Sequence record: PV577658
DNA length: 64,000 nt
Direction: 5' to 3' (one strand)
Source of the DNA: Escherichia phage vB_EcoS_MM-2
Shown: positions 1 to 64,000 of the stretch, one piece after another
Layout of the letters: each line of letters starts with the position of its first letter
How positions within the stretch are numbered: the stretch's first letter is position 1
Notes under the pieces: generated by a model
The model's input: the letters and a program-made list of their open reading frames with translations, nothing else
What the model was told of the DNA's origin: nothing
The model's database searches: none
Position numbers and translations under genes: made by a program

Positions 1-234
1 GGAACAAATCTAGATGTATCACCTTATAATCCATATTGCTTGTTTGATGAAGACAGAGATGAAGTAAAATGTAATCTTGAATTTGTGTATAATAGAGTGC
101 TAAAAGTATACCAACGTAGCCCCCATGGGTACGAAGATATTACTTGGAGTATTAAACAATATCTTAAAGATGTATACTCTAGTTTTTCTGATGAAGACCT
201 AGAAACAGTTGCAGTGGAGTTTAATAATGACTAA
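1..234 (+). CDS. hypothetical protein, probably 5'-truncated by the window edge
   Basis: Frame of track ORF 40..234 stays open back to base 1 with no stop; no recognisable motif. Confidence 0.35.
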   Translation, partial: GTNLDVSPYNPYCLFDEDRDEVKCNLEFVYNRVLKVYQRSPHGYEDITWSIKQYLKDVYSSFSDEDLETVAVEFNND

Positions 235-433
235 GAATGTGAAACACCTTAAATATCGCTTAATTTACAACGGACGTATGGAAACGGAAGACCTGGCCAA
301 ATTAGCTATTAACTCTAATGAGGTTACAGTGCGTGCGCTGGCAATTGAAAAGTTGCGTGCCTCTTATGAAAATCGTGTTATGGAACTAGAGGAGAAACTT
401 TATGGCATTCTCGAAGCCGATGCTACCAGATAA
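209..433 (+). CDS. hypothetical small early protein
   Basis: Track ORF, tightly packed with neighbours on the same strand; no recognisable motif. Confidence 0.4.
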   Translation: MQWSLIMTKNVKHLKYRLIYNGRMETEDLAKLAINSNEVTVRALAIEKLRASYENRVMELEEKLYGILEADATR

Positions 434-623
434 GGGTTTAAACGCCGCTTTGGAAAACGCATTAATGCAGCACTGGGAAACTGGCTATAAGGATGGTGTT
501 GAATCCTGCGCTACTATGCTAGAAGTTATTGCTAATACCTTAATGGAGAAAGGCAATAAAGAATTAGCTGAGCTATTAGACAGTATTGGGCAAAACTTCA
601 GAGAACAGGTGAAAAATGCGTAG
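402..623 (+). CDS. hypothetical small early protein
   Basis: Track ORF; stop overlaps the start of the Sir2-like gene. Confidence 0.4.
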   Translation: MAFSKPMLPDKGLNAALENALMQHWETGYKDGVESCATMLEVIANTLMEKGNKELAELLDSIGQNFREQVKNA

Positions 624-1452
624 ATTAATTATTATTAGCGGTGCAGGTTTGAGTGTTGAAAGTGGTGTACGAGCTTTTCGTACTGATACTGCTAGTGGTA
701 AAGCATTGTGGGATGACTATGATCTAGAAGAAGTATGTAATATTCATGCCTTTCGTGGTAATTTTTATCATAAAACCCACATGTTTTACAACAAGCGTCG
801 TGAAGAGCTAAAAACTGTTGAACCCAATCTTGCGCATTTGCGTATTGGTGAATGGTATAAACAATATCCAGGTCAAGTAGTAAACTTGACTACCAACGTT
901 GATGACCTTATTGAGCGTGCTGGCGTCCCACATAGTGACATTCTGCACATTCACGGATATTTAAAAGAGGTTGTTGTAGCTGATAGCTACAATAGTAGCA
1001 ATAAACGGATTATTGATGTAGGATACAATTCTATTGATCCAGATGATTATAAATGGGTTAAACCTAATGTAATCTTCTTTGGAGAGCATGCTCCTGCATA
1101 CGCAGAAATGTATAATGTTTTTGATGGTATTACCAGTCAAGATATGATCATTGTGGTTGGTTGCTCTAACCAAGTAATTAACTTCTACTGGGAATTATTT
1201 CCTGTTCTTAATTTGACTGCTGCGAAACTTATGGTTGTTAACTACTATGATAGTGCCCTCGCAGCGGAACCGGTCTATCAAGGTATGACTCGTAGTGAGA
1301 TGTACCAGCTGGAGGAACGCGGTATCCCTTACTGGAGTAAAGGTGCGGTAGATGCTTTCAGTGACCCTGATTTTATTGCTCGTGTAGAAGCTCATTTAGA
1401 GGGTAGACCTTATGTGTCGAGAAGCAAGAGAAACAGGTATGTCCATAGTTAA
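616..1452 (+). CDS. Sir2-family (sirtuin-like) NAD-binding protein, apparently lacking the Zn-ribbon module
   Basis: Motifs SGAGLSVESGVRAFR (Sir2 GAGIS..SGIP.FR), TTNVDDLIERAG (TQNID-like), HIHGYL (catalytic His), VIFFGEH, VVGCSNQV. No Cys-x2-Cys pairs between the His motif and the FGE motif. Confidence 0.7.
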   Translation: MRRLIIISGAGLSVESGVRAFRTDTASGKALWDDYDLEEVCNIHAFRGNFYHKTHMFYNKRREELKTVEPNLAHLRIGEWYKQYPGQVVNLTTNVDDLIERAGVPHSDILHIHGYLKEVVVADSYNSSNKRIIDVGYNSIDPDDYKWVKPNVIFFGEHAPAYAEMYNVFDGITSQDMIIVVGCSNQVINFYWELFPVLNLTAAKLMVVNYYDSALAAEPVYQGMTRSEMYQLEERGIPYWSKGAVDAFSDPDFIARVEAHLEGRPYVSRSKRNRYVHS

Positions 1453-1621
1453 ATCTGTATATACACATCCCGACGATATATTTGTATGGGCAGATGGTAG
1501 TTGGTGCTATCGCTGTGAGCTGTGGGAGATGGACTATAAATCCGATGACTATGGTGTTATATATGTTGATACGGTTGAGTATGATACGTTCTTAGAAAGG
1601 AACAAAAATGGAAATAAGTAA
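1412..1621 (+). CDS. hypothetical protein (likely starts at internal Met near 1439)
   Basis: Track ORF overlapping the Sir2-like gene end; no motif. Confidence 0.35.
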   Translation: MCREARETGMSIVKSVYTHPDDIFVWADGSWCYRCELWEMDYKSDDYGVIYVDTVEYDTFLERNKNGNK

Positions 1622-2114
1622 TACTCCAATTATTTTTCTAGATATTGATGGGGTGCTCAATTCGAGCATCTCCCACCATCATGCACCTGATGACGAAAAG
1701 ATTTTCTTTGGAAGTGACTGGGTTTTCAAGCCGCTTCTCAAGGCTTTTCAGGACTTTATTCGTCCTTCTCCAATAATGATTGTTGGAGTATCATCTTGGT
1801 TCTCTGTCAGAAATGAGATGGAGAACGTTCAGATTATGACCGGATTAGGTCTTATCGATCGTTTTCTTGGTACAACGGATTTTACTGGGGGTGGGTTATC
1901 TAGGGGTAATTCTGTCCTTCGCTTCGTTGAAAAGCATAAGCTCAAACATTGGTGTGTTCTGGATGACGCTGGTGCTATGATGTATCAGTATCCAACGGTT
2001 ATAGTCAACGGTAGAACTGGAATAAATCTTCAAGATTTAATGGCTGTTAGCTATATGTTAGAGTTTAGTCCAGATCTTGAAATGTGTAAATCCTTACAAC
2101 AATTTAAGGTGTAA
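1608..2114 (+). CDS. HAD-superfamily phosphatase-like protein
   Basis: N-terminal FLDIDGVLN (HAD motif I, DxDG[TV]); remainder not assignable by eye. Confidence 0.5.
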   Translation: MEISNTPIIFLDIDGVLNSSISHHHAPDDEKIFFGSDWVFKPLLKAFQDFIRPSPIMIVGVSSWFSVRNEMENVQIMTGLGLIDRFLGTTDFTGGGLSRGNSVLRFVEKHKLKHWCVLDDAGAMMYQYPTVIVNGRTGINLQDLMAVSYMLEFSPDLEMCKSLQQFKV

Positions 2115-2116
2115 AT

Positions 2117-2545
2117 ATGTTCAATAATGTATTCTCTAAAGAAGCTAACCCAATTTTGGTTAACTTTTGGCGTACTCTCCCAGCTAGCCTGTATAATGAG
2201 GCTATTAACTCCTTGAAAATATGGTGTGAGAATAACGAAATCTCCTTTGCTTTTAAAGATGATATTGATGAGGCCCCCTGTATTGGTTTAATTGTGCAGG
2301 TAGAGGATGGTCTTGAAGAGATTGTCGGCTGGAAAGAGTTAGATGAAATGGGCTTAATTTTTGCGTTAAACTATAAGCTGTTTATGCCTGCTAAGCATCG
2401 CCTAGTTGTTAACTATAAAACTAGTGAATCTCCTGGTTTTCAGGTTAATGAACGTTATGGTTGGTCTTACTCACCGGAAGAAGTAAATGAGGGGATTCAG
2501 AAACTTCGACGTTTCGGGTATATGATCCCAGGTTTAACTGCTTAA
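2117..2545 (+). CDS. hypothetical protein, paralog 1 of a tandem pair
   Basis: Clear similarity to the downstream ORF: shared PCIG, W.EL..MGLI.ALN..LF.P, and C-terminal G(Y/I)(M/Y)(I/V)PGL. Confidence 0.5.
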   Translation: MFNNVFSKEANPILVNFWRTLPASLYNEAINSLKIWCENNEISFAFKDDIDEAPCIGLIVQVEDGLEEIVGWKELDEMGLIFALNYKLFMPAKHRLVVNYKTSESPGFQVNERYGWSYSPEEVNEGIQKLRRFGYMIPGLTA

Positions 2546-2554
2546 GGAGGCAGA

Positions 2555-2946
2555 ATGGAACAAGTATATTGGCGTCAGATTGACCCTAGTTTGGTGAAAC
2601 GTGCGGAGAAGCTGCTACAACGTTGGTTGTGGGTAAGACAAGCCTCCTTCACTTTTCCGAGCAGCAAACAGATGATCCCTGTATTGGTGTTTTCCTATCC
2701 GGCTACGCCGGGGAATGGGAATTGGATTGGAATGAATTGTCTGCTATGGGTTTAATTGTTGCCCTAAATTTCTCTTTGTTCCATCCACGTGGGTTGGCCA
2801 TACGTCGTGTGCCGGGTGATGGTTGTTCGCCCCATTTTTTACAGGTGGAAGATGATATTTGGGAGTACACTCCAGATATTCTCGCAGAAGCTAAAGAACA
2901 ATTAAATCGTGTTGGGATTTATGTTCCAGGCCTAAATGATGAATGA
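2555..2946 (+). CDS. paralog 2 of the tandem pair, reading frame interrupted (needs a -1 shift near 2653-2656)
   Basis: Track ORF 2555..2755 (frame 2) ends in ASFTF and track ORF 2623..2946 (frame 1) continues SEQQTDDPCIG; joined they align with paralog 1 (ISFAFKDDIDEAPCIG). Confidence 0.4.
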
Positions 2947-3031
2947 TTTTTATTAGCTGAAATTTGTAATCCGGGCTATTAGTGCTCGGATTATTACATA
3001 ATCTTTTCAGTCGATTGACAGTCAAAATAAA

Positions 3032-3538
3032 TTGTCGTTGACAATTTGGATGGATTATGTAATAATATATGTATTGGAGGTGAGGATGTCATTCACACAG
3101 CAAGAACTTTTAGATAACTTCCGATATGAAGATGGTAAGTTATTTAGAACTACAGGAAGAAATGCAGGGAAAGAATGTTGTGTTTCTACAGGTAACGGAT
3201 ATTATCGTATATCTCTAGGGAATAGGACTATGCTTCGGCATAGAGCAATATTTTTAATGCATCATGGATACTTACCTGATTTAGTAGATCATGTGAATAC
3301 TATAAAAGGTGATGATCGTATTGAAAATCTTAGAGAGCAGACAGTATCCGGTAATCTAAGAAATATCAAATATAAGAAAGGAATGCATGTTTACCCTTCT
3401 GGTAGTAAGAACTGGCAAGTGGTATTTACTATTAACCGTAAACGTATAGTTAAAGGAACATATGACAACTATGAGGTTGCATGTTCTATGGCCAAGATGT
3501 TTAGAGGTCAATTATACGGTAGGGAATCAATCCAGTAA
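3032..3538 (+). CDS. HNH homing endonuclease (likely start at Met ~3086)
   Basis: HNH motif LVDHVNTIKGDDRIENLREQT; free-standing between unrelated genes. Confidence 0.7.
   Translation: MSLTIWMDYVIIYVLEVRMSFTQQELLDNFRYEDGKLFRTTGRNAGKECCVSTGNGYYRISLGNRTMLRHRAIFLMHHGYLPDLVDHVNTIKGDDRIENLREQTVSGNLRNIKYKKGMHVYPSGSKNWQVVFTINRKRIVKGTYDNYEVACSMAKMFRGQLYGRESIQ
3038..3066 (+). promoter_or_regulatory. sigma70-like promoter upstream of the HNH gene, inside a TTGACAGTCAA palindrome region
   Basis: Two TTGACA hexamers (~3014 and ~3038), AT-rich -10 (aataat) 17 bp downstream of the second, then GGAGGTGA RBS. Confidence 0.4.
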
Positions 3539-3546
3539 AATTTCAT

Positions 3547-3600
3547 TTGCAAGGGAGTATTATTTTATAGTATAATATTCCCATAAATGAGAGACATTAG
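3547..3600 (+). promoter_or_regulatory. early-type promoter (TTGCAA-18-TATAAT plus conserved downstream box)
   Basis: ttgcaa ... tataat followed by attcccataaatgagag, a variant of the ATTCATAAATTTGAGAG box seen after other promoters in the window. Confidence 0.55.
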
Positions 3601-4073
3601 TAAAAATTGATTTTGCTAATTTTTCTTGTTTACAATCCGCGATACGGAACAGTTAGGCTGCCCCATTAAGGGTTGTTTTAACTGTTACGTGTTAGTTTTT
3701 AAACAAATAGTTAATAGAATACTTAGCGATCTACATCCCGTAGGAACCCTGGTAAGGCCTCGAAGCAACCTAGTGTGAGGTGGTTGTGAAGTGAGACGGG
3801 AAGAGTGAAAAACTCTGAGAAGTGATGACGTAAGGTATACTGCATCTAGTATGAGCTAGTACATGAAGCATTAGGTGAGCAAATCTGGCTTAGCGGCCAT
3901 CCTCAAGGATTTGTGCGGTATAGTGAAGCGGCAGTGTAGCGTGAAAGGGGAAGTTGCCACCCCCCTTCAGTATTTGCGATTAATTTGTTGAGAAATTGAC
4001 AGTAACAGTTGTTCTATTCTTTCTGAATAGTCCTAAAGAAAACTTATTTCATTTCCAACACAGGAGTATTGTT
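3601..4073 (+). other. ~470 bp non-coding, relatively GC-rich region downstream of a promoter; candidate ncRNA or cis-acting replication element
   Basis: No ORF of 60 aa or more on either strand; local stem-loops (e.g. gaaagggg..cccccttc near 3943-3968); sits directly upstream of the large helicase gene. Confidence 0.3.
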
Positions 4074-6860
4074 GTGTTCTCAATCCTACAAGGTCATGCA
4101 GGATTTCATCGCGATTTAGCCACAGGCATTTGGCGAGAAGTTAAAGCAGAAGACTATCTTTTTGCTAAAAGATTTTCCTCAAAGCATCCTGAAGGTAAAC
4201 CAGCTTCAATGCCCTTCAAGTTTGATGTAATTGATGAAGTTGATCCTCAAACCCTAGTAGAAATGCTCCCTCTTATGAGACGTTTAACGTCTGACCCTCA
4301 TATCGTTGCGGTACGAGGTCGATGTCTTGCACCCAAAAATAATGTGCGGCGTAAGAAGGGCAACTTTAATGTATCTAACCCAAGTCATATAATTGCAATG
4401 GACGTGGATGGTATTGTAGATACAGGTGGTTGTAACAAGTTTGATCTTGTTGGCATGGCTCGACATATTATTAGAATGTTAAATAGTATTAGTGAGGATA
4501 TGTTTCCTCTTGATGCAGGGTTTATTGCTCATGCATCGTCTTCGGCTGGGCTAAAACCAGGTATCCGAATGCACTTAATACTAGAATCTAATGTTAAAGT
4601 AACTCAGGGTCAAATCAAATTCTTATTTACATCTATCAATGAAAGTAGTAGACAAAAGTATGGCTTTGATATTGCCGACTTAGCTTATTACTCTTCCGTA
4701 CAGCTCCATTATTTTGCAGATCCGTTATTTACCGATGGTATAGTAGATCCGTTTAAGGCGGAGGGTGCTTCACGTCTGGTATTTGTTAAGGGTTCTAAAG
4801 TAAACTTACCTAATAATCTGGTTGACTATGAAACAACTAGAGGTGAGTTTAAGGAGGAGTTTTACTCTTTACTCGATCAAATTAAAGGTAAAAAAGCTGC
4901 CTCCGATAAAGTAGAGGAAACTATCAGCGAACTAGAAGAAGCTGAGGATGGAGTGTATCTACGTATCATACCTAAACTCTATCACAGAGCTTTAGAGGAT
5001 GGTGTTGATTTTGCATGGCTAGAAAAAGAAATCCGTCCAGCCTTATCAGAATATATTGCAACCAAAGATAATAGTCGTAATATTCAAGATTACTTTAATA
5101 ACGGTCGTAAACAGGCTCTGAAAGCATTTGTTAATAATTCTAAACGCGATATACCTGATGTTTTAAAAGGTATTCCACTTAAAAAGCTAGAAACTAACTC
5201 TCTAGAAACTGATAACTTCTTGAAATTAAATACTGTACCACCAGAAGGTTATATGACTTTTGTAAAAGCAAGTCTAGGTACAGGTAAAACTACGGCGGTT
5301 GTGCGTTGGTTAGATTCAGGAGTTATTAAAGGTAATTTCTTAGCAATTACCAATACTCGAGCACTGGTATCTTCAAATGCTAAGAAATTTAGTGCAGGAC
5401 AATATGATAAGTCTGTAGATATGCTTAATTTTAAGCGTGGTGCTATTGACCGTATGTCCACAACTATTCACTCTTTGCATAAGTTCAAGAGTTTTATTGG
5501 TCAAATCGATGCAATCTTTATAGATGAATGTGATGCTGTAATGAATGACCTATTATTCGCCCCGGTTGTTAAACAACGTCGTGAATGTATTCAGGTTCTT
5601 CGGGATATTCTTGCAACTGCAAAAATCATTATATTATCTGATGGGGATATTAGTGCAGAAACAATTGAAGCATATGGTTCTTTAATTGAGTTTGATAAAC
5701 CGGTTGCATTTTATAATCATCACCGAAAAATGCTATCAAAAGCTCATGCCTACGAGTTCCCTGATGAATCCAGTATTTGGGTTGCACTTCAGACTTCTCT
5801 AGAGATGGGTGAGAAATCTATCCTAGTATCTGACTGTGGGCCGGATGAACTGAATGAGAAGGGCATGGCGTTGCGTCGTAATACGGGTGCGTTAGTTAAG
5901 GAAATCCACTCAAACTCTACGTCTGATGTAGATATTCGACGTATTCTGGATTACACAACTAATGAGTTAATTGACCAACAAATTGATTGCTTATTATGTA
6001 GTCCATCCGTAACGAGTGGTGTTGACTTCAACTATTTTGATAACGTATTCGTTATTACTAGAACCAGTAACCAAGCGCCAAACATGCGTTTTCAAGCAAT
6101 CAGGCGCGACCGTGGTGCTCAGAACATTTATTATTTTATTGATAAATCTACGAGTGGATTCTCCGCAGGCTCTGAACAATATAATATTGATGAAGGTTGG
6201 CTGGAGTTAGCACAGCAATTATACGCACGTCGTAGGGAGCTGGAGTCTAGGAACTATACTAGTACTTTACGTTATTACTTGCTTGATCAGGGTGCAACTA
6301 TTGATATTTTCAGTGAAAGCTGGGGAACTATCGAAGGTGCAGGTAAAGAGTATACAGAAGAGCGAATCAAAGCCATTTTGTATTCAACTCCTGATTATTG
6401 TGCTCCACGCCATGCAGATGCATATGAAGCTAAACTACTTCTTGTTCGCTATTATCATCTTGAGTCTATTAAAGATGTAACAGTTGAGCATGTTGAGCAA
6501 TACATTAAGGATAAACCGAATGATCGAGCGGCATTCTTCCATAAAATGCACGAGATGTTCTGGGAAGATATTAAGAAGTGTTCAAATGTCACTATCAAAC
6601 CATTCATAGAAGCTCTGAAAGGCAAGAAGAAAGATTTCTTCCTTAAAACAGGTCAGAGTGCTAACCCAAAATATGCCAGAATGTATCTTGGTATGATGGG
6701 TATTGGCAAGGATATGAACACGGAGAATATTGTAGACTGGTACAGAACTTATTGTAAAATCGAGTGTATGCCAATTCCTTTCAAATTCATGACAGAGGAA
6801 GAGAAGGCTATGGCAGAAGAAGTACTGTCCGAACTTGGAGCAACTAATGAAGACGCATAA
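3996..6860 (+). CDS. large P-loop NTPase / helicase, putative replication initiation or origin-binding protein (probable start GTG ~4074)
   Basis: Walker A LGTGKTT and Walker B FIDECD; AGGAG RBS 7 nt before an in-frame GTG at ~4074; about 930-954 aa. Confidence 0.6.
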   Translation: MTVTVVLFFLNSPKENLFHFQHRSIVVFSILQGHAGFHRDLATGIWREVKAEDYLFAKRFSSKHPEGKPASMPFKFDVIDEVDPQTLVEMLPLMRRLTSDPHIVAVRGRCLAPKNNVRRKKGNFNVSNPSHIIAMDVDGIVDTGGCNKFDLVGMARHIIRMLNSISEDMFPLDAGFIAHASSSAGLKPGIRMHLILESNVKVTQGQIKFLFTSINESSRQKYGFDIADLAYYSSVQLHYFADPLFTDGIVDPFKAEGASRLVFVKGSKVNLPNNLVDYETTRGEFKEEFYSLLDQIKGKKAASDKVEETISELEEAEDGVYLRIIPKLYHRALEDGVDFAWLEKEIRPALSEYIATKDNSRNIQDYFNNGRKQALKAFVNNSKRDIPDVLKGIPLKKLETNSLETDNFLKLNTVPPEGYMTFVKASLGTGKTTAVVRWLDSGVIKGNFLAITNTRALVSSNAKKFSAGQYDKSVDMLNFKRGAIDRMSTTIHSLHKFKSFIGQIDAIFIDECDAVMNDLLFAPVVKQRRECIQVLRDILATAKIIILSDGDISAETIEAYGSLIEFDKPVAFYNHHRKMLSKAHAYEFPDESSIWVALQTSLEMGEKSILVSDCGPDELNEKGMALRRNTGALVKEIHSNSTSDVDIRRILDYTTNELIDQQIDCLLCSPSVTSGVDFNYFDNVFVITRTSNQAPNMRFQAIRRDRGAQNIYYFIDKSTSGFSAGSEQYNIDEGWLELAQQLYARRRELESRNYTSTLRYYLLDQGATIDIFSESWGTIEGAGKEYTEERIKAILYSTPDYCAPRHADAYEAKLLLVRYYHLESIKDVTVEHVEQYIKDKPNDRAAFFHKMHEMFWEDIKKCSNVTIKPFIEALKGKKKDFFLKTGQSANPKYARMYLGMMGIGKDMNTENIVDWYRTYCKIECMPIPFKFMTEEEKAMAEEVLSELGATNEDA

Positions 6861-7365
6861 ACCAATGCCTCCTATGGCATTTATCCTAGAAAAGCTTAGG
6901 TATGACGAAAGTACTGGGGACTTAATTTGGTTATCTGGCCCAAGGAAGGGAAAGGTAGCGGGCTCCAAAATGAAAACTGGGAGACAGCTAGAGTTTATGA
7001 TAAATGGGGGGCGGACAGCTTACTTAGCCCATAGAATAATCTGGTTTATAAAGACAGGTGAAGATCCTGGAGATAAAACTATTGACCATAAAGACGGTGA
7101 TAGTTTAAACAACTTGTGGGATAATTTACGTAAGGCTACCTATTCCGAAAATGGAAAGAATAAGAAGTGTTCTACTAATTCTACCGGATTCACTGGAGTT
7201 GTAAAACGAGGTAATAGGTATATGGCCTACGCTTACTGCGATGGAAAGCAACATATTTTTGGTAGACGAGATACCCCGGAAGAAGCCCATCAGCTATACC
7301 TTAGGGGAGTTAAAGAGCTGTTTGGTGAATTTAATCCCTCGGAGAGATATGACAGTGAAGAATAA
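6835..7365 (+). CDS. HNH homing endonuclease with AP2-like DNA-binding domain
   Basis: IDHKDGDSLNNLWDNLRKATYSEN (HNH); GFTGVVKRGNRYMAY (AP2-like); start overlaps the 3' end of the upstream gene. Confidence 0.7.
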   Translation: MEQLMKTHKPMPPMAFILEKLRYDESTGDLIWLSGPRKGKVAGSKMKTGRQLEFMINGGRTAYLAHRIIWFIKTGEDPGDKTIDHKDGDSLNNLWDNLRKATYSENGKNKKCSTNSTGFTGVVKRGNRYMAYAYCDGKQHIFGRRDTPEEAHQLYLRGVKELFGEFNPSERYDSEE

Positions 7366-7582
7366 AAAATGGGAAACAAGGAAGTTTCCAGTAAAAGAAC
7401 GTAAAGTTCCTGTTTATGATACTTCGGAGAAGCTATGTAGGGTGGTACCGCACAGATTAGCTGGCATCCCTAACATATCCGAGTGGTTACTTAAACAACG
7501 GAGGACTAGCGTATCCCTTCGCATAGGGTTTGAGTTAGATAAAGTATATGCTGAACTTTCTTCTTTGCTCAAGGAATCGTAA
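7241..7582 (+). CDS. hypothetical protein (likely start at internal Met ~7349)
   Basis: Track ORF; GGAGAG RBS precedes the internal ATG; no motif. Confidence 0.35.
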   Translation: MESNIFLVDEIPRKKPISYTLGELKSCLVNLIPRRDMTVKNKKWETRKFPVKERKVPVYDTSEKLCRVVPHRLAGIPNISEWLLKQRRTSVSLRIGFELDKVYAELSSLLKES

Positions 7583-7590
7583 AAATTTAT

Positions 7591-7650
7591 TTGCATAGTG
7601 CAAAAAATTTCTGTATAATAGATTCATAAATTTGAGAGAGGAGTTTAAAT
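7591..7650 (+). promoter_or_regulatory. strong early promoter of the T5 PN25 type
   Basis: aaaatttatttgcat(-35)..17 bp..tataat(-10) then agattcataaatttgagagaggagttt; matches my recollection of the PN25 promoter used in expression vectors. Confidence 0.65.
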
Positions 7651-8355
7651 ATGGCTGGTTCTCGTAGAAAGAAACATATCCATGAAATCCCGGATGAAGT
7701 CTTTAAAAAGGTTATAGAGCATCTGGAGAACGGTGGTACTAAGAAAGCAGCATGTGAAATGCTCGGCGTATCATCCAATCCAACTATGGAAAGGATGATT
7801 GAAGAATGGCAAGACCGCCAGATTCAAGTTGCCGAAATGAAGAAAAAGAAACGTGGCACACTCATTGAAGGCATTGAGTTAGCTAACGTTATTGAGCAGT
7901 ATTTATCTGGTGATTCTTTTGAAGAAATTGCCGATCGTAATTACCGCTCTGTAGCAATGGTTAAATCTGTTCTGGAACGATATGGTGCTCTACTTCGTTT
8001 GAACGATATTGTAGATCCATTGAATCCTCCAATTATTCCTGATGATGCTGTAGCAGAAGAATTTGCAGTTGGTGAGCTTGTTTGGGTTCCTGGATACCAG
8101 TGTATCGGTGAAATCAAAAAAGCAATGGATAATCCTGTTGGTTGCTACCGTGTATGGCTTCTATCCGAAGGCAAACAACAGAACGTTCATTATATGAATT
8201 ACGAGCTGGCTTCTGTTAAACATCTGGAAAAGTTAGGGGTAGACGTAAAATCTCTAGGGTATAAGTGGACTCGTGAAGAAATTATTACGTTGATTAACGA
8301 AGCTGTTAAGGCTGCTCTGAAACTTGATAAAGAAAAAGGAAAACGCCGTGAGTAA
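7651..8355 (+). CDS. putative helix-turn-helix DNA-binding / regulatory protein
   Basis: N-terminal GGTKKAACEMLGVS HTH-like segment; lysine-rich linker. Confidence 0.45.
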   Translation: MAGSRRKKHIHEIPDEVFKKVIEHLENGGTKKAACEMLGVSSNPTMERMIEEWQDRQIQVAEMKKKKRGTLIEGIELANVIEQYLSGDSFEEIADRNYRSVAMVKSVLERYGALLRLNDIVDPLNPPIIPDDAVAEEFAVGELVWVPGYQCIGEIKKAMDNPVGCYRVWLLSEGKQQNVHYMNYELASVKHLEKLGVDVKSLGYKWTREEIITLINEAVKAALKLDKEKGKRRE

Positions 8356-8599
8356 GCTAACAGATTTGCTTAAGGATGGTGAAACAAAAACCGTGTATCG
8401 TAGAAGCTGGGATAATGACAATAATGGCTTAGTGTTACTAACTTTAGACGCTGACTCAGATGTAGCTACCCAACATACCTGGGTAGCTGGTAATTATCCC
8501 TATAGTGAGGTTGTTACGTTAACAGTATGCGAAGCTATTGCCGACGATTGGGAGATTGCCAGCATTGATGATATGCTTGCTGTTGGCCTGGTGGAGTAA
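8324..8599 (+). CDS. hypothetical protein (likely start GTG ~8348)
   Basis: Track ORF; no motif. Confidence 0.35.
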   Translation: MIKKKENAVSKLTDLLKDGETKTVYRRSWDNDNNGLVLLTLDADSDVATQHTWVAGNYPYSEVVTLTVCEAIADDWEIASIDDMLAVGLVE

Positions 8600-8616
8600 C
8601 TACTGAAAAATTTCAG

Positions 8617-8660
8617 TTGCTTAATCCTATAATTCTTGATATAATATTCTCATAGTTTGA
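8617..8660 (+). promoter_or_regulatory. early promoter (TTGCTT-17-TATAAT)
   Basis: ttgctt..tataat followed by attctcatagtttgaaag, a variant of the downstream box. Confidence 0.5.
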
Positions 8661-8702
8661 AAGAACTATTCTGTTTAATTCTTAATTAAGGAAATATAAA
8701 AT

Positions 8703-9113
8703 ATGACTACTCCAACTCAGTGGACTGATGAACTGTTCGAAAAAATGTCTTCCGAATACGTTGCTCGTATGGAGCAATTCCCAGAGGATGAACGTCCGGG
8801 TGTTAGCATGGAAATTGTTAGCGAAATTGCCCAGGAAAATGGTGTAACTCCGAACGGTTTTCGTATGAAGCTGACTAAAGCAGGTTTGTATATCAAGAAA
8901 GCTGCTGGCTCTGCTTCTAAATCTAGCGCATCTACTGGAGAAAAGGCTTCTGGTGGTTCTCGTACCTCCAAAGCTCAAGCTCATGCCGATCTTCGTTCAG
9001 CATTCTCTGATGCTGGCTTAGCACCGGATTTTCTGGATGATGCAATTATCGATAAACTGACCGGTAAAGCGGCTGCTCATCTGGCAGAAGCAATCCGAGC
9101 TATCACTAAGTAA
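8703..9113 (+). CDS. putative DNA-binding protein with HTH-like module, strongly codon-biased
   Basis: MEIVSEIAQENGVTPNGFRMKLTKAGL resembles the repeated module in ORF 12111..12878; CTG/GCT/CGT-rich codon usage. Confidence 0.4.
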   Translation: MTTPTQWTDELFEKMSSEYVARMEQFPEDERPGVSMEIVSEIAQENGVTPNGFRMKLTKAGLYIKKAAGSASKSSASTGEKASGGSRTSKAQAHADLRSAFSDAGLAPDFLDDAIIDKLTGKAAAHLAEAIRAITK

Positions 9114-9149
9114 TTTTTAGATAAATCCACCAACAAAAGGAACACAGTT

Positions 9150-9446
9150 ATGACCAAAGCTGAAATTATCGCACAATGTGAAAAATTTGGTGAGTTTTAT
9201 CTTCATTACGAGAAACTTCGTCAGAAAGGAACCACGTATCTTCAGGGTACGATGGAATTTGATCCAGCCCAAGATAAATATCTAGCTGAGCGTATTAAAC
9301 GTGAACGTATTCGTAAAGCGAAAGATGATGAGATCCTTGTCTTCTCTCGTACTAATGATAGCTTCCGTTTTATTCCTGTCGAAAAAGTCCGTCGTGTGAC
9401 TAGCCTCCAATCAGAGTTAGATCGTGCTTCTCCAGTAGGCCGATAA
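9150..9446 (+). CDS. hypothetical protein
   Basis: Track ORF followed by a terminator hairpin. Confidence 0.4.
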   Translation: MTKAEIIAQCEKFGEFYLHYEKLRQKGTTYLQGTMEFDPAQDKYLAERIKRERIRKAKDDEILVFSRTNDSFRFIPVEKVRRVTSLQSELDRASPVGR

Positions 9447-9456
9447 GAAACCAATT

Positions 9457-9478
9457 AGCCCCTATATGGGGCTTTTTG
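9457..9478 (+). terminator. rho-independent terminator
   Basis: agcccc-tatat-ggggct hairpin followed by ttttgtg. Confidence 0.6.
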
Positions 9479-9496
9479 TGTATTTGGGATATGTAA

Positions 9497-9805
9497 ATGA
9501 GCGAACAGGTAAATCAAAACTATGAAGGACACGTTGATGACCAGTCCATCATACTTTGGGAGAAGGAGGGAGAACAAGTAAGATTAACAGTATCTGAATT
9601 TCGTGGGAATCTATACATGGGTATTCGTTACTGGCTTCTTGATATTAATGATGAGTGGTTTCCAACGAAATCTGGCTTCTCTTTTCCTTACACCCTAGAA
9701 ACAACATCACAGCTTTTCTATGCGTTTACACAGATTCTTAGCGAATCTGAGGTTTTACATGAAGTACAGAAACGAGCTGAAGAACTCAAAGCCAAGAATG
9801 CCTAG
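9497..9805 (+). CDS. hypothetical protein
   Basis: Track ORF; stop codon lies in the loop of the following terminator hairpin. Confidence 0.4.
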   Translation: MSEQVNQNYEGHVDDQSIILWEKEGEQVRLTVSEFRGNLYMGIRYWLLDINDEWFPTKSGFSFPYTLETTSQLFYAFTQILSESEVLHEVQKRAEELKAKNA

Positions 9806-9818
9806 TTCTTGGCTTTTT
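9791..9818 (+). terminator. rho-independent terminator
   Basis: gccaagaa-tgcctag-ttcttggc (8-bp stem) followed by tttttcttt. Confidence 0.6.
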
Positions 9819-9832
9819 CTTTATAAATGTAC

Positions 9833-9880
9833 TTGCTTTCAACTCAGTTTTGTTATATAATATTTATATAAATTAATGAG
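9833..9880 (+). promoter_or_regulatory. early promoter (TTGCTT-17-TATAAT)
   Basis: ttgctt..tataat then atttatataaattaatgagag downstream box. Confidence 0.55.
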
Positions 9881-9891
9881 AGGGTTGCAAA

Positions 9892-10164
9892 GTGAAAAAG
9901 ATAAGTATAAGTACACTTAAACCTTTCCCGTACATCGGACAGCCTCTTATACTTATGTGGGAGGAGAAGATTAATGGGGAAAAGTATACTAAAACTAGAA
10001 GTGGGTATAAGCTGACTTCACTTCATTACGAAAAAGAAGTATTAGTAGCTGAAATATACTCTCCGTTGTCAGATAGGCTAGTAAAAACTACATATTTGCA
10101 TCGTTGCAAAAATTATACATGGCACGGATCCACTAGACAACCCTCATACTGTGAGGCAGAATAA
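9892..10164 (+). CDS. hypothetical protein (GTG start)
   Basis: Track ORF beginning at gtgaaaaag. Confidence 0.35.
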   Translation: MKKISISTLKPFPYIGQPLILMWEEKINGEKYTKTRSGYKLTSLHYEKEVLVAEIYSPLSDRLVKTTYLHRCKNYTWHGSTRQPSYCEAE

Positions 10165-11136
10165 ATGACCAATGTAAAAGACTTTATTAAACGCTGTCAA
10201 GAAGCATATTATCAAGGTATGTCTTTAATCTCTGACGAAGAATATGATCGTCTGATTAAAAGATTTCCGTTAGAAGAAGAGATCGGGCCTAAGGGCGATA
10301 TTCCACATCTGTATCGTATGTATTCTTTACAGAAAGTTTATTATAATCGTGGAGATAAACCCCCGTTTAACCCATTAGGTCAGGTAGAAACTGATAAGTT
10401 AGATGGTTGTGCAATTTCTCTGTTATATATTAATGGCGAATTTGTTCAAGCACTAACTCGTGGTAACGGTATTCTAGGGAATGATGTCACAAGCAACGTA
10501 AGATTGCTGAACATCCCTAAAAAGATTTCCCAAAAAGTACCTACTCAAATCACTGGTGAAGTTCTAATTACAAAAGAAGTAGAAAATAAACGTAACTTTG
10601 CCTCTGGTGCTATTAACCTCAAAGATAGTGATGATTTTGTACAACGTATCGGAGAAGGTGGTTTAATCTTCGTTGCATATGGTATCCAGTGTTCTGCTGA
10701 ATCTGTAGGTATTACAGAAGCATATTTAAAAGATATGCTTTGGCTGGAGAATGAGAACTTCTTAACAGTTGTTAATGTGCGTTCTTTCTTTAAATGGATT
10801 CCGACGGACGGTAAAGTTGTTCGTATTAATGATAACAACAAATTCTTCCGTGAAGGCTGGACTAATAAATTCCCTCGTGGAGCATTCGCTATTAAAGAGG
10901 ATGAAGAAGGCGAGATTACAACTCTTACTAAAGTTGAATGGCAGGTAGGAGCTTCTGGTAAAGTAACTCCAGTTGGTTATTTCGAACCGGTAATTATTGA
11001 TGATGCTACAATTGTTAAAGCGACTCTTAATAACGTTGATTATATTAACTCTCTTGATCTAGAGATCGGTTGCCAGATTCGAGTGATTCGTGCTGGTGGT
11101 GTAATCCCGTGCATAGTAGAGCGAGTATATGATTAA
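10165..11136 (+). CDS. ligA: NAD-dependent DNA ligase, N-terminal subunit (adenylation domain)
   Basis: KxDG adenylation motif (TDKLDGCAIS), LTRGNG, and LigA-like layout. Confidence 0.75.
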   Translation: MTNVKDFIKRCQEAYYQGMSLISDEEYDRLIKRFPLEEEIGPKGDIPHLYRMYSLQKVYYNRGDKPPFNPLGQVETDKLDGCAISLLYINGEFVQALTRGNGILGNDVTSNVRLLNIPKKISQKVPTQITGEVLITKEVENKRNFASGAINLKDSDDFVQRIGEGGLIFVAYGIQCSAESVGITEAYLKDMLWLENENFLTVVNVRSFFKWIPTDGKVVRINDNNKFFREGWTNKFPRGAFAIKEDEEGEITTLTKVEWQVGASGKVTPVGYFEPVIIDDATIVKATLNNVDYINSLDLEIGCQIRVIRAGGVIPCIVERVYD

Positions 11137-11187
11137 TACATAGCCCTTTGCTACCCATCTACCATATCGGAATTATAAAGTGGTTAT

Positions 11188-11215
11188 TGACATTTTCGCC
11201 GCTTAGGTATATACT
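11188..11215 (+). promoter_or_regulatory. promoter-like element in the ligase inter-ORF spacer (TTGACA ... TATACT)
   Basis: ttgacattttcgccgcttaggtatatact. Confidence 0.4.
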
Positions 11216-11279
11216 ATTATCATTCAGTTGAGGGATAGAAAGTTATGGCGAGGGTAAGCAAAGTTAGTTAAAATTGTAG

Positions 11280-11330
11280 TTGCTAAATGCTTAAATACTT
11301 GTTATAATATTTATATAAATTGATAAGGAA
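11280..11330 (+). promoter_or_regulatory. early promoter (TTGCTA-17-TATAAT) upstream of the ligase C-terminal subunit
   Basis: ttgcta..tataat then atttatataaattgataagg; same family as the 9833 promoter. Confidence 0.55.
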
Positions 11331-11335
11331 GAAAT

Positions 11336-12118
11336 TTGATGAAAATCGAAATTCCAACACAATGTCCCTCTTGTGGTTCTAAGCTAGATCTTGTCAACGG
11401 ACAATTATTTTGTCGGAATAAGTCCAACTGTCCAGCGCAATCAAGTAAGTTAATTGAGAACTTCTGTACAAAAATGAAGTTAAAGGGCTTTGGTCCAAAA
11501 ACTATTGAAAAGCTGGAGCTGACGAAGATCTCAGAACTATTTTACCTAACCGAAGAAGATTTGGTTAGAGCCGTGGGTAGCAAGGTTGCCGCTAAGTTAA
11601 TTAGCGAATTAAATACTAAAGTTCGCGGAGACATTGACTTTGGTTCAGTTCTCGGTTCTTTAGGAATCCCTCTAATTGGAGAGGTTGCAGCAAAGAAATT
11701 ATCCCAAAATTGCACTAGCTTCCACGATGTGAAGGCTGACGGCAAGGCTGGAGAAAACTACAAAGCCTGGCTAAATTCCCCGCAAGGCAAGGATGTTATC
11801 GAACTACCGTGGAAATTCTCAACTGGTATTAAGGGCACTAAAGCTGACGTCATCATTACAGATGAATTAGTTGCCCAGCCAAATGGAATCGCGGTATGTA
11901 TTACCGGATCTTTGCAAGATTTTGCAAATCGAACGGATGCAACAAACTATTTAGAAAGTCTAGGGTATACGGTTAAGAAATCCGTTACCAAAGACGTAAA
12001 ATACCTGATCTGTGAGGATGAATCAAAACGTTCTTCCTCATCTTATAAGAAAGCCGAAACGAATGGGATAGAAATCCTGTCGATTAAAGAACTATTGGAG
12101 AAAAATAATAATGTCTAA
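11336..12118 (+). CDS. ligB: NAD-dependent DNA ligase, C-terminal subunit (Zn finger, HhH, BRCT-like)
   Basis: CPSCGSKLDLVNGQLFCRNKSNCPAQ Cys4 zinc finger typical of LigA; likely ATG at ~11339. Confidence 0.7.
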   Translation: MMKIEIPTQCPSCGSKLDLVNGQLFCRNKSNCPAQSSKLIENFCTKMKLKGFGPKTIEKLELTKISELFYLTEEDLVRAVGSKVAAKLISELNTKVRGDIDFGSVLGSLGIPLIGEVAAKKLSQNCTSFHDVKADGKAGENYKAWLNSPQGKDVIELPWKFSTGIKGTKADVIITDELVAQPNGIAVCITGSLQDFANRTDATNYLESLGYTVKKSVTKDVKYLICEDESKRSSSSYKKAETNGIEILSIKELLEKNNNV

Positions 12119-12878
12119 ACTGAACTGGAACGTAGAAGGTGTAACCGAGTCTCTGAAAGCAAAAGCCACTGCTCTGGGTGTTTCTGTAATCTCTCAAGAA
12201 CAAGTAGCTGCTATCGCTGCTGAACTGGCTGCTGAAACTGGCAAAGATGTTACTGCTCGCTCTGTTGGCTCTAAACTGCGTAAAGAAGGTTTTGAAGTAC
12301 AGAAAGCTAACGAAGTACAGAAATCCCCGTGGACTCCTGAGCAGGAAGCTGAACTGGTTGATTTCCTGAACGCTCATGCTGGTCAGTATACCTATGCTGA
12401 AATCGCTGCTGCTGTAGCTGGTGGTCAGTTCGGTGCTAAACAGGTACAGGGTAAGATCCTGAGTCTGGAAATGACCGCTTCTGTTAAACCAACTGAAAAA
12501 GCTGCTGCTGTTCGTTCCTTTACTCCGGATGAAGAAACTGATTTTGTTAATCAGGTTGTTGCTGGTGCTACTATTGAAGCTATCGCTGCTCACTTCGGTC
12601 GTAATATCAAGCAGATCCGTGGTAAAGCTCTGAGCCTGCTTCGTGAAGGTCGTATCGCTGCTATGCCGGTACAGGAAACTTCCAGTGCTAAAACTCGTGA
12701 AGATCTGTTAGAAGGTCTGGATCTGGTTAACATGACTGTTGCTGAGATCGCTGAGAAAACTGGTAAGTCTGAGCGCGGTGTTAAATCTATGCTGTCTCGT
12801 CGTGGTCTGGTTGCTAAGGACTATGATGGTGCCGCTAAGCGTGCTAAACTGGATGCAAAAGCTGCGGCTGCTGAATAA
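12111..12878 (+). CDS. abundant DNA-binding protein with four tandem HTH-like repeats (possibly D5-like)
   Basis: Four ~30-aa repeats of the form (V/Y/I)..(I/Q)(A/V)A..(A/G)....G.......G(S/K).L...G; strong codon bias suggesting high expression. Confidence 0.45.
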   Translation: MSKLNWNVEGVTESLKAKATALGVSVISQEQVAAIAAELAAETGKDVTARSVGSKLRKEGFEVQKANEVQKSPWTPEQEAELVDFLNAHAGQYTYAEIAAAVAGGQFGAKQVQGKILSLEMTASVKPTEKAAAVRSFTPDEETDFVNQVVAGATIEAIAAHFGRNIKQIRGKALSLLREGRIAAMPVQETSSAKTREDLLEGLDLVNMTVAEIAEKTGKSERGVKSMLSRRGLVAKDYDGAAKRAKLDAKAAAAE

Positions 12879-12885
12879 TCTGGTA

Positions 12886-12930
12886 AATTAAACCTAAGGG
12901 GAGGGGGCTATGCTCCTTCCCCTTTTTGCA
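12886..12930 (+). terminator. possible attenuating terminator hairpin
   Basis: G/C-rich imperfect hairpin aaggggaggggg..tccttcccc followed by tttttgc. Confidence 0.35.
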
Positions 12931-14433
12931 TTTAGAAGGCACGAAAGCGTGCAAAGGAGAATGACCTTGTTTAACGTGCAAGCTGTAGTGTTGAAGATGC
13001 TTCTAGCTTCTGAACAGAAGCAAATAGCATTGGAAACATTCTCAAAACTGCATAAAGATCATTTTAATGACGCTTTCTCCTCAATTTACCAAGCCGTCCA
13101 GAATTATTATAAAAAATATAACACAATGCCGTCCATTGACGCACTGATGCTTGAGGCTAATAGGAACGCCCGCCTTTCTCAAGCTCTAGTCGTTTTAGCT
13201 AACACTCAAATTCCAGAAGTGAGCATGGAACAGGCACTTGAAGTCCTAGAGGCCGAATATACACAGGATTTATTCCTAAAGCTTCTAGAAACAGACGTGC
13301 TTCAAGATTTAACAATGCTGGATCAGGGAGAAATTCTCAACCGAGTTGCCTCCCTTCACTTAAAATTAGAAGAGAAAGTAACGAATACTGGAAAAGTATT
13401 CAACGCAGATAACATGCGTATTTTCCAGAGAGAAGAAGATACCAAACTGAACCTAATCGCTCTTGGTATTTGTAATGAGTTCGACGCTCAAATTGGTTTA
13501 GCTCGCACAGAAACGTTACTGCTTGGTGGTTGGCGTGGTACTGGTAAATCCATTATCTGTTCAAACATACAGGTTCAGCAATATTTGAATGGAGATATTG
13601 CTCCATACTTCTCAATTGAGATGAAAGAACATGAAGTATTTAGACGTAATCTAGCCATGCTAGCTGGTGTATCAGCACTAGCAATGCGTAATAATACTCT
13701 AGAAGGTGCAGCTCTGTTGAGACTAGCCAGAACTAGAGCTAGGATGTTCAACGGTGGTGAAGAGCTTTTCGATAACTTCGTTAAACAGTATACAATGGCT
13801 AAGATGAGTGATTTCTACGATATGGAGAGTAAGCTAATAGAAGGGTATGAGCTACATACTCCTATGATTATTGTTTATGACCCTGAGTTGTCTATTACAA
13901 CAGTTGACGTAGAATTAAATAAATTAGTTGCTAGATATGGTGATAAAGTTACAGTAGCTCTACTTGACTATATTAACCAAACCCGACTTCCAGACTCTAA
14001 AACCATTGATATGTATGACTGGAAAGAACAGATGGTTGTTAGCTCGTCTTTCAAATCTATCTGCCAGAAACATAACGTGGCTGGCGTAGCTCCTTACCAG
14101 ATCGATCAAGACGGTAGAACACGTATGTCAAAGGGGATTCTTGATTCCGCAGACATGGCTGCTAATCTTAATGCTGCAAAAGCTGATAATGGTCAAGGTG
14201 CTATTATGTTTGACTTCGTTAAGACTCGTTCTTCTGATAGCGTGAAGTTTATGCCTAAAATGAACTGGGAAACTCTGCGAATGGATAACACTACCAACCT
14301 AGCAATGGAAGATATATCTCAAATGGAAGCTGAGTTCGTTATCCCTATTGAGAAGGATAAGCCGGCTCAACCTAAACGTGCTAAGAAAGACAAAGCTGAA
14401 AATTCAACAGGTGAACAGGCCAGCGATATATGA
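12910..14433 (+). CDS. DnaB-like replicative helicase (likely start at Met ~12961)
   Basis: Walker A-like GGWRGTGKS; RecA-like C-terminal region; AAGGAG RBS before the internal Met. Confidence 0.65.
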   Translation: MLLPLFAFRRHESVQRRMTLFNVQAVVLKMLLASEQKQIALETFSKLHKDHFNDAFSSIYQAVQNYYKKYNTMPSIDALMLEANRNARLSQALVVLANTQIPEVSMEQALEVLEAEYTQDLFLKLLETDVLQDLTMLDQGEILNRVASLHLKLEEKVTNTGKVFNADNMRIFQREEDTKLNLIALGICNEFDAQIGLARTETLLLGGWRGTGKSIICSNIQVQQYLNGDIAPYFSIEMKEHEVFRRNLAMLAGVSALAMRNNTLEGAALLRLARTRARMFNGGEELFDNFVKQYTMAKMSDFYDMESKLIEGYELHTPMIIVYDPELSITTVDVELNKLVARYGDKVTVALLDYINQTRLPDSKTIDMYDWKEQMVVSSSFKSICQKHNVAGVAPYQIDQDGRTRMSKGILDSADMAANLNAAKADNGQGAIMFDFVKTRSSDSVKFMPKMNWETLRMDNTTNLAMEDISQMEAEFVIPIEKDKPAQPKRAKKDKAENSTGEQASDI

Positions 14434-14963
14434 TAACACAGGAAAGGCTAAAAGAGTTATTTGATTACTCCCCAGGAACTGGGGAGTTTACTAGAAAAGT
14501 ATCTAGAGGTAATCAGAAAGCTGGTAGTATAGCTGGTTCTTTAAGAAAAGATGATTATATATGTATATGGGTAGATGGAAAGCCTTACTATGCGCATCAA
14601 CTAGCTTTTCTCTATATGGAAGGTTATTTACCTGAAGAAGTAGACCATATAAACCGTATACGAAGTGATAATCGTTGGGTTAACCTTAAAGATTCTTCTC
14701 ACCAAGAGAATAGCAGGAATAAAGCAGCTAAAAGTAAATCAGGGTATATAGGAGTTAGTTGGAATAAACAAAGGCAAAAATGGCAAGTTCAACTAAGAGA
14801 TACCAATAAAAAGAAAATATTCGGTGGATATTTTGAGTACCAGAATTTAGAATCAGCAGTAGATAAGATTAATAATCTACGATTACAATTTCATGGGGAA
14901 AATGCTATTCAAGAAATATTCGACCCGTCTAATTATCCTGCATTAGAGGAGATAAATTCATGA
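14430..14963 (+). CDS. HNH homing endonuclease with AP2-like domain
   Basis: EVDHINRIRSDNRWVNLKDSSHQEN (HNH); GYIGVSWNKQRQKWQ (AP2-like); ATGA overlaps with both helicase stop and primase start. Confidence 0.7.
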   Translation: MITQERLKELFDYSPGTGEFTRKVSRGNQKAGSIAGSLRKDDYICIWVDGKPYYAHQLAFLYMEGYLPEEVDHINRIRSDNRWVNLKDSSHQENSRNKAAKSKSGYIGVSWNKQRQKWQVQLRDTNKKKIFGGYFEYQNLESAVDKINNLRLQFHGENAIQEIFDPSNYPALEEINS

Positions 14964-15850
14964 GTAGAATAACAGAATTACTTGATCTTAAGGGAATTGA
15001 GTATAAAGATACTGGTGGAGATATTTTAATCTGTTGCTTAAATCCATATCATGATGATAAACACCCAAGTTTGCGTATTGATCCTGAAACCGGGATTATG
15101 CACTGCTTGAGTTGCGGTTTTGGCAAAGGTATACCTAGTATTTATCATTATTTTAATGAGACTCAATATAGACAATCTCCAAGACTATCCCAAGTACGTA
15201 AAAAGATTTCAGAGATTAGAAATGGATCTACGAATCTTGCAATCCCAGAATCTGCCTGCCTTTTCGAAGGTGATTTCCGAGGTATAAGTTCTAAGACCTT
15301 GAAGAAATATTTTGCTTTCCAACACCAAGAGAACTGGGAAGGCAGAATTGTATTCCCAATCACAGATGCTGTTGGACGCAATATCCTATTTTTGGGTCGT
15401 TCTATAAACAGTTCTGCCCCTCCTAAATACTTAGTAAAACCAAAACAGGTTTCACCACCAATTTTCCCTGTACGATATAATACTCCAGTTCTTATTCTAG
15501 TTGAAGGTATCTTTGATATGCTGAACCTAGAGGATAGTGGTATAGACTATGCTTCTTGCTGCTTTGGTACACATCAGTTTACTTCAGACAACATTGCAGA
15601 TAAGTTCAGTCCGTACATTATTGCTGGTGTTAAAGTTGTTGTTATCTTACTAGATAATGATGCTTCTGGTAATAAAGCTGCACAAGCACTGGCCAAGCTA
15701 ATTCGTACAAAAACGCGTTTAACACCTGTAGTTGCTAACTTTCTTCTGCCTGAAGGTAAAGACCCAGGTGACTTAAATAAAGAAGAAATTGATATGTTAG
15801 CAAAACGTATTGAAATTTTAGTTGCTGAATCGCTTAAAGATTTGGTATAA
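14960..15850 (+). CDS. DnaG-like DNA primase (zinc-binding domain plus TOPRIM)
   Basis: CCLNPYHDDKHPSLRID...HCLSCGFGKG zinc-binding motif; TOPRIM LVEGIFDMLNL and LLDNDASG. Confidence 0.7.
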   Translation: MSRITELLDLKGIEYKDTGGDILICCLNPYHDDKHPSLRIDPETGIMHCLSCGFGKGIPSIYHYFNETQYRQSPRLSQVRKKISEIRNGSTNLAIPESACLFEGDFRGISSKTLKKYFAFQHQENWEGRIVFPITDAVGRNILFLGRSINSSAPPKYLVKPKQVSPPIFPVRYNTPVLILVEGIFDMLNLEDSGIDYASCCFGTHQFTSDNIADKFSPYIIAGVKVVVILLDNDASGNKAAQALAKLIRTKTRLTPVVANFLLPEGKDPGDLNKEEIDMLAKRIEILVAESLKDLV

Positions 15851-15876
15851 TAGTCCTAAATAACTGAGGAGTTACT

Positions 15877-16206
15877 ATGGAATATGTATATATTTATGCG
15901 GATGTTCCAGTGTATGATAGTATAACACACAAAGAGGTTAAACTAGAGCGGTTTACAACACTGGAGTCCCTTAACAAACGAAAGAATTTCCATTTATTTG
16001 GTGATCCTAAATTACCTGCATCTTATATTTACTTTAAAGTAAAAGATACAGGTCAAGAGGTATACCTAACATATGATTGGGCTGTTGTAGAAAATACTGA
16101 GCAATCTATGAAAGCGCTAGATGCTTTTCTGCGCATAGATGAAGAATTTCGGGTACTAGAAAAGCAGCGCAATGAAATGCGTAAATTACTTCACACATAT
16201 AAATAG
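15877..16206 (+). CDS. hypothetical protein
   Basis: Track ORF with RBS GAGGAG. Confidence 0.4.
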   Translation: MEYVYIYADVPVYDSITHKEVKLERFTTLESLNKRKNFHLFGDPKLPASYIYFKVKDTGQEVYLTYDWAVVENTEQSMKALDAFLRIDEEFRVLEKQRNEMRKLLHTYK

Positions 16207-16208
16207 TA

Positions 16209-16240
16209 TTTGCTATTATCCCAATATTTTGATATAATAT
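16209..16240 (+). promoter_or_regulatory. early promoter (TTGCTA-18-TATAAT) upstream of the DNA polymerase gene
   Basis: ttgctattatcccaatattttgatataat. Confidence 0.5.
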
Positions 16241-16299
16241 ATTGGTAAGTTAGAGAAGAAACACTGAAGTTATACTTACTTACCAAGAGGAGATTAAAT

Positions 16300-18867
16300 T
16301 TGAAAATCGCAGTAGTTGATAAAGCTCTAAATAACACTCGTTACGATAAACATTTCCAGCTATATGGCGAGGAAGTTGATGTATTTCATATGTGTAACGA
16401 GAAGTTATCTGGTCGTTTGCTTAAAAAGCACATTACTATTGGAACACCAGAAAACCCATTTGATCCGAATGATTACGATTTTGTTATACTAGTAGGTGCT
16501 GAACCTTTCCTGTATTTCGCAGGTAAGAAAGGCATTGGTGACTATACTGGTAAACGTGTAGAGTATAATGGATATGCTAACTGGATTGCGAGTATCAGCC
16601 CAGCCCAGTTACACTTTAAACCTGAAATGAAACCAGTTTTCGATGCAACAGTAGAAAATATCCACGATATTATCAATGGTCGTGAGAAGGTTGCAAAAGC
16701 TGGTGATTACCGTCCTATTACTGACCCTGACGAGGCGGAAGAATATATCAAGATGGTGTATAATATGGTTATCGGACCTGTCGCATTCGACTCCGAAACC
16801 TCAGCACTATACTGTCGAGATGGTTATCTGCTTGGTGTTTCTATGTCTCACCAAGAGTATCAGGGTGTATATATCGATTCTGATTGTCTCACCGAGGTTG
16901 CAGTATATTATCTCCAGAAAATTCTGGATAGTGAAAACCACACTATTGTTTTTCACAACCTGAAGTTTGATATGCACTTTTATAAGTACCATCTGGGACT
17001 TACTTTTGATAAAGCGCATAAAGAACGCAGGCTCCATGATACTATGTTGCAGCATTATGTTCTAGATGAACGTCGTGGTACTCATGGCTTGAAATCTCTA
17101 GCAATGAAGTATACCGATATGGGTGACTATGACTTCGAACTAGATAAGTTCAAAGAGGATTACTGCAAAGCACATAAAATCAAGAAAGAAGATTTCACCT
17201 ATGATTTAATTCCGTTTGATATTATGTGGCCTTACGCTGCGAAAGATACCGATGCTACCATACGTTTGCACAACTTCTTCTTACCAAAAATTGAGAAGAA
17301 TGAAAAACTTTGTAGTCTGTATTATGATGTCCTAATGCCTGGTTGTGTATTTCTCCAGCGTGTTGAGGATCGTGGTGTACCTATTTCTATTGATCGTTTA
17401 AAAGAAGCTCAGTACCAGTTAACCCATAATCTGAATAAAGCTCGTGAAAAACTGTATACTTATCCAGAAGTCGTTCAGCTAGAGAAAGATCAGAACGAAG
17501 CGTTTAACCCAAACTCTGTTAAACAACTCCGTGTTCTTCTGTTTGATTATGTTGGCTTAACTCCAACAGGTAAATTGACGGATACTGGAGCAGATTCTAC
17601 AGATGCAGAAGCTCTGAACGAATTGTCTACGCAGCATCCAATTGCTAAGACTCTACTAGAGATTCGTAAGCTAACTAAGCTGATCTCTACTTATGTTGAG
17701 AAGATTCTTCTGAGTATTGATGCAGATGGTTGCATTCGTACTGGTTTCCACGAACATATGACTACTTCTGGTCGTCTGAGTTCTTCCGGTAAACTGAACT
17801 TGCAACAGTTACCTCGTGATGAATCTATTATCAAGGGTTGTGTAGTAGCTCCTCCTGGGTATCGTGTAATCGCATGGGACTTAACAACTGCGGAAGTTTA
17901 TTATGCTGCTGTTCTATCTGGTGATAGAAATATGCAACAAGTATTTATCAACATGAGAAATGAACCAGATAAATACCCCGACTTCCACTCTAACATCGCA
18001 CACATGGTATTTAAGCTCCAATGCGAGCCTCGTGATGTTAAAAAGTTATTCCCAGCTCTGCGTCAAGCAGCTAAAGCAATCACCTTTGGTATTCTGTATG
18101 GTTCTGGCCCAGCTAAAGTAGCTCATTCTGTTAACGAAGCTCTTCTGGAACAGGCTGCTAAGACAGGCGAACCGTTTGTAGAGTGTACGGTTGCAGATGC
18201 TAAAGAGTATATAGAAACTTACTTCGGTCAGTTCCCGCAGCTTAAGCGTTGGATTGATAAGTGCCATGATCAGATCAAGAATCATGGATTTATCTATAGT
18301 CACTTTGGTCGTAAACGTCGTCTGCATAATATCCACTCCGAAGACCGTGGTGTTCAAGGTGAAGAAATCCGTTCTGGATTTAACGCAATCATTCAGTCTG
18401 CTTCTTCTGATAGTCTCCTTTTAGGTGCTGTAGATGCAGATAATGAGATCATTTCTCTTGGCCTAGAACAAGAGATGAAGATTGTTATGCTGGTTCACGA
18501 CTCCGTAGTTGCTATTGTTCGTGAGGATTTGATCGACCAATACAATGAAATCCTAATTCGTAATATTCAGAAAGACCGCGGTATTAGTATTCCTGGCTGT
18601 CCGATTGGTATTGATTCAGATTCTGAAGCTGGAGGTTCTCGCGACTACTCTTGTGGTAAGATGAAGAAACAGCACCCATCAATCGCTTGTATTGATGATG
18701 ATGAATATACTCGTTATGTCAAGGGTGTATTACTTGATGCAGAATTCGAGTATAAGAAACTAGCTGCAATGGATAAAGAGCATCCAGATCATAGCAAATA
18801 CAAGGATGATAAGTTTATTGCTGTATGTAAAGATTTGGATAACGTGAGAAGGATTCTCGGTGCTTGA
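16300..18867 (+). CDS. family-A DNA polymerase with 3'-5' exonuclease domain
   Basis: 855 aa; exo motif FDSETS, motif A WDLTTAEVYY, motif B RQAAKAITFGILYG, motif C LVHDSV; TTG start after AGGAG. Confidence 0.9.
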   Translation: MKIAVVDKALNNTRYDKHFQLYGEEVDVFHMCNEKLSGRLLKKHITIGTPENPFDPNDYDFVILVGAEPFLYFAGKKGIGDYTGKRVEYNGYANWIASISPAQLHFKPEMKPVFDATVENIHDIINGREKVAKAGDYRPITDPDEAEEYIKMVYNMVIGPVAFDSETSALYCRDGYLLGVSMSHQEYQGVYIDSDCLTEVAVYYLQKILDSENHTIVFHNLKFDMHFYKYHLGLTFDKAHKERRLHDTMLQHYVLDERRGTHGLKSLAMKYTDMGDYDFELDKFKEDYCKAHKIKKEDFTYDLIPFDIMWPYAAKDTDATIRLHNFFLPKIEKNEKLCSLYYDVLMPGCVFLQRVEDRGVPISIDRLKEAQYQLTHNLNKAREKLYTYPEVVQLEKDQNEAFNPNSVKQLRVLLFDYVGLTPTGKLTDTGADSTDAEALNELSTQHPIAKTLLEIRKLTKLISTYVEKILLSIDADGCIRTGFHEHMTTSGRLSSSGKLNLQQLPRDESIIKGCVVAPPGYRVIAWDLTTAEVYYAAVLSGDRNMQQVFINMRNEPDKYPDFHSNIAHMVFKLQCEPRDVKKLFPALRQAAKAITFGILYGSGPAKVAHSVNEALLEQAAKTGEPFVECTVADAKEYIETYFGQFPQLKRWIDKCHDQIKNHGFIYSHFGRKRRLHNIHSEDRGVQGEEIRSGFNAIIQSASSDSLLLGAVDADNEIISLGLEQEMKIVMLVHDSVVAIVREDLIDQYNEILIRNIQKDRGISIPGCPIGIDSDSEAGGSRDYSCGKMKKQHPSIACIDDDEYTRYVKGVLLDAEFEYKKLAAMDKEHPDHSKYKDDKFIAVCKDLDNVRRILGA

Positions 18868-19357
18868 TTTCAAATTGCCCGTATATGCTTTACGGGCTTT
18901 TGTATCAATTGAGCAAGAAGGTGATTATTCCGTAATTACAACAAGATATAATAAATATGTACTAGATAACAGGAAGTTGCCTGGCACTTTTTCTCAACGT
19001 AGGCTTATTCTATTTGAGAAACGGAAAGAATTACCATATAAGCTCTATCCTATTAGGGGCAGAATATCCATGTTGTCTCAATTAGTTGGGTCAAAGCGTA
19101 GCCAATTTATAGATTCTGATGGAAATCTTATTAACTGGAAGAAAACTACGTTTTATGATGTTGTCACCTCTAAAGTTTTGCATTCAGCTAGAATTTACAA
19201 CGGAAAATACCAATGCTATGTAGCTAAAGTTCCATATCCATTTGTATTATCCTATGTTCCAGCTTATATAAGCTATATTCTGGTAAATAATAGCCCTGTT
19301 ATTTACCAAGTCCATCAAGAGGAGCCTGAAATTCCTAGACTTAGAATAAAATTATGA
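18860..19357 (+). CDS. hypothetical protein
   Basis: Track ORF overlapping polymerase stop and helicase start. Confidence 0.4.
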   Translation: MLDFKLPVYALRAFVSIEQEGDYSVITTRYNKYVLDNRKLPGTFSQRRLILFEKRKELPYKLYPIRGRISMLSQLVGSKRSQFIDSDGNLINWKKTTFYDVVTSKVLHSARIYNGKYQCYVAKVPYPFVLSYVPAYISYILVNNSPVIYQVHQEEPEIPRLRIKL

Positions 19358-20706
19358 AGGTTGTTATATCTAATAAAGCCTATTTCAAGCCCGATGATGA
19401 ACTTTGGGATTATTGTAGTAAACAAACCACTTATCACATTGAGACAATGACTAGTAAATACCCTATTATGTATAAGAATAGTGGTGTTGTTGCCAAAGAG
19501 ATTAAGTGGATTCCTATCACGCGTCTGGATTTACTAGATGCTAAAGGAGTAAAATACGAATTAGTCGATAAACGCACATTAGCTCCAGTAGATATACCAA
19601 GACCTAAGTTCAAGCTGCGTGAAGAAGACCAGCTCCCAATATATGAAGAGTGCGATGATACCTGTATTATTAATGGTAAGCCTGGATTTGGCAAAACTAT
19701 CCTAGCCCTGGCACTTGCGTATAAATTTGGCCAGAAAACTTTGGTAATTTGTACCAACACATCTATTCGTGAAATGTGGGCGGCAGAAGTTCGTAAATGG
19801 TTTGGGTTTGAACCAGGTATCATAGGTTCTGGAAAATACAATATTGATCCACCAATTGTGGTCAGTAATATTCAAACAGTGAATAAACATGCGAATAATC
19901 TTTCTAAAGTATTCGGTACTGTTATAGTTGATGAAGTTCACCATTGTGTGGCTACAACTTTCACTAACTTCCTAGAAATATCATGTGCTCGCTATAAGAT
20001 TGGGCTATCTGGAACATTAAAACGTAAAGATGGTCTACAAGTTATGTTCAAAGATTTCTTTGGATATAAGATCTTTAGCCCACCGGTTAATAATACTGTT
20101 GCACCTACAATCCATAGGTATTCCGTACCTGTTGAGTTATCAGGAAATCAGAATGTGCCATGGGCATTACGTGCTAACGATGTATACAACCATCCTGAGT
20201 ATCGAGAGACTATTATAAATCTAGCACATTTATACGTGAATATGGGACATAAAGTACTCATTGTAAGTGATAGAACAGAGCTAATCCAAACAGTACTAGA
20301 AGCTCTTACACAACGTGGTGTTACAACGTATGAAATTATAGGGGCAACCCACTTGGATGACCGATTAAAAATTCAGGAAGATATAGCAAAAGGTGGACCT
20401 TGTGTACTTGCAGCCGCTCAAAGTATCTTCTCTGAAGGTATTTCTCTTAATGAGTTGTCTTGTTTAATAATGGGAAGTCTTATTAATAATGAGTCTCTCA
20501 TTGAACAGCTTGCAGGTCGTGTTCAACGTATTGTTGATGGTAAACTCGACCCGATTGTTGTAGATCTAATTATGAAAGGTGGCACTGGGCTAAGGCAGGC
20601 TTCTGGACGTATGGCAGTATATCGTAACAACGGGTGGAAAACTATTACTATGACTCCAGAGAAAGCAGTTCAATTAGCTAAAATTGCATTTGGCAACAGC
20701 TCATAA
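19354..20706 (+). CDS. SF2 DEAH-box helicase (T5 D10-like branch-migration helicase)
   Basis: Walker A GKPGFGKT, DEAH box VIVDEVHHC, helicase C-terminal region with QLAGRVQR. Confidence 0.7.
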   Translation: MKVVISNKAYFKPDDELWDYCSKQTTYHIETMTSKYPIMYKNSGVVAKEIKWIPITRLDLLDAKGVKYELVDKRTLAPVDIPRPKFKLREEDQLPIYEECDDTCIINGKPGFGKTILALALAYKFGQKTLVICTNTSIREMWAAEVRKWFGFEPGIIGSGKYNIDPPIVVSNIQTVNKHANNLSKVFGTVIVDEVHHCVATTFTNFLEISCARYKIGLSGTLKRKDGLQVMFKDFFGYKIFSPPVNNTVAPTIHRYSVPVELSGNQNVPWALRANDVYNHPEYRETIINLAHLYVNMGHKVLIVSDRTELIQTVLEALTQRGVTTYEIIGATHLDDRLKIQEDIAKGGPCVLAAAQSIFSEGISLNELSCLIMGSLINNESLIEQLAGRVQRIVDGKLDPIVVDLIMKGGTGLRQASGRMAVYRNNGWKTITMTPEKAVQLAKIAFGNSS

Positions 20707-20720
20707 ATGATGTATAATAT
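20690..20720 (+). promoter_or_regulatory. early promoter (first of a tandem pair)
   Basis: ttggca..17 bp..tataat then atatacataaatttgagagag. Confidence 0.5.
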
Positions 20721-20789
20721 ATACATAAATTTGAGAGAGAAAGTTTCGGATTGATAAGAAAGTCCGAAGCAGAAAAATAAAAATTTTAG

Positions 20790-20825
20790 TTGCTAAATTC
20801 TCTCGAAATCTAGTATAATATATAC
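20790..20825 (+). promoter_or_regulatory. early promoter (second of the tandem pair)
   Basis: ttgcta..18 bp..tataat then atatacataaattcgaggag. Confidence 0.5.
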
Positions 20826-20926
20826 ATAAATTCGAGGAGAAAACAAAAATTAAATTCTTCGATTATGAAAAGCTATACTTACTAGCTAGAGGAAATTCCG
20901 ACCTAATTATTAAGTTATTCAAAAGA

Positions 20927-21211
20927 ATGCTTACAGAGCCTGATGCTCACCAATTGTTGGTCGGTTCCTCATTCATTTTGAATGAATCAACTATTGTTGA
21001 TAATCCAAATAAATTGTCTAATAGACAACTGGCAGAATATCTAGGAATTTTAAGTCTACGAAATTATGCCGAATACAAGTTTACAAACGATCCTAGTTTG
21101 GACATGCAATATGTTCCAGTATGGATACCACGTTTAGTAATCGACACTAACCCATTAATCGCAATTAACAAATCAAAATTAATCTTTAAAGAGGAAATAA
21201 AATATGGCTAA
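20927..21211 (+). CDS. hypothetical protein
   Basis: Track ORF. Confidence 0.35.
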   Translation: MLTEPDAHQLLVGSSFILNESTIVDNPNKLSNRQLAEYLGILSLRNYAEYKFTNDPSLDMQYVPVWIPRLVIDTNPLIAINKSKLIFKEEIKYG

Positions 21212-21977
21212 GTCTTGGGGCGAAACTACTGGCGGTTCTAACGATAAAATCGAATTCCTGAAGTTCAACAACGGTATCACTCGTGTTCGTATCGTTTCTG
21301 GTGTTCTTCCACGTTATGTCTATTGGCTGACTAATAAAGAGGGTAACGTAGCTCCTTTCGAATGTCTCCGTTTTAATCGTGACAAAGAGAGCTTCGTTCG
21401 CGGTAAAGCTGATCCGGTTCATGAGATGGGCTTCTTCGAGAAAGAGCTGGATAAAGATGGTAATCGTGTTCCGCTGAAACCGAAGAAAAACTATATCGCT
21501 TTTGTTATCGATCGCTCTGATAACAAACTGAAAGTAATGGAAGTCAAGGCTACTATTCTGAAAGGCATCCAGTCTATCATGAAGCAGTTGAGTCTGGCAA
21601 CTCCGTTTGATATTGATATTTCTATCGAGAAAAAAGGTAAAGGTTTCGATACTGAGTATGATGTACAGCAGATTGCTGCTATGCAGTTCCAGATTAAGCT
21701 GCAAGATCCTAACAGTGCAGAATCTAAGCAATATGCTGCAGATGTAGATCTGATCGGTGAAGCTATGTGTGATGAAGATGGCGACATCATTAAGTTCGAA
21801 AAAGTTCCTTCTCTGGAACAAACCTATCCGGTTCCTACCTATGAAGAGCAGAAAGAAGCAATTCTAGCCTTCATGGAGGGTCGTGAGAATAAAGATGATG
21901 ATGCCAAATCTGGTAATAGCAATGCAGGCTCCCAGAAAGGTATTGACACAGAAGCTGCAAGCGATCTGGACGACTAA
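21204..21977 (+). CDS. putative single-stranded DNA-binding protein, codon-biased
   Basis: Acidic C-terminal tail (DTEAASDLDD) typical of SSBs; OB fold not verifiable by eye. Confidence 0.35.
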   Translation: MAKSWGETTGGSNDKIEFLKFNNGITRVRIVSGVLPRYVYWLTNKEGNVAPFECLRFNRDKESFVRGKADPVHEMGFFEKELDKDGNRVPLKPKKNYIAFVIDRSDNKLKVMEVKATILKGIQSIMKQLSLATPFDIDISIEKKGKGFDTEYDVQQIAAMQFQIKLQDPNSAESKQYAADVDLIGEAMCDEDGDIIKFEKVPSLEQTYPVPTYEEQKEAILAFMEGRENKDDDAKSGNSNAGSQKGIDTEAASDLDD

Positions 21978-21984
21978 TAAATAG

Positions 21985-22008
21985 AGGGGCTTCGGCCCCT
22001 TTCTTTTT
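21985..22008 (+). terminator. rho-independent terminator
   Basis: aggggc-ttcg-gcccct hairpin followed by ttctttttaa. Confidence 0.65.
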
Positions 22009-22013
22009 AACCA

Positions 22014-22991
22014 ATGAGAATATTATTTAGTGCTGATCATCATATCAAACTAGGACAAGATAAAGTTCCAAAGGAATGGCAGAAGCGTCGCTTCCTGATG
22101 CTAGGAGAACGGTTAAATGATATATTCCATAATCATAACTGTGATCTTCATATTGCTGGTGGTGATATACTTGATGTTGCCGACCCGTCATCAGAAGAAG
22201 TAGAACTGCTTGAACAGTTCATGTCAAGACTTGACCATCCAGGCAAAATCTTTACTGGAAATCATGAAATGTTAACGAAAACCATTTCATGCCTATATCA
22301 TTATGCAGGAGTTATTAATAAAGTAACGAGTGGTAAGTGGGAAGTAATTACCAAACCATATCGTTCCCCTGAATTTGATATTGTTCCGTATGACGAAATC
22401 CATAAATCTAAGTGGAAACCATCTGAATCAAAACTATGTTTCACGCATGTTCGCGGTGAAATCCCTCCGCATGTAAAACCAGAAATTAATCTAACTAAGT
22501 ACAACTGTTATGATACTGTAATTGCTGGTGATTTACATTCTTATACTAATAGCCAGACTATCGGGTCTACTAGACTCCTCTACCCAGGGTCTCCATTAAC
22601 TACATCGTTCCATAGAGAACGCACAAAAGGTACAAATGGTTGCTTTATAGTTGATACCGACACATTAAAAGTAGAATGGATTGAACTCGGTGATTTACCA
22701 CAACTGATTCGTAAAACAATCGGAGCTGGTGAAGAGATGGAACCTAGTGATTATGATCGTGTAGTCTATGAAGTTACTGGTGACGTTGTTCAATTAAAGT
22801 CTATCAAAGACTCTGATTTATTAGATAAGAAGATTAACCATCGAGTTACTAAAGACGCTAAGTTAAATCTTGTTGATCTTGATATGTTAGGCGAACTTGA
22901 ACTTTACTTCCGTGAAGTTGAGAAGCTATCTCAAGGTGACATTGATAGAATCTTGGCTAGAGCTGCGAAATATGTCAAAGATTACAATTAA
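22014..22991 (+). CDS. SbcD/Mre11-family nuclease
   Basis: Calcineurin-like phosphoesterase motifs SADHH, GGDILD, GNHE. Confidence 0.75.
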   Translation: MRILFSADHHIKLGQDKVPKEWQKRRFLMLGERLNDIFHNHNCDLHIAGGDILDVADPSSEEVELLEQFMSRLDHPGKIFTGNHEMLTKTISCLYHYAGVINKVTSGKWEVITKPYRSPEFDIVPYDEIHKSKWKPSESKLCFTHVRGEIPPHVKPEINLTKYNCYDTVIAGDLHSYTNSQTIGSTRLLYPGSPLTTSFHRERTKGTNGCFIVDTDTLKVEWIELGDLPQLIRKTIGAGEEMEPSDYDRVVYEVTGDVVQLKSIKDSDLLDKKINHRVTKDAKLNLVDLDMLGELELYFREVEKLSQGDIDRILARAAKYVKDYN

Positions 22992-24810
22992 GACACTAAA
23001 ATTTAGTAACGTTATGTCTTACGGTAAGGACATCGTAATTCATTTCGACAAGAATCCAGTTACTCAACTAATTGGTGGCAATGGGCTAGGGAAATCCACC
23101 ATCGCTACGGTTATCGAGGAATTGTTTTATAACAAGAACTCACGGGGTATTAAGAAGGATGCTCTGTTCTCTTGGTCTTCTCCGAAAAAAGAGTATGATA
23201 TGCACGCTTACTTCTCAAAAGATGAAGATGAGTATGAATTGCATAAAGTAGTTAAATCAACTGCTAAAGTAACCCTTATTAAGAATGGAGAAGATATTAG
23301 TGGACACACGGCGACCCAAACATACAAGATGATTGAAGAAATTATGGGTGGTGACTTCCAAACATTCACCAAACTTATTTATCAATCAGTGGGTTCTAAT
23401 CTAGACTTTCTAAAAGCAACAGATGCAACACGTAAGGCTTTTCTTGTCAACTTGTTCAATCAAGAACAGTACAAAGAAATGTCAGAAACTATTAAGGCTG
23501 ACCGTAAAGAAATAGCAAATACCTTAAATAATTTGCAGGGCCAAATGGCTGTAATTACGAAAATTCTTAATGGAAAGAATAACTTGGGAACTTTGCAGGA
23601 ACCTGTAGAAGTACCGGAGTTTGATGAAGAGCCGTTAGCACAAGAACTTACTGAATCGAAAATTAAGGCGGCATTAGCCAAGTCTCAAGAGGCTAATATT
23701 ACTAAATTGCGTAATTTGGACAAAGCTGTACAAGTTGCCGAACAATCTTTCGAGCCTTTCAAAAATTTACCCGCGCCCACTGACCAAAATGAAGAGATCT
23801 CGAGTGTTACGCGTGACCTAACGATTGTGACCTCACGTGCGAGCGAAGTTAAGAAACGTTATCAGAAGTTCAAGCAAGAGGCTTCAAATACTGAATGTCC
23901 TACCTGTGGTACTCATCTGGATACAACTGCTGCGCAAAAAGCAATGGATATGGCTAGAACAGAATATGATCCTCTGTTCAAAGAGAAGCAATCTCTTGAA
24001 GCTAAGCTAGAACAGTTGAAGAAGGAACAACTTGAGTACGTTGCGTATACTAGAGCAAAGGATGCTTTGGATAAGGCAGTGGTAGCTAGAGACGAGTTCA
24101 AAAATTCAATGAGTGATGCTTCTTTTGAAGAACTCAATGTGCAAATCCTACAGGTGCAAATCCGACAATTAGAACAGGAAATAGCTGATGGACGTTCTAA
24201 GGTTGCAATTGCTAAAGAACATAATGCAAATATTGAGTTAGCCAATGCAAAATATAAGGCGAAACTAGAACAGATTGAGAAAGCTGAGGCAGAAATGTCT
24301 GAGATTACATCCAAACTGGATGGAGTATCAGAAGCTGTTGCTGATCTCGATATTCTGATTGCTGCATTAAAGAATCTAGTAGGATATAAGCTAGAGCATA
24401 GTGTGAAAGTATTTGAAGAACTTATCAATAAATACCTTTCTATTATGACTGGCGGTAAGTTCGCACTTGGATTTGAACTTGATGAAACGAAATTGCAAGT
24501 AGTAATCTTCAATGATGGAAACCGTACCAGTATGGAGAATTGCTCTACTGGTCAGCAAAGTCGAATCAACCTAGCAACTCTGTTAGCTATTCGAATGCTA
24601 CTAACATCTATTAGTAAAGTTAATATTAATCTTCTATTCCTTGATGAAGTAATTAGCTTTATTGATACTAAAGGACTTGACACCCTTGTTGAATTATTAA
24701 ATGAGGAAGAAAGTCTAAATTCTATCATTGTTTCTCATGGGCATACGCATCCATTAGCCCATAAGATTACTGTCAAAAAAGATGCAGAAGGATTTTCCTA
24801 CTTAGAATAA
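22897..24810 (+). CDS. SbcC/Rad50-family ATPase (likely start at Met ~22972)
   Basis: Walker A GGNGLGKST, long coiled coil with CPTCG zinc-hook, signature STGQQSRINLA, Walker B LLFLDEV. Confidence 0.75.
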   Translation: MNFTSVKLRSYLKVTLIESWLELRNMSKITIKTLKFSNVMSYGKDIVIHFDKNPVTQLIGGNGLGKSTIATVIEELFYNKNSRGIKKDALFSWSSPKKEYDMHAYFSKDEDEYELHKVVKSTAKVTLIKNGEDISGHTATQTYKMIEEIMGGDFQTFTKLIYQSVGSNLDFLKATDATRKAFLVNLFNQEQYKEMSETIKADRKEIANTLNNLQGQMAVITKILNGKNNLGTLQEPVEVPEFDEEPLAQELTESKIKAALAKSQEANITKLRNLDKAVQVAEQSFEPFKNLPAPTDQNEEISSVTRDLTIVTSRASEVKKRYQKFKQEASNTECPTCGTHLDTTAAQKAMDMARTEYDPLFKEKQSLEAKLEQLKKEQLEYVAYTRAKDALDKAVVARDEFKNSMSDASFEELNVQILQVQIRQLEQEIADGRSKVAIAKEHNANIELANAKYKAKLEQIEKAEAEMSEITSKLDGVSEAVADLDILIAALKNLVGYKLEHSVKVFEELINKYLSIMTGGKFALGFELDETKLQVVIFNDGNRTSMENCSTGQQSRINLATLLAIRMLLTSISKVNINLLFLDEVISFIDTKGLDTLVELLNEEESLNSIIVSHGHTHPLAHKITVKKDAEGFSYLE

Positions 24811-24813
24811 AAC

Positions 24814-25296
24814 ATGGCTGTAGATAGTAGAGAGAAAGGTAAACGTGGTGAATATCAGGTAAGAGATATTCTACGTGAGCGTACAGGTCTTGAGTGGGAA
24901 CGTGTTCCTGGCTCTGGTGCTTTTGGCCAGAGCCACGGACTGAAGGGTGACATCTACCTTCCACCACAAAGTGGACACATTAGTAAATACTGCTTCGAAG
25001 TTAAGTGGTATAAAGATGATAATATCTCAAGTAATTTATTTAATGTTGGTGAATCCACTCTAGAGAAGTGGTGGCAGCAGTGCTCACGTGAAGGTGAGCA
25101 GATGAACTCCAAACCTGCATTAATATTCAAAAAAGACAGAGGACAGTGGTTAATAGCTTTGGATAGCTCAGACCCGATGGTTGACAACTTAATGAGTCGT
25201 ACCCATATGGTGTTAAATAAAAAAGACATGGAAATCGTAATTGGTTTATTTGAGCCGTGGCTACATCATGCATCTGTTGAGGACTTAATTAAATAA
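24814..25296 (+). CDS. putative PD-(D/E)xK-family nuclease
   Basis: GDIY ... FEVK arrangement consistent with D-x(n)-E-x-K; weak. Confidence 0.35.
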   Translation: MAVDSREKGKRGEYQVRDILRERTGLEWERVPGSGAFGQSHGLKGDIYLPPQSGHISKYCFEVKWYKDDNISSNLFNVGESTLEKWWQQCSREGEQMNSKPALIFKKDRGQWLIALDSSDPMVDNLMSRTHMVLNKKDMEIVIGLFEPWLHHASVEDLIK

Positions 25297-26171
25297 TGAG
25301 TAAATCCTGGGGAAAATTTATTGAAGAAGAGGAAGCTGAAATGGCTTCCCGTCGTAACCTAATGATTGTCGATGGAACTAACTTAGGCTTTCGCTTCAAA
25401 CATAACAATAGTAAAAAACCATTTGCCTCAAGTTATGTTTCCACTATTCAGTCTCTAGCAAAATCTTATTCTGCTAGAACTACAATAGTTTTAGGAGATA
25501 AGGGGAAGTCTGCATTCCGCTTAGAGCATTTACCTGAGTATAAGGGTAATCGAGATGAGAAATACTCTCAGCGTACGGAAGAGGAGAAAGCGTTAGATGA
25601 GCAGTTCTTCGAGTATTTGAAAGATGCTTTCGAGTTATGTGAAACTACATTCCCAACTTTCACTATTCGGGGTGTAGAAGCAGATGATATGGCAGCTTAT
25701 ATTGTTAAACTGATCGGGCATCTATATGATCACGTTTGGCTGATTTCTACTGACGGTGACTGGGATACTTTATTAACTGATAAAGTATCTCGCTTCTCTT
25801 TCACAACACGTCGTGAATACCATCTTCGTGATATGTATGAGCATCATAATGTTGACGATGTAGAGCAGTTTATCTCCCTGAAAGCAATTATGGGTGATTT
25901 AGGGGATAATATCCGAGGTGTTGAAGGTATTGGGGCAAAGCGCGGGTATAATATTATTCGTGAATTTGGTAACGTTCTGGATATTATTGATCAGCTTCCA
26001 CTGCCTGGAAAACAGAAATATATACAGAATTTAAATGCTTCGGAAGAATTGCTTTATCGAAACCTAATTCTGGTTGATTTACCTACCTACTGTGTGGATG
26101 CTATTGCTGCTGTAGGTCAAGATGTATTAGATAAATTTACAAAAGATATTTTGGAGATTGCAGAACAATGA
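25296..26171 (+). CDS. D15: 5'-3' exonuclease / flap endonuclease (T5 D15-type)
   Basis: 291 aa; N-terminus MSKSWGKFIEEEEAEMASRRNLMIVDGTNLGFRF matches my recollection of T5 exonuclease; FEN acidic clusters and H3TH region. Confidence 0.9.
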   Translation: MSKSWGKFIEEEEAEMASRRNLMIVDGTNLGFRFKHNNSKKPFASSYVSTIQSLAKSYSARTTIVLGDKGKSAFRLEHLPEYKGNRDEKYSQRTEEEKALDEQFFEYLKDAFELCETTFPTFTIRGVEADDMAAYIVKLIGHLYDHVWLISTDGDWDTLLTDKVSRFSFTTRREYHLRDMYEHHNVDDVEQFISLKAIMGDLGDNIRGVEGIGAKRGYNIIREFGNVLDIIDQLPLPGKQKYIQNLNASEELLYRNLILVDLPTYCVDAIAAVGQDVLDKFTKDILEIAEQ

Positions 26172-26614
26172 TTAAAATTAAATTAACTCATCCAGATTGT
26201 ATGCCTAAGATTGGTTCCGAAGATGCCGCAGGTATGGATCTGCGAGCATTCTTTGGTACTAATCCTGCCGCAGACTTACGCGCTATTGCACCAGGCAAAT
26301 CTCTTATGATTGACACCGGTGTCGCGGTAGAAATTCCGCGAGGTTGGTTCGGTTTGGTAGTTCCGCGTAGTTCTTTAGGTAAACGCCATTTGATGATTGC
26401 AAATACCGCAGGAGTGATTGACTCAGACTATCGTGGAACTATTAAGATGAATCTGTTTAACTACGGTTCTGAAATTCAAACTCTGGAGAATTTTGAAAGA
26501 CTTTGTCAGCTAGTAGTAGTACCACACTACTCAACTCATAATTTTGAAATCGTTGACGAACTAGGGGAGACTGATCGTGGGGAAGACGGATTTGGAAGTT
26601 CAGGAAGCAAATAA
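26168..26614 (+). CDS. dut: dUTPase
   Basis: dUTPase motifs AAGMDLRA, PRSS, IDSDYRG, FGSSG. Confidence 0.85.
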   Translation: MIKIKLTHPDCMPKIGSEDAAGMDLRAFFGTNPAADLRAIAPGKSLMIDTGVAVEIPRGWFGLVVPRSSLGKRHLMIANTAGVIDSDYRGTIKMNLFNYGSEIQTLENFERLCQLVVVPHYSTHNFEIVDELGETDRGEDGFGSSGSK

Positions 26615-26840
26615 TTTTACTGATCCTAATATGATAGGTATTGATACTAATATGTCAACTTATCAGATTAAAACTGCTGAACCAGAAACGTTTGTGCTAA
26701 AAACAGATAAAGAAGGTAATGTTACTTTCTGGGACCCTGAAGGTTTTGTAGAGCTTTGTACTAATACGGATAATGAGCATTTAAAACTACTATTAGCTAT
26801 TTATAATCTTGGTATTATAGAAGGTTGTAGAAGCAAGTAA
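26577..26840 (+). CDS. hypothetical protein
   Basis: Track ORF overlapping the dUTPase gene end. Confidence 0.35.
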   Translation: MGKTDLEVQEANNFTDPNMIGIDTNMSTYQIKTAEPETFVLKTDKEGNVTFWDPEGFVELCTNTDNEHLKLLLAIYNLGIIEGCRSK

Positions 26841-26848
26841 TAGAAAAA

Positions 26849-26880
26849 CCCCGGTGGATTTTGTCCACCGGGGTTTCTTT
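26849..26880. terminator. bidirectional rho-independent terminator between convergent early and late units
   Basis: Perfect 10-bp stem ccccggtgga-ttttg-tccaccgggg flanked by an A-run and tttcttt. Confidence 0.75.
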
Positions 26881-26896
26881 GTACTATGTATATGTA

Positions 26897-29665
26897 CTAT
26901 GAGTTATCTGGCTTAATAAGCTCGCTAACAAGTTTCTTCAGTTCGGTTAATTCTTGCTCAAGTTTGTTAACTTTATCAGCTTGATAACGAAATGCGCAAG
27001 CTAGGTCTGCCATAATGACGTTGTTATCAAGCGCTAATGTGTCATCTGCTTTGTCAACAACAATTTGACGATCTACATATTCTTCACCTTCATCGTTAAC
27101 ACCTACAACATCTGCAAAAATATCACCTCCCGGGATTAATTTTACGTATTCGGGATCTATTTTTAGCAGGTCTTGGGCTATTAAGCCGAATCGTTGGATA
27201 TCGCTACCGTTGTATTTAAACATCGTTGGCAACCACTGCATAACTCGGTCATAGCTTTCTTTTCCATCTGTATAAATTATATCGTGCTTTAAATCTCTGT
27301 CAGAGTTAGCGGCCTTTTGAAAAATGAAATTTCCACTTGATGACCATGTGGTTATATCGTTTGAGGCTGGCTGAAACTGGAAGTTACAGAAAAAATTACC
27401 ATCACCACGAAGTCTTAGCGAGCAAAAAGGCCAAGCATTATTTCCCTGTGGGATAAGTCCCCAAGTTGCGCGAATTGGATAACCACCAGTGGATTGTGTA
27501 CCCCATGAAAGGCCAGGTGCCCATCCACCATCATTGTTAGCAATAGTCTCACCCCAAACAAGAGCATTACCCCAATAGTTAGGAGCATCCCATCCCATTT
27601 GTTGGGTTTTGCCAGTGTATTGAGCAGAATGCGTTCTGCCGTCAGGGTAAAACTTGTGCATATAGGACCGTATCCCTGCTTGATACAACTCTATTCCAAA
27701 AGATTCAACGTGTGTGTCGCCTCTTCTGATTAAACCAGCGATAGCGTAATCGTCATACCAGTTGTAACGACTTACACCAGTCCATGTGTTTATTGGTGGA
27801 TTCATGATTGAAAATAGTTGTGACGCATTGCGTTCATTCCCATCTGCATAAATACCAGCCCCAGGAGCTAAGGAAATACTTTTCGCTCCTGAAAAAGTAC
27901 CATTTTCATTAAACTGATAATACTGTGATGCCCCATTATGAAATACGCCTATTGTATGCTTTCCTACGCCTACTTGAGTCTCAAAATAAGACTGAGAAGA
28001 ACCAATATCTTCGCCTTGTGTATTCTTTAATTTTGAATGATATATACCTGCATTTGCAGTAGTTGCATTTTCCGTTTCGTTTTCAACATTAAGACTTAGG
28101 AACTTTGGTGCATGTTTCTCACCAAGCCCTATATTATTTCTGATACCATTCGCATCCTTAGCACCTGTACCACCAAATTGAATACCTAGTGGTAGCCATT
28201 GATTGGTTGTAGCATCATAAACGCCCCAATGATCCCCACCATCTGGAATGGTTAGATACTTGTTTTTATTTGGAGAATATAAAATTGTTTCACCAGAATT
28301 CTGAAACAGCCTATCAACTCCTAAATTATATCTAGCACCTTCAGGAGTATCTGCTCCTGTACCACCAGCCGCAGTTGATAATGGAAGAGTTTCCCATGAT
28401 ATTCCATCACCTTTTGTATCTCTCTGAAGTACAATAAGACCATCATCTCTAATAACAAATCTATATAATCTATTATGTGAATATAGAAAAGTATGAACCC
28501 CATCTTGTACAAGTGAGTCTATAAGGAGTGTCTGACGAGAAGCATTGATATTTGACAGATCTGAGAGATTATTTTCTTTTAGTAACGATTTACTAATGAT
28601 ACCTTCAGCTTTTCCAGCAGCTACTTCCGCACGCCCAGCGTCTGTAGATGCACTTTGTGCGCTACCAGCAGCATTGCTAGCTTGTTGTCCTGCTTCGGTA
28701 GCGCTATTACTTGCTTGTGCAGCCGAGGCTGCAGCAGCATCTTTTAGCACTGTAGTTTCCGTTACCGCACTATCCTTAATACCTTGTGTGTCTGTTTTTA
28801 ATTGCTCAACATCAGATTTTAAAGCCGTTGTTTCACCTATAGTGCTGTCTTTAATTAGTTGAGTATCTGTTTTTAATTGCTCAACATCTGATTTTAAGCC
28901 TTGAATAGTAGTTACTGATTGGTTAGCTGAGGCTGCGGAATGGGCTGCATTAGTCTCACTAGTTTTTGCATTGGTTTCACTAGTTTTTGCATTGGCTTCA
29001 CTAGCTTTTGCATTAGTTTCCGAGGTTTTTGCAGCGGATGCTGATGCGGCGGCTTGTGCAGAGAATATTTCTGCCCCATCTCTATAGCCTTTAGAATCCG
29101 AAGCAGAAGCAGCAGCATTAGTTTCACTAGCCTTTGCCTTATCTTCACTAGTCTTTGCTGCAATAGCAGAAGCAGCAGCATTAGTTTCACTAGCCTTTGC
29201 CTTATCTTCGCTAGCCTTTGCATTAGTCTCACTAGTTTTTGCGTTAGTCTCACTAGTTTTTGCATTAGTTTCACTAGCCTTTGCCTTATCTTCGCTAGTT
29301 TTAGCATTAGTCTCAGATATTTTAGCTGCAGCTGCTGATTCCTCCGATTTAGTAGCTGATGCAGCAGATTGAGTAGCAGATGTAGCGGACTGAGTGGCAG
29401 AGGCTTCAGAAGCTCCAGCAGAAATAGCAGCTTCCTGTTCAGAGTTCTTAGCATTAAGCTCCGAAGTTTTAGCCGCTATCTCAGAATCTTTTGCAGCTGC
29501 AGCAGACTTAGCTGCAGCCTCAATAGAAGATACTAACTCACTTGCAGTAATAGAGCTAATAGAATTACCTAGAGTTACTGTATATCTAGGAAACTTACTA
29601 GCAGTAGCTTTAGTATCATCAATATTTAATATTTGTTGTACAATAATTTTAGTAGTTACTGCCAT
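26897..29665 (-). CDS. ltf: L-shaped tail fibre protein with C-terminal intramolecular chaperone (S74-like) domain
   Basis: C-terminal DLKHDIIYTDGKESYDRVMQWLP...LIAQDLLKIDPEYVKLIP chaperone-like domain; internal TSETNAK heptad repeats. Confidence 0.75.
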   Translation of the reverse strand: MAVTTKIIVQQILNIDDTKATASKFPRYTVTLGNSISSITASELVSSIEAAAKSAAAAKDSEIAAKTSELNAKNSEQEAAISAGASEASATQSATSATQSAASATKSEESAAAAKISETNAKTSEDKAKASETNAKTSETNAKTSETNAKASEDKAKASETNAAASAIAAKTSEDKAKASETNAAASASDSKGYRDGAEIFSAQAAASASAAKTSETNAKASEANAKTSETNAKTSETNAAHSAASANQSVTTIQGLKSDVEQLKTDTQLIKDSTIGETTALKSDVEQLKTDTQGIKDSAVTETTVLKDAAAASAAQASNSATEAGQQASNAAGSAQSASTDAGRAEVAAGKAEGIISKSLLKENNLSDLSNINASRQTLLIDSLVQDGVHTFLYSHNRLYRFVIRDDGLIVLQRDTKGDGISWETLPLSTAAGGTGADTPEGARYNLGVDRLFQNSGETILYSPNKNKYLTIPDGGDHWGVYDATTNQWLPLGIQFGGTGAKDANGIRNNIGLGEKHAPKFLSLNVENETENATTANAGIYHSKLKNTQGEDIGSSQSYFETQVGVGKHTIGVFHNGASQYYQFNENGTFSGAKSISLAPGAGIYADGNERNASQLFSIMNPPINTWTGVSRYNWYDDYAIAGLIRRGDTHVESFGIELYQAGIRSYMHKFYPDGRTHSAQYTGKTQQMGWDAPNYWGNALVWGETIANNDGGWAPGLSWGTQSTGGYPIRATWGLIPQGNNAWPFCSLRLRGDGNFFCNFQFQPASNDITTWSSSGNFIFQKAANSDRDLKHDIIYTDGKESYDRVMQWLPTMFKYNGSDIQRFGLIAQDLLKIDPEYVKLIPGGDIFADVVGVNDEGEEYVDRQIVVDKADDTLALDNNVIMADLACAFRYQADKVNKLEQELTELKKLVSELIKPDNS
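28945..29320. repeat. tandem 21-bp repeats inside the tail-fibre gene
   Basis: About 14 copies of gcattagt(t/c)tcactag(t/c)(t/c)ttt in two blocks, encoding T-S-E-T-N-A-K heptads. Confidence 0.8.
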
Positions 29666-30087
29666 TATTTAGTTACCCCATCACTGATAAATACTTTACC
29701 CTCCATTATACGAAAGGAGCTAATTGCAGATCCTATAACATCTCTAGTCATAATTATATCATAGTATCCTGCGAATCGCTGACGAGGGTTATATTTATCT
29801 CTATCTTTAGATGCTCTAGCCCCTATATTTTCCACAGATTCTACTGGCAAACTTATAGCTACAGCCCCTTGAGCAGCATCAATAATATTAGTAGTAAAGG
29901 ATGCTAATATCTCCGCATTCTCATCTAGGCTATTTTTTATAGTACCCCTTAGAGAATACCCGGTTAAGTTAACGGGGGTATTTGTAGGTGGATAAGTACT
30001 ATCATCAACATCTAAGAACCGCATCATTAAACCATATGGTACTTTCTCATCTATTACTAAATCTATAACTCTATTTTCAGTACTCAT
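29665..30087 (-). CDS. small tail/collar protein (T5 p132-like by size and position)
   Basis: 140 aa, immediately upstream of the fibre gene; synteny only. Confidence 0.45.
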
Positions 30088-30090
30088 TAT

Positions 30091-32163
30091 TTACCTTATA
30101 TGGATGTACCCGTTTTGCAGGTCTATCTTCATTCTGTAATAGGCTTCCGGATTATCAGATAATGCAGCGTTTCTATCATAAATAACGTTAACACCGATCT
30201 GAGATAAGAAGGCATTATTTGCTACAATCTTACTGGCGGTTACCGTACCATTAACTATCATATCGCCATGCAGTACCATTGCTGGGTTAACCCAACCGGA
30301 ACCATTCCATTGACGAGTAAATGCAGATTGCGGAGCATTACTATTAAACTCTGTCAATACATCATATCTAACTGGAGGACTACCAAAGTTATTCTGGAAG
30401 AAGGCATTAGCCTGCCCATCATCCCAACCACCAAGACCAGGAATACCTAAGGAATACATTCCAGGACCACGTTGTCCATCATGTCCTATAGTACCTTCAG
30501 TACCACTCCACTGAACTACATCAGACCAGCTAGTACCTGCAAGTAGCTTATTAGTAACTGGGTCAAGTGTACCCGTAGTCGCATAGATATTTTGTGTCAT
30601 ATCTGTACGATTAGGTGGAGTTTTTGACCAACCAGGAGGCGGATAATCTTGTTCTAGTGGCTTTGCTGGAAGTGCAGTTGATATCTTATAAACAAATACT
30701 GTTTGCTTGCCCTGTATACCTGTTTGGATATCTACATCGCCATTTGGTGTTCCAATTACTACTCCACTAGAAATACGTAGTACATCACCATCATAACGAA
30801 TCCACTGTGTGGCATTACCAATGTCTAACTTAGCTTTGGCAGAGGTATTATCCATGCCCATCCAAATACCGGAGTTATTATCCCCCCAAGATTTACCTTG
30901 AGTGTAAATTGCTGGATTATCCTTACCGGATAAGTTAGTCATGATAAAATTCGCAGCATTAATATCTCTAGTAATTACTTTACCATCAACGTTAACAACA
31001 CGGTTTATAGGATCAAAAGAAATAGGTGCTTTTCCCTCTTCATCTAGCAGACCAATGTTAATAGCACCAGTAGCTGCATCGATTAAGAATGTCTGTCTCC
31101 AGATTTCTCCATCTTTCATGCTGCCCTTAATAAAGGCATAGTTAACATCAATACCAGTCTCATTGACAAAGCTGTTATCTAGAGGAGTATCTTCATTCAA
31201 TATAAATGTTACAGGAGCTGATTCTGTTATATCTTGTTTATTTGGTCCCCAGGCAATTGATGATACCTTAAAGGTATGTTCAACTTTCCATGGGAATGAT
31301 ATAATTGTTGCAGCTCTGGCAGCACCAACGTTTATCTTTTGAGCTTTAGCCCAGCCAGTCTTAGCGTATTCTTCAGAATTTATATATGTAACCAAGAACT
31401 CACGAACATTAGCACCACCACCGCGTTCCCAATCCCACTCAATTCTAACATCATATCGTTCTTTACCATCAGCAATTCGTGCAGCTTTAAAAACAATATT
31501 GATAGGTGCAGTAGGAGGAACAAAATTATAAGCTACTGTTAAAATATTAGGGAATTCATAGTACCCAGAAGAATCAACTGTAACACCATCAGGCATAGTT
31601 ACTTGACCAGATATTCTGATCTTATAATCTCCGATAGGAACTCCACCAAATTTAATAGTAGAACCTAAAGCCCCAATGTAATACTTAGTCCAAGGACTGT
31701 CTTCAGTAGCTGTACTTTTTAACTCAATAGTACAGTAGCTTGCTTCACCAGTTGTTTCTACGACAACTATCGGTGCACCTACCCCAACATCCACAGGTTC
31801 TGATTCAGATCTTGCTGCAACAATTATTGGCTTCTCTTTTGTCCTAAAGTTAGTCTCATTAGAGAGATTGATACCAATCTTAGCCTCTAGCAGTTCAGAA
31901 TCAATAATAGAGTCGTAGAAAGCCCCTTGAATCTCGTAAGAGGTTGAAGGGGTCAGGTTATTAATCATTATGAAGAAAGTATCTATACCAGTATAATCAC
32001 GTCTATCTATACTTTCTCCTGTCTTTAACCAAAAAGATCTACCAATAACGTCATAGTCAGTATATATAGAGTGCTGGACATATGCCATTGTATATCCAGT
32101 CATTATACTATTTAAAACCATTTTGGCTGGTGCATTATTCGAAATCATTAAATGGATGCCCAC
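30091..32163 (-). CDS. tail tip / baseplate protein (T5 pb4-like)
   Basis: 690 aa, beta-rich; position between hub protein and p132-like gene. Confidence 0.5.
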   Translation of the reverse strand: MGIHLMISNNAPAKMVLNSIMTGYTMAYVQHSIYTDYDVIGRSFWLKTGESIDRRDYTGIDTFFIMINNLTPSTSYEIQGAFYDSIIDSELLEAKIGINLSNETNFRTKEKPIIVAARSESEPVDVGVGAPIVVVETTGEASYCTIELKSTATEDSPWTKYYIGALGSTIKFGGVPIGDYKIRISGQVTMPDGVTVDSSGYYEFPNILTVAYNFVPPTAPINIVFKAARIADGKERYDVRIEWDWERGGGANVREFLVTYINSEEYAKTGWAKAQKINVGAARAATIISFPWKVEHTFKVSSIAWGPNKQDITESAPVTFILNEDTPLDNSFVNETGIDVNYAFIKGSMKDGEIWRQTFLIDAATGAINIGLLDEEGKAPISFDPINRVVNVDGKVITRDINAANFIMTNLSGKDNPAIYTQGKSWGDNNSGIWMGMDNTSAKAKLDIGNATQWIRYDGDVLRISSGVVIGTPNGDVDIQTGIQGKQTVFVYKISTALPAKPLEQDYPPPGWSKTPPNRTDMTQNIYATTGTLDPVTNKLLAGTSWSDVVQWSGTEGTIGHDGQRGPGMYSLGIPGLGGWDDGQANAFFQNNFGSPPVRYDVLTEFNSNAPQSAFTRQWNGSGWVNPAMVLHGDMIVNGTVTASKIVANNAFLSQIGVNVIYDRNAALSDNPEAYYRMKIDLQNGYIHIR

Positions 32164-34997
32164 TCCACAGACTGTTCTCCATCATCTCCTTCTGCTCTAA
32201 TACGAAAATATAGTTTTCTATTTATTCCTAGAGCATCACTGTTATGAAGAGCAAAATCTGCCTTATTATACATTAATAAATAGTCATAAGTATACTGATT
32301 TTCAATACGTACACTTCTTAGCATTCTATTCTGGGAGTCATAGATTTCCAGAGTATAGAATATACTTTCTATTATATCTTCTTCTGGTATCCTATCCCAA
32401 GCTAGTTTTACATCTGGGCCTACAAATTCAGTTACATCCCCAGAAGCCGTATTAGTTACCCTAAAATTAGATACTATACTTAGGTTTTTAGCAGAGTTAA
32501 GTTCTATAGATAAGGTTACTGGAGAACTTCTTCTACCATTTATATCCACAGCCCTTATTTCAAATATCGCTAAGCCTGCAGGCTCTCCAATTATCTCTTG
32601 GATCATGCGTTCATTGGGATTTGTTTCTAGTTGCTGCACAATATAAGGCTCAGCATGCCCGGAATGCACGATAGAGTAATAAACTACGTTATTAGTTAAG
32701 CTTGGAAGCCAAGATAACTCACCATTTTTTCCTATAGAACCAACTAAACCACCGGGTGTAGGAGTATATTTAAAATCTCTAGGAGGAAGAACGTTGTTAC
32801 TAATATCTGGTATATCATTACCACTATTATCTACTTGATCAGAGTTGATAAATACATCTTCCCCATACTCCTGTAGAGTAACATTTATCTTTCCTTCTCT
32901 AGAGTTTTCGACTTCATCTACTAAAAAGTACTTCTTATCCCATCCGTAACGGTCGTATGTAAATGCAATAGCATCGTTAGGCTCAATACCAATGAATTGA
33001 TATGGTAAAGAAAATGAGAGGGTTCTAGAATACCTAGATTTCTTAAGTTCTCTGTCTGCAAAACTTCTAGCAGTATAGTAGTTAGTTATATTTGCAAAAG
33101 ATAATTGTAATTTTTTATCTAAATTTTTATCCTGCTCTTTATATTTAGAGTTATAAAAGGTAATAGAGTTAGTTTTCCAGCTAAGAGCTGGGTCTACTAT
33201 GGATGCTTGAACTGAGTTGAATTTATTTCTACCAGTAGTATCTGATAGCTCTAAATCACCATAAGTATCCAGAAAATTAATCTCTAATGGAGTATTAGAA
33301 TATTTTTCTACAGTAATCCTATATTGACCAGATAAGTTGTTAATAGCCCCACCGTAGGATTCTAGTAAACCTTGCACATTTTTAAATACTGATTCAGATG
33401 TATCTAGAATAGTATTCATTTGTACTATTTGTCTATTTTCTGCTAATGGATCAGTCCACCCAACATATCTCCAGTATGGCTGCCAGGATACTTGGTAAGA
33501 TTCATCTATAATATCTAAGATAGCAGCTTCTTGTACCAATTGTTGTAGGGGGAACTGATCAATAGCAATGTTTGCACCATACCTATCTGAAGTTAAGTAG
33601 TCAAGTGTTTGCCAAATACCATTTAAACTAGTACTATTAGCAGTTACTCTACCATCAGGATGATAGATTTTTATCTTCTTACCCTGAATCTCAGCACTAA
33701 CTTCTGGAATCTCAGTTCTATTTTCATTAATAGTAAAGCGTACTACCGCGTATGCAGTATCTAATAGTTTATATCTAGCATCCCAGTACTCAGGCCCATT
33801 ACCGTTCATATTTTGGAGATAGAACCCACGTTCCTTCGCTATATTTACTAATACTTCAGAAGCCGTTTGATCAGCTTTTCCATGATAAGTCCAAATCCTT
33901 ATATCACCATTACCATCATTATATTTATATTCCTGACCGTGCACAGAAGGACTACTAGAAGATATTCCTGATGCTATTCTTTGCATGGTGTCTCCTGCTA
34001 CTTTTTTAACACCGAAACAGGTTCTAGCAGAGCTATCATTAGAGTCCATACAAATCATAGGGTTATCCCCAAAGGAAAAGTCAAGAAAACCGTCTATCTC
34101 TCCTTCAGCAAAAGCGTATACTACGTAAACTATATTAGGATTGTGTAATTCCGTATCCGCAAAAATAGGTATTCCCGGTATTTTCTGTACACCATAAACT
34201 ACTGGTATATACTTAGCAGCAAGGTTAAAATCTATATCTACTTCTTTAGTAACAGTCTCATAATACTTTTTAAGACTATAACTTCTAGATAGTCCAAATA
34301 GCTTTTTCTTAGACTTTAGCTTGTATCTTTCTTCCTGTACCTGATACTTTGCTAGAATAGAGATACTTTTATTGGCATGAAAGAACCCATAATCTTCCTG
34401 GTACTCAAGTCTTTTAGCCCCGTTAGATGGAACTAATTGTCCTGCTACAACCTCAAGCCCTCTATGAGAAGCATCATCAGTAAACCTACCGTTAACCCTA
34501 TCAAAATCATAGAATTGGTTAGAACAATTCCAAGTAATTGTAGAGGTTCCAACCCCAGAAGTACTAATGTTGTCCTTAATACCTCCACCAGTAATTCTCC
34601 CTCTAAAGTATAATAAAGGGCCATTTGTGTCTGGGTCTACAGGTAAAATAGAACCATCCTCTGTAATAATTGCTTGATGAATTGATACTAGTCTATCTAA
34701 AAAGGACACACCATTCTGCACTAATTTCAGTACTTCATCCTGCGCTGTACCTGTAATAGTAAAGGATAGGCTGCCAATAGATAAATCTCTATTTTGTTTA
34801 TGTGTGCTAATAGACTTAACTTTACCGGCCTGGTACAAAATACCATTATATAGTACATCTCTAAAATAGTCAGTTAAGTAAATAAAAGCAGTACTAGTAC
34901 CAGTAGAGCCGGGTAATTCTAGAGAAATTAGACTAGCAGTTTTTATTCTGCTATTATTTTTTAAGTAGTTTCTAGCACTATCTAATATTTTTTTCAT
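32148..34997 (-). CDS. baseplate hub / tail-associated protein (T5 pb3-like)
   Basis: 949 aa, directly downstream of the Dit-like gene; synteny and size. Confidence 0.55.
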   Translation of the reverse strand: MKKILDSARNYLKNNSRIKTASLISLELPGSTGTSTAFIYLTDYFRDVLYNGILYQAGKVKSISTHKQNRDLSIGSLSFTITGTAQDEVLKLVQNGVSFLDRLVSIHQAIITEDGSILPVDPDTNGPLLYFRGRITGGGIKDNISTSGVGTSTITWNCSNQFYDFDRVNGRFTDDASHRGLEVVAGQLVPSNGAKRLEYQEDYGFFHANKSISILAKYQVQEERYKLKSKKKLFGLSRSYSLKKYYETVTKEVDIDFNLAAKYIPVVYGVQKIPGIPIFADTELHNPNIVYVVYAFAEGEIDGFLDFSFGDNPMICMDSNDSSARTCFGVKKVAGDTMQRIASGISSSSPSVHGQEYKYNDGNGDIRIWTYHGKADQTASEVLVNIAKERGFYLQNMNGNGPEYWDARYKLLDTAYAVVRFTINENRTEIPEVSAEIQGKKIKIYHPDGRVTANSTSLNGIWQTLDYLTSDRYGANIAIDQFPLQQLVQEAAILDIIDESYQVSWQPYWRYVGWTDPLAENRQIVQMNTILDTSESVFKNVQGLLESYGGAINNLSGQYRITVEKYSNTPLEINFLDTYGDLELSDTTGRNKFNSVQASIVDPALSWKTNSITFYNSKYKEQDKNLDKKLQLSFANITNYYTARSFADRELKKSRYSRTLSFSLPYQFIGIEPNDAIAFTYDRYGWDKKYFLVDEVENSREGKINVTLQEYGEDVFINSDQVDNSGNDIPDISNNVLPPRDFKYTPTPGGLVGSIGKNGELSWLPSLTNNVVYYSIVHSGHAEPYIVQQLETNPNERMIQEIIGEPAGLAIFEIRAVDINGRRSSPVTLSIELNSAKNLSIVSNFRVTNTASGDVTEFVGPDVKLAWDRIPEEDIIESIFYTLEIYDSQNRMLRSVRIENQYTYDYLLMYNKADFALHNSDALGINRKLYFRIRAEGDDGEQSVEWASI

Positions 34998-35608
34998 AGA
35001 CTTTCCCGTAAATTTAATGAGATGTTGGAGTATGTTCCGTTATTATTTAGTGTAGATCCAAAAGCATCACCATTCATGAGTTTTGTTCTAAATAGTATTC
35101 CATTAAATACTGGCTTCTCCGCTCCAGTAGTAGTTATAAATAAATCAGGGTATAAGTTTATGGACCATGTATTACCTGATTTGTTAAATGATGTTATTTT
35201 ATATACTTTTGGGTGGTTAGACAGCTTAAACAGATCTCCCGGTTTTGGAGTACCTGTAAGAAGTCCTTTTGTATCCATAGTTATATTAGAACCTTTCTGT
35301 CCAGCAGGTATATTTACTAGACTAGTATTACCTCTAACTCTAAAAGCTTCGTATTGGGGTAATATAACATCTATATAACCACCAGTCCTTTTGTATTCTA
35401 GAATAAAAGCATCTAGAACACTATATTCATCTGGAAATAATTCTGGATAAGAAATATTTATACCCCAGTATTGAGCAGATACCTTAACTTCGTTAACTTT
35501 ACCATTTGGTAACTCATCACGAATTACTGGGTCATTATCAATCAGGTTAACACTTTCGAATCCTAAGCCTGAAAGTTCTGGATTCGTGTATGGGTCTGGT
35601 AATCTCAT
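34994..35608 (-). CDS. distal tail protein (T5 pb9-like)
   Basis: 204 aa directly downstream of the tape-measure gene; strong RBS ATTAAAGAGGAGAAATTAACTATG. Confidence 0.55.
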   Translation of the reverse strand: MRLPDPYTNPELSGLGFESVNLIDNDPVIRDELPNGKVNEVKVSAQYWGINISYPELFPDEYSVLDAFILEYKRTGGYIDVILPQYEAFRVRGNTSLVNIPAGQKGSNITMDTKGLLTGTPKPGDLFKLSNHPKVYKITSFNKSGNTWSINLYPDLFITTTGAEKPVFNGILFRTKLMNGDAFGSTLNNNGTYSNISLNLRESL

Positions 35609-35635
35609 AGTTAATTTCTCCTCTTTAATAACAAT

Positions 35636-35664
35636 ATTATAATAGTATTAGAAAATTTTATCAA
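35636..35664 (-). promoter_or_regulatory. sigma70-like promoter (TTGATA-17-TATAAT) upstream of the Dit-like gene
   Basis: Minus-strand reading: ttgataaaattttctaatactattataat. Confidence 0.5.
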
Positions 35665-35680
35665 GAAATTTTTATTTTTC

Positions 35681-35710
35681 CATAAAGAAAAGGAGGACTC
35701 AAAGTCCTCC
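35681..35710 (-). terminator. rho-independent terminator downstream of the tape-measure gene
   Basis: ggaggac-tcaaa-gtcctcc hairpin followed on the minus strand by ttttctttatgg. Confidence 0.6.
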
Positions 35711-35717
35711 TCCAGTT

Positions 35718-38700
35718 TTAAGAGTTTCCTAATGTTTTCAGACTAGCACCGTTCTCATTCAGAGCTAATTCTACTGCGTCTCTTAGAGCACTACTATTAC
35801 TAGAAGCAAACTCTCTGAAACTTGCGGCATCCATAGCACTAATATTCAAGATGATAGGTCTTCCTGAAGTTGAGTTAGATGAGGCTTTTAGCTCATCATT
35901 AGGTGTAGCTTTCATAGGAACCATAGGGGTAACTACTTCTGTACCATGTTCACCCATTTGGTAACTAACCCCTGGGTACATATTACCACCTTCAGCACGA
36001 GGAACGAAAGAGTTGGCACTACCTATACCTTGATCGCCACGAATATAAGATAGTTCACCTGCATTAGCAGACATGGACACATCTATATTCTTTTGACGCT
36101 CTCCTAAGGTTAAGTAACTAGTTGTATCAGCTCCCGAATCAGCAATACTCGACATACTCGATGCAGAGGATGCTTGGGCGAGGGCCAGAGCACCTGCCAA
36201 ACCTGCCGCTACCATCAGAGGGATAGAGAACGGGTATGGAACAGCTGTTGCCGCCTGCATTACAGCTACTGCAGTTTGGATGATAATCTGCTTCTTAGCT
36301 GCGTCTTGTTGAATCTTCAGCTTTTCAGCTTCTAACTTTTTCAGTTTAGCTTTAGATGCCTCAGATTTACCATCTCGTTTCTGCTCTGCTGCAATAGCCT
36401 GATCAATTGCACTAACCTGTTGACTAGTACTATATTGAATCATAGAGGCCACAGTCTGCATACCTGAAGCAATCATAGATGTAGTATCTAAAGATCCCTG
36501 GGAGAATTGAATCATAGCATTGGTTAGGTTACCCATGCTTTGAGCTACAGCGGTTGCTTCAGAGTTTAGCTCAGATAGTTTAGAGATTGCCTGATCATAA
36601 GAAGCCATTCTATTTTGCATATCAGCAAAATCTTTATCTTCTCCAGATAATCCAGTTGTAGGGGTATACACAGCACCTACAGAAGACCCTACCTGTTGCT
36701 GCATCTGGCTATCTCTCTGTTTTCTAAGCTGTTCTAAGGCTGCTGAAGTTTTATAAATCTCATTACGATATTTAATTTCTTCTTCAGTATTACCTTTAGA
36801 CAGCTCCAGCTGCTGCTGCAGAATAGATAACCTTTCAGTGAGAATCTGGGACTGACCAGTGACATTTCTCTGCGTTTGGCTAACCTCTAAGGCATCCATA
36901 AGGGCGGATACATGAGTAGCAGTAGCTTGTTTCTCTGCTTCCCATAACTCTCTACTTATCTGTGCTTGAGCACGTCTAGACTGTTCTGCCTCTTTTTGTT
37001 TATCCGCTTGTTTTAAGTACCACTCATATTTTTCTTCCTCTATAGTTAGTTCTAGCTTTAACTGTGCTAATCTATACTGAGTGCTAGTCATAGTACGGTC
37101 ATTCAGAAGAGCTATCTCACGATCTACACCCAGAATTTTATCTGTGTAATCCTTGACCTTTTTCTGGGCTTCCATACCCTGATTAGTAAGCTTAAGTTTC
37201 TCCAGCTGAATTTTTTCAATTTCTTTCTCAACAGCTTTATTTCCCTGGTTTGTTTGAAGAACACGGCGTAAAGCAGCTTCTTGCTCTTCTAACTGTTGGA
37301 GTTCTAAATGCCTACCAGCTTCCTGTGCTTTTTCTTTATCCTTAGTTTGGTTATATACATCAGCTATCTTCTGTTGAACTGCTAACTGATTTTTAGTTTC
37401 ATTACCAGTTAGTTTAACATACTCAGATAGAGCCTGAGATGCAGTTTTCATTTCAGATAGGGTGTTAAACCCTAAGTTGAGACTTTTAACGTACTCATCA
37501 GCACTCTTACCAGTTCCTGCGGATAGAGACGATACGTTTTTAATTACTTCTTCAAAAGTTGCACTGGTTTTAGCGGCAGTATCTGTGCTAGTAGCTATAT
37601 TTTGAAAGTCATTAGCTAAATCACTAGACGTTTTCTTAGTTTGGTTATATGCTTTTTGTTGCTCTGTCAGACCCTTTAGAGCAGCAGAATTAAAGTCATA
37701 TACAGCATCTGGGTCATATACATCTTTCTGTAGATTAATCTGTTTCTGGAACTCCGGATTAGCCTTTGCAGCAGCAGCTCCTGCAGTTTGGAAGGCCGAT
37801 TTCCAAGCAGTAAGGTTTTCAGTAGAATCTTCTACTTCTTTATCTAACCTACTTACTTGTAGACCCATAGCGGCGGTTTCTGCTACAAATTGCTTATTGG
37901 CCTCCGAAGCACCTGCTGCTGCAAGACCAACAGGAATACCTTCACCAACTTGACGTATAGCTAGTTTTGTATAGAAATCTGCTTGTTCCATTCGTTTATC
38001 GAACTCAGATTTTAGCTTATTACGCTTATCAAGAGATTCCTTATACATATCTAGAGCTTTATTATAGCCTTCTTCAGAAGCAGCTAAACTTAAAGCAACA
38101 GCACCAACGTTGGTAGGGTCTATCTGTCTATTAGTTTTTTCTTGGGCCCTAGCTGCCTCAGCAGATATAGAAGCCTGAGATGTATAAAATACTGTGTTGA
38201 TAGCATCAATTACTGGCCCTAAATACTTAGCAGCAGCTTGTTGTATTTTTCTTAGTGCAGCATCTGCATTAGCAGCAAATTGCTCCCATGGGGTTGCACG
38301 TAGTACTTCATCTAGGTAGCCAAACCGCTTAGTAGATTCAGCAATTACCGCGTTAGCATATGCTTGTTGTTTCTGGAAAGTGGTAAGACTATTAACATTA
38401 TATGTTATACCTGTGTTTGCAGCATTTAACTGTTTAACATAATCAGCGTATGCGTCATTAAGACGGATGGTGACACCAAGTTCATCCAGAAGTTCAATTT
38501 CTTGTTTAGATACGCCCTTAATTACACGGTTAAGTGCATCAGTCATATCAACGCCAAGAACAGCAGCAGCACGACGAGCTACTAAACCAAATTTATTAAG
38601 TTGTTCAGCATCAAATCCATAAGCAGATGCTGAAGATGCCTGTCTCATTGCTTCCTCAAAAGAAATAGCATATCCAGCAGCTTCTTGTAGTGATCTAGCA

Positions 38701-39398
38701 AGGGTCTGAACAGGAGTACCTGTCTGAGTACCTACTATAACACCAAATTTTTCTAGACGATTTAGCTGATCACCTAGTTTAAGTTGTTCAAATGCTGATT
38801 GCAAAACGAAGATGTTGGAAGCAAGAGCTGCGTACATAATAGGTAAACTACCACCTATCTTAGCCATTGCCGCAAAATCACGAGTTGCACCACGTGCTGA
38901 ACCAGAAGTATTACCAATAGCTCTAGAAGCTCTACCAGCGGCACCAGCAGTGTCGTTAAAACCTCTAGCTGTACCACCTAATGCTCTATTAGTATCGTAT
39001 AATCTATCCTGGACTTTTTCTGTTGCAGCTGCAACATCATTACCCATTGTTTTAACAGATCTAGAAACTCCATCAAATCCGACTTCTAATTTATCTGCTA
39101 CTTCAATCATTGTAATAGCGAGGTCGTCTAACTTAGCCCCTATATCATTAATAGATTTAGTAACACTAAGCATACCCCTACTAGCTTGCATTTTAGTAAG
39201 ACTTTTCGCTGCTCTGTCTGCTGCCCTCTCAATGGAATAAAGAGTTCTGGGCATTTTACCTAACTGCTCATTTGTCAGTTCGGAAGCAGCAGCAGCATTT
39301 TCCAACGCATCAGATACGTTTTCAATAGACTTTGCAGTACGAGTTGCCCCCTTCTGTTTAACGTCTATTAGTAATTCTCGTATTAGCTTATCAGTCAT
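35718..39398 (-). CDS. tail tape-measure protein (T5 pb2-like)
   Basis: 1226 aa, long coiled-coil and Ala/Gly-rich segments. Confidence 0.8.
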   Translation of the reverse strand: MTDKLIRELLIDVKQKGATRTAKSIENVSDALENAAAASELTNEQLGKMPRTLYSIERAADRAAKSLTKMQASRGMLSVTKSINDIGAKLDDLAITMIEVADKLEVGFDGVSRSVKTMGNDVAAATEKVQDRLYDTNRALGGTARGFNDTAGAAGRASRAIGNTSGSARGATRDFAAMAKIGGSLPIMYAALASNIFVLQSAFEQLKLGDQLNRLEKFGVIVGTQTGTPVQTLARSLQEAAGYAISFEEAMRQASSASAYGFDAEQLNKFGLVARRAAAVLGVDMTDALNRVIKGVSKQEIELLDELGVTIRLNDAYADYVKQLNAANTGITYNVNSLTTFQKQQAYANAVIAESTKRFGYLDEVLRATPWEQFAANADAALRKIQQAAAKYLGPVIDAINTVFYTSQASISAEAARAQEKTNRQIDPTNVGAVALSLAASEEGYNKALDMYKESLDKRNKLKSEFDKRMEQADFYTKLAIRQVGEGIPVGLAAAGASEANKQFVAETAAMGLQVSRLDKEVEDSTENLTAWKSAFQTAGAAAAKANPEFQKQINLQKDVYDPDAVYDFNSAALKGLTEQQKAYNQTKKTSSDLANDFQNIATSTDTAAKTSATFEEVIKNVSSLSAGTGKSADEYVKSLNLGFNTLSEMKTASQALSEYVKLTGNETKNQLAVQQKIADVYNQTKDKEKAQEAGRHLELQQLEEQEAALRRVLQTNQGNKAVEKEIEKIQLEKLKLTNQGMEAQKKVKDYTDKILGVDREIALLNDRTMTSTQYRLAQLKLELTIEEEKYEWYLKQADKQKEAEQSRRAQAQISRELWEAEKQATATHVSALMDALEVSQTQRNVTGQSQILTERLSILQQQLELSKGNTEEEIKYRNEIYKTSAALEQLRKQRDSQMQQQVGSSVGAVYTPTTGLSGEDKDFADMQNRMASYDQAISKLSELNSEATAVAQSMGNLTNAMIQFSQGSLDTTSMIASGMQTVASMIQYSTSQQVSAIDQAIAAEQKRDGKSEASKAKLKKLEAEKLKIQQDAAKKQIIIQTAVAVMQAATAVPYPFSIPLMVAAGLAGALALAQASSASSMSSIADSGADTTSYLTLGERQKNIDVSMSANAGELSYIRGDQGIGSANSFVPRAEGGNMYPGVSYQMGEHGTEVVTPMVPMKATPNDELKASSNSTSGRPIILNISAMDAASFREFASSNSSALRDAVELALNENGASLKTLGNS

Positions 39399-39404
39399 GT
39401 TTTA

Positions 39405-39446
39405 TTTTTCCCAATAAAAAAGGCTCTGGGCAAATCACCCAGAGCC
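39405..39446 (-). terminator. rho-independent terminator upstream of the tape-measure gene
   Basis: ggctctggg-caaatca-cccagagcc hairpin; minus-strand T-run within the shared TTTTTTATTGGGAAAAATAAA module. Confidence 0.6.
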
Positions 39447-39481
39447 AAGCCTCATCGTGGAACGCCCATTGGAGGAAACTT

Positions 39482-39850
39482 TTACCGTGCACGAGATCTA
39501 GCATGTGGCTTAACGTTAGGAATCCTTCCGTTTTGCGGTTTATGCTTCTCAGCACGTTTACGTGCAGCATCTACAGCTTTAGCATCAAATATATTGATAA
39601 TGTGTAGAACAAATTCTTTTTCTATAGGATCAGTAATCCCATAAATATCAAATAAAACACCTAGTGCAGCCTTATCCTTACCTATAAAAATAGGAAAGTC
39701 ACCCGGTATGAAACAGTCAATCAGACTGTTATAAATATTCATACTAATAGATACAATAGGTGGAAAATCTTCGAGTTCAACGGGCATAGCCTTAGGATCA
39801 GGCTCTATACCCATTGACTCGCAAAGTATTAAATATTGTTGTTTAGTCAT
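39482..39850 (-). CDS. hypothetical tail-assembly protein
   Basis: Position immediately upstream of the tape-measure gene. Confidence 0.35.
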   Translation of the reverse strand: MTKQQYLILCESMGIEPDPKAMPVELEDFPPIVSISMNIYNSLIDCFIPGDFPIFIGKDKAALGVLFDIYGITDPIEKEFVLHIINIFDAKAVDAARKRAEKHKPQNGRIPNVKPHARSRAR

Positions 39851-39911
39851 TTTAGATGCTGAGCTTTTAATACATTTGTCTGCAAAATCAGCAACAGCAT
39901 CTAGAAGTTCT

Positions 39912-40316
39912 TTACGCTTTTGAGCTACGAAAAGTGTCTAAGTGGAACACTGTCTGGTTGATCCAAGAATCAAACGCAGCAGAGTTCTGCATGAGCATTA
40001 CAGCATTATCGCGGCTAAAAGGAACTTCAGTAGCAGGATCAGCATCTGTTTCAATCAGCATCAGTTTTTCAACGTCACCTACAGTCAAACCAGTCCAACC
40101 TTTAATAGCTGCGTCAACAAAGGCTTCAATGAACTTATCATCATCCTGTACCTGAACCAAAGTACCATTAACCCATTCATCGCGTTTAGCAGAAGAAATA
40201 ACACGTTTAGAGGTAGCACGAGACATATAGTTAAGTTCTAGTTTAAAGTTCGGCATACCTGGGTAGGAAAGAGTAATAGTACGAGTATCAAGAGTAATAT
40301 CTTTTAAATTAATCAT
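39912..40316 (-). CDS. hypothetical tail protein
   Basis: Track ORF in the tail module. Confidence 0.4.
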   Translation of the reverse strand: MINLKDITLDTRTITLSYPGMPNFKLELNYMSRATSKRVISSAKRDEWVNGTLVQVQDDDKFIEAFVDAAIKGWTGLTVGDVEKLMLIETDADPATEVPFSRDNAVMLMQNSAAFDSWINQTVFHLDTFRSSKA

Positions 40317-41212
40317 TTTTTAATTTCTCCAAAGAAATCTATTCTCACTGGGTCTGAAGAAGCAGTAGGTATAATGTCCCACTCAACTCTATACACATCT
40401 GAGAACTCTAGGCGTTTTGTAATACGTGCTGAAGGAAAATCTATAGAAATATTATTATTTCTTATCGTTAAAGGTAGATCTGTCTCCGGTTCGATAGTGT
40501 AAACCATATCTCCTGCAAAACGTTTTAAGTAATATAGAGAAATGGTTGCCGAAGCATTCATTTCATTTACATAAGCTCTTTTATTATTATAAATTTTATT
40601 TATATCAAAAACACTCTTATCTTCTCTCCAAGAGCACTGCTGTTGGAAAGATAAAGAGGCAGAAATAAGACCGGGTAAGATGCTGCCATTAGTAGAAGCT
40701 ATTACTGGGCTGTAAGACATTACTTCACCCTGTATAATAGAAGCTGCTTCTCTATACGTAGATACTTCGGAAAATTTTCCCGATTCAATACCAACATTAA
40801 GAATTGGTATGTTCTTATCTAAAGAAAAATCTACCGTAGATACATAACAGTTTTCAAAATATACACAGTTATTATCTTTATTTACTATATAGATATTGAA
40901 CATAATAGGTTCAATATTACTACTATATAGTGGGAGTAAGAAAGTATTACCTTTTCTATCAAAACCTAACCATTCAAAGAAGTTAGCCTCAGTAAGAGTA
41001 TTACTGAAATTTACTGCTAGAGAGATAGAAGAGGGGGTTTGAGCATTTATAATAGAGTCTGCATAGTTAGTTCTACGATGAACAGTCCTACGAAGAGTCT
41101 TGAATTCCTCGTAGGAAGTCTGTATATCATAGTTTGATAGGGCATCAAAATGAAATGCCCTACCATCATACTCAACTATAACTTTTGACTCTCTCATTAG
41201 AGAGTAGTACAT
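40313..41212 (-). CDS. hypothetical tail protein
   Basis: 299 aa between tail-tube and tape-measure genes. Confidence 0.4.
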   Translation of the reverse strand: MYYSLMRESKVIVEYDGRAFHFDALSNYDIQTSYEEFKTLRRTVHRRTNYADSIINAQTPSSISLAVNFSNTLTEANFFEWLGFDRKGNTFLLPLYSSNIEPIMFNIYIVNKDNNCVYFENCYVSTVDFSLDKNIPILNVGIESGKFSEVSTYREAASIIQGEVMSYSPVIASTNGSILPGLISASLSFQQQCSWREDKSVFDINKIYNNKRAYVNEMNASATISLYYLKRFAGDMVYTIEPETDLPLTIRNNNISIDFPSARITKRLEFSDVYRVEWDIIPTASSDPVRIDFFGEIKK

Positions 41213-41216
41213 TTAA

Positions 41217-42611
41217 TTAGCCACCTGCTGTTACAGTAATCTGTTTAGTACCTTTAACTCCAGAACCATCTTTAGCAGTAGCTTCTACAGTAACTGCACC
41301 AGTTTTACTAGCATCTGCTGTTAACAGTCCGGTCGCACTGATAGTAGCTGCATCGCCGGCAGTGATAGCCCAAGTAACTTCCTTATTCTTTGCGGAAGAA
41401 GGAGTAACTTCAACACTCATTTGAAGAGTAGCCGAGTTGTTTACTGTAGTAGCATCACCAGCAGATTTAACAGTAATTGCGGTTACAGCATTAGTAGCAC
41501 CATCACCATTAACAATCAAGTTATTAATAGTTGTTTTGGTATATTTACTAGAGAAGCCTAAGTAACCTTCATCACCAGCATCCAGATCAGATGGAATAGC
41601 TTTAAACTCTACTGAAGTACCAAGTACATCATCAGTTTCAATAGTAGGAATATTAACGTGTGCTTGTTTAGCTACCAAAATAGCCGCAGGACGTTCTTCA
41701 TCGTATTCGCCACCAAGTACTAGAGCAATTTCGAAGCGGTTAACTACCTTCAGAGTTTTGATAAGATCTTTATACAGCTCCATAGAACCAAGAGATTTAT
41801 CATTCAGATAAGCAGTTAATGAACCAGTTAGTTCAAATGCGCCAGTAAATGAACCGATCGGAATATTTACACGGGACATAATATTTGGGGTTAGATACGT
41901 GATATTATTATTAATGGTGAAAGTACCACCAGTAATAGGTATGTCATAAGACTTATTGGTATCCATATCCTTAATTTTCAAGATAGTCAGTTTGTTCTTA
42001 ATATAAGAACCCTGGATAGTCATATAAGTTTCATCATCAATACCTACCTCATCTGGATCAAATGGTTGCTCATCCAGAGGAATAAGCTGATTACCATTAC
42101 CAGACCAAGTTACACGGCCAATATCTTCAATATCAACATTAACTTCTGCCTGATTAATCTGACAGGAATCAATATAACTCCATGCTTTATCAGTCAGAAT
42201 ATAAATATGTAACATTGCTAACTCGTGATAAGAGTTATCTTTGAAGTTAACCATAAAGTTAGCTTCGTTATTGTGTGCCCCTGTATTACCCCCTAAGTTA
42301 ATAGCTTTACCACTAGAAAGTGCATGCCATAACATATAGTCAGGAACGATTTGCTTCTGATCCTCTTTATTGATATAGGGCAGGATGTAAGTGGAGAAAC
42401 TCCACTCAGCTGCGTTTAAAGAGTCATTAAAACGTTTAGAACCACGAGTTGGACGCGGACCAGCTTCATTAACAGTAATATCTGTTGAGTTACTGTCCTG
42501 ACCCCAAGAAATATCATCCTGAACTAGAATCTCTTGCGTGTTGGTCTTATTATGACCAGTCTTAACCGTAGACACGAAGATTCGAGTATTACGTAATAGT
42601 TGTAAAGACAT
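41217..42611 (-). CDS. major tail tube protein with C-terminal Ig-like domain (T5 pb6-like)
   Basis: 464 aa; C-terminal Ig-like segment (TVNNSATLQMSVEVTPSSA...VTVEATAKDGSG). Confidence 0.65.
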   Translation of the reverse strand: MSLQLLRNTRIFVSTVKTGHNKTNTQEILVQDDISWGQDSNSTDITVNEAGPRPTRGSKRFNDSLNAAEWSFSTYILPYINKEDQKQIVPDYMLWHALSSGKAINLGGNTGAHNNEANFMVNFKDNSYHELAMLHIYILTDKAWSYIDSCQINQAEVNVDIEDIGRVTWSGNGNQLIPLDEQPFDPDEVGIDDETYMTIQGSYIKNKLTILKIKDMDTNKSYDIPITGGTFTINNNITYLTPNIMSRVNIPIGSFTGAFELTGSLTAYLNDKSLGSMELYKDLIKTLKVVNRFEIALVLGGEYDEERPAAILVAKQAHVNIPTIETDDVLGTSVEFKAIPSDLDAGDEGYLGFSSKYTKTTINNLIVNGDGATNAVTAITVKSAGDATTVNNSATLQMSVEVTPSSAKNKEVTWAITAGDAATISATGLLTADASKTGAVTVEATAKDGSGVKGTKQITVTAGG

Positions 42612-42637
42612 TTAATTATTTTCTCCTAATCTGTAAC

Positions 42638-43123
42638 TTATCTGCGAAGTGACCTACGTGGAGGCTGATACCTCACTGTTACATTTATTTCTGCTAAACC
42701 ATATGGGGCCAGTAGACCCTCATCTGTACTAACTGATGTAATGATCATATCAGTTGCCTCACATGGGAAGGTCGATCCATTAGGTTTACTAACAGTATAT
42801 TCTAAATTTCCACCTGTGTCAATAACGGTTTTTATATCCGCTACGAGTTTTTCAAGTTGCTCTTGAATGTCTGTTTTCTCTTTATCGTACACCAGGATTG
42901 GAAGTTCTAAAAACATCCACTGTTGGCCCGAAGGAAGATACTGCCCAGTTTCAGTTCCGATATGGACTGCCACATAAGGAAACTCTCGTATTTCCTCAAA
43001 TTTATAAGTTTGACGAGAAACGTTTCCATATAGGTTATTAAAATATTCATCAGGTTGAGAGCCATCCAACTGTTTAGATATACGGTCAACCAGAGCTTGT
43101 GCAATACTTGTTCTATGATCCAT
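42638..43123 (-). CDS. putative tail terminator / neck protein
   Basis: Synteny between capsid and tail-tube genes. Confidence 0.35.
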   Translation of the reverse strand: MDHRTSIAQALVDRISKQLDGSQPDEYFNNLYGNVSRQTYKFEEIREFPYVAVHIGTETGQYLPSGQQWMFLELPILVYDKEKTDIQEQLEKLVADIKTVIDTGGNLEYTVSKPNGSTFPCEATDMIITSVSTDEGLLAPYGLAEINVTVRYQPPRRSLRR

Positions 43124-43126
43124 TTA

Positions 43127-43894
43127 TTAGGTTCCTTGATTAACCTTGATTTTATATCTAGAGTGAATCAGGTCTCTTGCAGCTTTTGCTATAGCCTCAC
43201 CAATAAGTTTTTGGGGGTTTCTAGCGCCTGGGTAAGGTCGTAGAGATAATCTTCGATATGTAGATACTGCTGGATTAAATACAGAATATGGACGTACCAT
43301 ATAATTATACGTCACGTTTAGTTCGGGGGCACCTTTACTAGTCTCTGCATCCCTAAGCATAACATCTTTAATTTTTAGAGAATTTGCAAATCTACCAGTT
43401 CTAAACTTTAATGGCGCTCCTGCCTTTTTCATATCTTTTATCAAATATTCCTTAGCAACTATTTCAAGAATAGTACGCATATTACTATTTGATACAAAAC
43501 GACCGGAAGCACCTGTTACTGCACCAGAATAACCATCTTCCACATCTCTAGGATCACCGAAGTTTACCTGTACTCTACCTGTAGAACGTTTTTTACCTAC
43601 AGCAGATTTTTTACCCGCGGTTGCTTGTATTAAGTTCTCTAGAGCACCTAAATCTCCCGAAAGATCTAAACTAGAGGATACCGCTTTTAGTATAGAGGCT
43701 GTTCTAACATCAAGAAGATCTTGTGATACGGGTTTTGAAAACTTAAAAGATACTTGAGCAACAGTACCATCTCTGGTAGGATCTTTTAACCCTGTCTCAA
43801 CAGAGTACACAACAGTATTCTTATTATTTTCAGATCGTCCTGCAGTATCTAGCTGCTCTTTAATAATTTGTTTAGCTAGATCGGAAAGAGACAT
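43127..43894 (-). CDS. putative head-tail joining protein
   Basis: Synteny. Confidence 0.35.
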   Translation of the reverse strand: MSLSDLAKQIIKEQLDTAGRSENNKNTVVYSVETGLKDPTRDGTVAQVSFKFSKPVSQDLLDVRTASILKAVSSSLDLSGDLGALENLIQATAGKKSAVGKKRSTGRVQVNFGDPRDVEDGYSGAVTGASGRFVSNSNMRTILEIVAKEYLIKDMKKAGAPLKFRTGRFANSLKIKDVMLRDAETSKGAPELNVTYNYMVRPYSVFNPAVSTYRRLSLRPYPGARNPQKLIGEAIAKAARDLIHSRYKIKVNQGT

Positions 43895-44406
43895 TATACT
43901 CTCCTGTATACTTCAATAATAGTACGAATATGCTCTGGAATACCAGACTTAGTGCTATTGAAGGTTACTGTTTCACCACCAATTGTTTTAGCTTGGCGAT
44001 AATCTTGTTTATGCCAATGATCTACTAGCATACACGCTGCTAACTTAAGATCTTCAGGCACTGGGTTAAATCCACCTTGTGTATACGCTACGTCCATATA
44101 ACCTTCTGGAGGATTAAATTTGAGAAGGATAATACCGTCAGAGTATAGTTTATACTGCTCTGGGTCAATCTCATTATCATTAATCGTCACTTTAGTTACG
44201 GAGGTAGCAGATGGTGAACTCAGAAAATATTTCCTACGTGTAGGTTTTGTATTGATTAACTGGTCTACCGCATCAGCATCATCCATGCCTAGAAGGCTCG
44301 TAATCAGCGCATTGGCAGCAGTAATCATCATTTCTACACCGGATTCTAGTTCAGGTCGCTTTAAGCTACCATATAATCTATAGTCTTCGGCTGTAATGAT
44401 TTGCAT
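43894..44406 (-). CDS. putative head completion / adaptor protein
   Basis: Synteny. Confidence 0.35.
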   Translation of the reverse strand: MQIITAEDYRLYGSLKRPELESGVEMMITAANALITSLLGMDDADAVDQLINTKPTRRKYFLSSPSATSVTKVTINDNEIDPEQYKLYSDGIILLKFNPPEGYMDVAYTQGGFNPVPEDLKLAACMLVDHWHKQDYRQAKTIGGETVTFNSTKSGIPEHIRTIIEVYRRV

Positions 44407-44409
44407 TTA

Positions 44410-44446
44410 TTTTTCCCAATAAAAAAGGAGAGCCGAAGCTCTCCTT
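44410..44446 (-). terminator. rho-independent terminator downstream of the major capsid gene
   Basis: ggagagc-cgaa-gctctcc hairpin with the same flanking module as the 39405 terminator. Confidence 0.6.
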
Positions 44447-44465
44447 ATCGGCTGAAAAGCCTGTA

Positions 44466-45842
44466 TTAAGATGCAGCGTAAGCACCAGATACAACGCCGT
44501 TATTAAAGTAACGTTGCAGGTTAACACGCTGAGTAACGTAGTACGCATCACGCTGTTTACCAGCTTGGCGCTCACGTTCAACAGTAACAGCACGCTGACG
44601 CGGCATTACGAAGTTATCTTTATAAACAATAACTGCGAACTCTGCAGAGTTAGCTTTAGCCGGGAAGAACTCAGAAACTACAACCGGCAGACCGTAAATA
44701 CGACCAACCTGACCTTGCAGTTTAACAGCATCATTACCAACTTGGGCAACATCCTGCCATTCTTCATCTTCCAGCAGATCGTAATAAGCATCCATAGATA
44801 CAATCAGTACCAGTTTGCTCAGTTTCAGACCATGACGGCCCAGTTTACGGCGCAGTTTAGAGATAGTTTTAGCAGTTACCAGAACAGAACCATCAGCTTT
44901 AGCTTCAGTAATAACTTTAGCACTATCGCCTTCAGCCAGTTTCAGCAGACCCTTAGGCTTACCAGTACCGTCACCAGTCATGAAAGCTTCTTCGATAGAA
45001 ACAGCGTGTGCTTCAATCAGACGCTTACGCAGCAGCGGTAGCAGGGAGAAGATTGCATCTTCTTCAGTTTCATCAGTAATGAAGGACTTAGCAGCCAGTT
45101 TATAGGTTTTGAACTGAATTTCAGTCAGAGCACCTTTAACTTCGTCACCAGTAGTAGCATCAGTACCATATGCGCTAGCATCTACCCAAGTAGCTTTACC
45201 AGCATCTGGTTCAACCAGCATAGTAAGAATTTTGCTGGACATTGGCAGTTCTTCAAACAGAGCACCAACTACTAGTTCTTTCTGCAGGTCACGAATAATA
45301 CGCTGGGAGAAAATAGTTTCGTAGCTTTCACTAGAAACTTCTACTGAAGAGGACTGGTTTACAGTTTTCAGGTGTCTCTGGCCATGTTCGGTATCAAATA
45401 CACCTTTTTCCATCACGTAAGACAGAAGAACCAGTTTTTCAACTTCATCTTCAAAGTTTTCCTGAGTACCGTACAGTGCTTTAGTTACGCTATCACCAAC
45501 GAAGGAACGACCTTCACGAGCTGCTAGCAGAGATTTGATTTCGTCCTGAAGACCAACAATAGTTTCCTGCTGTTTTTCTACAGTCTGTGCAAACAGTTCT
45601 GCGCTCTTCTTAGATTTCTCATCCAGGGATTTAACCAGTTCCAGAGCTTCTTCTAGCTTCTGACGATCTTCGCCAACTGCTTTAGAAACCAGGTCATTCA
45701 TACGAGCCAGTTCTTTTTCTTCCTGCTCTTTACGCATACGTTCAGCTTCAGCAGCTTTCTGAGCAGCGGTCAGACCTTCCAGAGATTTAGCCAGATCACC
45801 CAGACCAAGTTCTTCTTTCAGCTTATTAATATCAATAGTCAT
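44466..45842 (-). CDS. major capsid protein precursor with fused scaffold-like N-terminal domain (T5 pb8-like)
   Basis: 458 aa; coiled-coil N-terminal ~150 aa; strong codon bias; position between protease and neck genes. Confidence 0.75.
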   Translation of the reverse strand: MTIDINKLKEELGLGDLAKSLEGLTAAQKAAEAERMRKEQEEKELARMNDLVSKAVGEDRQKLEEALELVKSLDEKSKKSAELFAQTVEKQQETIVGLQDEIKSLLAAREGRSFVGDSVTKALYGTQENFEDEVEKLVLLSYVMEKGVFDTEHGQRHLKTVNQSSSVEVSSESYETIFSQRIIRDLQKELVVGALFEELPMSSKILTMLVEPDAGKATWVDASAYGTDATTGDEVKGALTEIQFKTYKLAAKSFITDETEEDAIFSLLPLLRKRLIEAHAVSIEEAFMTGDGTGKPKGLLKLAEGDSAKVITEAKADGSVLVTAKTISKLRRKLGRHGLKLSKLVLIVSMDAYYDLLEDEEWQDVAQVGNDAVKLQGQVGRIYGLPVVVSEFFPAKANSAEFAVIVYKDNFVMPRQRAVTVERERQAGKQRDAYYVTQRVNLQRYFNNGVVSGAYAAS

Positions 45843-45859
45843 TTTTAAATAATTCTCCG

Positions 45860-46492
45860 TTATTCTTTAACGTAGCCTAAAGCTATCGCAAGTTTTTCTA
45901 GTTCAGAAAGATTACGTTCTTGAGCTGGGACAGCTTTAGAACTTATTGCAGTAAAAGATTTACGCCATTCAGTATAATCATGACCATTCATACTCTTAGC
46001 GAGATTGAATGTTGAGTCCTGATTACAAGGTACAGAAACTACCGAAACTTCGTATAGTTCTAAATCTTTAATAATAAATATATCAGTAGCTTCATCCCAC
46101 TCTGCATCTAGGCAGCGGAATCCGATACTAAAAGTTTTCAGTACACCGTTTTTAATTAGCGAAAAGATAGCCGGGTCAGAACTTTCATAGATCTCACATT
46201 CGATTTCGAGACCCATTTCAGTAGGATTAAGATCAATACACTTGCCGATTGGACGACGATGGTCGTGTCCGAAAAGAATAATCGGGTTTTTCATGTAGTT
46301 AGCAAGTGCATTAGATGTTTTCCATGCAGAGGCAGGAATTACATCACCAGCGCGATCTTTACTAATTGTATTAGCGAATCCACGGATTTTTACAACACCC
46401 TCTTTGGATTCGCTATCAATAGATTTAATATAAGCATCTAAATGAACCGGTGCTGATTTTAACTTGTTATAGTCAATAGCAGCTTGTGTCAT
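45860..46492 (-). CDS. prohead maturation protease (T5 pb11-like)
   Basis: 210 aa, immediately upstream of the capsid gene. Confidence 0.6.
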   Translation of the reverse strand: MTQAAIDYNKLKSAPVHLDAYIKSIDSESKEGVVKIRGFANTISKDRAGDVIPASAWKTSNALANYMKNPIILFGHDHRRPIGKCIDLNPTEMGLEIECEIYESSDPAIFSLIKNGVLKTFSIGFRCLDAEWDEATDIFIIKDLELYEVSVVSVPCNQDSTFNLAKSMNGHDYTEWRKSFTAISSKAVPAQERNLSELEKLAIALGYVKE

Positions 46493-46495
46493 TTA

Positions 46496-46978
46496 TTAGC
46501 CTCCAACACCGGGATTAACCGTTACTGTGCATGCAGTAGAAGGTTTACTAACTTTCTTGCTATCTGTAACCGTTACTTTATAGACTCCCGAATCATCAGT
46601 AGCTGCTGCAGGCTTAGTATAGGTAGCTCCTGAAGCATCTGGAATAGGAGAACCATCTTTAGTCCATGCATAAGTATATGGACCAGTACCGCCGGTTGCA
46701 GTAACTGAAAGGGTTAATGCTGCTCCCTCTTCAACGGACATGCTAGCAGTTAAATCTTTAGAAAGAGTTAATGGTGGAGCAGGAGGAACTGCTTTACCAT
46801 ATGCCTCTACAAATTTCTTCCATACTTTACGGTTAGTATGCGCAGATGAAAGTCCTAGTTCTCTACGCAGAAAAGCGTAACTAGGAACATATTTATGCGC
46901 AGCAACCGTAGCAAAGAAGATATGAGATTCTGGCAGTTTTTCACCAAAAATGGTCTTTAGACCATTATAATCAATCAT
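46496..46978 (-). CDS. capsid decoration protein with Ig-like domain (T5 pb10-like)
   Basis: C-terminal Ig-like segment (LTLSVTATGGTGPYTYAWTKDGSPIP...GVYKVTVTD). Confidence 0.55.
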   Translation of the reverse strand: MIDYNGLKTIFGEKLPESHIFFATVAAHKYVPSYAFLRRELGLSSAHTNRKVWKKFVEAYGKAVPPAPPLTLSKDLTASMSVEEGAALTLSVTATGGTGPYTYAWTKDGSPIPDASGATYTKPAAATDDSGVYKVTVTDSKKVSKPSTACTVTVNPGVGG

Positions 46979-48192
46979 TCTTTATCTCCCTCGGTGGAAC
47001 CTTGAGGTCTACCACCTTCTTGACCAGACACACCTGTTGCAGAACCAGCAACGTTAGCAGGAATACGAATCTTATCCATCTGCTCATCATCTAAAGGTTC
47101 AAGGTTCAGCTCTAAACGAGCTTCGTTACCAGTCATAATACCATTATTAACCAATGAGGTTAAATGTTTAGCCTCAGCTTCTTTATCTGGTGTTAATGCA
47201 GCTACTTCCTTAGTATTAGGAGTAATCTTATAACCAAAAAAGAAAGTAAGAGAACTAGTCAGTTTGTTCAGCATAGGAATGATAGTCATGTAATAGAACA
47301 GTTCGATATTTGGTCGAATGTTCGCGTTATTACCACCATCAAGTAACACTTGCGGAACACCAAAGGCTAGACAGATAGATTTATTAAATCCTTCAATGTC
47401 TTCCTTAAAGTCTAGATCTTTAAAAGAGGATATTTGGGAGTACGGTTTAGCTTTCATACCACCATCTAGAATCAGGACAGAGGACTGACCAGTACTAGGA
47501 TTATAATCTAGTTGTAATTCTTCTTGTTTACGCTCACGCAATTTCTTGTTCAGGATTTCATCCGTCTCAAGAATAAGTCCAATCACGGTTCCGTTATCGA
47601 GGAATTTCTCTTTAAAGTTAAGCATCTTAGAACGCTTCTCAAGAGAATCAATAACAGTAGCAACACGAGATTGTCCAGAAATTTGAGAATTTGTGCCACA
47701 CACGTAACTGTTATCCTTTATAAAGATAATCTCATCTACGCGATAGTCTATCTGGTTATTAAATATAAATTTTTTGATAAACTTATTGGCATCTGCCTCT
47801 ACTTGCATTAATGCAGCAGGGACATGGTAAAGTGCTGTGCCATCCCAATAGATGTATGCACAACCTTCAAAAAGTAGGTCAGTGACTACAAGTCTACGGA
47901 ATGTGCTTATATCCATGAATGGATTAGGTCGTACATTTAAGAGAGTGTCTAGAGTCTTTGCCTTGATGCCATTGGCATACGTGACAATATTATATTTATC
48001 TCCGACAGTATAAGAACACTCCGCCGCACTATCTATAACCATATTAGCAGTTCTATTGAGAATCTCAATTTTACTGTAGGCTTGTCCAGTGGTAAAAGGC
48101 TTACGGTTAGTGCGATGACTAACTGGTTCCATGTCTCTTATAATACGTTGACCCGGATTTAGCTTTTCAGTAATCCAGCTTTTAAAACCCAT
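46975..48192 (-). CDS. portal protein
   Basis: 405 aa between terminase/HNH and decoration/protease genes. Confidence 0.65.
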   Translation of the reverse strand: MGFKSWITEKLNPGQRIIRDMEPVSHRTNRKPFTTGQAYSKIEILNRTANMVIDSAAECSYTVGDKYNIVTYANGIKAKTLDTLLNVRPNPFMDISTFRRLVVTDLLFEGCAYIYWDGTALYHVPAALMQVEADANKFIKKFIFNNQIDYRVDEIIFIKDNSYVCGTNSQISGQSRVATVIDSLEKRSKMLNFKEKFLDNGTVIGLILETDEILNKKLRERKQEELQLDYNPSTGQSSVLILDGGMKAKPYSQISSFKDLDFKEDIEGFNKSICLAFGVPQVLLDGGNNANIRPNIELFYYMTIIPMLNKLTSSLTFFFGYKITPNTKEVAALTPDKEAEAKHLTSLVNNGIMTGNEARLELNLEPLDDEQMDKIRIPANVAGSATGVSGQEGGRPQGSTEGDKE

Positions 48193-48716
48193 TATAAGAA
48201 CCTTGCGAATCCTGATTTTGTTTCAGTCTTGACTTGTGTCTTTTCTTGAGGATTCTGTAATTTGTCTTTCTGCTTTTGAACCCACACTTTTTGCTTATTA
48301 GCAGAAAATAAAGGAGGTTCTTTTGTGTAAACCTTATGTAATAATTGGTGATGGTGTACACAAAGGGTAACAGTGTCTTCTACTAGCTCATGCCTATATC
48401 GATCATAGAATGCCGTCCTATTTGAAAGGACTATTTCTTCGTCAGTGAAATCCAATTGGAGTTCTTTAGCAAATTTTTTAACTAGTAGAGACACCGTATG
48501 GTAATGATGAAGCTCTAATTCTTCAGCACAACCGCAGATAGCACATTGAGAGTCTTTTTTATATTGACTTTTTATTCCGTCTCTCATAAGGGATATAGCA
48601 TCGCGTTTATATTTTATATTGCTTGCCATAGTGTTCTCCTCAACTGTATGAATATAGTATACATAATCGTATCGAATTTGTAAAGGGGATTTTAAAATGC
48701 AGGAATGGGATACCAA
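48192..48716 (-). CDS. HNH endonuclease (likely start at internal Met ~48629)
   Basis: CAICGC...HHYH...CVHHHQLLH zinc-binding HNH motif; inserted between terminase and portal genes. Confidence 0.65.
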   Translation of the reverse strand: MVSHSCILKSPLQIRYDYVYYIHTVEENTMASNIKYKRDAISLMRDGIKSQYKKDSQCAICGCAEELELHHYHTVSLLVKKFAKELQLDFTDEEIVLSNRTAFYDRYRHELVEDTVTLCVHHHQLLHKVYTKEPPLFSANKQKVWVQKQKDKLQNPQEKTQVKTETKSGFARFL

Positions 48717-48743
48717 CTGAGTAGTATCCCTTCCTATACTTAT

Positions 48744-50060
48744 TTATTTACCACGGGAAATAGAGTAAATTCCATAGCGCAGAGCATCACAGAGGTGAGA
48801 GTTAGCATCATGACGTGGTTTTTCACGTGATAATTTTTCTTCACCTTCTTGGAAATCCCACTTGTAATTCTGCAATGCGTGAATTAATGAGGAACATGAA
48901 GCATCCACAATAATCTTGCCTTGTTGGAATAGTGCTTGTAAACATGCTAATCCATCTAGGACAGATTTTTTAGCTGGAGCCGATGCAATTTCATGTTCAT
49001 AAGCTAAGTCCTGACGGAACTGAGCTGCGGCAGAGTCAACAAAAACACGATCAACTTTATAACGATCTATACAGTGCTGAATGTAAGCCGCATGCTGAGC
49101 TGTGGTTTTCTCCGCCTGCTGGTACTCTTCTAATACATAGTAGGTATCTGTATCATAGTGGTACTTAATAGTAAGAACTGCTGTAGGATCACGATAACCA
49201 ACGTCAATACCAAGCAACGTTTCGAATGCTTCATCATCTTTAAAGAAGTGACGCATACCTTTAAGGTCTTTAACATGGTCTATAGCATTAAAGGTATCAA
49301 AGATCTGACCTTCGAATACAGAGAAGTCAGCCTCATATTCCTGACGAAAGTAGTTTTTACTAACTGTACGACGTGCTTCTTCGATATCATTCAGATCAGC
49401 ACGTGGGTTATCACGATACGTACCATGAATAGATACCCAGTTAGGTAATGTATCATCAAATCCATAGGCATAAAACTCTTTAAACCAGTTACCACCACGA
49501 GGAGTAGAGATAAATAGAGCCTTAGAGTTTGGTTTATCTAGGGTAGGACGCAACTGAACTCTAAAGGCATCACCACCCACATCGGAAATTGCCGCCTCAT
49601 CAAAGATGATAAAGTCATATGAACGCCCAACTGCGGAGTCAGCCTGCGCCGCAGAAGCTAGTTTAAACAGAGAACCATTAGCTAACTCAATCTCTTTATC
49701 TTTAGCATTCTCACGTTCGGTTTGTAGGCCATATTTTTTAATAAGACCACGAATCTGAGACCATCCGATGTTGGCCAGTGAGTAGTTAGGAGCAACTACT
49801 AGCACCTTTACGTTAGGCTCCAGCAACTTTAGAAACCCAAGTGTGTATGCGATGAAGGATTTACCTACACGGCGTGATACACACGCCGTTACAAAACGAT
49901 GTCTAGGGTCTTCTAGCGCATTGATAATCGCTATTTGAGGACCATTAGGTGTAATACCCTCTTGAGCTAGTATTCCTGAAACAGGTAGACGAAAGAAACG
50001 TTTGTCTATTCCGAAATCAATAACATCAACTGTGTTAACGTAGGGTCTTGATACTTCCAT
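48744..50060 (-). CDS. terL: terminase large subunit
   Basis: Walker A-like VSRRVGKS, Walker B FIIFDEAA, C-terminal nuclease acidic residues. Confidence 0.8.
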   Translation of the reverse strand: MEVSRPYVNTVDVIDFGIDKRFFRLPVSGILAQEGITPNGPQIAIINALEDPRHRFVTACVSRRVGKSFIAYTLGFLKLLEPNVKVLVVAPNYSLANIGWSQIRGLIKKYGLQTERENAKDKEIELANGSLFKLASAAQADSAVGRSYDFIIFDEAAISDVGGDAFRVQLRPTLDKPNSKALFISTPRGGNWFKEFYAYGFDDTLPNWVSIHGTYRDNPRADLNDIEEARRTVSKNYFRQEYEADFSVFEGQIFDTFNAIDHVKDLKGMRHFFKDDEAFETLLGIDVGYRDPTAVLTIKYHYDTDTYYVLEEYQQAEKTTAQHAAYIQHCIDRYKVDRVFVDSAAAQFRQDLAYEHEIASAPAKKSVLDGLACLQALFQQGKIIVDASCSSLIHALQNYKWDFQEGEEKLSREKPRHDANSHLCDALRYGIYSISRGK

Positions 50061-50542
50061 TACTTCTTACCTCCAGTAGCTAGGGAAGTAATTAAGTCCA
50101 TGTAGTTTTGATCCCCAGCTCCAGCAATAATATTATTCTGGATATTGGTCTGATTAGCAGGAGCACGGACGGCAGCTTTAGCTTTTTCTAGCTCCACCAT
50201 CATTTTCATCTCTTCCATCTTCATTTTATGTGCCTTCCAGAGAATATCCATAATATCCTGGTCAGAACCCATGCCAGTTTCTTCCAGTTCCTCCAGCTTA
50301 CGTTTAATAACTTCATCTAGAACACCGAACAAACGATCTCTGTTACGGAATCCACTCTCCATAAAAATATCGTTCAAGTAATTCTTAACTTCACTACGAT
50401 TCATAATATCTCGGAAAGCAATTTCAGACATTCCAAGACTACGTGCGGCAGAAGGCACATCGCTACCGCACTGTAAATAAGCTTCAATCACATCCATCCC
50501 TTCAGGGGACATAAGATCTGGTACTAATATATCATTTGCCAT
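50060..50542 (-). CDS. putative terminase small subunit
   Basis: 160 aa immediately upstream of terL with overlapping stop/start; HTH-like N-terminus. Confidence 0.45.
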
Positions 50543-50552
50543 ATTTCCTCCT

Positions 50553-52310
50553 TTAGGTAAGGCGTTGAACTGTTACTCTTAATCTAGGTAGAAAAACTGC
50601 ACTACCTAAACTTACGTGCATAACTACCCCTAACTCTACATTTCCATTCCCCAGATTTTTAGCAGTATATATAAAACTATTTCTACTTAGGGCATTGTTA
50701 GGTGTGTATCTAAAAGCAGATGTAGTATGAAAAGGTACTAAATACCCTACTGGTAATGTTAAAATCTGGTGGAATATCGCGTCACCATTACTATAACTAT
50801 ATGCTCTTCTTCCTTGCACCTGAAACACACCGTTATTCCATGTATTAGCAGGGACACCTGCACAGTTAAGATTACCTGATATAACTTCAGTGGTAAGAAT
50901 TACTGTAGCATTGCCACCCGGTATACCTAGCCCAATAGTTGATAAACCAACGTATCTATCTCCTGTTCCTGGGTAGCTGGGGGTAATATCATCTCCCATA
51001 TAAGAACTACCTACATTTCCACCAAAAAGTCGTAATGGAACTGCTGATGGTCCCCAAACAACCCCGTGTTCATTACCGATAGTATTATCATTAGAGTTTA
51101 CGTACCATTGCTTACCAGCTCCGAATTTGTAAATACTAATTTGAGACTTAGCCCCTCCATAGTCCACAGGAGACCATAAACTCCCGTTACTAGAACCTAC
51201 AAGTTCACACCTTGCGGTGGTATCCCCAAAGGCCCCAGTATATGCTGCATTATTTCCAATATATTCCATATCTGGTCTATAACCTAAGTTACCGAAAGCG
51301 TTCTGGTTAATAAACTTGTATCCAGTATTGGGAAGACTAACCCCTTTAATTATGAAATTAGAAGGAGATATAAGAATATCTGAACCAGTAAAAGGATTAC
51401 CAGAGATACTCATACCACCATTTGAGTATCTTAAATTCAAAACGTACCAAATAACTTTAGTAGGAGTTATGTTATACCAATCTTGTAGTATTGTAGAATC
51501 ACCAGATTGATTAGCTAAATTAGTTGTAGAACCCCTACAAACAAACCTATTACCCCCATCATGATACATAGTATTTACATTACCAGGAAGACCTTGTCTT
51601 ACCCCACCATACCCACGTATGTTAGAGTTACAAACATAGAACCAATCGTGCCCTCTGTGTGCTGATCCTAAAGGAGACATCCATCCTGGGTCCCAGTAAT
51701 TTTGGTTATTCCCATCTATAGGTACTGTACTACTATTAGTAGGGAATCCTAACTGTGCAAAAGCTTCTGCAACAGTAACCCCTACTGGAGCTCCTGCACC
51801 TGGCCTAACTATACCATGATACGTACTATGTAGGGTAGTTCCACCAGTACCATTCCTAGAAATAGATTCTTCATGCCCTATAGATGGATTATAGTTATAT
51901 GTACCAGATGCCAGGCTATTACCAAATGCAAATCCACTAGTCTGGGAAACACTAGCAAAAGATCTAAAAGGATCTGCTTGAGTGGCAACTATAGTTTGAC
52001 CCACCTTACTCTGAGTACCATTAAGAAAAGCTCTGTGAGTACCATTAATCTCAATAGCAGTTAATATAACTCTACCAGGATCGTTAGATTTAATATTTAT
52101 TATGTCAGAGGGCATCTGACATACAAAAAACCCATTTCCGGCATTTCCTAACCCAGCCTCATAAGTACCATCAACTAGGACAAATGGCATATCACTATGA
52201 AAAATACTATTGGCATTTGGACTATAGTGACGATTAATGTCACCACCAGATTCAGTATTTAAAGATAGTACGGTCTTACCATCGCTATATTTTCCAGCGA
52301 AAAAACCCAT
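50553..52310 (-). CDS. receptor-binding tail protein (T5 pb5-like)
   Basis: 585 aa, Gly/Asn/Ser-rich beta protein, transcribed divergently from the lipoprotein gene as oad/llp are in T5. Confidence 0.6.
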
Positions 52311-52335
52311 ATAATCTCCTATTATAAAAATGTAT

Positions 52336-52364
52336 TTGCTTTCATCCCTCTATTTTGCTATAAT
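52336..52364 (+). promoter_or_regulatory. early promoter (TTGCTT-17-TGcTATAAT) for the lipoprotein gene
   Basis: ttgctttcatccctctattttgctataat then agattcataaatt box. Confidence 0.6.
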
Positions 52365-52395
52365 AGATTCATAAATTAGAAATGGAGAGATAAAT

Positions 52396-52662
52396 ATGAA
52401 AAAGTTTGTGATTGCACTAGTTGCCGCAGTTATGTTATCTGGTTGTGCACCTGCTCCCAAACCATTTTGTACTGGATTTGTAAAATCTTTTGGTGGTGCG
52501 GGAGAAGAACATTACGGCCTCAAGGTTCAAAAAGTTCGTATTAAGGGAGATCGCTTCCCAGTAGTACAGCTCCGTACTAAGTTTGGATGGTGGGATCTCA
52601 GTCAGTTTGACCTTAAATATGGTGATTGTAAATTTAAACTAGAGCAATCTAACTACATGTAA
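52396..52662 (+). CDS. llp: Llp-type outer-membrane lipoprotein (receptor-blocking superinfection exclusion)
   Basis: Signal peptide with lipobox (MKKFVIALVAAVMLSGC); 88 aa precursor; position next to the receptor-binding gene. Confidence 0.75.
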   Translation: MKKFVIALVAAVMLSGCAPAPKPFCTGFVKSFGGAGEEHYGLKVQKVRIKGDRFPVVQLRTKFGWWDLSQFDLKYGDCKFKLEQSNYM

Positions 52663-52839
52663 TTAGTATAAAGCAAAAAGACATCTAAGTAAACTAAATT
52701 TTTTATTTTTTGGATGGTATATTGGCAGAAACCACTATGTAAGAAAATGAGAAGTCCTTCTAGGAAGTCACAAGCATGGTTGGTTATATACAAATTATAA
52801 AATATTTTAAAATACCATACTCATAGGAGCAAGAAAGAT

Positions 52840-52967
52840 ATGTCAAATAAAAGAAAGAACAGACGCGGAGAAGTGTACGAAGCGTGGATTAATATTTACG
52901 GATTTGGTTTTGTATTATTCCTAATCTTCGTAGGTTTTTGGTTAGCAGCTATGGCGGGGTGGATTTA
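52840..52967 (+). CDS. small membrane peptide (~42 aa), first of a coupled array
   Basis: Hand-translated: MSNKRKNRRGEVYEAWINIYGFGFVLFLIFVGFWLAAMAGWI; AGGAG RBS; stop overlaps next start (TAATG). Confidence 0.4.
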
Positions 52968-53123
52968 ATGGAATGGGTAATTATTGGCATATTCGTCTTA
53001 TTGATACTTCTCTTTGTAGGCTTACGTGTAATAGATACCTCTGTAACCCAAACAGAAATTAAATTAATGCAGTTGAGTAATAGATTATCTAGAATTGAAA
53101 CTTTATTAGAGGAGCGTAAATAA
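52938..53123 (+). CDS. small single-pass membrane protein (likely start at MEW, ~52968)
   Basis: MEWVIIGIFVLLILLFVGL hydrophobic helix then RIETLLEERK. Confidence 0.45.
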   Translation: MVSSYGGVDLMEWVIIGIFVLLILLFVGLRVIDTSVTQTEIKLMQLSNRLSRIETLLEERK

Positions 53124-53230
53124 TGGAATGGGTAATTATTGCACTACTGGGGATTGTGATTATTGGGCAATGTATTTTAGATAATTATTTAGCTAGAATT
53201 GAAACCTTACTATCGGAGAAACGTAAATGA
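53123..53230 (+). CDS. small single-pass membrane peptide (~35 aa), paralog of the previous gene
   Basis: Hand-translated: MEWVIIALLGIVIIGQCILDNYLARIETLLSEKRK. Confidence 0.4.
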   Translation: MEWVIIALLGIVIIGQCILDNYLARIETLLSEKRK

Positions 53231-53421
53231 TGGAAGTGGGAATTACACTAATAGTAATATTAGTCTGGGTAATCCTCATTGTCTCTCGTATAGTGTATCT
53301 CCGCCTAAAAACTCTAGAAGCTCAGGTGAAACAACAACAAGTTATTCTAGAAAAGTTAGTACTACTGCAACGTTGTGATAGCACCCGTATTCTGCAAATT
53401 GAGAGGGAATTAGATGTTTAG
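53227..53421 (+). CDS. small single-pass membrane protein
   Basis: MMEVGITLIVILVWVILIVSRIV hydrophobic helix then coiled-coil-like tail; ATGA overlap with upstream gene. Confidence 0.45.
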   Translation: MMEVGITLIVILVWVILIVSRIVYLRLKTLEAQVKQQQVILEKLVLLQRCDSTRILQIERELDV

Positions 53422-53659
53422 TATTGTAATTGCTTTTATTATCGGGATACTTGCGGGAGTTTTCGGGACAACTGCGGCAATCAACAAGCATCGTAAATAT
53501 ATTGCGGAAGTATCGCGGGAGATTGCGGAAAGGGAGCGGAAGTTTGACGAGAAACGTGCGGAGTTTGAGCGGGAGTGGTCGGACGGATCTCGGGCGTCGC
53601 GGAAGAGATTCCGTGAGTTCAGACCAGAACACAGGTTTGATGACCATTCTATGCGCTAA
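53414..53659 (+). CDS. small single-pass membrane protein with highly charged C-terminal tail
   Basis: MFSIVIAFIIGILAGVFGTTAA helix then Arg/Glu-rich tail. Confidence 0.45.
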   Translation: MFSIVIAFIIGILAGVFGTTAAINKHRKYIAEVSREIAERERKFDEKRAEFEREWSDGSRASRKRFREFRPEHRFDDHSMR

Positions 53660-53770
53660 TTTGACTTTTGCCAAATTTCATAAGATTACACATGGAGGTG
53701 TGTCCAGTGGGTCGGGGGAGAATACTTAGTCTGCTAACCGCCACCCCCCGTTACTATTATCATGGTAATT

Positions 53771-53807
53771 GTTTCACCCTGCAATTAAAATGGTTGCAGG
53801 GTGAAAC
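53771..53807. terminator. bidirectional terminator hairpin (perfect 14-bp stem)
   Basis: gtttcaccctgcaa-ttaaaatgg-ttgcagggtgaaac between the plus-strand peptide array and the minus-strand dmp-like gene. Confidence 0.7.
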
Positions 53808-53824
53808 AATTTCAACTTTAATTA

Positions 53825-54601
53825 TTACGCAACTTTTAATTTCTCGATATATTGTTGCGGGCTGCAACTATATTCTGCGCGTTCTTCCTCGGTCATACCT
53901 TCCCAACATAATTTCAAACGATCAGCTAGGAATTGATAATCATTATCATCATCGAGGGATTCATCAATAAAGGTTTCACCTATCAATGCCACGCCGATTG
54001 ATAGAATATCGTTAACGGCTTGCGCGTCCAGCGTTTTAAATCCGTATGATGCCGCCGCTGATAGTACACCCTTATGATCATCAATCATTGTAAAATCAGC
54101 GTTCGGATATAACTGTTTAAATAATTCAAAATAATAAGATTTATAAACTGCGTCTTTGCTGTGGTATATCTCGCTAACTTTATCAGCCTCAAAATATTTA
54201 TGCAGTGTATCGCGAGAAAACACGCGGATATTACTATCACCACGACCGCGCAAGCCTTGTTTGCGCAAATAATAATAGTCCGACTTGCTCATTAGTCGAG
54301 CGGTACAAATAATGTTTAAAGTATTTGCGTCATTCATGCACTGGCGCATATATGTAACAAGGGGCAATAAAGTATCTTGCATTATTAAATCATGTTTGCA
54401 GGCTTCATTTTTATACTTATTTAAATCTAAATTGCCCTCGCTATCAAAGCAAGGCGCTACACGATGGAAAGAATTAATGATAGTGCCGTCCAGATCCCAA
54501 ATCATGACGCGGGAAATATGCGGGAAATTACGGGTAATATTCATTTTAACTTGATTCATTTTGTTACGTTCTCCATTAAAGGGATTTAGTTTATCCAGCA
54601 T
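53825..54601 (-). CDS. dmp: HAD-family 5'-deoxyribonucleotidase-like protein (T5 dmp-like)
   Basis: HAD motif I MIWDLDGTI; first gene of a minus-strand operon with A1/A2-like genes; likely internal start giving ~244 aa. Confidence 0.55.
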   Translation of the reverse strand: MLDKLNPFNGERNKMNQVKMNITRNFPHISRVMIWDLDGTIINSFHRVAPCFDSEGNLDLNKYKNEACKHDLIMQDTLLPLVTYMRQCMNDANTLNIICTARLMSKSDYYYLRKQGLRGRGDSNIRVFSRDTLHKYFEADKVSEIYHSKDAVYKSYYFELFKQLYPNADFTMIDDHKGVLSAAASYGFKTLDAQAVNDILSIGVALIGETFIDESLDDDNDYQFLADRLKLCWEGMTEEERAEYSCSPQQYIEKLKVA

Positions 54602-54639
54602 TACCCGCTATTTATAAGCGGGTAATAATAAATCAACTA

Positions 54640-55032
54640 TTAAAGACCATAAGCCAACGCATCAGCGATAAAACTAACATCCTCACCGGATACGCTAGAA
54701 CGAATCCCCGCGCAGGTGTATACCTTTGCGCTCGCTAGCTGATCATCAAGGCAAGCGGGGCAAGGCGCGACAACTGCAAAGGCTAGACCAGATTTTACCG
54801 CGTCAATAATGATTGTTTCTTGTTTCATCGTGTCAACATAAACGCCTTTTGCTTTAATATGGCTGGTTAGTTTGCCTTGCGTATAGGCAAAGGTAGTAAC
54901 CTGTAAAGCGTCATTGAAATCTAATAATTCATCAATAACGTGCCCCGCCTCGACGTGGTAACGTTCACCATTAGAATAAACCAGAACAATGGAAGACTGA
55001 GCGCGATCGAATGGAATATTTTGCTTTTTCAT
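54640..55032 (-). CDS. small Cys/His-containing protein, possibly deaminase-like zinc-binding
   Basis: HVEAGH ... PCPAC motifs, but spacing (~70 aa) is longer than in canonical cytidine deaminases. Confidence 0.3.
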   Translation of the reverse strand: MKKQNIPFDRAQSSIVLVYSNGERYHVEAGHVIDELLDFNDALQVTTFAYTQGKLTSHIKAKGVYVDTMKQETIIIDAVKSGLAFAVVAPCPACLDDQLASAKVYTCAGIRSSVSGEDVSFIADALAYGL

Positions 55033-55071
55033 ACTTATAAAACTCCAATTAGTTTAATATAGGGATTTAAT

Positions 55072-55362
55072 TTATTTGATAATAATCTGCATCTGGTACG
55101 GCGTTAATTCACCGTTTACGGGTAAATTATTATCGCTTAGCCACTCATAAAAAGCGCCATCATCATCAAAAGGAACAACATCATTATCACGATAATCGAT
55201 GGAAATAATGCCATCCGTATTAGTTTTGGCGGCTAGGATAGGCCCAAAGCTGTAAACTTTATCGGATTCCATTTCATCCGGTGAGATGAATGCTTTTTCG
55301 TCCAATGTTTTGGGTAATGTAACTTTCATTTTTTGACTCCTGTAATAGCGGCTATATTTCAA
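55072..55362 (-). CDS. hypothetical pre-early protein (likely start at Met ~55329)
   Basis: Track ORF with conserved upstream translation-initiation region. Confidence 0.4.
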   Translation of the reverse strand: MKYSRYYRSQKMKVTLPKTLDEKAFISPDEMESDKVYSFGPILAAKTNTDGIISIDYRDNDVVPFDDDGAFYEWLSDNNLPVNGELTPYQMQIIIK

Positions 55363-55382
55363 GCCGCTAGGGGATAATTTAA

Positions 55383-57047
55383 TTACGCGAAAAATTTACC
55401 GTTTTTAAAGTCAATCAAAGTGCGCTGACCGTTTGCATAGGTAATTAAATGCGTTTGCGTCCAGCTTGACGCGCCAACGTTGTAACCCATATCCAGACTA
55501 CCAGCTACGCCAGCGGTATAAACGCCACCGTAAATGCTAGCGGTATGGGTGTGTCCCGTGTTTAGCTTGCCCAATTTCTTAAACTGTTTAGGATTGCCAC
55601 GACTGCCGTTAATGCCGTTGTGACCGTGTACGCCGCACTCAATGCCTGCAATCTTGAAAGATTGATCAGTGGTTAGGAAAATGGCGTTAAACTCACAACC
55701 TGCAACCTTGCGCAGCGCATAATCTAGCACGTTAAAAGTATCATCATGATCACTGATCGCCGCGTAAATTGCAGCATTCAGGCGGTGATATAGTTCGGCG
55801 TTGGCTGGATCGTCTTTGATGTTAGCATTACGATCATCTAACCAGCGGGATAGCGCCAAATCGTGATTAGATTCAACAATGATTGTTTGAGAGAAATCAC
55901 GTTCCATTGATTCCAGCACGCGCCCCGTATCGATAAGATCATCCAGAACTTTATCACGTCCAGCGGCATACTGTTTTGCTAGGAATACACCGGATGCACG
56001 GTTATGATGATTGCGCGATGTAAAATCATGCACGTCATGGATAAACTGATATTTTGGTTTAAGAATATCAAGCAAGCTATTTTCGCCAGCCCATGACGCA
56101 ACGGCACAATCATCATCTAATTTTTCCGCATGAATATCGCCATACTGCAAGCCTAAAACATGCCCCGATGTTTCATAGCATCCGGCAGGAGTAGCGCAAA
56201 CATTCAGATCATAAAACACCCCGCTTTCGTCCATTGTTTCAAGCTGGCGAACAAAAAATTCCCCGTCCTCGTCGAACTCAACAATCAGCGCGCCGAAGTT
56301 ATGCAGAGCTTCCGCTTTTTGTCCTGCTTTCTGCTGAATATAGTTTTTAAGCGTTGCCGTTCCGGTTGAATACATACGGCGCACTACTTCACCTTTTAAA
56401 GCTGGCACGCTTTCAGCGGTGATTTTAGCGTGACCAATTGCCAGCCCCTCAATATTGAGCGCCGTTGCAGTTTCTGCAAATCCTGAAAGCGGGTAATCTG
56501 CGGTTGGCAAAACATTAATTTCAGCCATGAAAGCAAAACGGCGGTTATTTAAAAACACGTTTTTGCTGCAAATATATTTATCAAATGCGGGATCGTATTT
56601 GATACCGTCTGCACCTTCTTCATTCTGGAAGCCATTTTTATTATAAATATACTTAGAAACAAGCAAATCAGCACCGATATATTCAGCGAATTTTTCCAGA
56701 CTTGCTAAAAAGTTTTTATGCGGGAAAGTATTATTTTGAATCGACGTAATAATAAAGCGTTTACCCTGTTTTACTTCCCATTGCTCAACCGTACTAGAAA
56801 CAATTCCCGCCGCTTCTGGGCGCTCATCGTTTTTAATGGCTTTTGCTACTTTTGCCGCTTTCGGTTTAGCTGGTTTATTTGCTTCCAGCCAGTCGCAGAT
56901 AGCGGTTGAATGCTTCGTTGTATCGTAGACCGCTTTTGATATATCGTCGCAGACTTCCAGTTTAGTAGCGCGCAGACGTTTACCATAGAAATTAAAGTCA
57001 GCGGCCATTTTCAGGATAACGGTTTGTTTTTCTGCGGAAATAATCAT
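55383..57047 (-). CDS. A1: A1-like pre-early protein with calcineurin-like metallophosphoesterase motifs
   Basis: 554 aa; GDIHAE and GHTHTAS metallophosphatase-type motifs; size and context match T5 A1 as I recall it. Confidence 0.6.
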   Translation of the reverse strand: MIISAEKQTVILKMAADFNFYGKRLRATKLEVCDDISKAVYDTTKHSTAICDWLEANKPAKPKAAKVAKAIKNDERPEAAGIVSSTVEQWEVKQGKRFIITSIQNNTFPHKNFLASLEKFAEYIGADLLVSKYIYNKNGFQNEEGADGIKYDPAFDKYICSKNVFLNNRRFAFMAEINVLPTADYPLSGFAETATALNIEGLAIGHAKITAESVPALKGEVVRRMYSTGTATLKNYIQQKAGQKAEALHNFGALIVEFDEDGEFFVRQLETMDESGVFYDLNVCATPAGCYETSGHVLGLQYGDIHAEKLDDDCAVASWAGENSLLDILKPKYQFIHDVHDFTSRNHHNRASGVFLAKQYAAGRDKVLDDLIDTGRVLESMERDFSQTIIVESNHDLALSRWLDDRNANIKDDPANAELYHRLNAAIYAAISDHDDTFNVLDYALRKVAGCEFNAIFLTTDQSFKIAGIECGVHGHNGINGSRGNPKQFKKLGKLNTGHTHTASIYGGVYTAGVAGSLDMGYNVGASSWTQTHLITYANGQRTLIDFKNGKFFA

Positions 57048-57137
57048 AGTAATAAAACTCCATTAAAGGGATTAGATTAATAACGGCAATATTGCCAAAT
57101 ATAACGCCTCAAATAATAGGCGTTATAATTTGCAACA

Positions 57138-57335
57138 TTAATTTAAAGGCACTAGGCTAGAACTAACACCACAAGCAACGGCAGCGATAAAACAAAGCAA
57201 GCCCAAACGTTTTGCTAATTTAGATTTACGTTTAAAATAATATGAATCTAAATCATTTTGAAAATAAGCGAACAATAACGAGGGCGCCATAATAAACAAG
57301 CCTAGAATTAATGATTCAGTAGGATAAAAGATCAT
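57138..57335 (-). CDS. small membrane protein (two predicted TM helices)
   Basis: MIFYPTESLILGLFIMAPSLLFAYF ... LGLLCFIAAVACGVSS; AGGAG RBS. Confidence 0.4.
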   Translation of the reverse strand: MIFYPTESLILGLFIMAPSLLFAYFQNDLDSYYFKRKSKLAKRLGLLCFIAAVACGVSSSLVPLN

Positions 57336-57429
57336 TTTAAAAACTCCTGATTTAAGGGAAGAAAATAACTATCGCTAAACAGTTATATTATTGCCCCCTC
57401 ACTAAAAAAAGGGGGGCAAGGTATAACTA

Positions 57430-57837
57430 TTATTCGCCTGCGGCTTGTTTTACTTCCTCGGCAACGCCTAACAATTGCGCTACTGCGTCCAGCGTTTCAA
57501 GTTTTGCACTTTCAAGGCTTGCCAGATCATCGGCATCTTTGATAATGCCGGAATCGATAGCGTGTTTTGCAATAACGCGTACATAATGAGCTTTGCGGAT
57601 TGAACTACCGCCGCCAACTTTGCGGGGCTTACCGCTTTTTTGATATGCTTTTGCGCTGGTCAATTTTGACCGAACGGATACGGGAGAAGCCGCGCCTACT
57701 GCTTTTGCAATCTCTTTCAGGCCGTCGCTATTTGCGAAATCTAAACCGTTTTCATTAATTAACTGTTGATACATGGAAACAGCTTTCTGAGTGTTTTCTT
57801 CATTCCATGCGAATTTTGCGGTTTTAGCGTTAGTCAT
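57430..57837 (-). CDS. A2: A2-like pre-early DNA-binding protein
   Basis: 135 aa (~15 kDa), basic central region; position upstream of the A1-like gene. Confidence 0.5.
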   Translation of the reverse strand: MTNAKTAKFAWNEENTQKAVSMYQQLINENGLDFANSDGLKEIAKAVGAASPVSVRSKLTSAKAYQKSGKPRKVGGGSSIRKAHYVRVIAKHAIDSGIIKDADDLASLESAKLETLDAVAQLLGVAEEVKQAAGE

Positions 57838-57933
57838 GATGTAACTCCTATTAGTTTAATTTAAGGGATTAGATTAACTTAATGTTAATCGTTATATCCC
57901 CCTGAAATAAGGGGATATAAAGTTAACACTAAT

Positions 57934-58185
57934 TTACAATACAGCTTCCCATTTTTCGTTGCGTTGAACAACCTTTACAACATCGCCGGATTTAACGCGA
58001 ACGCTAAAAACGGGCTTGCCGTTGTTACTACGTTCATTTTCAGCGTATACCGCGTCGATTGTATCGAACGGCATAAGCGCCGCACCTTTAATACGTTCGG
58101 CCTTTCCGGTTAATTCATCCGTTTTAGTAACGAAAGGAATGAAGACGAATTGACCAACTTTCGGCGCGGTAATAACGTTTTGCAT
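57934..58185 (-). CDS. hypothetical pre-early protein
   Basis: 83 aa; first gene of the minus-strand block. Confidence 0.4.
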   Translation of the reverse strand: MQNVITAPKVGQFVFIPFVTKTDELTGKAERIKGAALMPFDTIDAVYAENERSNNGKPVFSVRVKSGDVVKVVQRNEKWEAVL

Positions 58186-58415
58186 AATATAAACTCCTAG
58201 TTATTTGGGGATTGTTCCGCATTACCTGCTAGAAAGTAACAGCAGGTAATAAGTAACAATCCGCTCGCCAATATAATCAATTTTAAAGAACTCCACGTAG
58301 GCCGCTATATCCCGTTAGGGGGCGGGATGCATTATGGTAAGCACCGACCGTCAAATTTTATCAAGTTATCGCTCTTATCGAACTGGGTACATCTTAAAAC
58401 CTATCGGCTAGGTTG

Positions 58416-58619
58416 TCAAACAATTTTTTGCAATTTTTTATGATTTTCTTTTAGGTCAATCATAATATTTCGCCAGATCATTTCCAGACCTTGCTGGCGA
58501 CCTTTCTTGTACTGCGTGAATCTATATCTTACTGATCTTTGAGCTACTGTCAACAAATTTTTTGTTTTGCTATCTAGTGCCTTAATAGGCTTGCCAGTGA
58601 TCAAAAGCGTTTGTTTCAT
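58416..58619 (-). CDS. hypothetical small basic protein
   Basis: 67 aa, Lys/Arg-rich; weak RBS. Confidence 0.3.
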   Translation of the reverse strand: MKQTLLITGKPIKALDSKTKNLLTVAQRSVRYRFTQYKKGRQQGLEMIWRNIMIDLKENHKKLQKIV

Positions 58620-59066
58620 ATCGTCGATTCCTTATAATGAATAAGTTTACCGCCGATAGGCTTTAAGATGTACCCAATTTTTAAAGAGCGTGGCGGTAAA
58701 CTTCCCGCCGTGTAGTTCGTCATTGCCGCCCTACGAGATAAATAATAGGGGATTCCCGAAAATGGCGCAACCTTATTTTTGTAAAGAAATGTAAAGGTAA
58801 AACTCACCGGACACCGTGCGGCGACGGCCTAAAATTAAAAGAAACGGGCGCGCGAATACCACAAAATAAAGCAAATAGGCAAGTAATTTTTTCATTTATA
58901 TTTGCTTTGCCCTACTTGACAAAATCTAAAAAGCTCGTGGTAACGATAAACGGCTTATCCCCTTATGATGGGATGGCTAAAAACTTTATTGCGTTCTGGA
59001 GCGTTTTAGGCGCATTCTAGCCTTGTTGATAACTTATCCCCAAAAGCAAAAATGAAATTTTCCTAG

Positions 59067-59099
59067 TTATCCACTTGACTTTTATTTTCCAGTGGATAA
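59067..59099. promoter_or_regulatory. inverted pair of DnaA-box-like 9-mers around a TTGACT hexamer
   Basis: agTTATCCACTtgacttttattttccAGTGGATAAct; 11-bp perfect inverted repeat, each arm one mismatch from TTATCCACA. Confidence 0.5.
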
Positions 59100-59273
59100 C
59101 TACTTATTTTATGAAATAAATTAATTGACTTTTATTTGTTAGTATGCATCGGAAAGATAGCAGACTAATAATTGCTAGAATGATAATCATGCTGGTGGAT
59201 TGTAACGACCTGAATTATTAGCAGACTATTAATCACGGAAAAATCTCATTAGCCAACTAACTATTTCATGATA

Positions 59274-59300
59274 TATAATATACATATAAATTAATGAGAA
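59274..59300 (+). promoter_or_regulatory. promoter-like element of the early family
   Basis: tataat followed by atacatataaattaatgagaaa box; no convincing -35; no gene for ~430 bp downstream. Confidence 0.35.
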
Positions 59301-59351
59301 ATAATAACTATAAGAAATCATCTAGCTAAGTGAGAACCACTATCATTTAAG

Positions 59352-59372
59352 TTATACACAAAGTTATCCACA
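59352..59372 (+). promoter_or_regulatory. two adjacent DnaA-box-like sites
   Basis: gTTATACACAaagTTATCCACAgc: one perfect consensus 9-mer and one with a single mismatch. Confidence 0.5.
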
Positions 59373-59443
59373 GCACTTTTTGACTTGACACGATAGGCGG
59401 CGATATAAGGACTTTTACACAGACTTATCTACAGGTTATTCCA

Positions 59444-59459
59444 CTGTATAAATATACAG
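59444..59459. promoter_or_regulatory. LexA (SOS) box-like palindrome
   Basis: CTGTATAAATATACAG fits CTGT-N8-ACAG with AT-rich spacer. Confidence 0.45.
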
Positions 59460-59726
59460 GGTAAAAAGGTAGTGTTAACAACTGCAATCAATTTTAAGCG
59501 GCTTAAATCGCATTCTAACGAGCTAAACGCTGCGGGGTAATATTAAAGTAAAGCCTTAATGCGTCGCCCTGGTGGCTTCGCCGTGGTTTGCTCTTTATTG
59601 CACCGCTGCGCGGTTAGCATAAAAATAGGCGCTAGGCAAGGAAAATAAAAAGGTAAAATAATATTTGCCTATGCTAGAAATTTACCTTTATCATTCACTC
59701 ACCGATTAACGAGGGAGGCCGAACAA

Positions 59727-60506
59727 ATGAGGCTTTATAAACCTGATAATGCCACCGTTTTAAAAGGTGCATTGCGCAACCTGCTGGATGGTAGCAAGTC
59801 AACCAGCATTAAACATTTTATTAACAAGATTGAAACTATTCATCAAAACTTTTTTGATGATTATGACGCTTATGATATGGATAGTTTTCTACCCTTATAT
59901 AGACAAGGGGCAACGCTAGTTTTATATAATCGGGATTGCCATATCTTTACAGGCAGGGGAGCGGGGCCGGATACCGATTTTATTGTTGCGCAGGGTAATA
60001 ATATTGTTGCGTATCATAGCAATTCAGGCCGTCAATCATTTAATATAAATAGTTTTGAGCTTATTGGACTTGATCTGATAAATGGACTTTCTAGCATTGA
60101 GGGATTTTTAGATGTTATCTGGAAGTATTTACCCGCTGGATGGCATAAGCCGGATAACGACGGATCTCAATATACCGGTATAATGGCTTTTGATGGCGAC
60201 GGTAATTTTTTGTTACCACGGGAGCTATACCCATATATTTATGATGGGGATATAGAAAGCGCTGGTTTTTCTTTCTGGAAAGATGAAGATCAGATTATTG
60301 ACAGCGTAGAAAACCATGCTGTAAATTCTAACACTCAAAGCGTTAACACTCAAACTACTGAAAACAAAGGAAAAAACACTATGACCAAGATTGCTAACAT
60401 CGTTGCCGCTAATAAATCCGCCGTTGTAAATGCTGCAAAACTGGAAGCGGGTAAAATTGCACTGACTCAAATCACGAAAGTAGCGGCTAAAAAGCACCGT
60501 TCATGA
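59727..60506 (+). CDS. hypothetical protein, 259 aa
   Basis: Track ORF with RBS GAGGGAGG; no recognisable motif. Confidence 0.45.
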   Translation: MRLYKPDNATVLKGALRNLLDGSKSTSIKHFINKIETIHQNFFDDYDAYDMDSFLPLYRQGATLVLYNRDCHIFTGRGAGPDTDFIVAQGNNIVAYHSNSGRQSFNINSFELIGLDLINGLSSIEGFLDVIWKYLPAGWHKPDNDGSQYTGIMAFDGDGNFLLPRELYPYIYDGDIESAGFSFWKDEDQIIDSVENHAVNSNTQSVNTQTTENKGKNTMTKIANIVAANKSAVVNAAKLEAGKIALTQITKVAAKKHRS

Positions 60507-60736
60507 TTAAAGGCTATATTGATACGCCGATTGGTCGAGTAGTGATTGCTAACCTGCTAAGTGTAGCGGTTGACCAGTACGCACCGACTAACCAGAAAGC
60601 GAAAGCGGTAGCAGGGGCGGCTATGGAAGCGGCAATGCTGGAAATGGTGCAAAGTTTTAACATCGCTGAAATGATTGATGAAATGGTGAAAGGTATTGAT
60701 ATTTCTACTTTTACCACTAGCACCGAAATCGAGTAA
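60503..60736 (+). CDS. hypothetical protein
   Basis: Track ORF, ATGA overlap with upstream gene. Confidence 0.4.
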   Translation: MIKGYIDTPIGRVVIANLLSVAVDQYAPTNQKAKAVAGAAMEAAMLEMVQSFNIAEMIDEMVKGIDISTFTTSTEIE

Positions 60737-60801
60737 TAATATTTAGTGGGGATTATTTCCCCACTTTACTACTCCCTTGTTAATTAATAGGAGGCTAACT
60801 A

Positions 60802-61296
60802 ATGGCTGAGGAAAAATACGGCTTCTCGCTAGGAGAAGTGAGCACGGCTAAACATGATATGATCATTTTAGTCGATTGTCATACTGGCTATTGCGGAGAA
60901 GGGAACACCGAAGAATACTTTGTTCCTGCTGGTACGGATCTGGACGCTTTCGCTCATGAAATGGCTATTGATAATGCTTCTCGTTTTGGTAGCGATGGCT
61001 ATGAAGACGAAGAAACTGGCGAATGGTATGAAAATGAAAACGTATATGCAAGCCTTTATCATTATCAGCTAAGTAAATCCGGCACATATGTAAACGGCGG
61101 CGATCCTATTAATTCCGTCATGAAATTAATTATTAAATATGGTGGCGTCGAGATAATTGATAACAAAGCGGTAATATACGCAAACCGATTAAAACAGCTT
61201 GTTTATATTCCTGATAGTACCCGATGGGATGAATACGCTGTTTTGCATGACGAATTGAAACGATGTTTCAATATTGAATCCCTGCAAGTAGTCTAA
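60802..61296 (+). CDS. hypothetical acidic protein
   Basis: Track ORF with RBS AGGAGG. Confidence 0.45.
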   Translation: MAEEKYGFSLGEVSTAKHDMIILVDCHTGYCGEGNTEEYFVPAGTDLDAFAHEMAIDNASRFGSDGYEDEETGEWYENENVYASLYHYQLSKSGTYVNGGDPINSVMKLIIKYGGVEIIDNKAVIYANRLKQLVYIPDSTRWDEYAVLHDELKRCFNIESLQVV

Positions 61297-61323
61297 TGTA
61301 AAGTTTTGTAAAGGTCGCCTTTT

Positions 61324-61632
61324 ATGGTGGCCTTTTTTGTTATAATGCTTTTACACCAAAACGGTGGATTGAAAATTTTCCCAAAAATTTGGAGGCTTAA
61401 AATGGTTGCTTATTCTTCTGCTAGTCATCTGTTTACCGCGCAAGGCTGGGTATCTAATCGTGCTGTCATCTATGAAATGGTGCAGGAGTTCGGCATTGCT
61501 AAAACTTATAATACCATTCAGGAACTATATAACGCCGATAAAATCGATCAGCAAACGGCTGGCTTTTTACTGGATACCCTGAAAGCTGAACATTGCACTA
61601 AAAAACAAGCCGCTAAAATTGTTTTAATGTAA
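61324..61632 (+). CDS. hypothetical protein (likely start at Met ~61402)
   Basis: GGAGG RBS precedes the internal Met; followed by hairpin cggggcg..cgccccg. Confidence 0.4.
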   Translation: MVAFFVIMLLHQNGGLKIFPKIWRLKMVAYSSASHLFTAQGWVSNRAVIYEMVQEFGIAKTYNTIQELYNADKIDQQTAGFLLDTLKAEHCTKKQAAKIVLM

Positions 61633-61681
61633 TTAATAACGGGGCGTTACTTTCGCCCCGATAACTAGGAGGCTATCACAA

Positions 61682-61832
61682 ATGGTTATTTTTCGATCTA
61701 TTTTAGCGGGTATCTTGGGCGCTATTTTATCGTTATTTGCGATAGCTTTCGGCGTTCACGCTGTTATTATTGGCGCTGGCATTGCTGCGTTTTCTTATCT
61801 GCTGGGCTGCATGACTAGTAAAGGAGAATAAA
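61682..61832 (+). CDS. small membrane peptide (~50 aa)
   Basis: Hand-translated: MVIFRSILAGILGAILSLFAIAFGVHAVIIGAGIAAFSYLLGCMTSKGE; AGGAGG RBS. Confidence 0.35.
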
Positions 61833-61833
61833 A

Positions 61834-62046
61834 ATGATCCGCAACGTTTCCCTTGCACGTTCGAAAGGCTTTAAGCTGGTGGATGTTAACACGTTCGAGT
61901 GGGAAGATTGTAAAATCGAATATGTAGCACGTAACAAAAATGCCTTTCGTGTTACCGAGAAAAAATTTGATAAGCGCGGCAACGTGATAGCTGAAACAGT
62001 TAAACATTTTGCCACCTTTTACGCTGCTTTCCGTGGGGTATTATGA
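61834..62046 (+). CDS. hypothetical protein
   Basis: Track ORF. Confidence 0.4.
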   Translation: MIRNVSLARSKGFKLVDVNTFEWEDCKIEYVARNKNAFRVTEKKFDKRGNVIAETVKHFATFYAAFRGVL

Positions 62047-62146
62047 TTCAGCAAATTAAAACGGCTTTTCGTTTTTGGGGCGTCCTGCCTTCAATTGGTT
62101 TTATTCTGATAATTATTAGTCAGCTAATGATCATCGGCGGAACTAT

Positions 62147-62506
62147 TTGGGAGCTATGCAAATGATAATTTATGAAGGCAATCGCTTTGTTGCTAATTGC
62201 CGTCCGGCATTATTAGCAAACTATTTAAACCAGCTTTCCCCAGCTTATAAGGGCGTTATTAATATTTATGAGGGAAAGGCGCATTATAAAATTAATGCGG
62301 TCGTTGCCCGTGAACTAGCATTTCAATTTTTGACCTTTGCATCTTGTGACGTTCAGGTTATGGGTGAGGCATTAATCGCGGAAAATGAAGAGGATTTTAT
62401 TAATATTTTCCGTAAGGTATGCACTGAGCGCTTGATAATGAAAGGCGCGTATATTCAATCAACTGCGGAAAGTATTGAAACAGCATTTCGAAAGGTGGCG
62501 CAATGA
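62147..62506 (+). CDS. hypothetical protein
   Basis: Track ORF. Confidence 0.4.
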   Translation: MGAMQMIIYEGNRFVANCRPALLANYLNQLSPAYKGVINIYEGKAHYKINAVVARELAFQFLTFASCDVQVMGEALIAENEEDFINIFRKVCTERLIMKGAYIQSTAESIETAFRKVAQ

Positions 62507-62606
62507 GATTATATATTTTCGTTGGTAATGTTAAGGCAGCTAATGATTCCGCTGGTGGCGACAACGTTCGCCACCATTGGCAAAAATATATTTACTAGGA
62601 GTTATT

Positions 62607-62711
62607 ATGTCTGGTTTAATGTTTACCTTATTAGTAGTTTATAGCATAATTACGGCAGGAATAGTAACTTATGTTACTAGTAAAATTTGGCCGGGAATAT
62701 ATGGTAATTTT
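62607..62711 (+). CDS. small membrane peptide (~34 aa)
   Basis: Hand-translated: MSGLMFTLLVVYSIITAGIVTYVTSKIWPGIYGNF; RBS AGGAG. Confidence 0.3.
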
Positions 62712-62729
62712 TAATAACGGAGCGTTATT

Positions 62730-62933
62730 ATGAGCAATAAAATTATTGTAACCAAAATCAGTACAATGGTTGATGTTTTTTACGTGCCAGATACGCCGGA
62801 GAATCGGCAAGCGGTCGAGCGGGGCGAATATGATAAAGTGATTTATGATCACGATGGTTATTATCAGTATTTGGTGGATTCCTACGGGGAGGAGGAGAAG
62901 ATCACGCATCGACTACCGGAGGAGGGTTTATGA
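62730..62933 (+). CDS. hypothetical acidic protein
   Basis: Track ORF with RBS ACGGAG. Confidence 0.4.
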   Translation: MSNKIIVTKISTMVDVFYVPDTPENRQAVERGEYDKVIYDHDGYYQYLVDSYGEEEKITHRLPEEGL

Positions 62934-63083
62934 AACGATGGTTTAATCACTGGTACAAGCGGTTTTTAGTACGCCGTCGCAAGTCTAGGCATCAAGATGA
63001 GTGGCGGGAGTGGGCAAAGCGTAACGGTTGCCCGCTACTATAATAATCACGGGGCGCAACTATCGGGAAGTGCCCCCAATTCT

Positions 63084-63106
63084 CAAATGAGAATCATTCT
63101 CATTTG
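63084..63106. repeat. perfect 11-bp-arm palindrome caaatgagaat-c-attctcatttg
   Basis: Core aatgagaatcattctcatt recurs at ~63474 (imperfect) and ~63581 (perfect). Confidence 0.7.
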
Positions 63107-63299
63107 ACCGCGCCCGCGATGGTTAGCCTGCTAATGATTAGGGTGTTACGTGTCGCCTTGTGTGATCGTTAGCGAGCTAACTAATTTTCAAGCCTCCTCC
63201 AATTTTGCCCTTGTTTTAGTATCTCCACCAAAATTAAACGCGTTAGAATGCGATCTAGGACGTTTTAACGCTATATTAGAATTATTCACTGCGTAGGAA

Positions 63300-63319
63300 T
63301 ACTGTATATTTATACAGTA
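63300..63319. promoter_or_regulatory. LexA (SOS) box-like palindrome, 19/20 match to consensus
   Basis: TACTGTATATTTATACAGTA versus TACTGTATATATATACAGTA. Confidence 0.5.
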
Positions 63320-63399
63320 GGATAAGCTGTGATAAGTCTGTTAATAACACCCCAAAATGGCTAGGATTCTGTCAAGTCAAATCGTGCTGTTAATAAGTC

Positions 63400-63408
63400 T
63401 GTGGATAA
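63400..63408 (-). promoter_or_regulatory. DnaA-box-like site (perfect 9-mer on minus strand)
   Basis: tgtggataa is the reverse complement of TTATCCACA; flanked by repeated gataagtctgt. Confidence 0.45.
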
Positions 63409-63426
63409 CTTAAATAATAGTGTTTC

Positions 63427-63600
63427 TCACTTCCGTTCTTAAATACGAATCACTATCATTTGCGTTCCACTTTCTAAATGAGAATCATTCTGCTTTTTAA
63501 AGGAGAATCGTTTCACTTCCTGAATAATTCTCACTTCCATTCTTAAATGCGAATTATTATCATTCTCATTCCGCTTTTTAAATGAGAATCATTCTCATTA
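63427..63600. repeat. two ~70-100 bp imperfect direct repeats carrying the aatgagaatcattctcatt palindrome
   Basis: ctcacttccgttcttaaatacgaatcactatcatt... and ctcacttccattcttaaatgcgaattattatcatt..., each ending in the palindrome core. Confidence 0.65.
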
Positions 63601-63639
63601 TCATTCGCATTCAGGCGAGCAGGGCAATTGCCCTGCGCT

Positions 63640-63760
63640 TTTGTGCAAATCCGACATTGCTCCACGGGTGTTACGTGCGGGCGTGTATGTGCGAATCCCT
63701 GTGGGGTATGTGCAAATCCGACACGGTTTTTCTAGGATTAAGATGTGCGAATCCGACAAG
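63640..63760. repeat. four iteron-like copies of ATGTGC(A/G)AATCC(GACA)
   Basis: tgtgcaaatccgaca, tgtgcgaatccctgt, tgtgcaaatccgaca, tgtgcgaatccgaca at ~20-35 bp spacing. Confidence 0.65.
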
Positions 63761-63770
63761 ATTTTTGTGA

Positions 63771-63960
63771 CTTCGATTGGAGGGTGTGTGATTGTGTGAG
63801 TTTGGGGAGAAGTTGAGAGAGCGAGAAAAATTTGAGGGAACTGCGGGAGGGGCGCATGTTTGGTGCGGAGCACCTGATTTGCGGGGATTTTGGGGAAGAG
63901 TTGAGAAGATTTGGGTTAATTTGAGATTAGTGCAGAAAAAGTAAAATTTTATTAGCTAAA
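63771..63960 (+). other. polypurine, C-depleted tract with repeated (t)ttgag(a/g) motifs
   Basis: Almost no C on the plus strand; gttgagagag, tttgaggg, gttgagaag, tttgagattag; no credible ORF. Confidence 0.5.
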
Positions 63961-64000
63961 TGGAGCAAAATAGCTTGACAAGTGAAAATTCTTGTGGCTC

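Follow-up and report, generated by a model that had tools for sequence, protein, structure and literature searches.

The evidence supports the identification of ten sites in the window (here the whole 64,000-nucleotide stretch analysed, from Escherichia phage vB_EcoS_MM-2, PV577658) as the classic strong early promoters of a T5-like coliphage, PN25 included. The conserved box downstream of their -10 hexamers is real but ordinary, being the described discriminator plus the initially transcribed sequence; the promoter consensus, the ATATT discriminator and the effect of the N25 transcribed region have all been published, and the feature is already known in all essentials. We consider it highly probable (about 85%) that these are sigma-70-dependent early promoters in which the box, as discriminator and initially transcribed sequence, acts at the level of DNA. 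The box has a common anatomy and a fixed register, occurs at positions orthologous to those in T5, is restricted to the early class and is conserved family-wide; at copies other than N25 an effect on promoter escape may be expected by analogy, the literature measurement covering N25 only. Few bacterial promoters are as well characterised as those of the T5 early class, and PN25 is the core of the T5/lac expression promoter (pQE vectors) and a standard template for abortive initiation.

Ten early promoters and their T5 orthologues

A 2-kb stretch around the element under study is 100% identical to Escherichia phage vB_EcoS_MM-1 (PV577657.1; record position = window position + 53931), and the window phage, a Tequintavirus, shares about 95% identity with phage T5. 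The window begins in the right arm of the early region, spans the late region and ends in the right terminal repeat. The T5 genome was rebuilt from four stretches and its 46 annotated promoters were extracted. When the window was compared with T5, promoter features of the T5 record (AY543070) were found to underlie nine of the ten sites; the T5 counterpart of the tenth, at 59274, is present at ~6074 and carries no promoter annotation in that record. In vitro transcription served to map these T5 promoters (Gentz and Bujard 1985, as cited in PMC7472727), and primer extension on infected cells showed Ppol and P15A to be early (Klimuk et al. 2020, PMC7472727). A literature search for a T5 transcriptome or start-site map gave no relevant result. 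The initial annotation had proposed at least nine strong early promoters and a partial copy; all ten coordinates contain what it described, and the epithet is borne out by the nine orthologies with annotated T5 promoters and by the early timing of the T5 pol promoter.

All copies lie on the + strand. The one at 7591..7645 (-35 TTGCAT, 17-nt spacer, TATAAT 7614-7619, +1 7626) had been likened to PN25 and is indeed the orthologue of T5 'promoter P-N 25', with 92% identity over 150 nt and complete identity from -12 to +20; its -35 differs from the TTGCTT of T5 P-N25, as does its spacer. It drives the D2 gene (ATG at 7651), and its transcribed sequence at 7626-7645, ATAAATTTGAGAGAGGAGTT, is identical over these 20 nt to the downstream sequence region of N25 (Kammerer et al. 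1986, as described in PMC12464699). The P-N26 orthologue upstream of D3 (8617..8671; TTGCTT, 17-nt spacer, TATAAT 8640-8645, predicted +1 8652) has the weakest box, ATTCTCATAGTTTGAAAGA, with a leave-one-out rank of 52 of 128,000. The ligA-region promoter (9833..9887; TTGCTT, 17-nt spacer, TATAAT 9856-9861, predicted +1 9868) is the orthologue of T5 feature 65284-65358, with T5 homology stopping at +15, where a 277-bp cassette starts, and the P-K28a orthologue (11280..11334; TTGCTA, 17-nt spacer, TATAAT 11303-11308, predicted +1 11315) lies upstream of ligB. At 3547..3602 (TTGCAA, 18-nt spacer, TATAAT 3571-3576, predicted +1 3583), with the box ATTCCCATAAATGAGAGA downstream of the hexamer, the copy occupies the position of T5 feature 58999-59073, an unnamed promoter ahead of the origin-binding protein gene; relative to T5 its sequence is replaced from -50 to +8, up to GAGAGA, and homology starts again at GAGAGACATTAG.

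The pol promoter (16210..16264, initially placed at about 16209; TTGCTA, 17-nt spacer, TATAAT 16233-16238) carries a variant box, ATATTGGTAAGTTAGAGAAG, which forms the 5' arm of a leader hairpin. The highest box score belongs to the P31A orthologue (20690..20744; TTGGCA, 17-nt spacer, TATAAT 20713-20718, predicted +1 20725), and the P31B orthologue (20790..20845; TTGCTA, 18-nt spacer, TATAAT 20814-20819, predicted +1 20826) follows 101 bp downstream. The T5 early promoters P-N25, P-N26, P-K28a, P31A, P31B and Ppol thus have counterparts at orthologous positions with like architecture and near-equal sequence, except for the window pol promoter, whose -35 half is new owing to a cassette insertion. 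The llp promoter (52336..52390; TTGCTT, 17-nt spacer, TATAAT 52359-52364, predicted +1 52371), orthologous to T5 feature 110349-110423 upstream of llp, is the sole + strand promoter with the box within the late region. The partial copy in the terminal repeat (59249..59305) has been described correctly: TATAAT (59274-59279) and the full box ATACATATAAATTAATGAGA are present, and the -35 is just TTAGCC at a 19-nt spacing.

The ten sites are real, but the family is larger than first listed, and three promoters without the full box were missed. The P-K28b orthologue (11187..11215, + strand; TTGACA-17-TATACT) is of the canonical sigma-70 type and lacks the family box. An extra promoter at 15823..15851 (+ strand; TTGCTG, 17-nt spacer, TATAAT) is the upstream half of the T5 pol promoter, with an inserted ORF (15877-16206) in place of the box. 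The third is the P-G25 orthologue on the minus strand (-10 at 35641-35636). Downstream of it, at 35606-35641 on the minus strand, lies the sequence ATTAAAGAGGAGAAATTAACTATGAGA, which we take to be the 'RBSII' ribosome binding site of the pQE vectors with its first codons; if so, the pQE site would derive from the T5 late gene of the P-G25 orthologue. A further minus-strand site in the late region (48626-48661) reads TTTACA-17-TATACT followed by ATATTCATACAGTTGAGGAG, a partial early-type box; its score of 18.9 is just over the shuffle maximum, and its T5 counterpart has no annotation.

Register and composition of the downstream box

The family alignment was anchored on TATAAT, with zero offset variation, and the offset of the box from this hexamer is constant across all ten copies. 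A perfect TATAAT followed by an invariant A (TATAATA) occurs in every copy. The core had been given initially as TTGC(T/A)T-17/18-TATAAT, of which the -10 part stands, but the -35 is looser: TTGCWT-N16-19-TATAAT is exact at four sites only (7591, 8617, 9833, 52336; 0.21 expected), the remaining hexamers being TTGCAA (3547), TTGCTA (11280, 16210, 20790) and TTGGCA (20690). With TTGCTT, TTGCAT, TTGCTA, TTGCAA or TTGGCA, nine of the ten copies have a T5-type -35, and the spacer is 17 or 18 nt in nine; the exception in each respect is the 59274 copy. Farther upstream, columns -46 to -40 are A-rich in all ten copies, with one invariant A and 1.2-1.7 bits per column.

The position of the start site follows from the published N25 sequence: since TATAATAGATTCAT is given as -12 to +2 of N25 (Klimuk et al., PMC7472727), +1 is the A of cATAAA. 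The box accordingly runs from the discriminator (-6..-1) across the start site to about the 17th transcribed base. It consists of A at -6, an AT-rich discriminator, C or T at -1, ATAAATT from +1 to +7, and a purine-rich, nearly C-free tail from +9 to +17, so that the consensus after TATAATA reads (T/G)(A/T)(T/C)N(C/T), then ATAAATT and the purine run. Four columns never vary in the multiple alignment of the ten copies, namely A(-6), T(+2), A(+3) and T(+6), and the information content of +1..+7 equals that of the -10 hexamer and exceeds that of the -35. Purines make up 72% and C 3.5% of +1..+20 in the ten copies, compared with 50% and 19% in the window, a composition that none of 20,000 random samples reached. 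Copies other than 7591 have in common with N25 only +1..+7 and the purine bias. The discriminators are ATATT or ATATA in three copies, AGATT in two, ATTTA in two, and ATTCC, ATTCT and ATACA in one each.

The degenerate pattern TATAATAKWYNBRTARDT has ten matches in the window, exactly the ten sites and all on the + strand, against 0.02 expected. A shared downstream sequence had been noticed at the outset in the form of a literal 17-mer, ATTCATAAATTTGAGAG; the sharing is clear once the copies are aligned on TATAAT, but the literal string is too strict as a family descriptor, with one mismatch or fewer at two sites only. When up to three mismatches are allowed, it yields four matches against 0.63 expected, a count reached in 1 of 100 shuffles and not significant alone. 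A scan with a generic sigma-70 consensus (3000-22000) returned 76 sites against 58.6 expected and so does not single out the family. With a 20-nt position weight matrix (PWM) built from the downstream sequence only, 10 of the 11 top scores among 128,000 positions sit directly after TATAAT, with leave-one-out ranks from 1 to 52. The 59274 copy, left out of the training of the first PWM, scored 29.9 against a shuffle maximum of ~15.

The box in T5 and distant relatives

The family in T5 comprises about 40 annotated members. The window-trained downstream PWM exceeds 10 bits, the cut-off used here (the 99.9th percentile of the background is 4.7), at 15 of the 27 T5 left-arm early promoters, all of them outside the window and none orthologous to a copy within it, and at nine of the 11 right-arm early promoters. 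In several lower scorers, P-H207 and P13a among them, the box is present but displaced by one base. None of the three annotated late and none of the three pre-early T5 promoters reaches the cut-off.

Relatives were chosen by the identity of their DNA polymerase, namely Klebsiella phage B01 (78%), Serratia phage Slocum (73%) and the Vibrio phages KIT04 (59%) and D302 (51%), and ~42 kb around each polymerase gene were compared. The window PWM found matching architecture upstream of early genes in all four, and the degenerate pattern is confined to the early-gene strand in T5, B01, Slocum, KIT04 and D302. As a guard against circularity, the relatives' promoters were gathered by TTG-N19-21-TATAAT alone. 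Taken over the regions -6..-1 and +1..+7, the two enterobacterial phages had an excess information of 0.62 and 0.72 bit per column and the two Vibrio phages one of 0.39 and 0.41 bit, compared with just 0.11-0.13 bit in the control region +17..+23. The consensus in the relatives is unchanged (A at -6, C at -1, ATAAATT), and the start-region consensus is found at about 25-30 promoters per genome, in the distant relatives as well. Upstream of the D2 orthologue of Vibrio phage D302, TATAAT is followed by AGATTCATAAA, as in T5 P-N25.

Restriction of the box to the early class is also compatible with a regulatory role. The box might be a cis-determinant of that class, read, for early shutoff at late onset, by a phage factor or by polymerase that a phage protein such as gpT5.026 has modified, a possibility that we hold only tentatively. 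Its presence in most early promoters and in none of the late or pre-early ones points in this direction, although the comparison set is limited to three promoters of each of the latter classes, as does its retention across Demerecviridae. T5 early and late promoters differ chiefly in the discriminator, which is ATATT in every early promoter; binding of polymerase to the -5/+2 segment is weakened by gpT5.026, and without gpT5.026 early transcripts go up and late transcripts go down, about fivefold each (Klimuk et al., PMC7472727). The box, however, shows no operator-like dyad symmetry, the palindrome ATTTATATAAAT occurring in two of the ten copies only, and no DNA-binding factor is known; a class signal could, moreover, hold alongside an effect on escape. 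A more specific version, in which -6 to +17 would be a Demerecviridae-wide early-class signal read by phage-modified polymerase, its modules perhaps doubling as cassette junctions, appears doubtful to us.

Comparison with the published descriptions locates these observations more exactly. The consensus reported for phage AKFV33, TTGCTw, 17-18 nt and TATAATA with AT-rich segments at -43 (AAAAATT) and +1 (TAAATT) (Niu et al. 2012, PMC3326045), is what the initial annotation described; that paper mentions neither a purine-rich stretch at +9..+17 nor a confinement to early promoters nor conservation beyond Tequintavirus. The ATATT discriminator of Klimuk et al. (PMC7472727) corresponds to -6..-2 of the box, but in the window the discriminators vary and the conserved segment reaches +7.

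A probable role in promoter escape

On the reading that we favour, the promoters would be recognised by unmodified host RNA polymerase through an UP-element-like A-tract at about -43, a -35 TTGCTw, a 17-18 nt spacer and TATAATA, joined to a start region made up of an AT-rich discriminator, an A start, ATAAATT and a purine-rich, C-poor transcribed run. The box would work in DNA within the initiating polymerase, where it may influence start-site choice, the properties of the open complex and promoter escape. Near-consensus promoters would hold the polymerase very tightly, making escape the rate-limiting step, and the native transcribed sequence would reduce abortive cycling and accelerate escape, so that the promoters stay highly productive.

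N25 indeed forms extremely stable open complexes, with escape being rate-limiting (Hsu and Han 2025, PMC12464699). Full-length RNA drops about tenfold when its +3..+20 is exchanged for the antiDSR sequence (Kammerer 1986, as described in PMC12464699), and on supercoiled DNA no variant escapes as fast as the native sequence (half-times of 1.0-11.2 min vs 0.3 min; PMC12464699). On short linear templates, the T7 A1 transcribed sequence placed on N25 gives an equal or better productive yield (PMC12464699), so that escape efficiency alone leaves the near-invariant T(+2), A(+3) and T(+6), from E. coli to Vibrio phages, unexplained. The purine content of the transcribed sequence correlates with productive yield (PMC5961368), and the 72% purine of the box fits this correlation. 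The downstream region of N25 has been studied as a property of a single promoter; here it is seen as a family-wide consensus.

A different action in DNA, to which we give very little credence, would be that TAAATT (+2..+7) serves as a -10-like element in the non-template strand that recaptures sigma-70 and causes a promoter-proximal pause at about +16 to +18. TAAATT is also the -10 of lambda PR'. It agrees with TATAAT at four of six positions, including A2, which is invariant, and T6, which is present in nine of ten copies; the invariant T(+6), however, falls where the -10 consensus has A. Decades of N25 gels also speak against such a pause, the abortive products described being 2-10 nt only (PMC12464699), and in the N25 and sigma-pausing literature, including PMC4005639, we found no report of a sigma-dependent pause at native N25. 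Such a pause, which could be a loading point for a regulator, is pure conjecture.

Leader sequences

The initial annotation left open whether the box is a shared initially transcribed region or a 5' UTR element. The first description stands, for the segment from -6 to about +17; the second is the weaker half. A box acting in the RNA would be a shared 5' leader, either an A/U-rich translational enhancer combined with a Shine-Dalgarno sequence or a stability element of the 5' end. GAGAG or GGAG lies 5-10 nt before the start codon at 7591, 9833, 11280 and 52336, as a possible ribosome binding site, and an element anchored at the RNA 5' end would likewise keep a constant spacing from the -10. Between +1 and the first start codon, however, lie anything from 26 nt to about 100 nt or more, P31A is followed by P31B and not by a gene, and the T5 promoters P13b and P16-17 bear the box yet precede stable RNAs, not proteins. 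No Rfam family matched anywhere in the window, and folding of the ten predicted leaders gave no common fold, the box being unpaired in about half of them and engaged with unrelated partners in the others. We hence judge an RNA-level leader element quite unlikely.

Individual leaders have features of their own. The pol leader (16245-16318) opens with the hairpin GGTAAGT...ACTTACC just before the ribosome binding site; the hairpin is kept in T5 and in the Klebsiella and Serratia phages, with weak covariation evidence, and a different 5' hairpin takes its place in Vibrio phage KIT04. Because the pol start in relatives corresponds to the position of TTG 16300, the MM-1 annotation of pol (ATG 16390, 825 aa) is probably 30 codons too short. 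The predicted leader of the 3547 promoter (3583-3632) forms a strong 5' hairpin (-20 kcal/mol) in which the box is paired with downstream sequence; it precedes a stretch of ~490 nt with small ORFs only, and then the origin-binding protein gene.

Promoter modules, gene cassettes and the terminal repeat

Promoter modules could also have spread by duplication and recombination, with the downstream box as a passenger, an explanation that we regard as highly improbable. Non-orthologous copies are 93% identical over 29-31 nt (e.g. P-N25/P31A and P31A/P31B), and mosaic junctions between the window phage and T5 lie at TATAATA or GAGAG in three promoters. Against mere inheritance, conservation is position-specific, with T(+2), A(+3) and T(+6) invariant while spacers and flanks vary; the corresponding positions are kept in Vibrio phages that have ~50% protein identity with the window phage, and a function of the N25 segment has been measured (PMC12464699).

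Three mosaic junctions between the window phage and T5 coincide with promoter motifs. A 375-bp cassette (15853-16227) lies between two TATAATA copies (junctions 15846-15852 and 16233-16239) and splits the T5 pol promoter, whose upstream half now stands at 15823-15851, with a new promoter at 16210-16238. The cassette occurs in 50 of 438 T5-like genomes but not in T5 itself, and its ORF (15877-16206) encodes 109 aa assigned to a PHROG of unknown function. A 277-bp cassette (9883-10159) starts directly after GAGAG of the ligA-region promoter and brings an extra ORF (9892-10164). Neither cassette ORF has a Pfam match; both fall into PHROG families of unknown function. The segment 2962-4000, which contains an HNH endonuclease gene, is replaced relative to T5, with T5 homology back at GAGAGACATTAG in the 3547 promoter. 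Repeated promoter modules may act as recombination junctions for gene cassettes; three junctions are too few for a claim, and indels are anyway expected in intergenic DNA. In T4-type phages, mobile regulatory cassettes termed PeSL, reportedly described by Arbiol et al. in 2010, are said to carry early-promoter modules at the borders of variable cassettes. The location of promoter modules at cassette borders is alike in the window, but no stem-loop partner was found here and there are three junctions only.

In the terminal repeat, the promoter-like copy at 59249-59305 is conserved in T5 (AY543070, ~6050-6100), within Davison's Repeat Region 2; the pre-early promoter annotated for the T5.011 orthologue follows ~415 nt downstream of it. 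Of the 21 DnaA-box-like sequences that the window contains (TTATCCACA, up to one mismatch), seven fall within 410 nt (59024-59433) of non-coding terminal repeat and include an inverted pair at 59067/59099; this cluster corresponds to the DnaA boxes known from earlier work on the T5 first-step-transfer region.

Significance for T5-like phages

The ten promoters, which have no annotation in the MM-1 record, are now cleanly annotated, and their start-region consensus is common to distant Demerecviridae. The finding bears on how T5 switches between temporal classes with host sigma-70 polymerase only, a question that is open according to Klimuk et al. (PMC7472727).

Follow-up and report, generated by a model that had tools for sequence, protein, structure and literature searches.

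Why should a phage carry its NAD+-dependent DNA ligase as two open reading frames with a promoter-bearing gap between them? The gap could be an intron or bypassed element, an accident of sequencing, the relic of a mobile gene, or a regulatory region in its own right. The question is raised by a stretch of 64,000 nucleotides from Escherichia phage vB_EcoS_MM-2 (record PV577658; the window), a T5-like coliphage (family Demerecviridae) whose ligase locus is 100% identical to that of Escherichia phage vB_EcoS_MM-1. Very probably, the locus encodes the heterodimeric NAD+-dependent ligase known from T5-like phages, with a gap made up essentially of two strong tandem sigma-70 promoters and a ribosome-binding site.

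The names of the gap promoters derive from classical T5 promoter work. That the ligase is split and that its gap holds named promoters is already known, from public T5 records and annotation since 2004–2005: in T5 GenBank entries the gene names ligA and ligB are in use, and P-K 28b and P-K 28a are marked as promoters between the two. A 2006 paper attributes the T5 "split NAD+-dependent DNA ligase" to the 2005 genome paper. In the literature searched, nothing on T5 ligase biochemistry or gap transcript mapping was found beyond PMC1684257 and PMC3632103, and there was no transcript mapping of the ligA-ligB gap and no experiment on the ligase proteins or transcripts of this phage. What is added here is the shared break point, purifying selection on both halves, the promoter as the constant of the gap, and the likely additional transcription of ligB and D5.

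Layout of the locus

The gene order is D3 / PC4-like / ligA / ligB / D5 / dnaB block. The genes and the signals that flank them are as follows.

9788..9816, + strand: terminator-like hairpin and T-run, ending the upstream unit after the T5.115/PC4-like gene
9833..9861, + strand: T5 early-type promoter TTGCTT-17-TATAAT, predicted from sequence, serving orf90 and ligA
9892..10164, + strand: orf90, an accessory 90-aa ORF whose stop codon adjoins the ligA start
10165..11136, + strand: ligA, ligase subunit A (323 aa), with predicted domain Ia, adenylation domain with K78-LDG, and OB fold
11339..12118, + strand: ligB, ligase subunit B (259 aa), with C4 zinc finger, HhH and BRCT
12111..12878, + strand: D5, annotated in T5 relatives as D5 (DNA-binding protein/transcription factor)
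12896..12924, + strand: strong terminator-like hairpin (13 pairs) and T-run, ending the ligB-D5 unit

The original prediction of a 199-bp spacer between two ligase ORFs was exact in its coordinates. The gap measures 199 bp to a TTG at 11336, which is an alternative start, and 202 bp to the ATG at 11339, which is used in most records and is preceded by an AAGGAAG ribosome-binding site. The start of D5 overlaps the stop of ligB by 8 nt, and D5 is therefore in the same unit as ligB. The outer signals have annotated counterparts: at the place equivalent to 9788–9816 a TransTerm terminator is annotated in AKFV33, AKFV33 and S114 both have a promoter feature at the site equivalent to 9833–9861, and a terminator is annotated in Spivey and Slocum at the place equivalent to 12896–12924. 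The occurrence of orf90, which matched no Pfam family, varies (T5_ev212 has it; AKFV33, S132 and S114 are without it).

Two halves of one ligase

LigA matches the Pfam families DNA_ligase_aden (PF01653, residues 47–200, E = 2.2e-23) and DNA_ligase_OB (PF03120, residues 252–321, E = 3.8e-22). The first ORF does end at 11136, as originally proposed, but it is the OB fold and not the adenylation domain that ends there. K78-L-D-G of LigA aligns with KVDG of the T. filiformis ligase, and the KLDG is invariant in 9 phages. In the LigA family, use of NAD+ is conferred by the N-terminal domain Ia with its signature Y..SDxEYD. The corresponding AYY..ISDEEYD of the phage LigA is kept in 9/9 phages, and the alignment to domain Ia of 1v9p is weak (3.2 bits).

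LigB has the zinc-finger cysteines C9, C12, C25 and C31, invariant in 53 sequences, and a BRCT domain (PF00533) at 33 bits against a Pfam cutoff of 21. Pfam matches to HhH are below cutoff; the AF2 model (pLDDT 91) resembles 2owo_A and 9hu3_B, the latter being its best fold match. Together the two products tile the 652 positions of TIGR00575 from end to end, LigA covering 4–378 and LigB 388–651. Their separate scores (174 and 107 bits) are both far under the equivalog cutoff of 444, and in place of the single polypeptide of that equivalog there are two ORFs in different frames with stops between.

In alignment to E. coli LigA (PDB 2OWO), the halves map to residues 284–390 and from 402. The C-terminus of LigA (...IPCIVERVYD) and the N-terminus of LigB (MKIEIPTQCPSC) are like those of all relatives. 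The break falls within the linker that joins OB fold to zinc finger, near residues 393–400 of E. coli LigA, and no more than a few linker residues are missing. The phage pair and bacterial LigA have their domains in one order (Ia, predicted in the phage, then NTase, OB, Zn, HhH, BRCT) and share the catalytic motif. The E. coli enzyme is one chain of 671 aa, whereas the phage proteins, as two chains, add up to 582 aa, their NTase and HhH regions being shorter.

Two of the closest known systems are from phages. The T5 genes (T5.116/T5.117; AAU05253/AAU05254) are the orthologous locus: 2.3 kb are 97% identical to T5-type genomes, and the two ORFs, the gap of 199–202 bp, the two promoter positions and the overlap with D5 are all as in the window. 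Differences are at strain level only, one instance being a 9-bp indel that falls in the disordered HhH-BRCT linker (LigB of 259 against 256 aa). The ligase of Providencia phage vB_PreS_PR1/PSTCR5, also of the Demerecviridae, shares break point, domain content and tandem promoters, the last within a gap of 192 bp, and is about 53% identical in amino acids overall. Against PDB 9HU3/9I5I, LigA aligns with chain A (E = 4e-104) and LigB with chain B (E = 5e-81). 9HU3, released 2026-01-14, is titled 'PR1 phage heterodimeric DNA ligase in complex with 21-mer nicked DNA containing phage nick sequence'. Structure and biochemistry exist for the PR1 enzyme, solved as two chains on nicked DNA, and the title of the entry points to joint sealing; the pair in the window is known from its sequence. 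The tiling of TIGR00575, the orthology to T5 ligA/ligB and the matches to the two PR1 chains bear out the two-subunit ligase that had been proposed.

By homology, LigA would take AMP from NAD+ through its nucleotidyltransferase domain, with K78 as the adenylated residue, and LigB would supply the DNA-clamping half that in bacterial LigA is covalently attached. The solved complex of the PR1 orthologue suggests that the two assemble non-covalently around a nick. For this particular pair we infer both the formation of the heterodimer and its activity.

The break point across T5-like phages

The 9 cultured Demerecviridae compared share one break point; their gaps span 185–1134 bp and the relative frames vary. 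Uncultured T5-like contigs are also split and have the same gene order. Across all T5-like loci examined, the gap runs from about 50 to 1134 bp. Purifying selection acts on ligA (dN/dS of 0.06–0.08) and on ligB (0.06–0.15) alike.

These comparisons bear on whether a single ligase gene has simply been broken by a sequencing or assembly error, or by pseudogene decay. The bare fact of the interruption speaks for such a break, and nothing more does. ligA and ligB are in different frames and there are several stops in each of the three frames of the gap, so a single sequencing error could not merge the ORFs. More than 1000 phage records, deposited by independent laboratories, show the identical split. 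Low dN/dS in both halves, and the invariance of the catalytic K-x-D-G and of the four zinc-finger cysteines, count against such a break as well. A sequencing error, named at the outset as what would overturn the two-gene reading, is ruled out by the stops and by the records; the comparative data have already refuted error and decay alike, and the probability left to them is negligible.

Fused forms do exist elsewhere. Compact single-chain relatives from metagenomes (555–578 aa; among them P0031, P0052 and P0104) are 33–41% identical to LigB over its full length and have an N-terminal half of LigA size. In P0031 a short linker joins OB fold and zinc finger (...IIPQVIGVEIKPLSRTVINLDINCPSC...). 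Among the best 150 clusters about 10 are fused, and stand-alone LigB-like clusters number more than 100. No fused orthologue was found in T5-like viral contigs, where 22/22 loci retrieved with P0031 as query are split or truncated.

What the gap contains

Four features of the gap are referred to below.

11137..11176, no strand: poorly conserved start of the gap, site of inserted DNA and ORFs in relatives
11187..11215, + strand: upstream gap promoter TTGACA-17-TATACT (11/12), equivalent to T5 'promoter P-K 28b'
11280..11308, + strand: downstream gap promoter TTGCTA-17-(TG)TTATAAT (10/12 and TG extension), equivalent to T5 'promoter P-K 28a'
11322..11328, + strand: ligB ribosome-binding site AAGGAAG, from sequence; Spivey and Slocum annotate an RBS at the equivalent place

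The two best-scoring promoter matches of the interval 9400–13000 both fall in the gap. The 8 promoter-like sites observed in that interval compare with 8.4 expected from shuffles, and since this total is not above chance, the scan by itself proves nothing. Support for the gap promoters comes from the conservation of their hexamers across genera and from the named T5 promoters in GenBank. From genus to genus the hexamers do not change, whereas the intervening bases do. Those of 11187–11215 are kept as far as Providencia phage PSTCR5, and the distance from this promoter to the ligB start, about 123–125 nt, is held in 5 other genera. The TTGnTATAAT of 11280–11308 is invariant in alignment A1; this site is 1 of 5 T5 early-type sites that the window has, every one of them on the + strand, and has 19 identical bases (TATAATATTTATATAAATT) in common with the promoter at 9833–9861.

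The gap is 95–99% identical in 425 records. P-K 28b is named in AY692264 and S114, and P-K 28a in AY692264, S114 and AKFV33. The AY692264 (T5 st0) features 58311–58385 and 58404–58478, when placed by their offset from the ligA stop and the ligB start, correspond to about 11167–11241 and 11260–11334 of the window and contain the two gap sites. In the T5 st0 record the P-K labels stand without a qualifier, while others carry 'putative promoter'. Together with work by Gentz & Bujard in 1985, in which P-K28a/b were reportedly characterised experimentally, this contrast of labels suggests that the two promoters may have been established by experiment. The two promoter-like elements first noticed in the spacer thus correspond to named T5 promoters with conserved hexamers. 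A mini-ORF after the first of them (MARVSKVS, about 11246–11272) was set aside for want of conservation in Spivey, Slocum and PSTCR5.

A hairpin had also been placed in the spacer, and this did not hold up. The only inverted repeats present are palindromes rich in A and T that overlap the -10 of the downstream promoter; the fold of the gap is no better than that of shuffles (z = -0.33), and the candidate was rejected both as a hairpin and as a terminator. No terminator-like site was found within 10165–12118, gap included.

Could the gap instead be a group I or II intron, or an element bypassed in translation, such that one polypeptide is made? Phages do have group I introns in genes of DNA metabolism, and LigA and LigB of the phage run colinear with the bacterial enzyme. 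The check by covariance models that had been suggested was carried out with Rfam: a scan of 10900–11600 at E <= 10 gave no intron model (only two noise matches to sRNA models), no family reached its gathering score over the whole window, and group I/II introns were rejected. As originally noted, the spacer does not encode an intron ORF: the + strand of 11137–11335 is without an ORF of at least 30 aa. Besides the unremarkable fold, intron and bypass are opposed by the gaps of relatives, which range from about 50 to 1134 bp with differing relative frames and unrelated inserted ORFs, by the ribosome-binding site and ATG that ligB has of its own, and by the PR1 orthologue, solved as two chains and titled 'heterodimeric'. 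A single polypeptide is thereby made extremely improbable.

Constant and variable parts of the gap

Conservation is unevenly distributed along the gap. The promoter block (11177–11335) exceeds the coding regions in identity in S132 (98% against 90–95%), Spivey (79% against 68%) and Slocum (68% against 59–64%), but not in PSTCR5, the most distant relative (55% against 58–59%). Identity to the window in 11137–11176 is 20/40 in S132, 16/40 in Spivey and 8/40 in PSTCR5, and at the equivalent place S132 carries an insert of 159 bp in which there is a 64-aa ORF. Of the gap content, only a consensus promoter directly 5′ of ligB recurs in all T5-like loci examined; in several uncultured relatives the gap consists only of a promoter (11–12/12) and a ribosome-binding site. 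Inserted gap ORFs are always upstream of the promoters.

Such inserts recall genes that are split by mobile elements. In Aeromonas phage Aeh1 (nrdA-a/mobE/nrdA-b) a free-standing homing endonuclease splits the gene, and the products of the adjacent ORFs reassemble. The likeness is that of an essential enzyme of DNA metabolism encoded as two adjacent ORFs; the difference is that the gap in the window is without an endonuclease gene and that what stays constant there is a promoter and no mobile gene. The ligase could nonetheless have been split by insertion of a homing-endonuclease gene that was later lost. HNH endonuclease genes are present between other replication genes of the phage, and gap ORFs with a T5orf172 domain, which is related to GIY-YIG nucleases, are weakly indicated in two uncultured T5-like contigs only (L017, 22.1 bits against a cutoff of 20; L026, below cutoff). 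A homing endonuclease was rejected for the inserted ORFs of Kamaji, Ceto, 70E37-2 and S132: none has a nuclease domain by Pfam or PHROGs, and one of them is DprA-like. The inserts differ by lineage, lie upstream of the conserved promoters and look secondary, and with no endonuclease gene in the gap of the window, a homing origin is unlikely.

Transcription of ligB and D5

The C-terminal half had been proposed to be separately transcribed. The promoters 5′ of ligB stand, but separateness was overstated, there being no terminator-like site after ligA. Transcripts from 9833–9861 should for this reason also reach ligB. The early promoter there would drive ligA, its transcript probably running on into ligB, and P-K28b and P-K28a, back to back, would add initiation for ligB and the overlapping D5, as far as the terminator at 12896–12924. 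On this sequence evidence, ligB and D5 are probably transcribed additionally, not exclusively, from the gap promoters. Read-through from ligA to ligB is expected only in so far as no intrinsic terminator is predicted there, and Rho-dependent termination could intervene; use of the promoters in vivo is a prediction too.

The gap promoters may chiefly serve D5, or the dosage of downstream products, with the split marking the boundary of a transcription unit, not a matter of ligase chemistry, and excess LigB acting alone as a nick- or DNA-binding protein. D5 begins ahead of the ligB stop codon, and a strong terminator closes the unit after D5. The consensus promoter is the only thing constant in the gaps, some uncultured gaps being promoter and ribosome-binding site alone, and no insert is downstream of it. 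An independent role for LigB is purely hypothetical. Such a use of the promoters, a possibility although not the expected one, is compatible with a heterodimeric ligase and is not opposed to it.

That the promoter is the only invariant content of the gap suggests that the fission is tied to it. Tentatively, and with rather more doubt, the ligase gene may have been split, and kept split, by the transcription start of ligB-D5 located within the linker that separates OB fold from zinc finger, with LigB made in excess over LigA and possibly having a role of its own at the nicks of the phage genome.

Significance

As a discovery the split carries little weight. A real split gene and its promoters could nevertheless be recovered by reading raw sequence, and the locus is a clean natural case of an enzyme working in two pieces. 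The constancy of the promoter, and the confinement of inserts to its upstream side, provide a testable idea of why the split persists in T5-like phages.

Two ligase genes and the break between them

The 2.3 kb around ligA and ligB is 100% identical in phage vB_EcoS_MM-1 (PV577657.1), and 95-97% identical in hundreds of Tequintavirus/Epseptimavirus genomes, T5 derivatives included. The original prediction placed an NAD-dependent DNA ligase in two ORFs, 10165-11136 and about 11336-12118, and these limits are exact. The second ORF can be read from a TTG at 11336, but an ATG at 11339, preceded by an AAGGAAG ribosome-binding site, is the ligB start in most records. The two reading frames differ, and the 199-bp gap between the ORFs has several stops in each frame.

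10165-11136, + strand: ORF1 (ligA), 323 aa
11339-12118 (ATG) or 11336-12118 (TTG), + strand: ORF2 (ligB), 259 aa from the ATG

It had been proposed that the adenylation domain ends at 11136. That domain (PF01653) is indeed in ORF1, but Pfam places the OB fold (PF03120) there also, and the boundary needs correction accordingly. In ORF2 four cysteines are invariant across 53 homologues, the BRCT domain is clear and helix-hairpin-helix (HhH) matches are weak. ORF1 covers positions 4-378 of the 652 in the NCBI LigA profile TIGR00575 and ORF2 covers 388-651; against E. coli LigA, ORF1 stops near residue 390 and ORF2 picks up at 402. The break is thus placed by alignment as a clean cut in the OB fold-zinc finger linker. 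The AlphaFold model of LigB has a pLDDT of 91, with 9hu3_B as its best fold match. (Its HhH-BRCT linker, residues 166-179 at about 11834-11875, is the sole low-confidence part, with pLDDT below 50, and varies among strains through several substitutions and a 9-bp indel, LigB being 256 aa long in T5_ev212 and 259 aa here.)

Distribution of the split

The break point was compared in nine cultured Demerecviridae, representing Tequintavirus, Epseptimavirus, Sugarlandvirus, Priunavirus, Cetovirus, two Serratia phages and a Vibrio phage. All nine have the same LigA C-terminal residues, ...IPxIVERVYD/E, and the same LigB N-terminal residues, MKIEIPTxCPxCGS, while their gaps measure 185-1134 bp and the frame of ligB relative to ligA varies. 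Strong purifying selection acts on both genes (dN/dS 0.06-0.15 wherever synonymous sites are unsaturated). The shared split and this selection rule out a single ligase gene broken by error. With the concatenated protein as tblastn query, the two-piece arrangement is found in all matches listed, down to 47% identity; other phage NAD+ ligases, most of them from jumbo phages, are single-piece and below 30% identity. Uncultured T5-like contigs with the gene order D3, PC4-like, ligA, ligB, D5, dnaB also have a split ligase.

A phmmer search with LigB covered all 1.84 billion cluster representatives. The stand-alone proteins that it found, about 235-265 aa long, fall into more than 100 distinct clusters; compact single-chain forms (555-578 aa) account for only about ten of the best 150 clusters. 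Judged from these counts, the split form is the common state in the compact phage ligase lineage. Five metagenomic proteins of 555-578 aa (P0031, P0052, P0086, P0090 and P0104) are single-chain compact relatives of LigA plus LigB, with a short linker at the T5-like break site.

A promoter-bearing gap

Of all promoter matches in 9400-13000, the two that score best lie within the gap. In total that interval has as many promoter-like sites as expected from shuffles, and by itself the scan is no evidence.

11187-11215, + strand: upstream gap promoter, TTGACA-17-TATACT
11280-11308, + strand: downstream gap promoter, TTGCTA-17-TATAAT with TG extension

When the gap is aligned with those of six other phages, the −35 and −10 hexamers of both promoters stay invariant as far as Providencia phage PSTCR5 and the bases separating them vary, the footprint to be expected of working promoters. 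Beyond T5-type genomes, the block 11177-11335 is better conserved than flanking coding DNA in three of four comparisons: S132 (98% against 90-95%), Spivey (79% against 68%) and Slocum (68% against 59-64%). In the most distant, PSTCR5, it is 55%, not above the coding 58-59%. The T5 st0 record (AY692264) has 'promoter P-K 28b' and 'promoter P-K 28a' between ligA and ligB, other promoters there being labelled only 'putative'; mapped by offset, these features contain both gap sites. The genomes of Salmonella phage S114 and AKFV33 carry annotations for the same promoters. Hexamer conservation and annotation together bear out the two promoter-like elements first proposed.

The downstream promoter is of T5 early type and has 19 identical bases (TATAATATTTATATAAATT) in common with a promoter at 9833-9861, 5′ of orf90-ligA. 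The early-type pattern with extended −10, TTGnnn-N14-15-TGnTATAAT, occurs five times in the window, on the + strand only: 8617-8645, 11280-11308, 15822-15851, 16210-16238 and 52336-52364. The first resembles the classical T5 promoter P-D/E20 and lies upstream of D3.

A hairpin had also been proposed for the gap; no notable hairpin, unusual folding energy or terminator-like site was found in it. Nor is it an intron: with the limit relaxed to E <= 10, Rfam covariance models matched no intron or other family there. No Rfam family reaches gathering score across 1-64000. No tRNA genes were found in these 64 kb, which places the T5 tRNA cluster outside the window.

Inserted DNA and neighbouring genes

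The first 40 bp 3′ of the ligA stop are poorly conserved, and this is the site of extra DNA in relatives.

Salmonella phage S132 (L004, NC_048010.1), 2803-2997: unannotated 64-aa ORF, its ATG overlapping the ligA stop
Serratia phage Kamaji (L007), 1858-2472: 204-aa ORF, family unknown
Vibrio phage Ceto (L008), 1769-2748: 73-aa ORF and DprA-like 187-aa ORF
Vibrio phage 70E37-2 (L009), 1757-2217: two ORFs, 98 and 43 aa

All are upstream of the conserved promoters; that of S132, in a 159-bp insertion, has no Pfam family. Despite the inserts the tandem promoters adjoin ligB, at distances of about 123-125 nt and 29 nt to the ligB start. In the short-gap uncultured loci inspected, the gap of about 50-90 nt is a promoter (scoring 11-12 of 12) and ribosome-binding site. 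In both kinds of locus, what stays constant in the gap is a promoter adjoining ligB. The gap of Salmonella phage 1-23 is enlarged much like that of S132 (tblastn span 2107 bp). Two uncultured T5-like contigs have homologous gap ORFs of about 120 aa (L017, 1312-1674; L026, 5556-5924), the first matching T5orf172 at 22.1 bits (cutoff 20) and the second below cutoff; a mobile, nuclease-like gene may be making use of the gap here. The L026 gap also holds a DUF6552 ORF.

9892-10164, + strand: orf90, 90 aa, its stop abutting the ligA start
about 6847-7365: HNH endonuclease gene between 'replication origin binding protein' and 235-aa 'helicase' (PV577657.1 annotation)
about 14430-14963: HNH endonuclease gene between dnaB and primase, 4-nt overlap with both (PV577657.1 annotation)

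No family was detected for orf90, which occurs here and in T5_ev212 and is missing from AKFV33, S132 and S114. Its region is a variable accessory slot. Phage phA11 (L002, 666-866) has an extra 66-aa ORF between orf90 and ligA.

A two-chain enzyme and its expression

PDB entries 9HU3/9I5I match LigA with chain A (4e-104) and LigB with chain B (5e-81). 9HU3, released 2026-01-14, is entitled 'PR1 phage heterodimeric DNA ligase in complex with 21-mer nicked DNA containing phage nick sequence'. Providencia phages PR1 and PSTCR5 match its chain B sequence at 100% identity. These matches, with the same split in relatives, uphold the two-subunit reading. By homology, LigA would take AMP from NAD+ on K78 and LigB would supply the DNA-binding half (zinc finger, HhH and BRCT), the two probably closing around the nick as separate chains like the PR1 complex. 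Archaeal LigN cut down to Ia+NTase+OB retained self-adenylation (PMC1684257).

Transcription of ligA would start from the predicted promoter at 9833-9861, 3′ of a terminator at 9788-9816. No terminator-like site was found after ligA, which makes read-through into ligB likely. Additional transcripts would start at the gap promoters and serve ligB and D5 (the D5 start overlaps the stop of ligB), and the ligB-D5 unit would end at a strong predicted terminator, 12896-12924. The C-terminal half had been called separately transcribed; it does have its own upstream promoters, but given likely read-through plus this added initiation, 'additionally transcribed' fits better.

The split ligase and its gap promoters are real, correctly read except for hairpin and domain boundary, and already known; a 2013 paper gives ligA and ligB by accession (PMC3632103). 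The sole modestly new point is comparative: what the gap conserves is a promoter, not a mobile gene or RNA structure. This suggests, rather than shows, that the fission is kept because the ligB-D5 transcription start sits in the linker.

Follow-up and report, generated by a model that had tools for sequence, protein, structure and literature searches.

The open reading frame at positions 12111-12878 of the 64,000-nucleotide stretch of Escherichia phage vB_EcoS_MM-2 analysed here (PV577658; "the window" in what follows) is, judged by its sequence, gene D5 of a T5-like phage. Its product is likely to be made early and in large amounts, to bind double-stranded DNA and to be needed for replication, for the shut-off of early genes and for the turning-on of late ones; built from four helix-turn-helix (HTH) modules, it would serve as a stoichiometric coat of the phage genome.

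The D5 gene and its family

Comparison of the 3.5 kb between positions 11000 and 14500 gave 100% identity to Escherichia phage vB_EcoS_MM-1 (Demerecviridae, Tequintavirus) and 90-99% identity to T5-like phages infecting Escherichia, Salmonella and Shigella, several hundred in number; on this similarity the source genome of the window is assigned to Tequintavirus. The initial annotation had marked a 255-residue product, which was found exactly where it had been placed:

12111-12878, + strand: D5 coding sequence, ATG start; 255 aa, 27.1 kDa, calculated pI 6.8

The start codon at 12111 is supported by the MSKLxWN N-terminus, which is kept across the D5 family. The protein has the same length as T5.118, the product of phage T5 gene D5 (YP_006946.1), and is identical to it at 254 of 255 residues, the sole substitution being S25 here for D25 in T5; no functional change is expected from this difference. 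PHROG 323 ("transcriptional regulator, D5-like") matches residues 1-253 with an E-value of 1.4e-71, and the top BFVD match is "D5 protein [Vibrio phage vB_ValS_X1]" (E 7.5e-27, TM 0.69). The MM-1 record carries the label "transcriptional regulator, D5-like" for the same reading frame, and other phage records name the gene "late gene transcription factor" or "DNA-binding protein D5".

The surroundings of the gene are conserved as well. The order D2-D3...ligA-ligB-D5-D6 helicase-primase-polymerase is common to MM-1 and T5 and recurs, outside their subfamily, in Vibrio phage Chester, and D5 occupies a fixed slot in the Demerecviridae replication module between ligB and the DnaB-like helicase, followed by primase and polymerase; in T5 itself the neighbours (ligB upstream, D6 helicase downstream) and the promoters are as they are here. 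By identity, profile match and synteny, then, the product is assigned to the T5 D5 family. This family was found in 902 phage records, from phages of Escherichia, Salmonella, Klebsiella, Proteus, Vibrio, Aeromonas and Pectobacterium; among isolated phages it is confined to T5-like genomes of 100-128 kb, and 500 representatives were obtained at 50% clustering among 1.84 billion proteins. NCBIfam has no family for D5, nor for D3 or D11, two other products considered below.

A fold of four helix-turn-helix modules

An alignment of 45 sequences, drawn from 759 database relatives of D5, was used as input to AlphaFold2. The resulting model, with a mean pLDDT of 94, contains four helix-helix-turn-helix modules followed by a C-terminal helix, and it bears out the initial annotation of a protein built from HTH-like repeats:

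12123-12296, + strand: HTH module 1, residues 5-62; modelled helices 11-22, 29-43 and 49-58
12327-12476, + strand: HTH module 2, residues 73-122; modelled helices 76-88, 95-101 and 109-118
12516-12650, + strand: HTH module 3, residues 136-180; modelled helices 139-150, 155-162 and 166-178
12696-12812, + strand: HTH module 4, residues 196-234; modelled with a degenerate helix 1 and helices 210-217 and 221-231
12828-12872, + strand: Ala/Lys-rich C-terminal helix of the model, residues 240-254, net charge +3

The modules follow one another with a period of about 55-63 residues; the pTM is only 0.54, so that each domain is modelled with confidence but the placement of the four relative to one another is not predicted. 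Profile searches placed generic Pfam HTH models on each module, among them HTH_23 on module 3 (E 1.4e-4, residues 151-184) and Sigma70_r4_2 on module 4 (28.8 bits against a cut-off of 25.7, residues 204-230). Only module 4 passes its Pfam cut-off, the HTH_23, HTH_28, HTH_33 and Myb matches on modules 1-3 remaining below theirs. Module 1 also matches variants of the engrailed homeodomain among PDB sequences (E 8.5e-4), and as modelled D5 falls into the tri-helical, homeodomain-like class of HTH proteins. Searched as a whole against solved structures, the model found no significant match (best E 0.055, TM at most 0.24), and only generic multi-HTH or winged-helix proteins surfaced; the arrangement of the modules is either flexible or unique. 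Against predicted viral structures, the matches were mainly D5 homologs, with scattered multi-HTH phage proteins at low TM.

Known groups of proteins invite comparison with this fold. The match of module 4 to sigma-70 region 4 is above the cut-off, but it comprises 27 residues of generic HTH, and D5 has neither region 2, nor region 3, nor a sigma architecture; with Pfam, Sigma70_r2 gave no match to D5 at E-values up to 1, and the only similarity was local, to region 4 and region 3, over residues 204-230. The candidate identity of D5 as a sigma factor of the sigma-70 family was rejected on the absence of region 2. The Myb R1R2R3 repeats and the paired/Tc3 domains, which are sequence-specific and of low abundance, consist of tandem three-helix modules of about 50-60 residues with a basic third helix, and D5 resembles them in having consecutive tri-helical modules, which open with W or F as an aromatic residue and continue with acidic ones, and a basic helix 3. 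The weak fold matches of the D5 model were to 1u78, 4u7b and 9pfo. However, the three spaced tryptophans of a Myb repeat are missing from D5, in which a single W or F stands at the start of modules 1-3 only, and the Pfam Myb_DNA-binding match on module 2 is weak (17.6 bits against a cut-off of 24.4). Classification of D5 as a Myb/SANT protein was rejected on both counts.

Conservation across the family is concentrated in the third helices. Twenty-two columns are invariant, and 14 of these lie within the 44 residues that make up the four third helices (Fisher p 3e-7). The invariant residues include R50, K55, L56 and R57 in module 1, Q113, G114, K115 and L117 in module 2, G171 and K172 in module 3, and G223, L228, R230 and R231 in module 4; in the region of the C-terminal helix G240 is invariant, and D237 and K246 are nearly so. 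Helix 3 has a net charge of +2 to +4 in every module. In modules 2 and 3 the two preceding helices are both acidic (-1 to -4), helix 2 carries -3 and helix 1 +1 in module 1, and helix 2 carries -1 in module 4. In the model, each module thus has a conserved basic helix at the position of the recognition helix. The whole protein, with 34 lysines and arginines to 34 aspartates and glutamates, has no net charge, and its charge is strongly segregated. A net charge of zero is unusual for a non-specific DNA coat and counts against that reading of D5.

Transcription signals and codon usage

The D5 gene lies at the end of a transcription unit with the following elements:

11187-11215, + strand: sigma-70 promoter TTGACA-17-TATACT (11 of 12 consensus positions in the scan), counterpart of the T5 early promoter P-K28b
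11280-11308, + strand: sigma-70 promoter TTGCTA-17-TATAAT with an extended -10 (TG; 10 of 12 positions), counterpart of the T5 early promoter P-K28a
11339-12118, + strand: ligB, annotated as NAD-dependent DNA ligase subunit B; the gene upstream of D5 in the same transcription unit
12097-12100, + strand: GGAG, putative Shine-Dalgarno element, 10 nt upstream of the D5 ATG and followed by an A/T-rich spacer
12896-12924, + strand: intrinsic terminator hairpin from the terminator scan, a 13-bp stem with 8 G-C pairs, followed by TTTTTG

Both promoters are situated between ligA and ligB, and each maps inside the corresponding feature of the T5 reference record (NC_005859), with a constant offset of 55199 between the two coordinate systems. 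The ligB stop overlaps the D5 start by 8 nt, as read from the sequence (ATGTCTAA). The terminator hairpin begins 18 nt past the D5 stop codon and has a predicted RNA folding energy of -25.6 kcal/mol (z -2.66). A weak promoter-like sequence, matching at 9 of 12 positions, occurs inside ligB at 11973-12002 and might be an internal promoter for D5; it is not annotated in T5.

The initial annotation had also pointed to a sharp difference in codon usage between this gene and its neighbours, with CTG, GCT, CGT and GGT as the favoured codons, and the counts agree: in D5, CTG makes up 89% of the leucine codons, CGT 83% of those for arginine, GGT 89% of those for glycine and GCT 89% of those for alanine, whereas typical neighbouring genes use CTG for 0-25% of their leucines. 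When codon adaptation was compared across the window, D5 ranked first among 64 ORFs (CAI 0.738, against a median of 0.27 and a standard deviation of 0.11; Nc 29.6), the weights being those of the Sharp and Li E. coli table formerly shipped with Biopython, re-entered by hand, which calls for some caution. It stands above the 458-residue ORF at 44466-45842 (CAI 0.673), which resembles a major capsid gene, and above D3 (0.562, rank 3) and D11 (0.540). An unsupervised principal component analysis of relative synonymous codon usage, which takes no outside weights, also grouped D5 with the major capsid gene at the outermost end of axis 1, where the main loadings are CGT, CTG, CCG, GGT and ACT.

Since ligB shares the D5 transcript and has a CAI of 0.246 and an Nc of 61, the difference in output between the two genes is presumably set at translation. 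The strong codon adaptation is an old, conserved property of the D5 gene, because the homolog in Vibrio phage Chester, with 48% identity and the same synteny, is equally biased: its Nc (30.4) is the lowest of 38 neighbouring coding sequences. In that phage D3 and D11 are strongly codon-biased too.

Function and mode of action

The binding of D5 to DNA and its phenotype in replication and late transcription are taken here from the literature and from annotation. The T5 reference record describes the product as [quoted passage not shown] and cites McCorquodale et al. (1979, J Virol 29:322). In proteomics of phiR2-01, a T5-like phage of Yersinia, D5 was among the major proteins of the virion preparation, and it was the sole member of that major group not known as a structural protein of T5 (PMC8624392). 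The suggestion of a DNA-coating or transcription-switch protein, which the initial annotation had drawn from the letters of the gene, is supported by the identity of the gene with T5 D5, by the note in the T5 record and by the predicted fold of HTH repeats; the further suggestion that the protein is very abundant receives indirect support from codon adaptation, from the strong promoters and terminator, and from the phiR2-01 proteomics.

A 2026 preprint links D5 to a defence system. The purified protein was found to be a 26-kDa monomer, D5 expressed alone was toxic, and it is described as the natural trigger of a type IX retron: it remodels the retron-Kva2 complex and triggers its defence, and an AlphaFold3 prediction has the HTH fold of D5 bound to the retron msDNA. 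The escape mutations reported there in D5 are G53D, W74*, V149I and G232D. In our 45-sequence alignment G53, W74 and G232 are near-invariant, G53 and G232 being located within, or immediately C-terminal to, the third helices of modules 1 and 4, respectively. The nonsense escaper W74* is hard to square with an essential D5, unless the population was mixed or the stop codon suppressed. We also considered D5 as the "phage DNA-binding protein" that triggers DRT4; this was rejected, that trigger being ORF55, a different protein.

For the mode of action we infer a coat. Each of the four basic third helices would be placed in a major groove of the DNA, and one D5 monomer would span several helical turns, largely irrespective of sequence; many copies would together cover the replicating phage genome, for which the protein would be needed in stoichiometric, not catalytic, amounts. 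Such a coat may alter the access of host sigma-70 RNA polymerase and of the phage polymerase to promoters, and the switch from early to late transcription would follow from this. We favour a coat because the codon evidence argues for very high expression and because, in work of 1979-83 attributed to Rice et al. and to Fujimura and Roop, D5 binding was reportedly cooperative and not sequence-specific. A stoichiometric need would in turn account for the tandem strong early promoters P-K28b and P-K28a, the strong terminator, and a coding sequence composed nearly throughout of codons optimal for translation in the host, to a greater degree than that of the capsid gene.

The nearest known functional analogue is probably protein p6 of phi29, for mode of action only. 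This very abundant protein binds double-stranded DNA, covers the phi29 genome and influences replication as well as the transcriptional switch from early to late; it is a small protein of 12 kDa without an HTH, has a different binding mode, and is unrelated to D5 in sequence and in fold.

The alternative that survives best is that D5 is a sequence-specific transcription factor, or an appropriator resembling sigma region 4, with a catalytic role at late promoters or towards RNA polymerase in place of a coat. The above-threshold match of module 4 to Sigma70_r4_2 would fit such a protein, as would the many records that call the gene "late gene transcription factor" or "transcriptional regulator", and an array of four HTH modules might recognise an extended composite site in the manner of the paired and Tc3 domains, to which the weak fold matches point. 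We nevertheless consider it unlikely: a catalytic regulator has no need of the top codon adaptation in the window, above that of the capsid gene, a bias which is moreover kept in the 48%-identical Chester homolog; sigma region 2 is absent; D5 is a major protein of phiR2-01 virion preparations (PMC8624392); and the T5 record ties it to DNA replication as well as to transcription.

Homology among the modules and with D3

The case for D5 as a coat of repeated HTH domains is met by a second alternative, in which the apparent repeats are an artefact of an alanine-rich, helix-prone composition. The relationship between modules 2 and 3 is plain: profile-profile comparison with hhalign gave a probability of 95.8% and an E-value of 7.5e-9, and comparison of the single sequences a z of 7.4, with none of 2000 shuffles scoring as high, and by sequence the two are clearly homologous. 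The five other pairs are all weak (profile E 1.5e-4 to 1.1e-2), three of them keeping register along 37-47 columns and the remaining two aligning only in short segments of 10-20. In single-sequence comparison, the three pairs involving module 4 reached z values of 2.0-2.3, and modules 1 versus 2 and 1 versus 3 did not rise above shuffles. These last pairs, together with the low probability (4-52%) of several of the profile comparisons, count in favour of an artefact. Set against it are the E-value for modules 2 and 3, the match of both module 1 and module 4 to the N-terminal domain of D3 (z 5.7 and 6.9), a helix pattern that recurs four times in the AlphaFold2 model at a pLDDT of 94, and natural variants that carry one extra module; we regard the artefact as very improbable.

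The second gene concerned and its promoter are these:

8617-8645, + strand: promoter TTGCTT-17-TATAAT upstream of D3, at the position of T5 P-N26; read from the sequence
8703-9113, + strand: D3 gene, 136 aa, identical at 134 of 136 residues to T5.113, D3 "DNA binding protein"

P-N26 is annotated upstream of D3 in NC_005859, and the simple promoter scan missed the site, the -35 of which matches TTGACA at only three of six positions. The AlphaFold2 model of D3 has helices at 9-25, 34-45 and 50-59, a disordered stretch at residues 67-86, and a C-terminal helical domain. Profile comparison of D3 residues 1-70 with D5 module 1 gave a probability of 93% and an E-value of 3.5e-7; with hhalign, the D3 N-domain aligned to modules 1 and 4 at E-values of 1.5e-5 and 8.9e-5, and the single-sequence scores of this domain are the z values of 5.7 against module 1 and 6.9 against module 4 given above. 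The related module that had been noted in the 8703-9113 product is real, the D3 N-terminus being homologous to these two modules. D3 further resembles D5 in its codon adaptation and its strong early promoter, but where D5 has four modules D3 has a single one, together with a disordered linker of Ser, Ala, Gly and Lys and a distinct helical domain at the C-terminus, in which a DKLTGKAA motif is conserved. Some homologs of D5 and some of D3 carry precomputed matches to Pfam PF26822, an overlap that would independently back a module common to both.

The N-terminal domain of D3 thus forms the link between module 1 and module 4, and, with modules 2 and 3 homologous to each other, the protein has two sequence types on one fold in the order A-B-B-A, D3 carrying the type of modules 1 and 4. 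Relatives with five modules occur naturally (P0174, in which module 2 is duplicated, P0247 and P0308), which argues that the HTH module is the evolutionary unit. The initial annotation had counted four tandem repeats of about 30 residues. The HTH-like pattern does occur four times, and a repeated HTH fold was recovered both by repeat detection and by structure prediction; the unit size does not hold, since 30 residues correspond to the core of helix 2, turn and helix 3, whereas the repeating unit of the structure comprises three helices and about 45-60 residues.

Base composition of the D5 gene

It is scarcely credible that the codon usage of D5 and its raised GC content (45.5% against about 39%; 0.455 in 12001-13000, with 0.34-0.43 elsewhere in the window) are signs of its recent acquisition from a foreign source, for its GC3 (0.31) equals the window mean (0.315), the codons it favours are those of the phage's own major capsid gene, and the gene is conserved with its synteny across the Demerecviridae (the 902 records) with equal bias in a Vibrio phage. 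The excess lies at the first and second codon positions (GC1 and GC2) alone and comes from 17% alanine together with glycine, glutamate and valine. Because GC3 is normal, we take the local rise in GC as an effect of amino acid composition and the codon bias as a reflection of expression level, and a foreign origin of either was rejected.

Implications for T5-like phages

The finding is correct but not new: D5 is a long-known textbook phage gene, and its protein was characterised biochemically in the 1970s. Its nature was correctly inferred from raw sequence alone in the initial annotation. What is added here is modest and incremental, namely the four-module anatomy, the conservation of helix 3, the A-B-B-A types, the paralogy with D3, the five-module relatives, and codon adaptation across subfamilies, and these additions leave the understanding of the D5 gene unchanged.

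D5 is still of some interest as the retron trigger of the 2026 preprint, and also for the switch between gene classes in T5, the mechanism of which is described by Klimuk et al. (2020; PMC7472727) as remaining unknown. The four separable HTH modules, the conservation of helix 3, the two module types, the five-module relatives and the paralogy with D3 provide handles for mutagenesis. The coat can be taken further, to a modular "phage chromatin" in which an array of four independent HTH modules, or five in some relatives, would cover the replicating genome and remain on the DNA into the virion preparation, with the one-module paralog D3 capping D5 or competing with it. We think this extension improbable as it stands; were it true, the D5 coat would be the physical basis of the early-to-late switch of T5 and, at the same time, the molecular pattern that defence systems, retron-Kva2 among them, evolved to detect.

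Relatives of D5 and the architecture of D3

Searches with D5, the four-module HTH DNA-binding protein, reached three long proteins as distant profile matches, P0316 (599 aa), P0306 (692 aa) and P0310 (515 aa), each with six to eight stretches matching the D5 profile; judging by the recurring pattern W-T-x-E-E ... I-A-x-x-L-G-R, these stretches appear to be tandem HTH or Myb-like modules. In precomputed Pfam annotation, a single entry, PF26822, is assigned both to several D5 homologs (P0045, P0046, P0049, P0062 and P0074) and to several homologs of D3 (P0164, P0167 and P0171), whose N-terminal module is paralogous to modules of D5. The remainder of D3 comprises two parts:

Residues 67-86: disordered linker of Ser/Ala/Gly/Lys
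Residues 90-135: C-terminal domain, a separate unit of three helices in which the motif DKLTGKAA is invariant

The 2026 preprint on retron-Kva2, which is triggered by D5, found the escape mutations E30Q and G85D in D3; the retron was not triggered by D3 alone.

Codon adaptation of early genes

Two further reading frames in the window:

21204-21977 (+): D11, annotated in T5 as a single-strand DNA-binding protein
12084-12593 (-): antisense ORF of 169 aa, entirely within D5 and the end of ligB

At 0.54, D11 has the fourth highest CAI in the window. Codon bias is also strong in the D11 homolog of Vibrio phage Chester (Nc 34.5), a phage of another subfamily. D5, D3 and D11 are the top three early genes in the window by codon adaptation, and each is annotated as a DNA-binding protein. 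The antisense ORF is almost certainly no gene but a side effect of how strongly the codons of the sense strand are biased.

The ligB-D5 transcript and its terminator

The region around D5 is organized as follows:

10165-11136: ligA
11137-11338: ligA-ligB spacer, with two strong promoters, P-K28b/a, inside 200 bp
11339-12118: ligB, overlapping D5 by 8 nt
12896-12924: D5 terminator hairpin
12900-12912: ribosome site and start of D6, the next gene after D5, encoding a DnaB-like helicase (annotated ATG at 12910)

Together ligA and ligB encode the NAD-dependent DNA ligase. Despite the common transcript, codon bias is nearly absent in ligB (Nc 61), whereas D5 has an Nc of 29.6. Downstream, the GGAGG of D6 sits within the 5' stem arm of the terminator hairpin, and the annotated D6 ATG is contained in its 3-nt loop; with this placement, the hairpin that terminates D5 transcription would also mask the helicase ribosome-binding site on read-through RNA.

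Follow-up and report, generated by a model that had tools for sequence, protein, structure and literature searches.

Tandem early promoters P31A and P31B, with a conserved stem-loop between them, ahead of the single-strand DNA-binding protein operon of T5-like phages

Why should two complete early-type promoters lie about 100 bp apart on the same strand, separated by a stem-loop, in front of one short phage operon? The question is raised by a 64,000-nt stretch of Escherichia phage vB_EcoS_MM-2 (PV577658), the whole of which is referred to here as the window and which is 100% identical to phage MM-1, a T5-like Tequintavirus. The elements concerned follow one another in this order:

19354..20706, plus strand: D10 helicase gene (list of open reading frames; annotations of PV577657.1 and T5)
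20690..20725, plus strand: promoter 1, T5 P31A (consensus scan, 19-mer scan, T5 annotation)
20725..20742, plus strand: initial transcribed sequence of promoter 1, ATAAATTTGAGAGAGAAA (cassette comparison)
20743-20770, plus strand: stem-loop, arms GUUUCGGAUU / AGUCCGAAGC (folding, inverted-repeat scan)
20771..20789, plus strand: A-rich tract AGAAAAATAAAAATTTTAG, at −55 to −37 of promoter 2
20790..20826, plus strand: promoter 2, T5 P31B (consensus scan, 19-mer scan, T5 annotation)

A sequence-only reading had described a pair of full early-type promoters, 100 bp from each other, with a stem-loop between them, and both observations are confirmed. Promoter 1 comprises the −35 element TTGGCA (20690-20695), a 17-bp spacer, the −10 element TATAAT (20713-20718) and the discriminator ATATAC, and would start transcription at the A at 20725; promoter 2 comprises TTGCTA (20790-20795), an 18-bp spacer, TATAAT (20814-20819) and the same discriminator, with a predicted start at the A at 20826. 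Matching the consensus at 11/12 and 10/12 positions, respectively, they are the top two matches in 19500-22000, both on the plus strand, and form a 31-nt direct repeat (87% identical) with a spacing of 101 bp; the loose consensus scan overall found 9 sites against 7.5 expected, which is not above chance. The 19-mer TATAATATATACATAAATT, covering the −10 element, the discriminator and the first transcribed bases, occurs exactly twice in the window, at 20713 and 20814. With up to three mismatches allowed, it occurs seven times, always on the plus strand (0.25 expected; none of 100 shuffles reaches seven), and these seven occurrences include the homologues of T5 P-N25 and P-K28a.

T5 promoters of the N25 type are textbook strong promoters. 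Both promoters of the pair are near-consensus sigma-70 promoters and have the N25-type arrangement of −35, spacer and −10 (TTGACA-like, 16-18 bp, TATAAT) and the N25-type downstream block, consisting of a 6-nt A/T-rich discriminator, the start A of ATAAATT and a purine-rich run, so that the shared cassette reads TTGNNA, a spacer of 17-18 bp, TATAAT, the discriminator and the start sequence ATAAATTYGAG. The first 15 nt of ATAAATTTGAGAGAGAAA also begin the transcript of the N25-type promoter at 7614 in the window, and the element shows no substitution relative to phage Eps7. The −35 element of promoter 1 falls within the last 17 nt of D10, whose stop codon (20704-20706) lies in the promoter 1 spacer. 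Upstream of the −35, promoter 2 has a full UP-like block, the tract AGAAAAATAAAAATTTTAG, which is nearly identical in T5, Eps7 and the Klebsiella phages, is present in a single copy in the window and would serve promoter 2 as a UP element; the block of promoter 1 is partial (AAAATT, −41 to −36, within coding sequence). Inspection of the locus by eye gave no convincing match to IHF-like or Fis-like sites.

The tandem pair is the T5 early promoters P31A and P31B. The T5 reference genome (RefSeq NC_005859) annotates ‘promoter P31A’ at 75467-75541 and ‘promoter P31B’ at 75568-75642 on sequence identical to the window, and the core finding was thus already known; the sequence-only reading had missed this identity, and also the coding start 23 nt past the second transcription start. 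Each T5 feature is 75 nt long and corresponds to −55 to +20 around the starts proposed here, and T5 and the window do not differ in the DNA of the two promoters, the hairpin or the leader, which lie at the same place between D10 and T5.125/D11. The T5 record differs in leaving the hairpin unannotated and in beginning T5.125 at an internal ATG. As a discovery, the promoter pair is therefore modest, since it is already in the T5 reference annotation. The literature search returned no mention of P31A or P31B, no genome-wide map of T5 transcription starts and no experimental 5′-end data for the locus; because of the latter, we infer the activity of both promoters during infection from their sequence. 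In the study of Klimuk et al. (2020), only 11 of 19 in-vitro T5 promoters were detected in vivo, and ATATT is given as the discriminator consensus of T5 early promoters, here ATATA (PMC7472727). A paper on DRT4 was also considered and had no relevance to the locus.

Located within the pol-D10 transcription unit, the promoters open an operon of two genes, for a 120-aa protein and the D11 single-strand DNA-binding protein (SSB), which comprises the following:

20834..20839, plus strand: Shine-Dalgarno sequence GAGGAG, 9 nt upstream of the ATT (read from the sequence)
20849..21211, plus strand: 120-aa open reading frame with proposed ATT start, homologue of T5.125, PHROG 4258 (annotated as 94 aa from the ATG at 20927)
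21204..21977, plus strand: D11 single-strand DNA-binding protein gene (PHROG 1607, E = 1.3e-105; annotations)
about 21984-22008, plus strand: intrinsic terminator GGGGC-TTCG-GCCCC followed by TTTCTTTTT, ending the operon (sequence)

The first of these genes almost certainly begins at the ATT at 20849 and not at the annotated ATG at 20927. Other genera carry ATG, GTG or TTG at the position of this ATT, the 120-aa form aligns from residue 1 among the matches listed, down to 45% identity, and at least 80% of its length is covered in 904 of 906 records. Residues 1-120 match positions 1-120 of the PHROG 4258 profile, the N-terminal part includes the invariant residues L12, G15 and L19, and the ATT is found in all 24 Tequintavirus loci, where four of the five variable codons among codons 1-26 are synonymous. 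GAGGAG is placed as in the other promoter cassettes. AUU start codons are rare in E. coli-type systems; the gene appears to be mis-annotated in T5 and many of its relatives and to have a conserved AUU start, which makes the start of the T5.125 homologue worth correcting in the reference annotation. With the reading frame beginning at 20849, the intergenic gap shrinks to 142 nt: the 220-bp intergenic region of the sequence-only reading agrees with the annotation (20707-20926), but 20849-20930 would be coding. D11 overlaps the stop of the 120-aa frame and has its own Shine-Dalgarno sequence, AAGAGGAAA, and the T5 annotation places a rho-independent terminator at the site homologous to 21984-22008. 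A possible fold of the short P31B leader that would mask its ribosome-binding site was considered and rejected, being weak (−6.1 kcal/mol) and unconserved.

Our preferred reading, to which we assign a probability of about 0.7, is that P31A and P31B in tandem start a strongly transcribed operon of the 120-aa frame and SSB, the number of promoters setting the dosage and no short RNA being made. Both promoters would start the operon, and their transcripts would end at the terminator, which lies some 1.2 kb farther on. The proximal promoter (20826) would produce an mRNA with a 23-nt leader, the GAGGAG ribosome-binding site and the AUU start codon, and the distal promoter (20725) an identical mRNA with a leader 101 nt longer, as transcripts from promoter 1 should read through promoter 2 into the operon. 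Promoters about 100 bp apart could be occupied simultaneously, raising transcription of SSB, a protein probably needed in large amounts, well beyond that of the polymerase and helicase genes upstream. The hairpin would structure the A/U-rich P31A leader and the read-through RNA from upstream and, with low confidence, would probably stabilise them. Transcription that starts at promoter 1 and passes through promoter 2 could also occlude the latter, in which case the output may be less than additive.

Comparison across the Demerecviridae bears on this dosage model. Of the 12 lineages examined, 10 have a promoter at the position of promoter 2, among them T5, Eps7, Novosibvirus, the Klebsiella phages, PR1 and the Vibrio phages; the exceptions are the My1-like L044, with only a promoter-1-like site, and L062, with none. 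Two promoters precede the same reading frame in Tequintavirus, Epseptimavirus, Novosibvirus and four metagenomic lineages, and three do so in the Klebsiella phages, with start-to-start spacings of 101, 101, 96/95, 100 (+92), 100, 98, 105 and 81 bp. The pair of L060 is a 66-nt repeat of 94% identity and that of L061 a 69-nt repeat of 75%, which is why we take them as independent duplications. Recurrence and duplication together argue for selection on promoter dosage. What is new here is that tandem promoters about 100 bp apart before the SSB operon recur in the Demerecviridae, repeatedly by duplication, and would provide a natural example of gene-dosage tuning through promoter number.

The stem-loop between the promoters has a 10-bp stem (three G-C/C-G, five A-U and two G-U pairs) and an 8-nt loop; counted from the start of promoter 1 it spans +19 to +46, and from that of promoter 2 −83 to −56. 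It thus begins farther from the 5′ end than classical 5′-terminal stabilising stem-loops. For a 66-nt RNA that includes it, the folding energy is −14.2 kcal/mol (z = −5.1; none of 200 shuffles equals it), the inverted repeat TTCGGA-N(3-20)-TCCGAA is present in a single copy in the 64-kb window against 0.05 expected, and no second copy of the hairpin and A-tract module was found in the window. Between MM-1 and Eps7, positions 20723-20785 contain no substitution and a single 1-nt insertion in Eps7, compared with a divergence of about 11% in the flanks and 30% in the promoter 2 core, a result whose chance probability is estimated at about 5e-4; for the stem-loop itself, the count is 0/28. The Klebsiella phages keep both stem arms around a loop of 3 nt. 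Among natural single variants in the stem, two retain pairing via G-U and three disrupt a pair. In the covariation test, which compared nearly identical sequences, 0/10 pairs changed on both sides and three on one side, with 90.8% of cells paired, the same as in the shuffles; MAFFT puts the 5′ arm of the Klebsiella sequences in the wrong place in the hairpin alignment. An outer helix in the P31A leader, formed in MM-1 by UUUGAGAGAG and, within the promoter 2 spacer, CUCUCGAAA, is lost in Eps7, whose spacer has changed, and is therefore taken as fortuitous.

Folding also predicts inter-promoter structure in Novosibvirus (z = −5.1 and −5.4) and in L054 (z = −3.9), formed by non-homologous hairpins, and finds none in L049, L060, L061, Vibrio phage 294E48 and the first Klebsiella interval. 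Because structure is absent from several lineages that have tandem promoters, the hairpin is not required for the tandem arrangement. We interpret it as a stem-loop in the leader of the P31A transcript, with a putative role there, and the second new element of this locus is that the first 63 nt of that transcript, hairpin included, are substitution-free between two genera and make up a candidate leader element.

The hairpin is not a terminator. The bases directly 3′ of the stem are CAGAAAAAUAAAAA, no U-tract comes after it (CAGAAAAAUAAAAAUUUU follows, and U residues first form a run 16 nt farther on), and the terminator scan reported nothing at 20743-20790, so that neither an intrinsic terminator nor an attenuator of that type is found. 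The terminator of the unit at 21984-22008 illustrates the genuine form at this locus. A minus-strand terminator was likewise dismissed by eye, as the U-rich run would precede the hairpin and not follow it. The missing U-tract also weighs against regarding the hairpin as a structure that protects or processes the 3′ end of the pol-D10 mRNA and has nothing to do with the flanking promoters. Such a role would suit its position 37 nt past the D10 stop codon and the habit of T5, in which a hairpin often separates the end of one gene from the promoter that follows (at 24513, 27219 and 55694, an annotated terminator overlaps a promoter), and between the pol promoter and the hairpin the only other terminator is a terminator-like site at 18877. 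We nevertheless hold it to be unlikely, since in phages where an endonuclease gene has been inserted the hairpin accompanies the promoter pair and not the end of the helicase gene, and in the Klebsiella phages it is separated from the helicase stop codon by more than 150 nt, with the second promoter on one side of it and the third on the other.

A further reading accepts both promoters and holds that the two mRNAs of the SSB operon are functionally different, a short-leader form from P31B and a long-leader form from P31A carrying a cis-regulatory hairpin and A/U-rich tract. We judge this improbable. If it were true, the P31A leader could be an RNase E stability element or an operator for cooperative SSB autorepression like that of T4 gp32, and the clade-fixed AUU start would further tune the translation of the first cistron.

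It is equally doubtful that the proximal promoter alone matters, with promoter 1 either an inactive remnant of a cassette duplication or a sequence that matches by chance within the end of the helicase gene. In favour of this view, part of promoter 1 is coding sequence and its upstream A-tract is incomplete, in PR1 and in the Vibrio phages PVo5, Bennett and pVp-1 a lone promoter stands immediately before the reading frame, and the detection in vivo of only 11 of 19 in-vitro T5 promoters (PMC7472727) would leave room for a silent one. Promoter 1 is, however, the better consensus match of the two, with the optimal 17-bp spacer, and its start region is identical to an N25-type cassette over 15 nt. 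Its transcribed region has no substitution between genera, against 30% in the promoter 2 core, and it remains intact where a homing endonuclease gene has replaced the 3′ end of the helicase gene; in the My1-like L044, moreover, the sole promoter is promoter-1-like.

The sequence-only reading had also proposed that the first promoter, with no open reading frame behind it before the second, could make a short RNA or act as an attenuator or polymerase sink. No reading frame indeed lies between the promoters: the sole candidate, a micro-ORF of 9 codons (MIRKSEAEK) from the TTG at 20751, is present in T5 and Eps7, and the Klebsiella relatives lack the TTG and have the shared bases in another frame, for which reason it was rejected. 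A short non-coding RNA ending near the hairpin, or an attenuator or sink limiting the transcription that reaches promoter 2, would account for a stable hairpin at +19 after a strong promoter, for a substitution-free leader, and for the purine-rich, Shine-Dalgarno-like run of promoter 1 being followed by no conserved start codon, in contrast to the other cassettes, which have one at +22 to +26. Of the features expected of a small non-coding RNA gene, the promoter is present, and the terminator and the RNA-family match are absent: an Rfam scan of 20000-21500 with permissive thresholds gave a best E-value of 0.37, all matches being far below gathering scores, and ARAGORN found no tRNA or tmRNA. 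A discrete short RNA from promoter 1, or an attenuator, is unlikely because the hairpin has no U-tract and there is neither a terminator call nor a significant Rfam match. The sink, for its part, has gained no support and is hard to square with tandem promoters recurring in many lineages, including by recent duplication of the whole cassette, which suits dosage better. The hairpin is missing, too, from several lineages with tandem promoters. Taken together, we consider this set of proposals very unlikely.

The least probable reading, that the inverted repeat is a double-stranded DNA operator by which a dimeric phage or host regulator acts on one or both promoters in the early-to-late switch, can draw on the perfect match of the 6-bp arms, on their conservation with no compensatory change, as for a protein site, and on the position of the centre, −69.5 for promoter 2 and +32 for promoter 1, which would suit a class I activator of the former or a roadblock for the latter, but the fixed half-site spacing and several copies usual for palindromic operators are not seen here: the arms are 12 nt apart in T5 and Eps7 and 3 nt apart in the Klebsiella phages, a difference tolerable for a hairpin and not for a dimeric site, the single copy in the window leaves no regulon visible, and the hairpins that other lineages have in this interval are unrelated.

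The dosage model can be set beside several known systems. The T4 gene 32 leader offers an analogy only, in that it likewise belongs to a phage SSB message and combines a 5′ folded element with a long, A/U-rich, unstructured stretch leading to the ribosome-binding site; the T4 element is a pseudoknot with experimentally shown autoregulation, whereas here a simple hairpin is predicted and the first cistron is not SSB. The P1-P2 promoters of E. coli rRNA operons are strong same-strand sigma-70 promoters about 100-120 bp apart with UP elements, whose product is made in very large amounts, and they are controlled by Fis, ppGpp and DksA. The layout of P31A/P31B is similar, with no sequence relationship and no sign of Fis, ppGpp or DksA control.

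Closer relatives are found within T5 itself. P-N25, the ‘T5 promoter’ of expression vectors, is annotated in T5 upstream of D2, has its homologue at 7614 in the window, and shares the cassette, with TATAAT, a 6-nt discriminator and then ATAAATTTGAGAGAG. Its discriminator is AGATTC instead of the ATATAC of P31A and P31B, and it stands as a single promoter directly before its gene, whereas promoter 1 precedes a hairpin and a second promoter. The N25 transcribed sequence is said to have been studied for efficient promoter escape, by Kammerer et al. in 1986 and by L. Hsu. As for paired promoters, P-K28b/P-K28a (homologue in the window at 11187/11280) differs from P31A/P31B in that its upstream member has the −10 element TATACT and a different start region, and its interval is weakly structured (z = −2.5) with no comparable hairpin. 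It nonetheless parallels the present locus as an annotated same-strand early pair, 93 bp apart, placed before ligB-D5, and D5 is an abundant DNA-binding protein.

The promoter pair ahead of the SSB gene is already known: it is the P31A/P31B pair of T5, a close relative of Escherichia phage vB_EcoS_MM-1 (MM-1; PV577657.1; Demerecviridae, genus Tequintavirus), to which positions 20300-21300 are 100% identical. The T5 record (NC_005859) carries at the homologous place the regulatory features 'promoter P31A' (75467-75541) and 'promoter P31B' (75568-75642), whose 75 nt correspond to -55 to +20 around starts equivalent to window positions 20725 and 20826, in each case the A of ATAAATT, 7 nt past TATAAT. 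T5 and MM-1 share the same sequence throughout the two promoters, the hairpin and the leader. A passage of PMC10644984 refers to 2005 work; experimental mapping of P31A/P31B was not found in the accessible literature, and a passage of Klimuk et al. (2020, PMC7472727) reports 11 of 19 in-vitro T5 promoters as detected in vivo. What is added here is a comparative picture of promoter duplication recurring ahead of the SSB operon, together with a leader hairpin that is invariant and a probable misannotation involving a conserved AUU start codon. The features concerned are the following:

19354-20706, D10 helicase gene, upstream of the promoter pair
20690-20725, + strand, promoter 1 (P31A)
20723-20785, invariant block: promoter 1 start region, hairpin and most of the A-tract
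20743-20770, stem-loop between the promoters
20790-20826, + strand, promoter 2 (P31B)
20849-20927, N-terminal extension with ATT start (T5 NC_005859 75646-75724)
20927-21211, hypothetical ORF, annotated 94 aa, downstream of the promoter pair
21204-21977, D11 single-strand DNA-binding protein (SSB) gene, downstream of the promoter pair
about 21984-22008, after D11, intrinsic terminator of textbook form, GGGGC-TTCG-GCCCC then TTTCTTTTT, in agreement with the T5 annotation

Because the nearest strong promoter upstream is the pol promoter (about 16210) and a terminator follows D11, P31A and P31B are internal promoters from which a 1.2-kb operon, comprising a 120-aa ORF and SSB, begins. Farther upstream, a terminator-like hairpin (18877-18897, +; GCCCGTATATGCTTTACGGGC then TTTTGT) lies 10 nt past the DNA polymerase stop codon, within the beginning of the next ORF (18860-19357), and may partially terminate transcription between pol and helicase.

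A loose consensus scan is overall at chance level (9 sites versus 7.5 expected), and its top two sites over 2.5 kb, both on the coding strand, are promoter 1 (TTGGCA-17-TATAAT, 20690-20718, 11/12) and promoter 2 (TTGCTA-18-TATAAT, 20790-20819, 10/12). The 19-mer TATAATATATACATAAATT is above chance: it matches exactly at 20713 and 20814, and when up to three mismatches are allowed it has seven matches in the 64 kb, each of them on the + strand, versus 0.25 expected; the promoter copies form a 31-nt direct repeat with 101-bp spacing. Together with the folding z score of the stem-loop, these results bear out the anatomy proposed by the sequence-only reading, two promoters with a stem-loop between them, in all but the size of the intergenic region, put there at 220 bp: the ORF begins at 20849, so the non-coding gap is 142 nt (20707-20848) and 20849-20930 is coding.

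This start, for which AUU, conserved in the T5 clade, is the simplest initiation codon, is likely on comparative grounds. The annotated frame is open back to 20819, and the position of 20849 is occupied by ATG in Eps7 (an Epseptimavirus), GreteKellenberger, PM135, RP7, the Klebsiella phages, PR1 and the Vibrio phages, and by GTG or TTG in a few further lineages; it is ATT in 24/24 Tequintavirus loci and ATG in 6/6 Epseptimavirus loci. The 120-aa version aligns from residue 1 among the matches listed, with identities as low as 45%, and of 906 phage records 904 span 80% or more of its length. Residues L12, G15 and L19 do not vary, and the 120-position profile PHROG 4258 is matched at positions 1-120 by residues 1-120. 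Within the ATT clade, codons 1-26 include five variable codons, four of them synonymous, with no stops or frameshifts. Because open-frame, start-codon, alignment, profile and synonymous-change evidence coincide, the extension is probably translated in the T5 clade, and the 94-aa annotation from an internal ATG is likely an error, the protein being 120 aa long (PHROG 4258). In one lineage (L062, IMGVR_UViG_2974604416, about 695-740) the homologous ORF is interrupted at codon 13 by an in-frame stop (MLFYSYEKLYLL*RG); a pseudogene and a sequencing error are both possible explanations.

Of 12 lineages examined, 10 have a promoter immediately upstream of the ORF, the exceptions being the My1-like L044, whose sole promoter-1-like site directly adjoins the start codon, and L062, with no promoter-like site upstream. 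A second promoter lies 81-105 bp farther upstream in Tequintavirus, Epseptimavirus, Novosibvirus (PM135, RP7) and four metagenomic lineages (L049/L050, L054, L060, L061); it is present in weaker form in Vibrio phage 294E48, and the Klebsiella phages have three promoters in tandem. The pairs of L060 (66-nt repeat, 94% identity) and L061 (69-nt repeat, 75% identity) are separate duplications. In PR1 and the Vibrio phages PVo5, Bennett and pVp-1, which carry an extra ORF after the helicase, one promoter precedes the ORF. This recurrent, independent appearance of tandem promoters, considered with the stoichiometric need for SSB, points to selection for high transcription of the SSB operon.

In the Klebsiella phages (L006, vB_Kpn_K7_rec13, 1428-1656; also L042, L043) the promoters are spaced by 92 and 100 bp, the leader of the middle promoter carries CAGCAACTGA, the reverse complement of this promoter's own -35 region, and the -10 of the last promoter stops 4 nt short of the ORF's ATG with no Shine-Dalgarno sequence, an arrangement that suggests a leaderless mRNA from the last promoter. 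In T5 a further annotated tandem pair, P-K28b/P-K28a, stands ahead of ligB-D5 with a spacing of 93 bp; its homologue in the window (11187-11215 and 11280-11308, +, 93 bp apart) precedes an ORF beginning at about 11336-11340, and the interval is weakly structured (z = -2.5).

In the comparison of MM-1 with Eps7, divergence is about 9-12% in the flanking genes and 30% in the promoter 2 core; the invariant block shows no substitutions and one 1-nt insertion in Eps7; by our own calculation, the chance of zero substitutions is about 0.887^63 = 5e-4. In phages where a homing endonuclease gene has taken the place of the helicase 3' end, the former 3' end is kept on the downstream side of that gene and supplies the -35 region of an intact promoter 1. 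The endonuclease gene sits at the helicase gene end in GreteKellenberger (L004, 940-1510) and two further loci (L035, L040), whose helicases have an altered C-terminus (…AQEVFKA). Microsatellite-like length variation occurs within promoter elements of two phages (L018, about 655-675; L030, about 580-600), one whose promoter 2 discriminator is expanded by 4 nt of AT (TATAATATATATATAC) and another in which the GAGAGAG run at the promoter 1 start is longer by one GA.

The stem-loop itself, GUUUCGGAUU-GAUAAGAA-AGUCCGAAGC, folds within a 66-nt RNA at -14.2 kcal/mol (z = -5.1), and its inverted repeat is single-copy in the window versus 0.05 expected. With low confidence, we read it as a leader stem-loop that would structure or stabilise the long A/U-rich P31A leader, which includes all of promoter 2 as RNA. 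It might instead protect the 3' end of the upstream message. The inverted repeat could also be a DNA-level site; the Klebsiella phages conserve both arms around a loop of 3 nt in place of 8-12 nt, which speaks for a single-stranded hairpin rather than a dimeric-protein operator. The stem shows no compensatory covariation, and among singleton variants two still pair via G-U and three break a pair. The hairpin is not a terminator: its 3' flank is CAGAAAAAUAAAAAUUUU, and the scan gave no terminator-like site at this place. The locus has no Rfam family, tRNA or tmRNA match, and the proposal that promoter 1 makes a short RNA, or acts as an attenuator or polymerase sink, is unsupported. In other lineages the interval between the two promoters holds unrelated structures of equal significance, in Novosibvirus a hairpin, about 16-18 bp long, that overlaps the promoter 2 -35 (z = -5.1 and -5.4) and in L054 a structure with z = -3.9; folding gave no inter-promoter structure in L049, L060, L061, 294E48 or the first Klebsiella interval.

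The seven 19-mer matches align as one cassette type: an A/T-rich upstream block, TTGNNA, spacer, TATAAT, 6-nt discriminator, ATAAATT and a ribosome-binding site rich in purines, with the start codon falling between +22 and +26. Promoter 2 fits it fully, with GAGGAG at 20834-20839 and ATT at +24 in place of the ATG or GTG of the other cassettes; promoter 1 is a cassette that lacks a gene, the hairpin coming after a degenerate purine run. Another such 'orphan', an N25-type cassette at 59250-59292 (+; TAGCCA-18-TATAAT then ATAAATTAATGAGAA), lacks a start codon in the +22 to +26 interval where one normally lies. Among known T5 promoters, P-N25 and P-K28a have their homologues in the matches at 7614 and 11303, respectively, and the first 15 transcribed bases of promoter 1 are the same as those of the window's N25 homologue.
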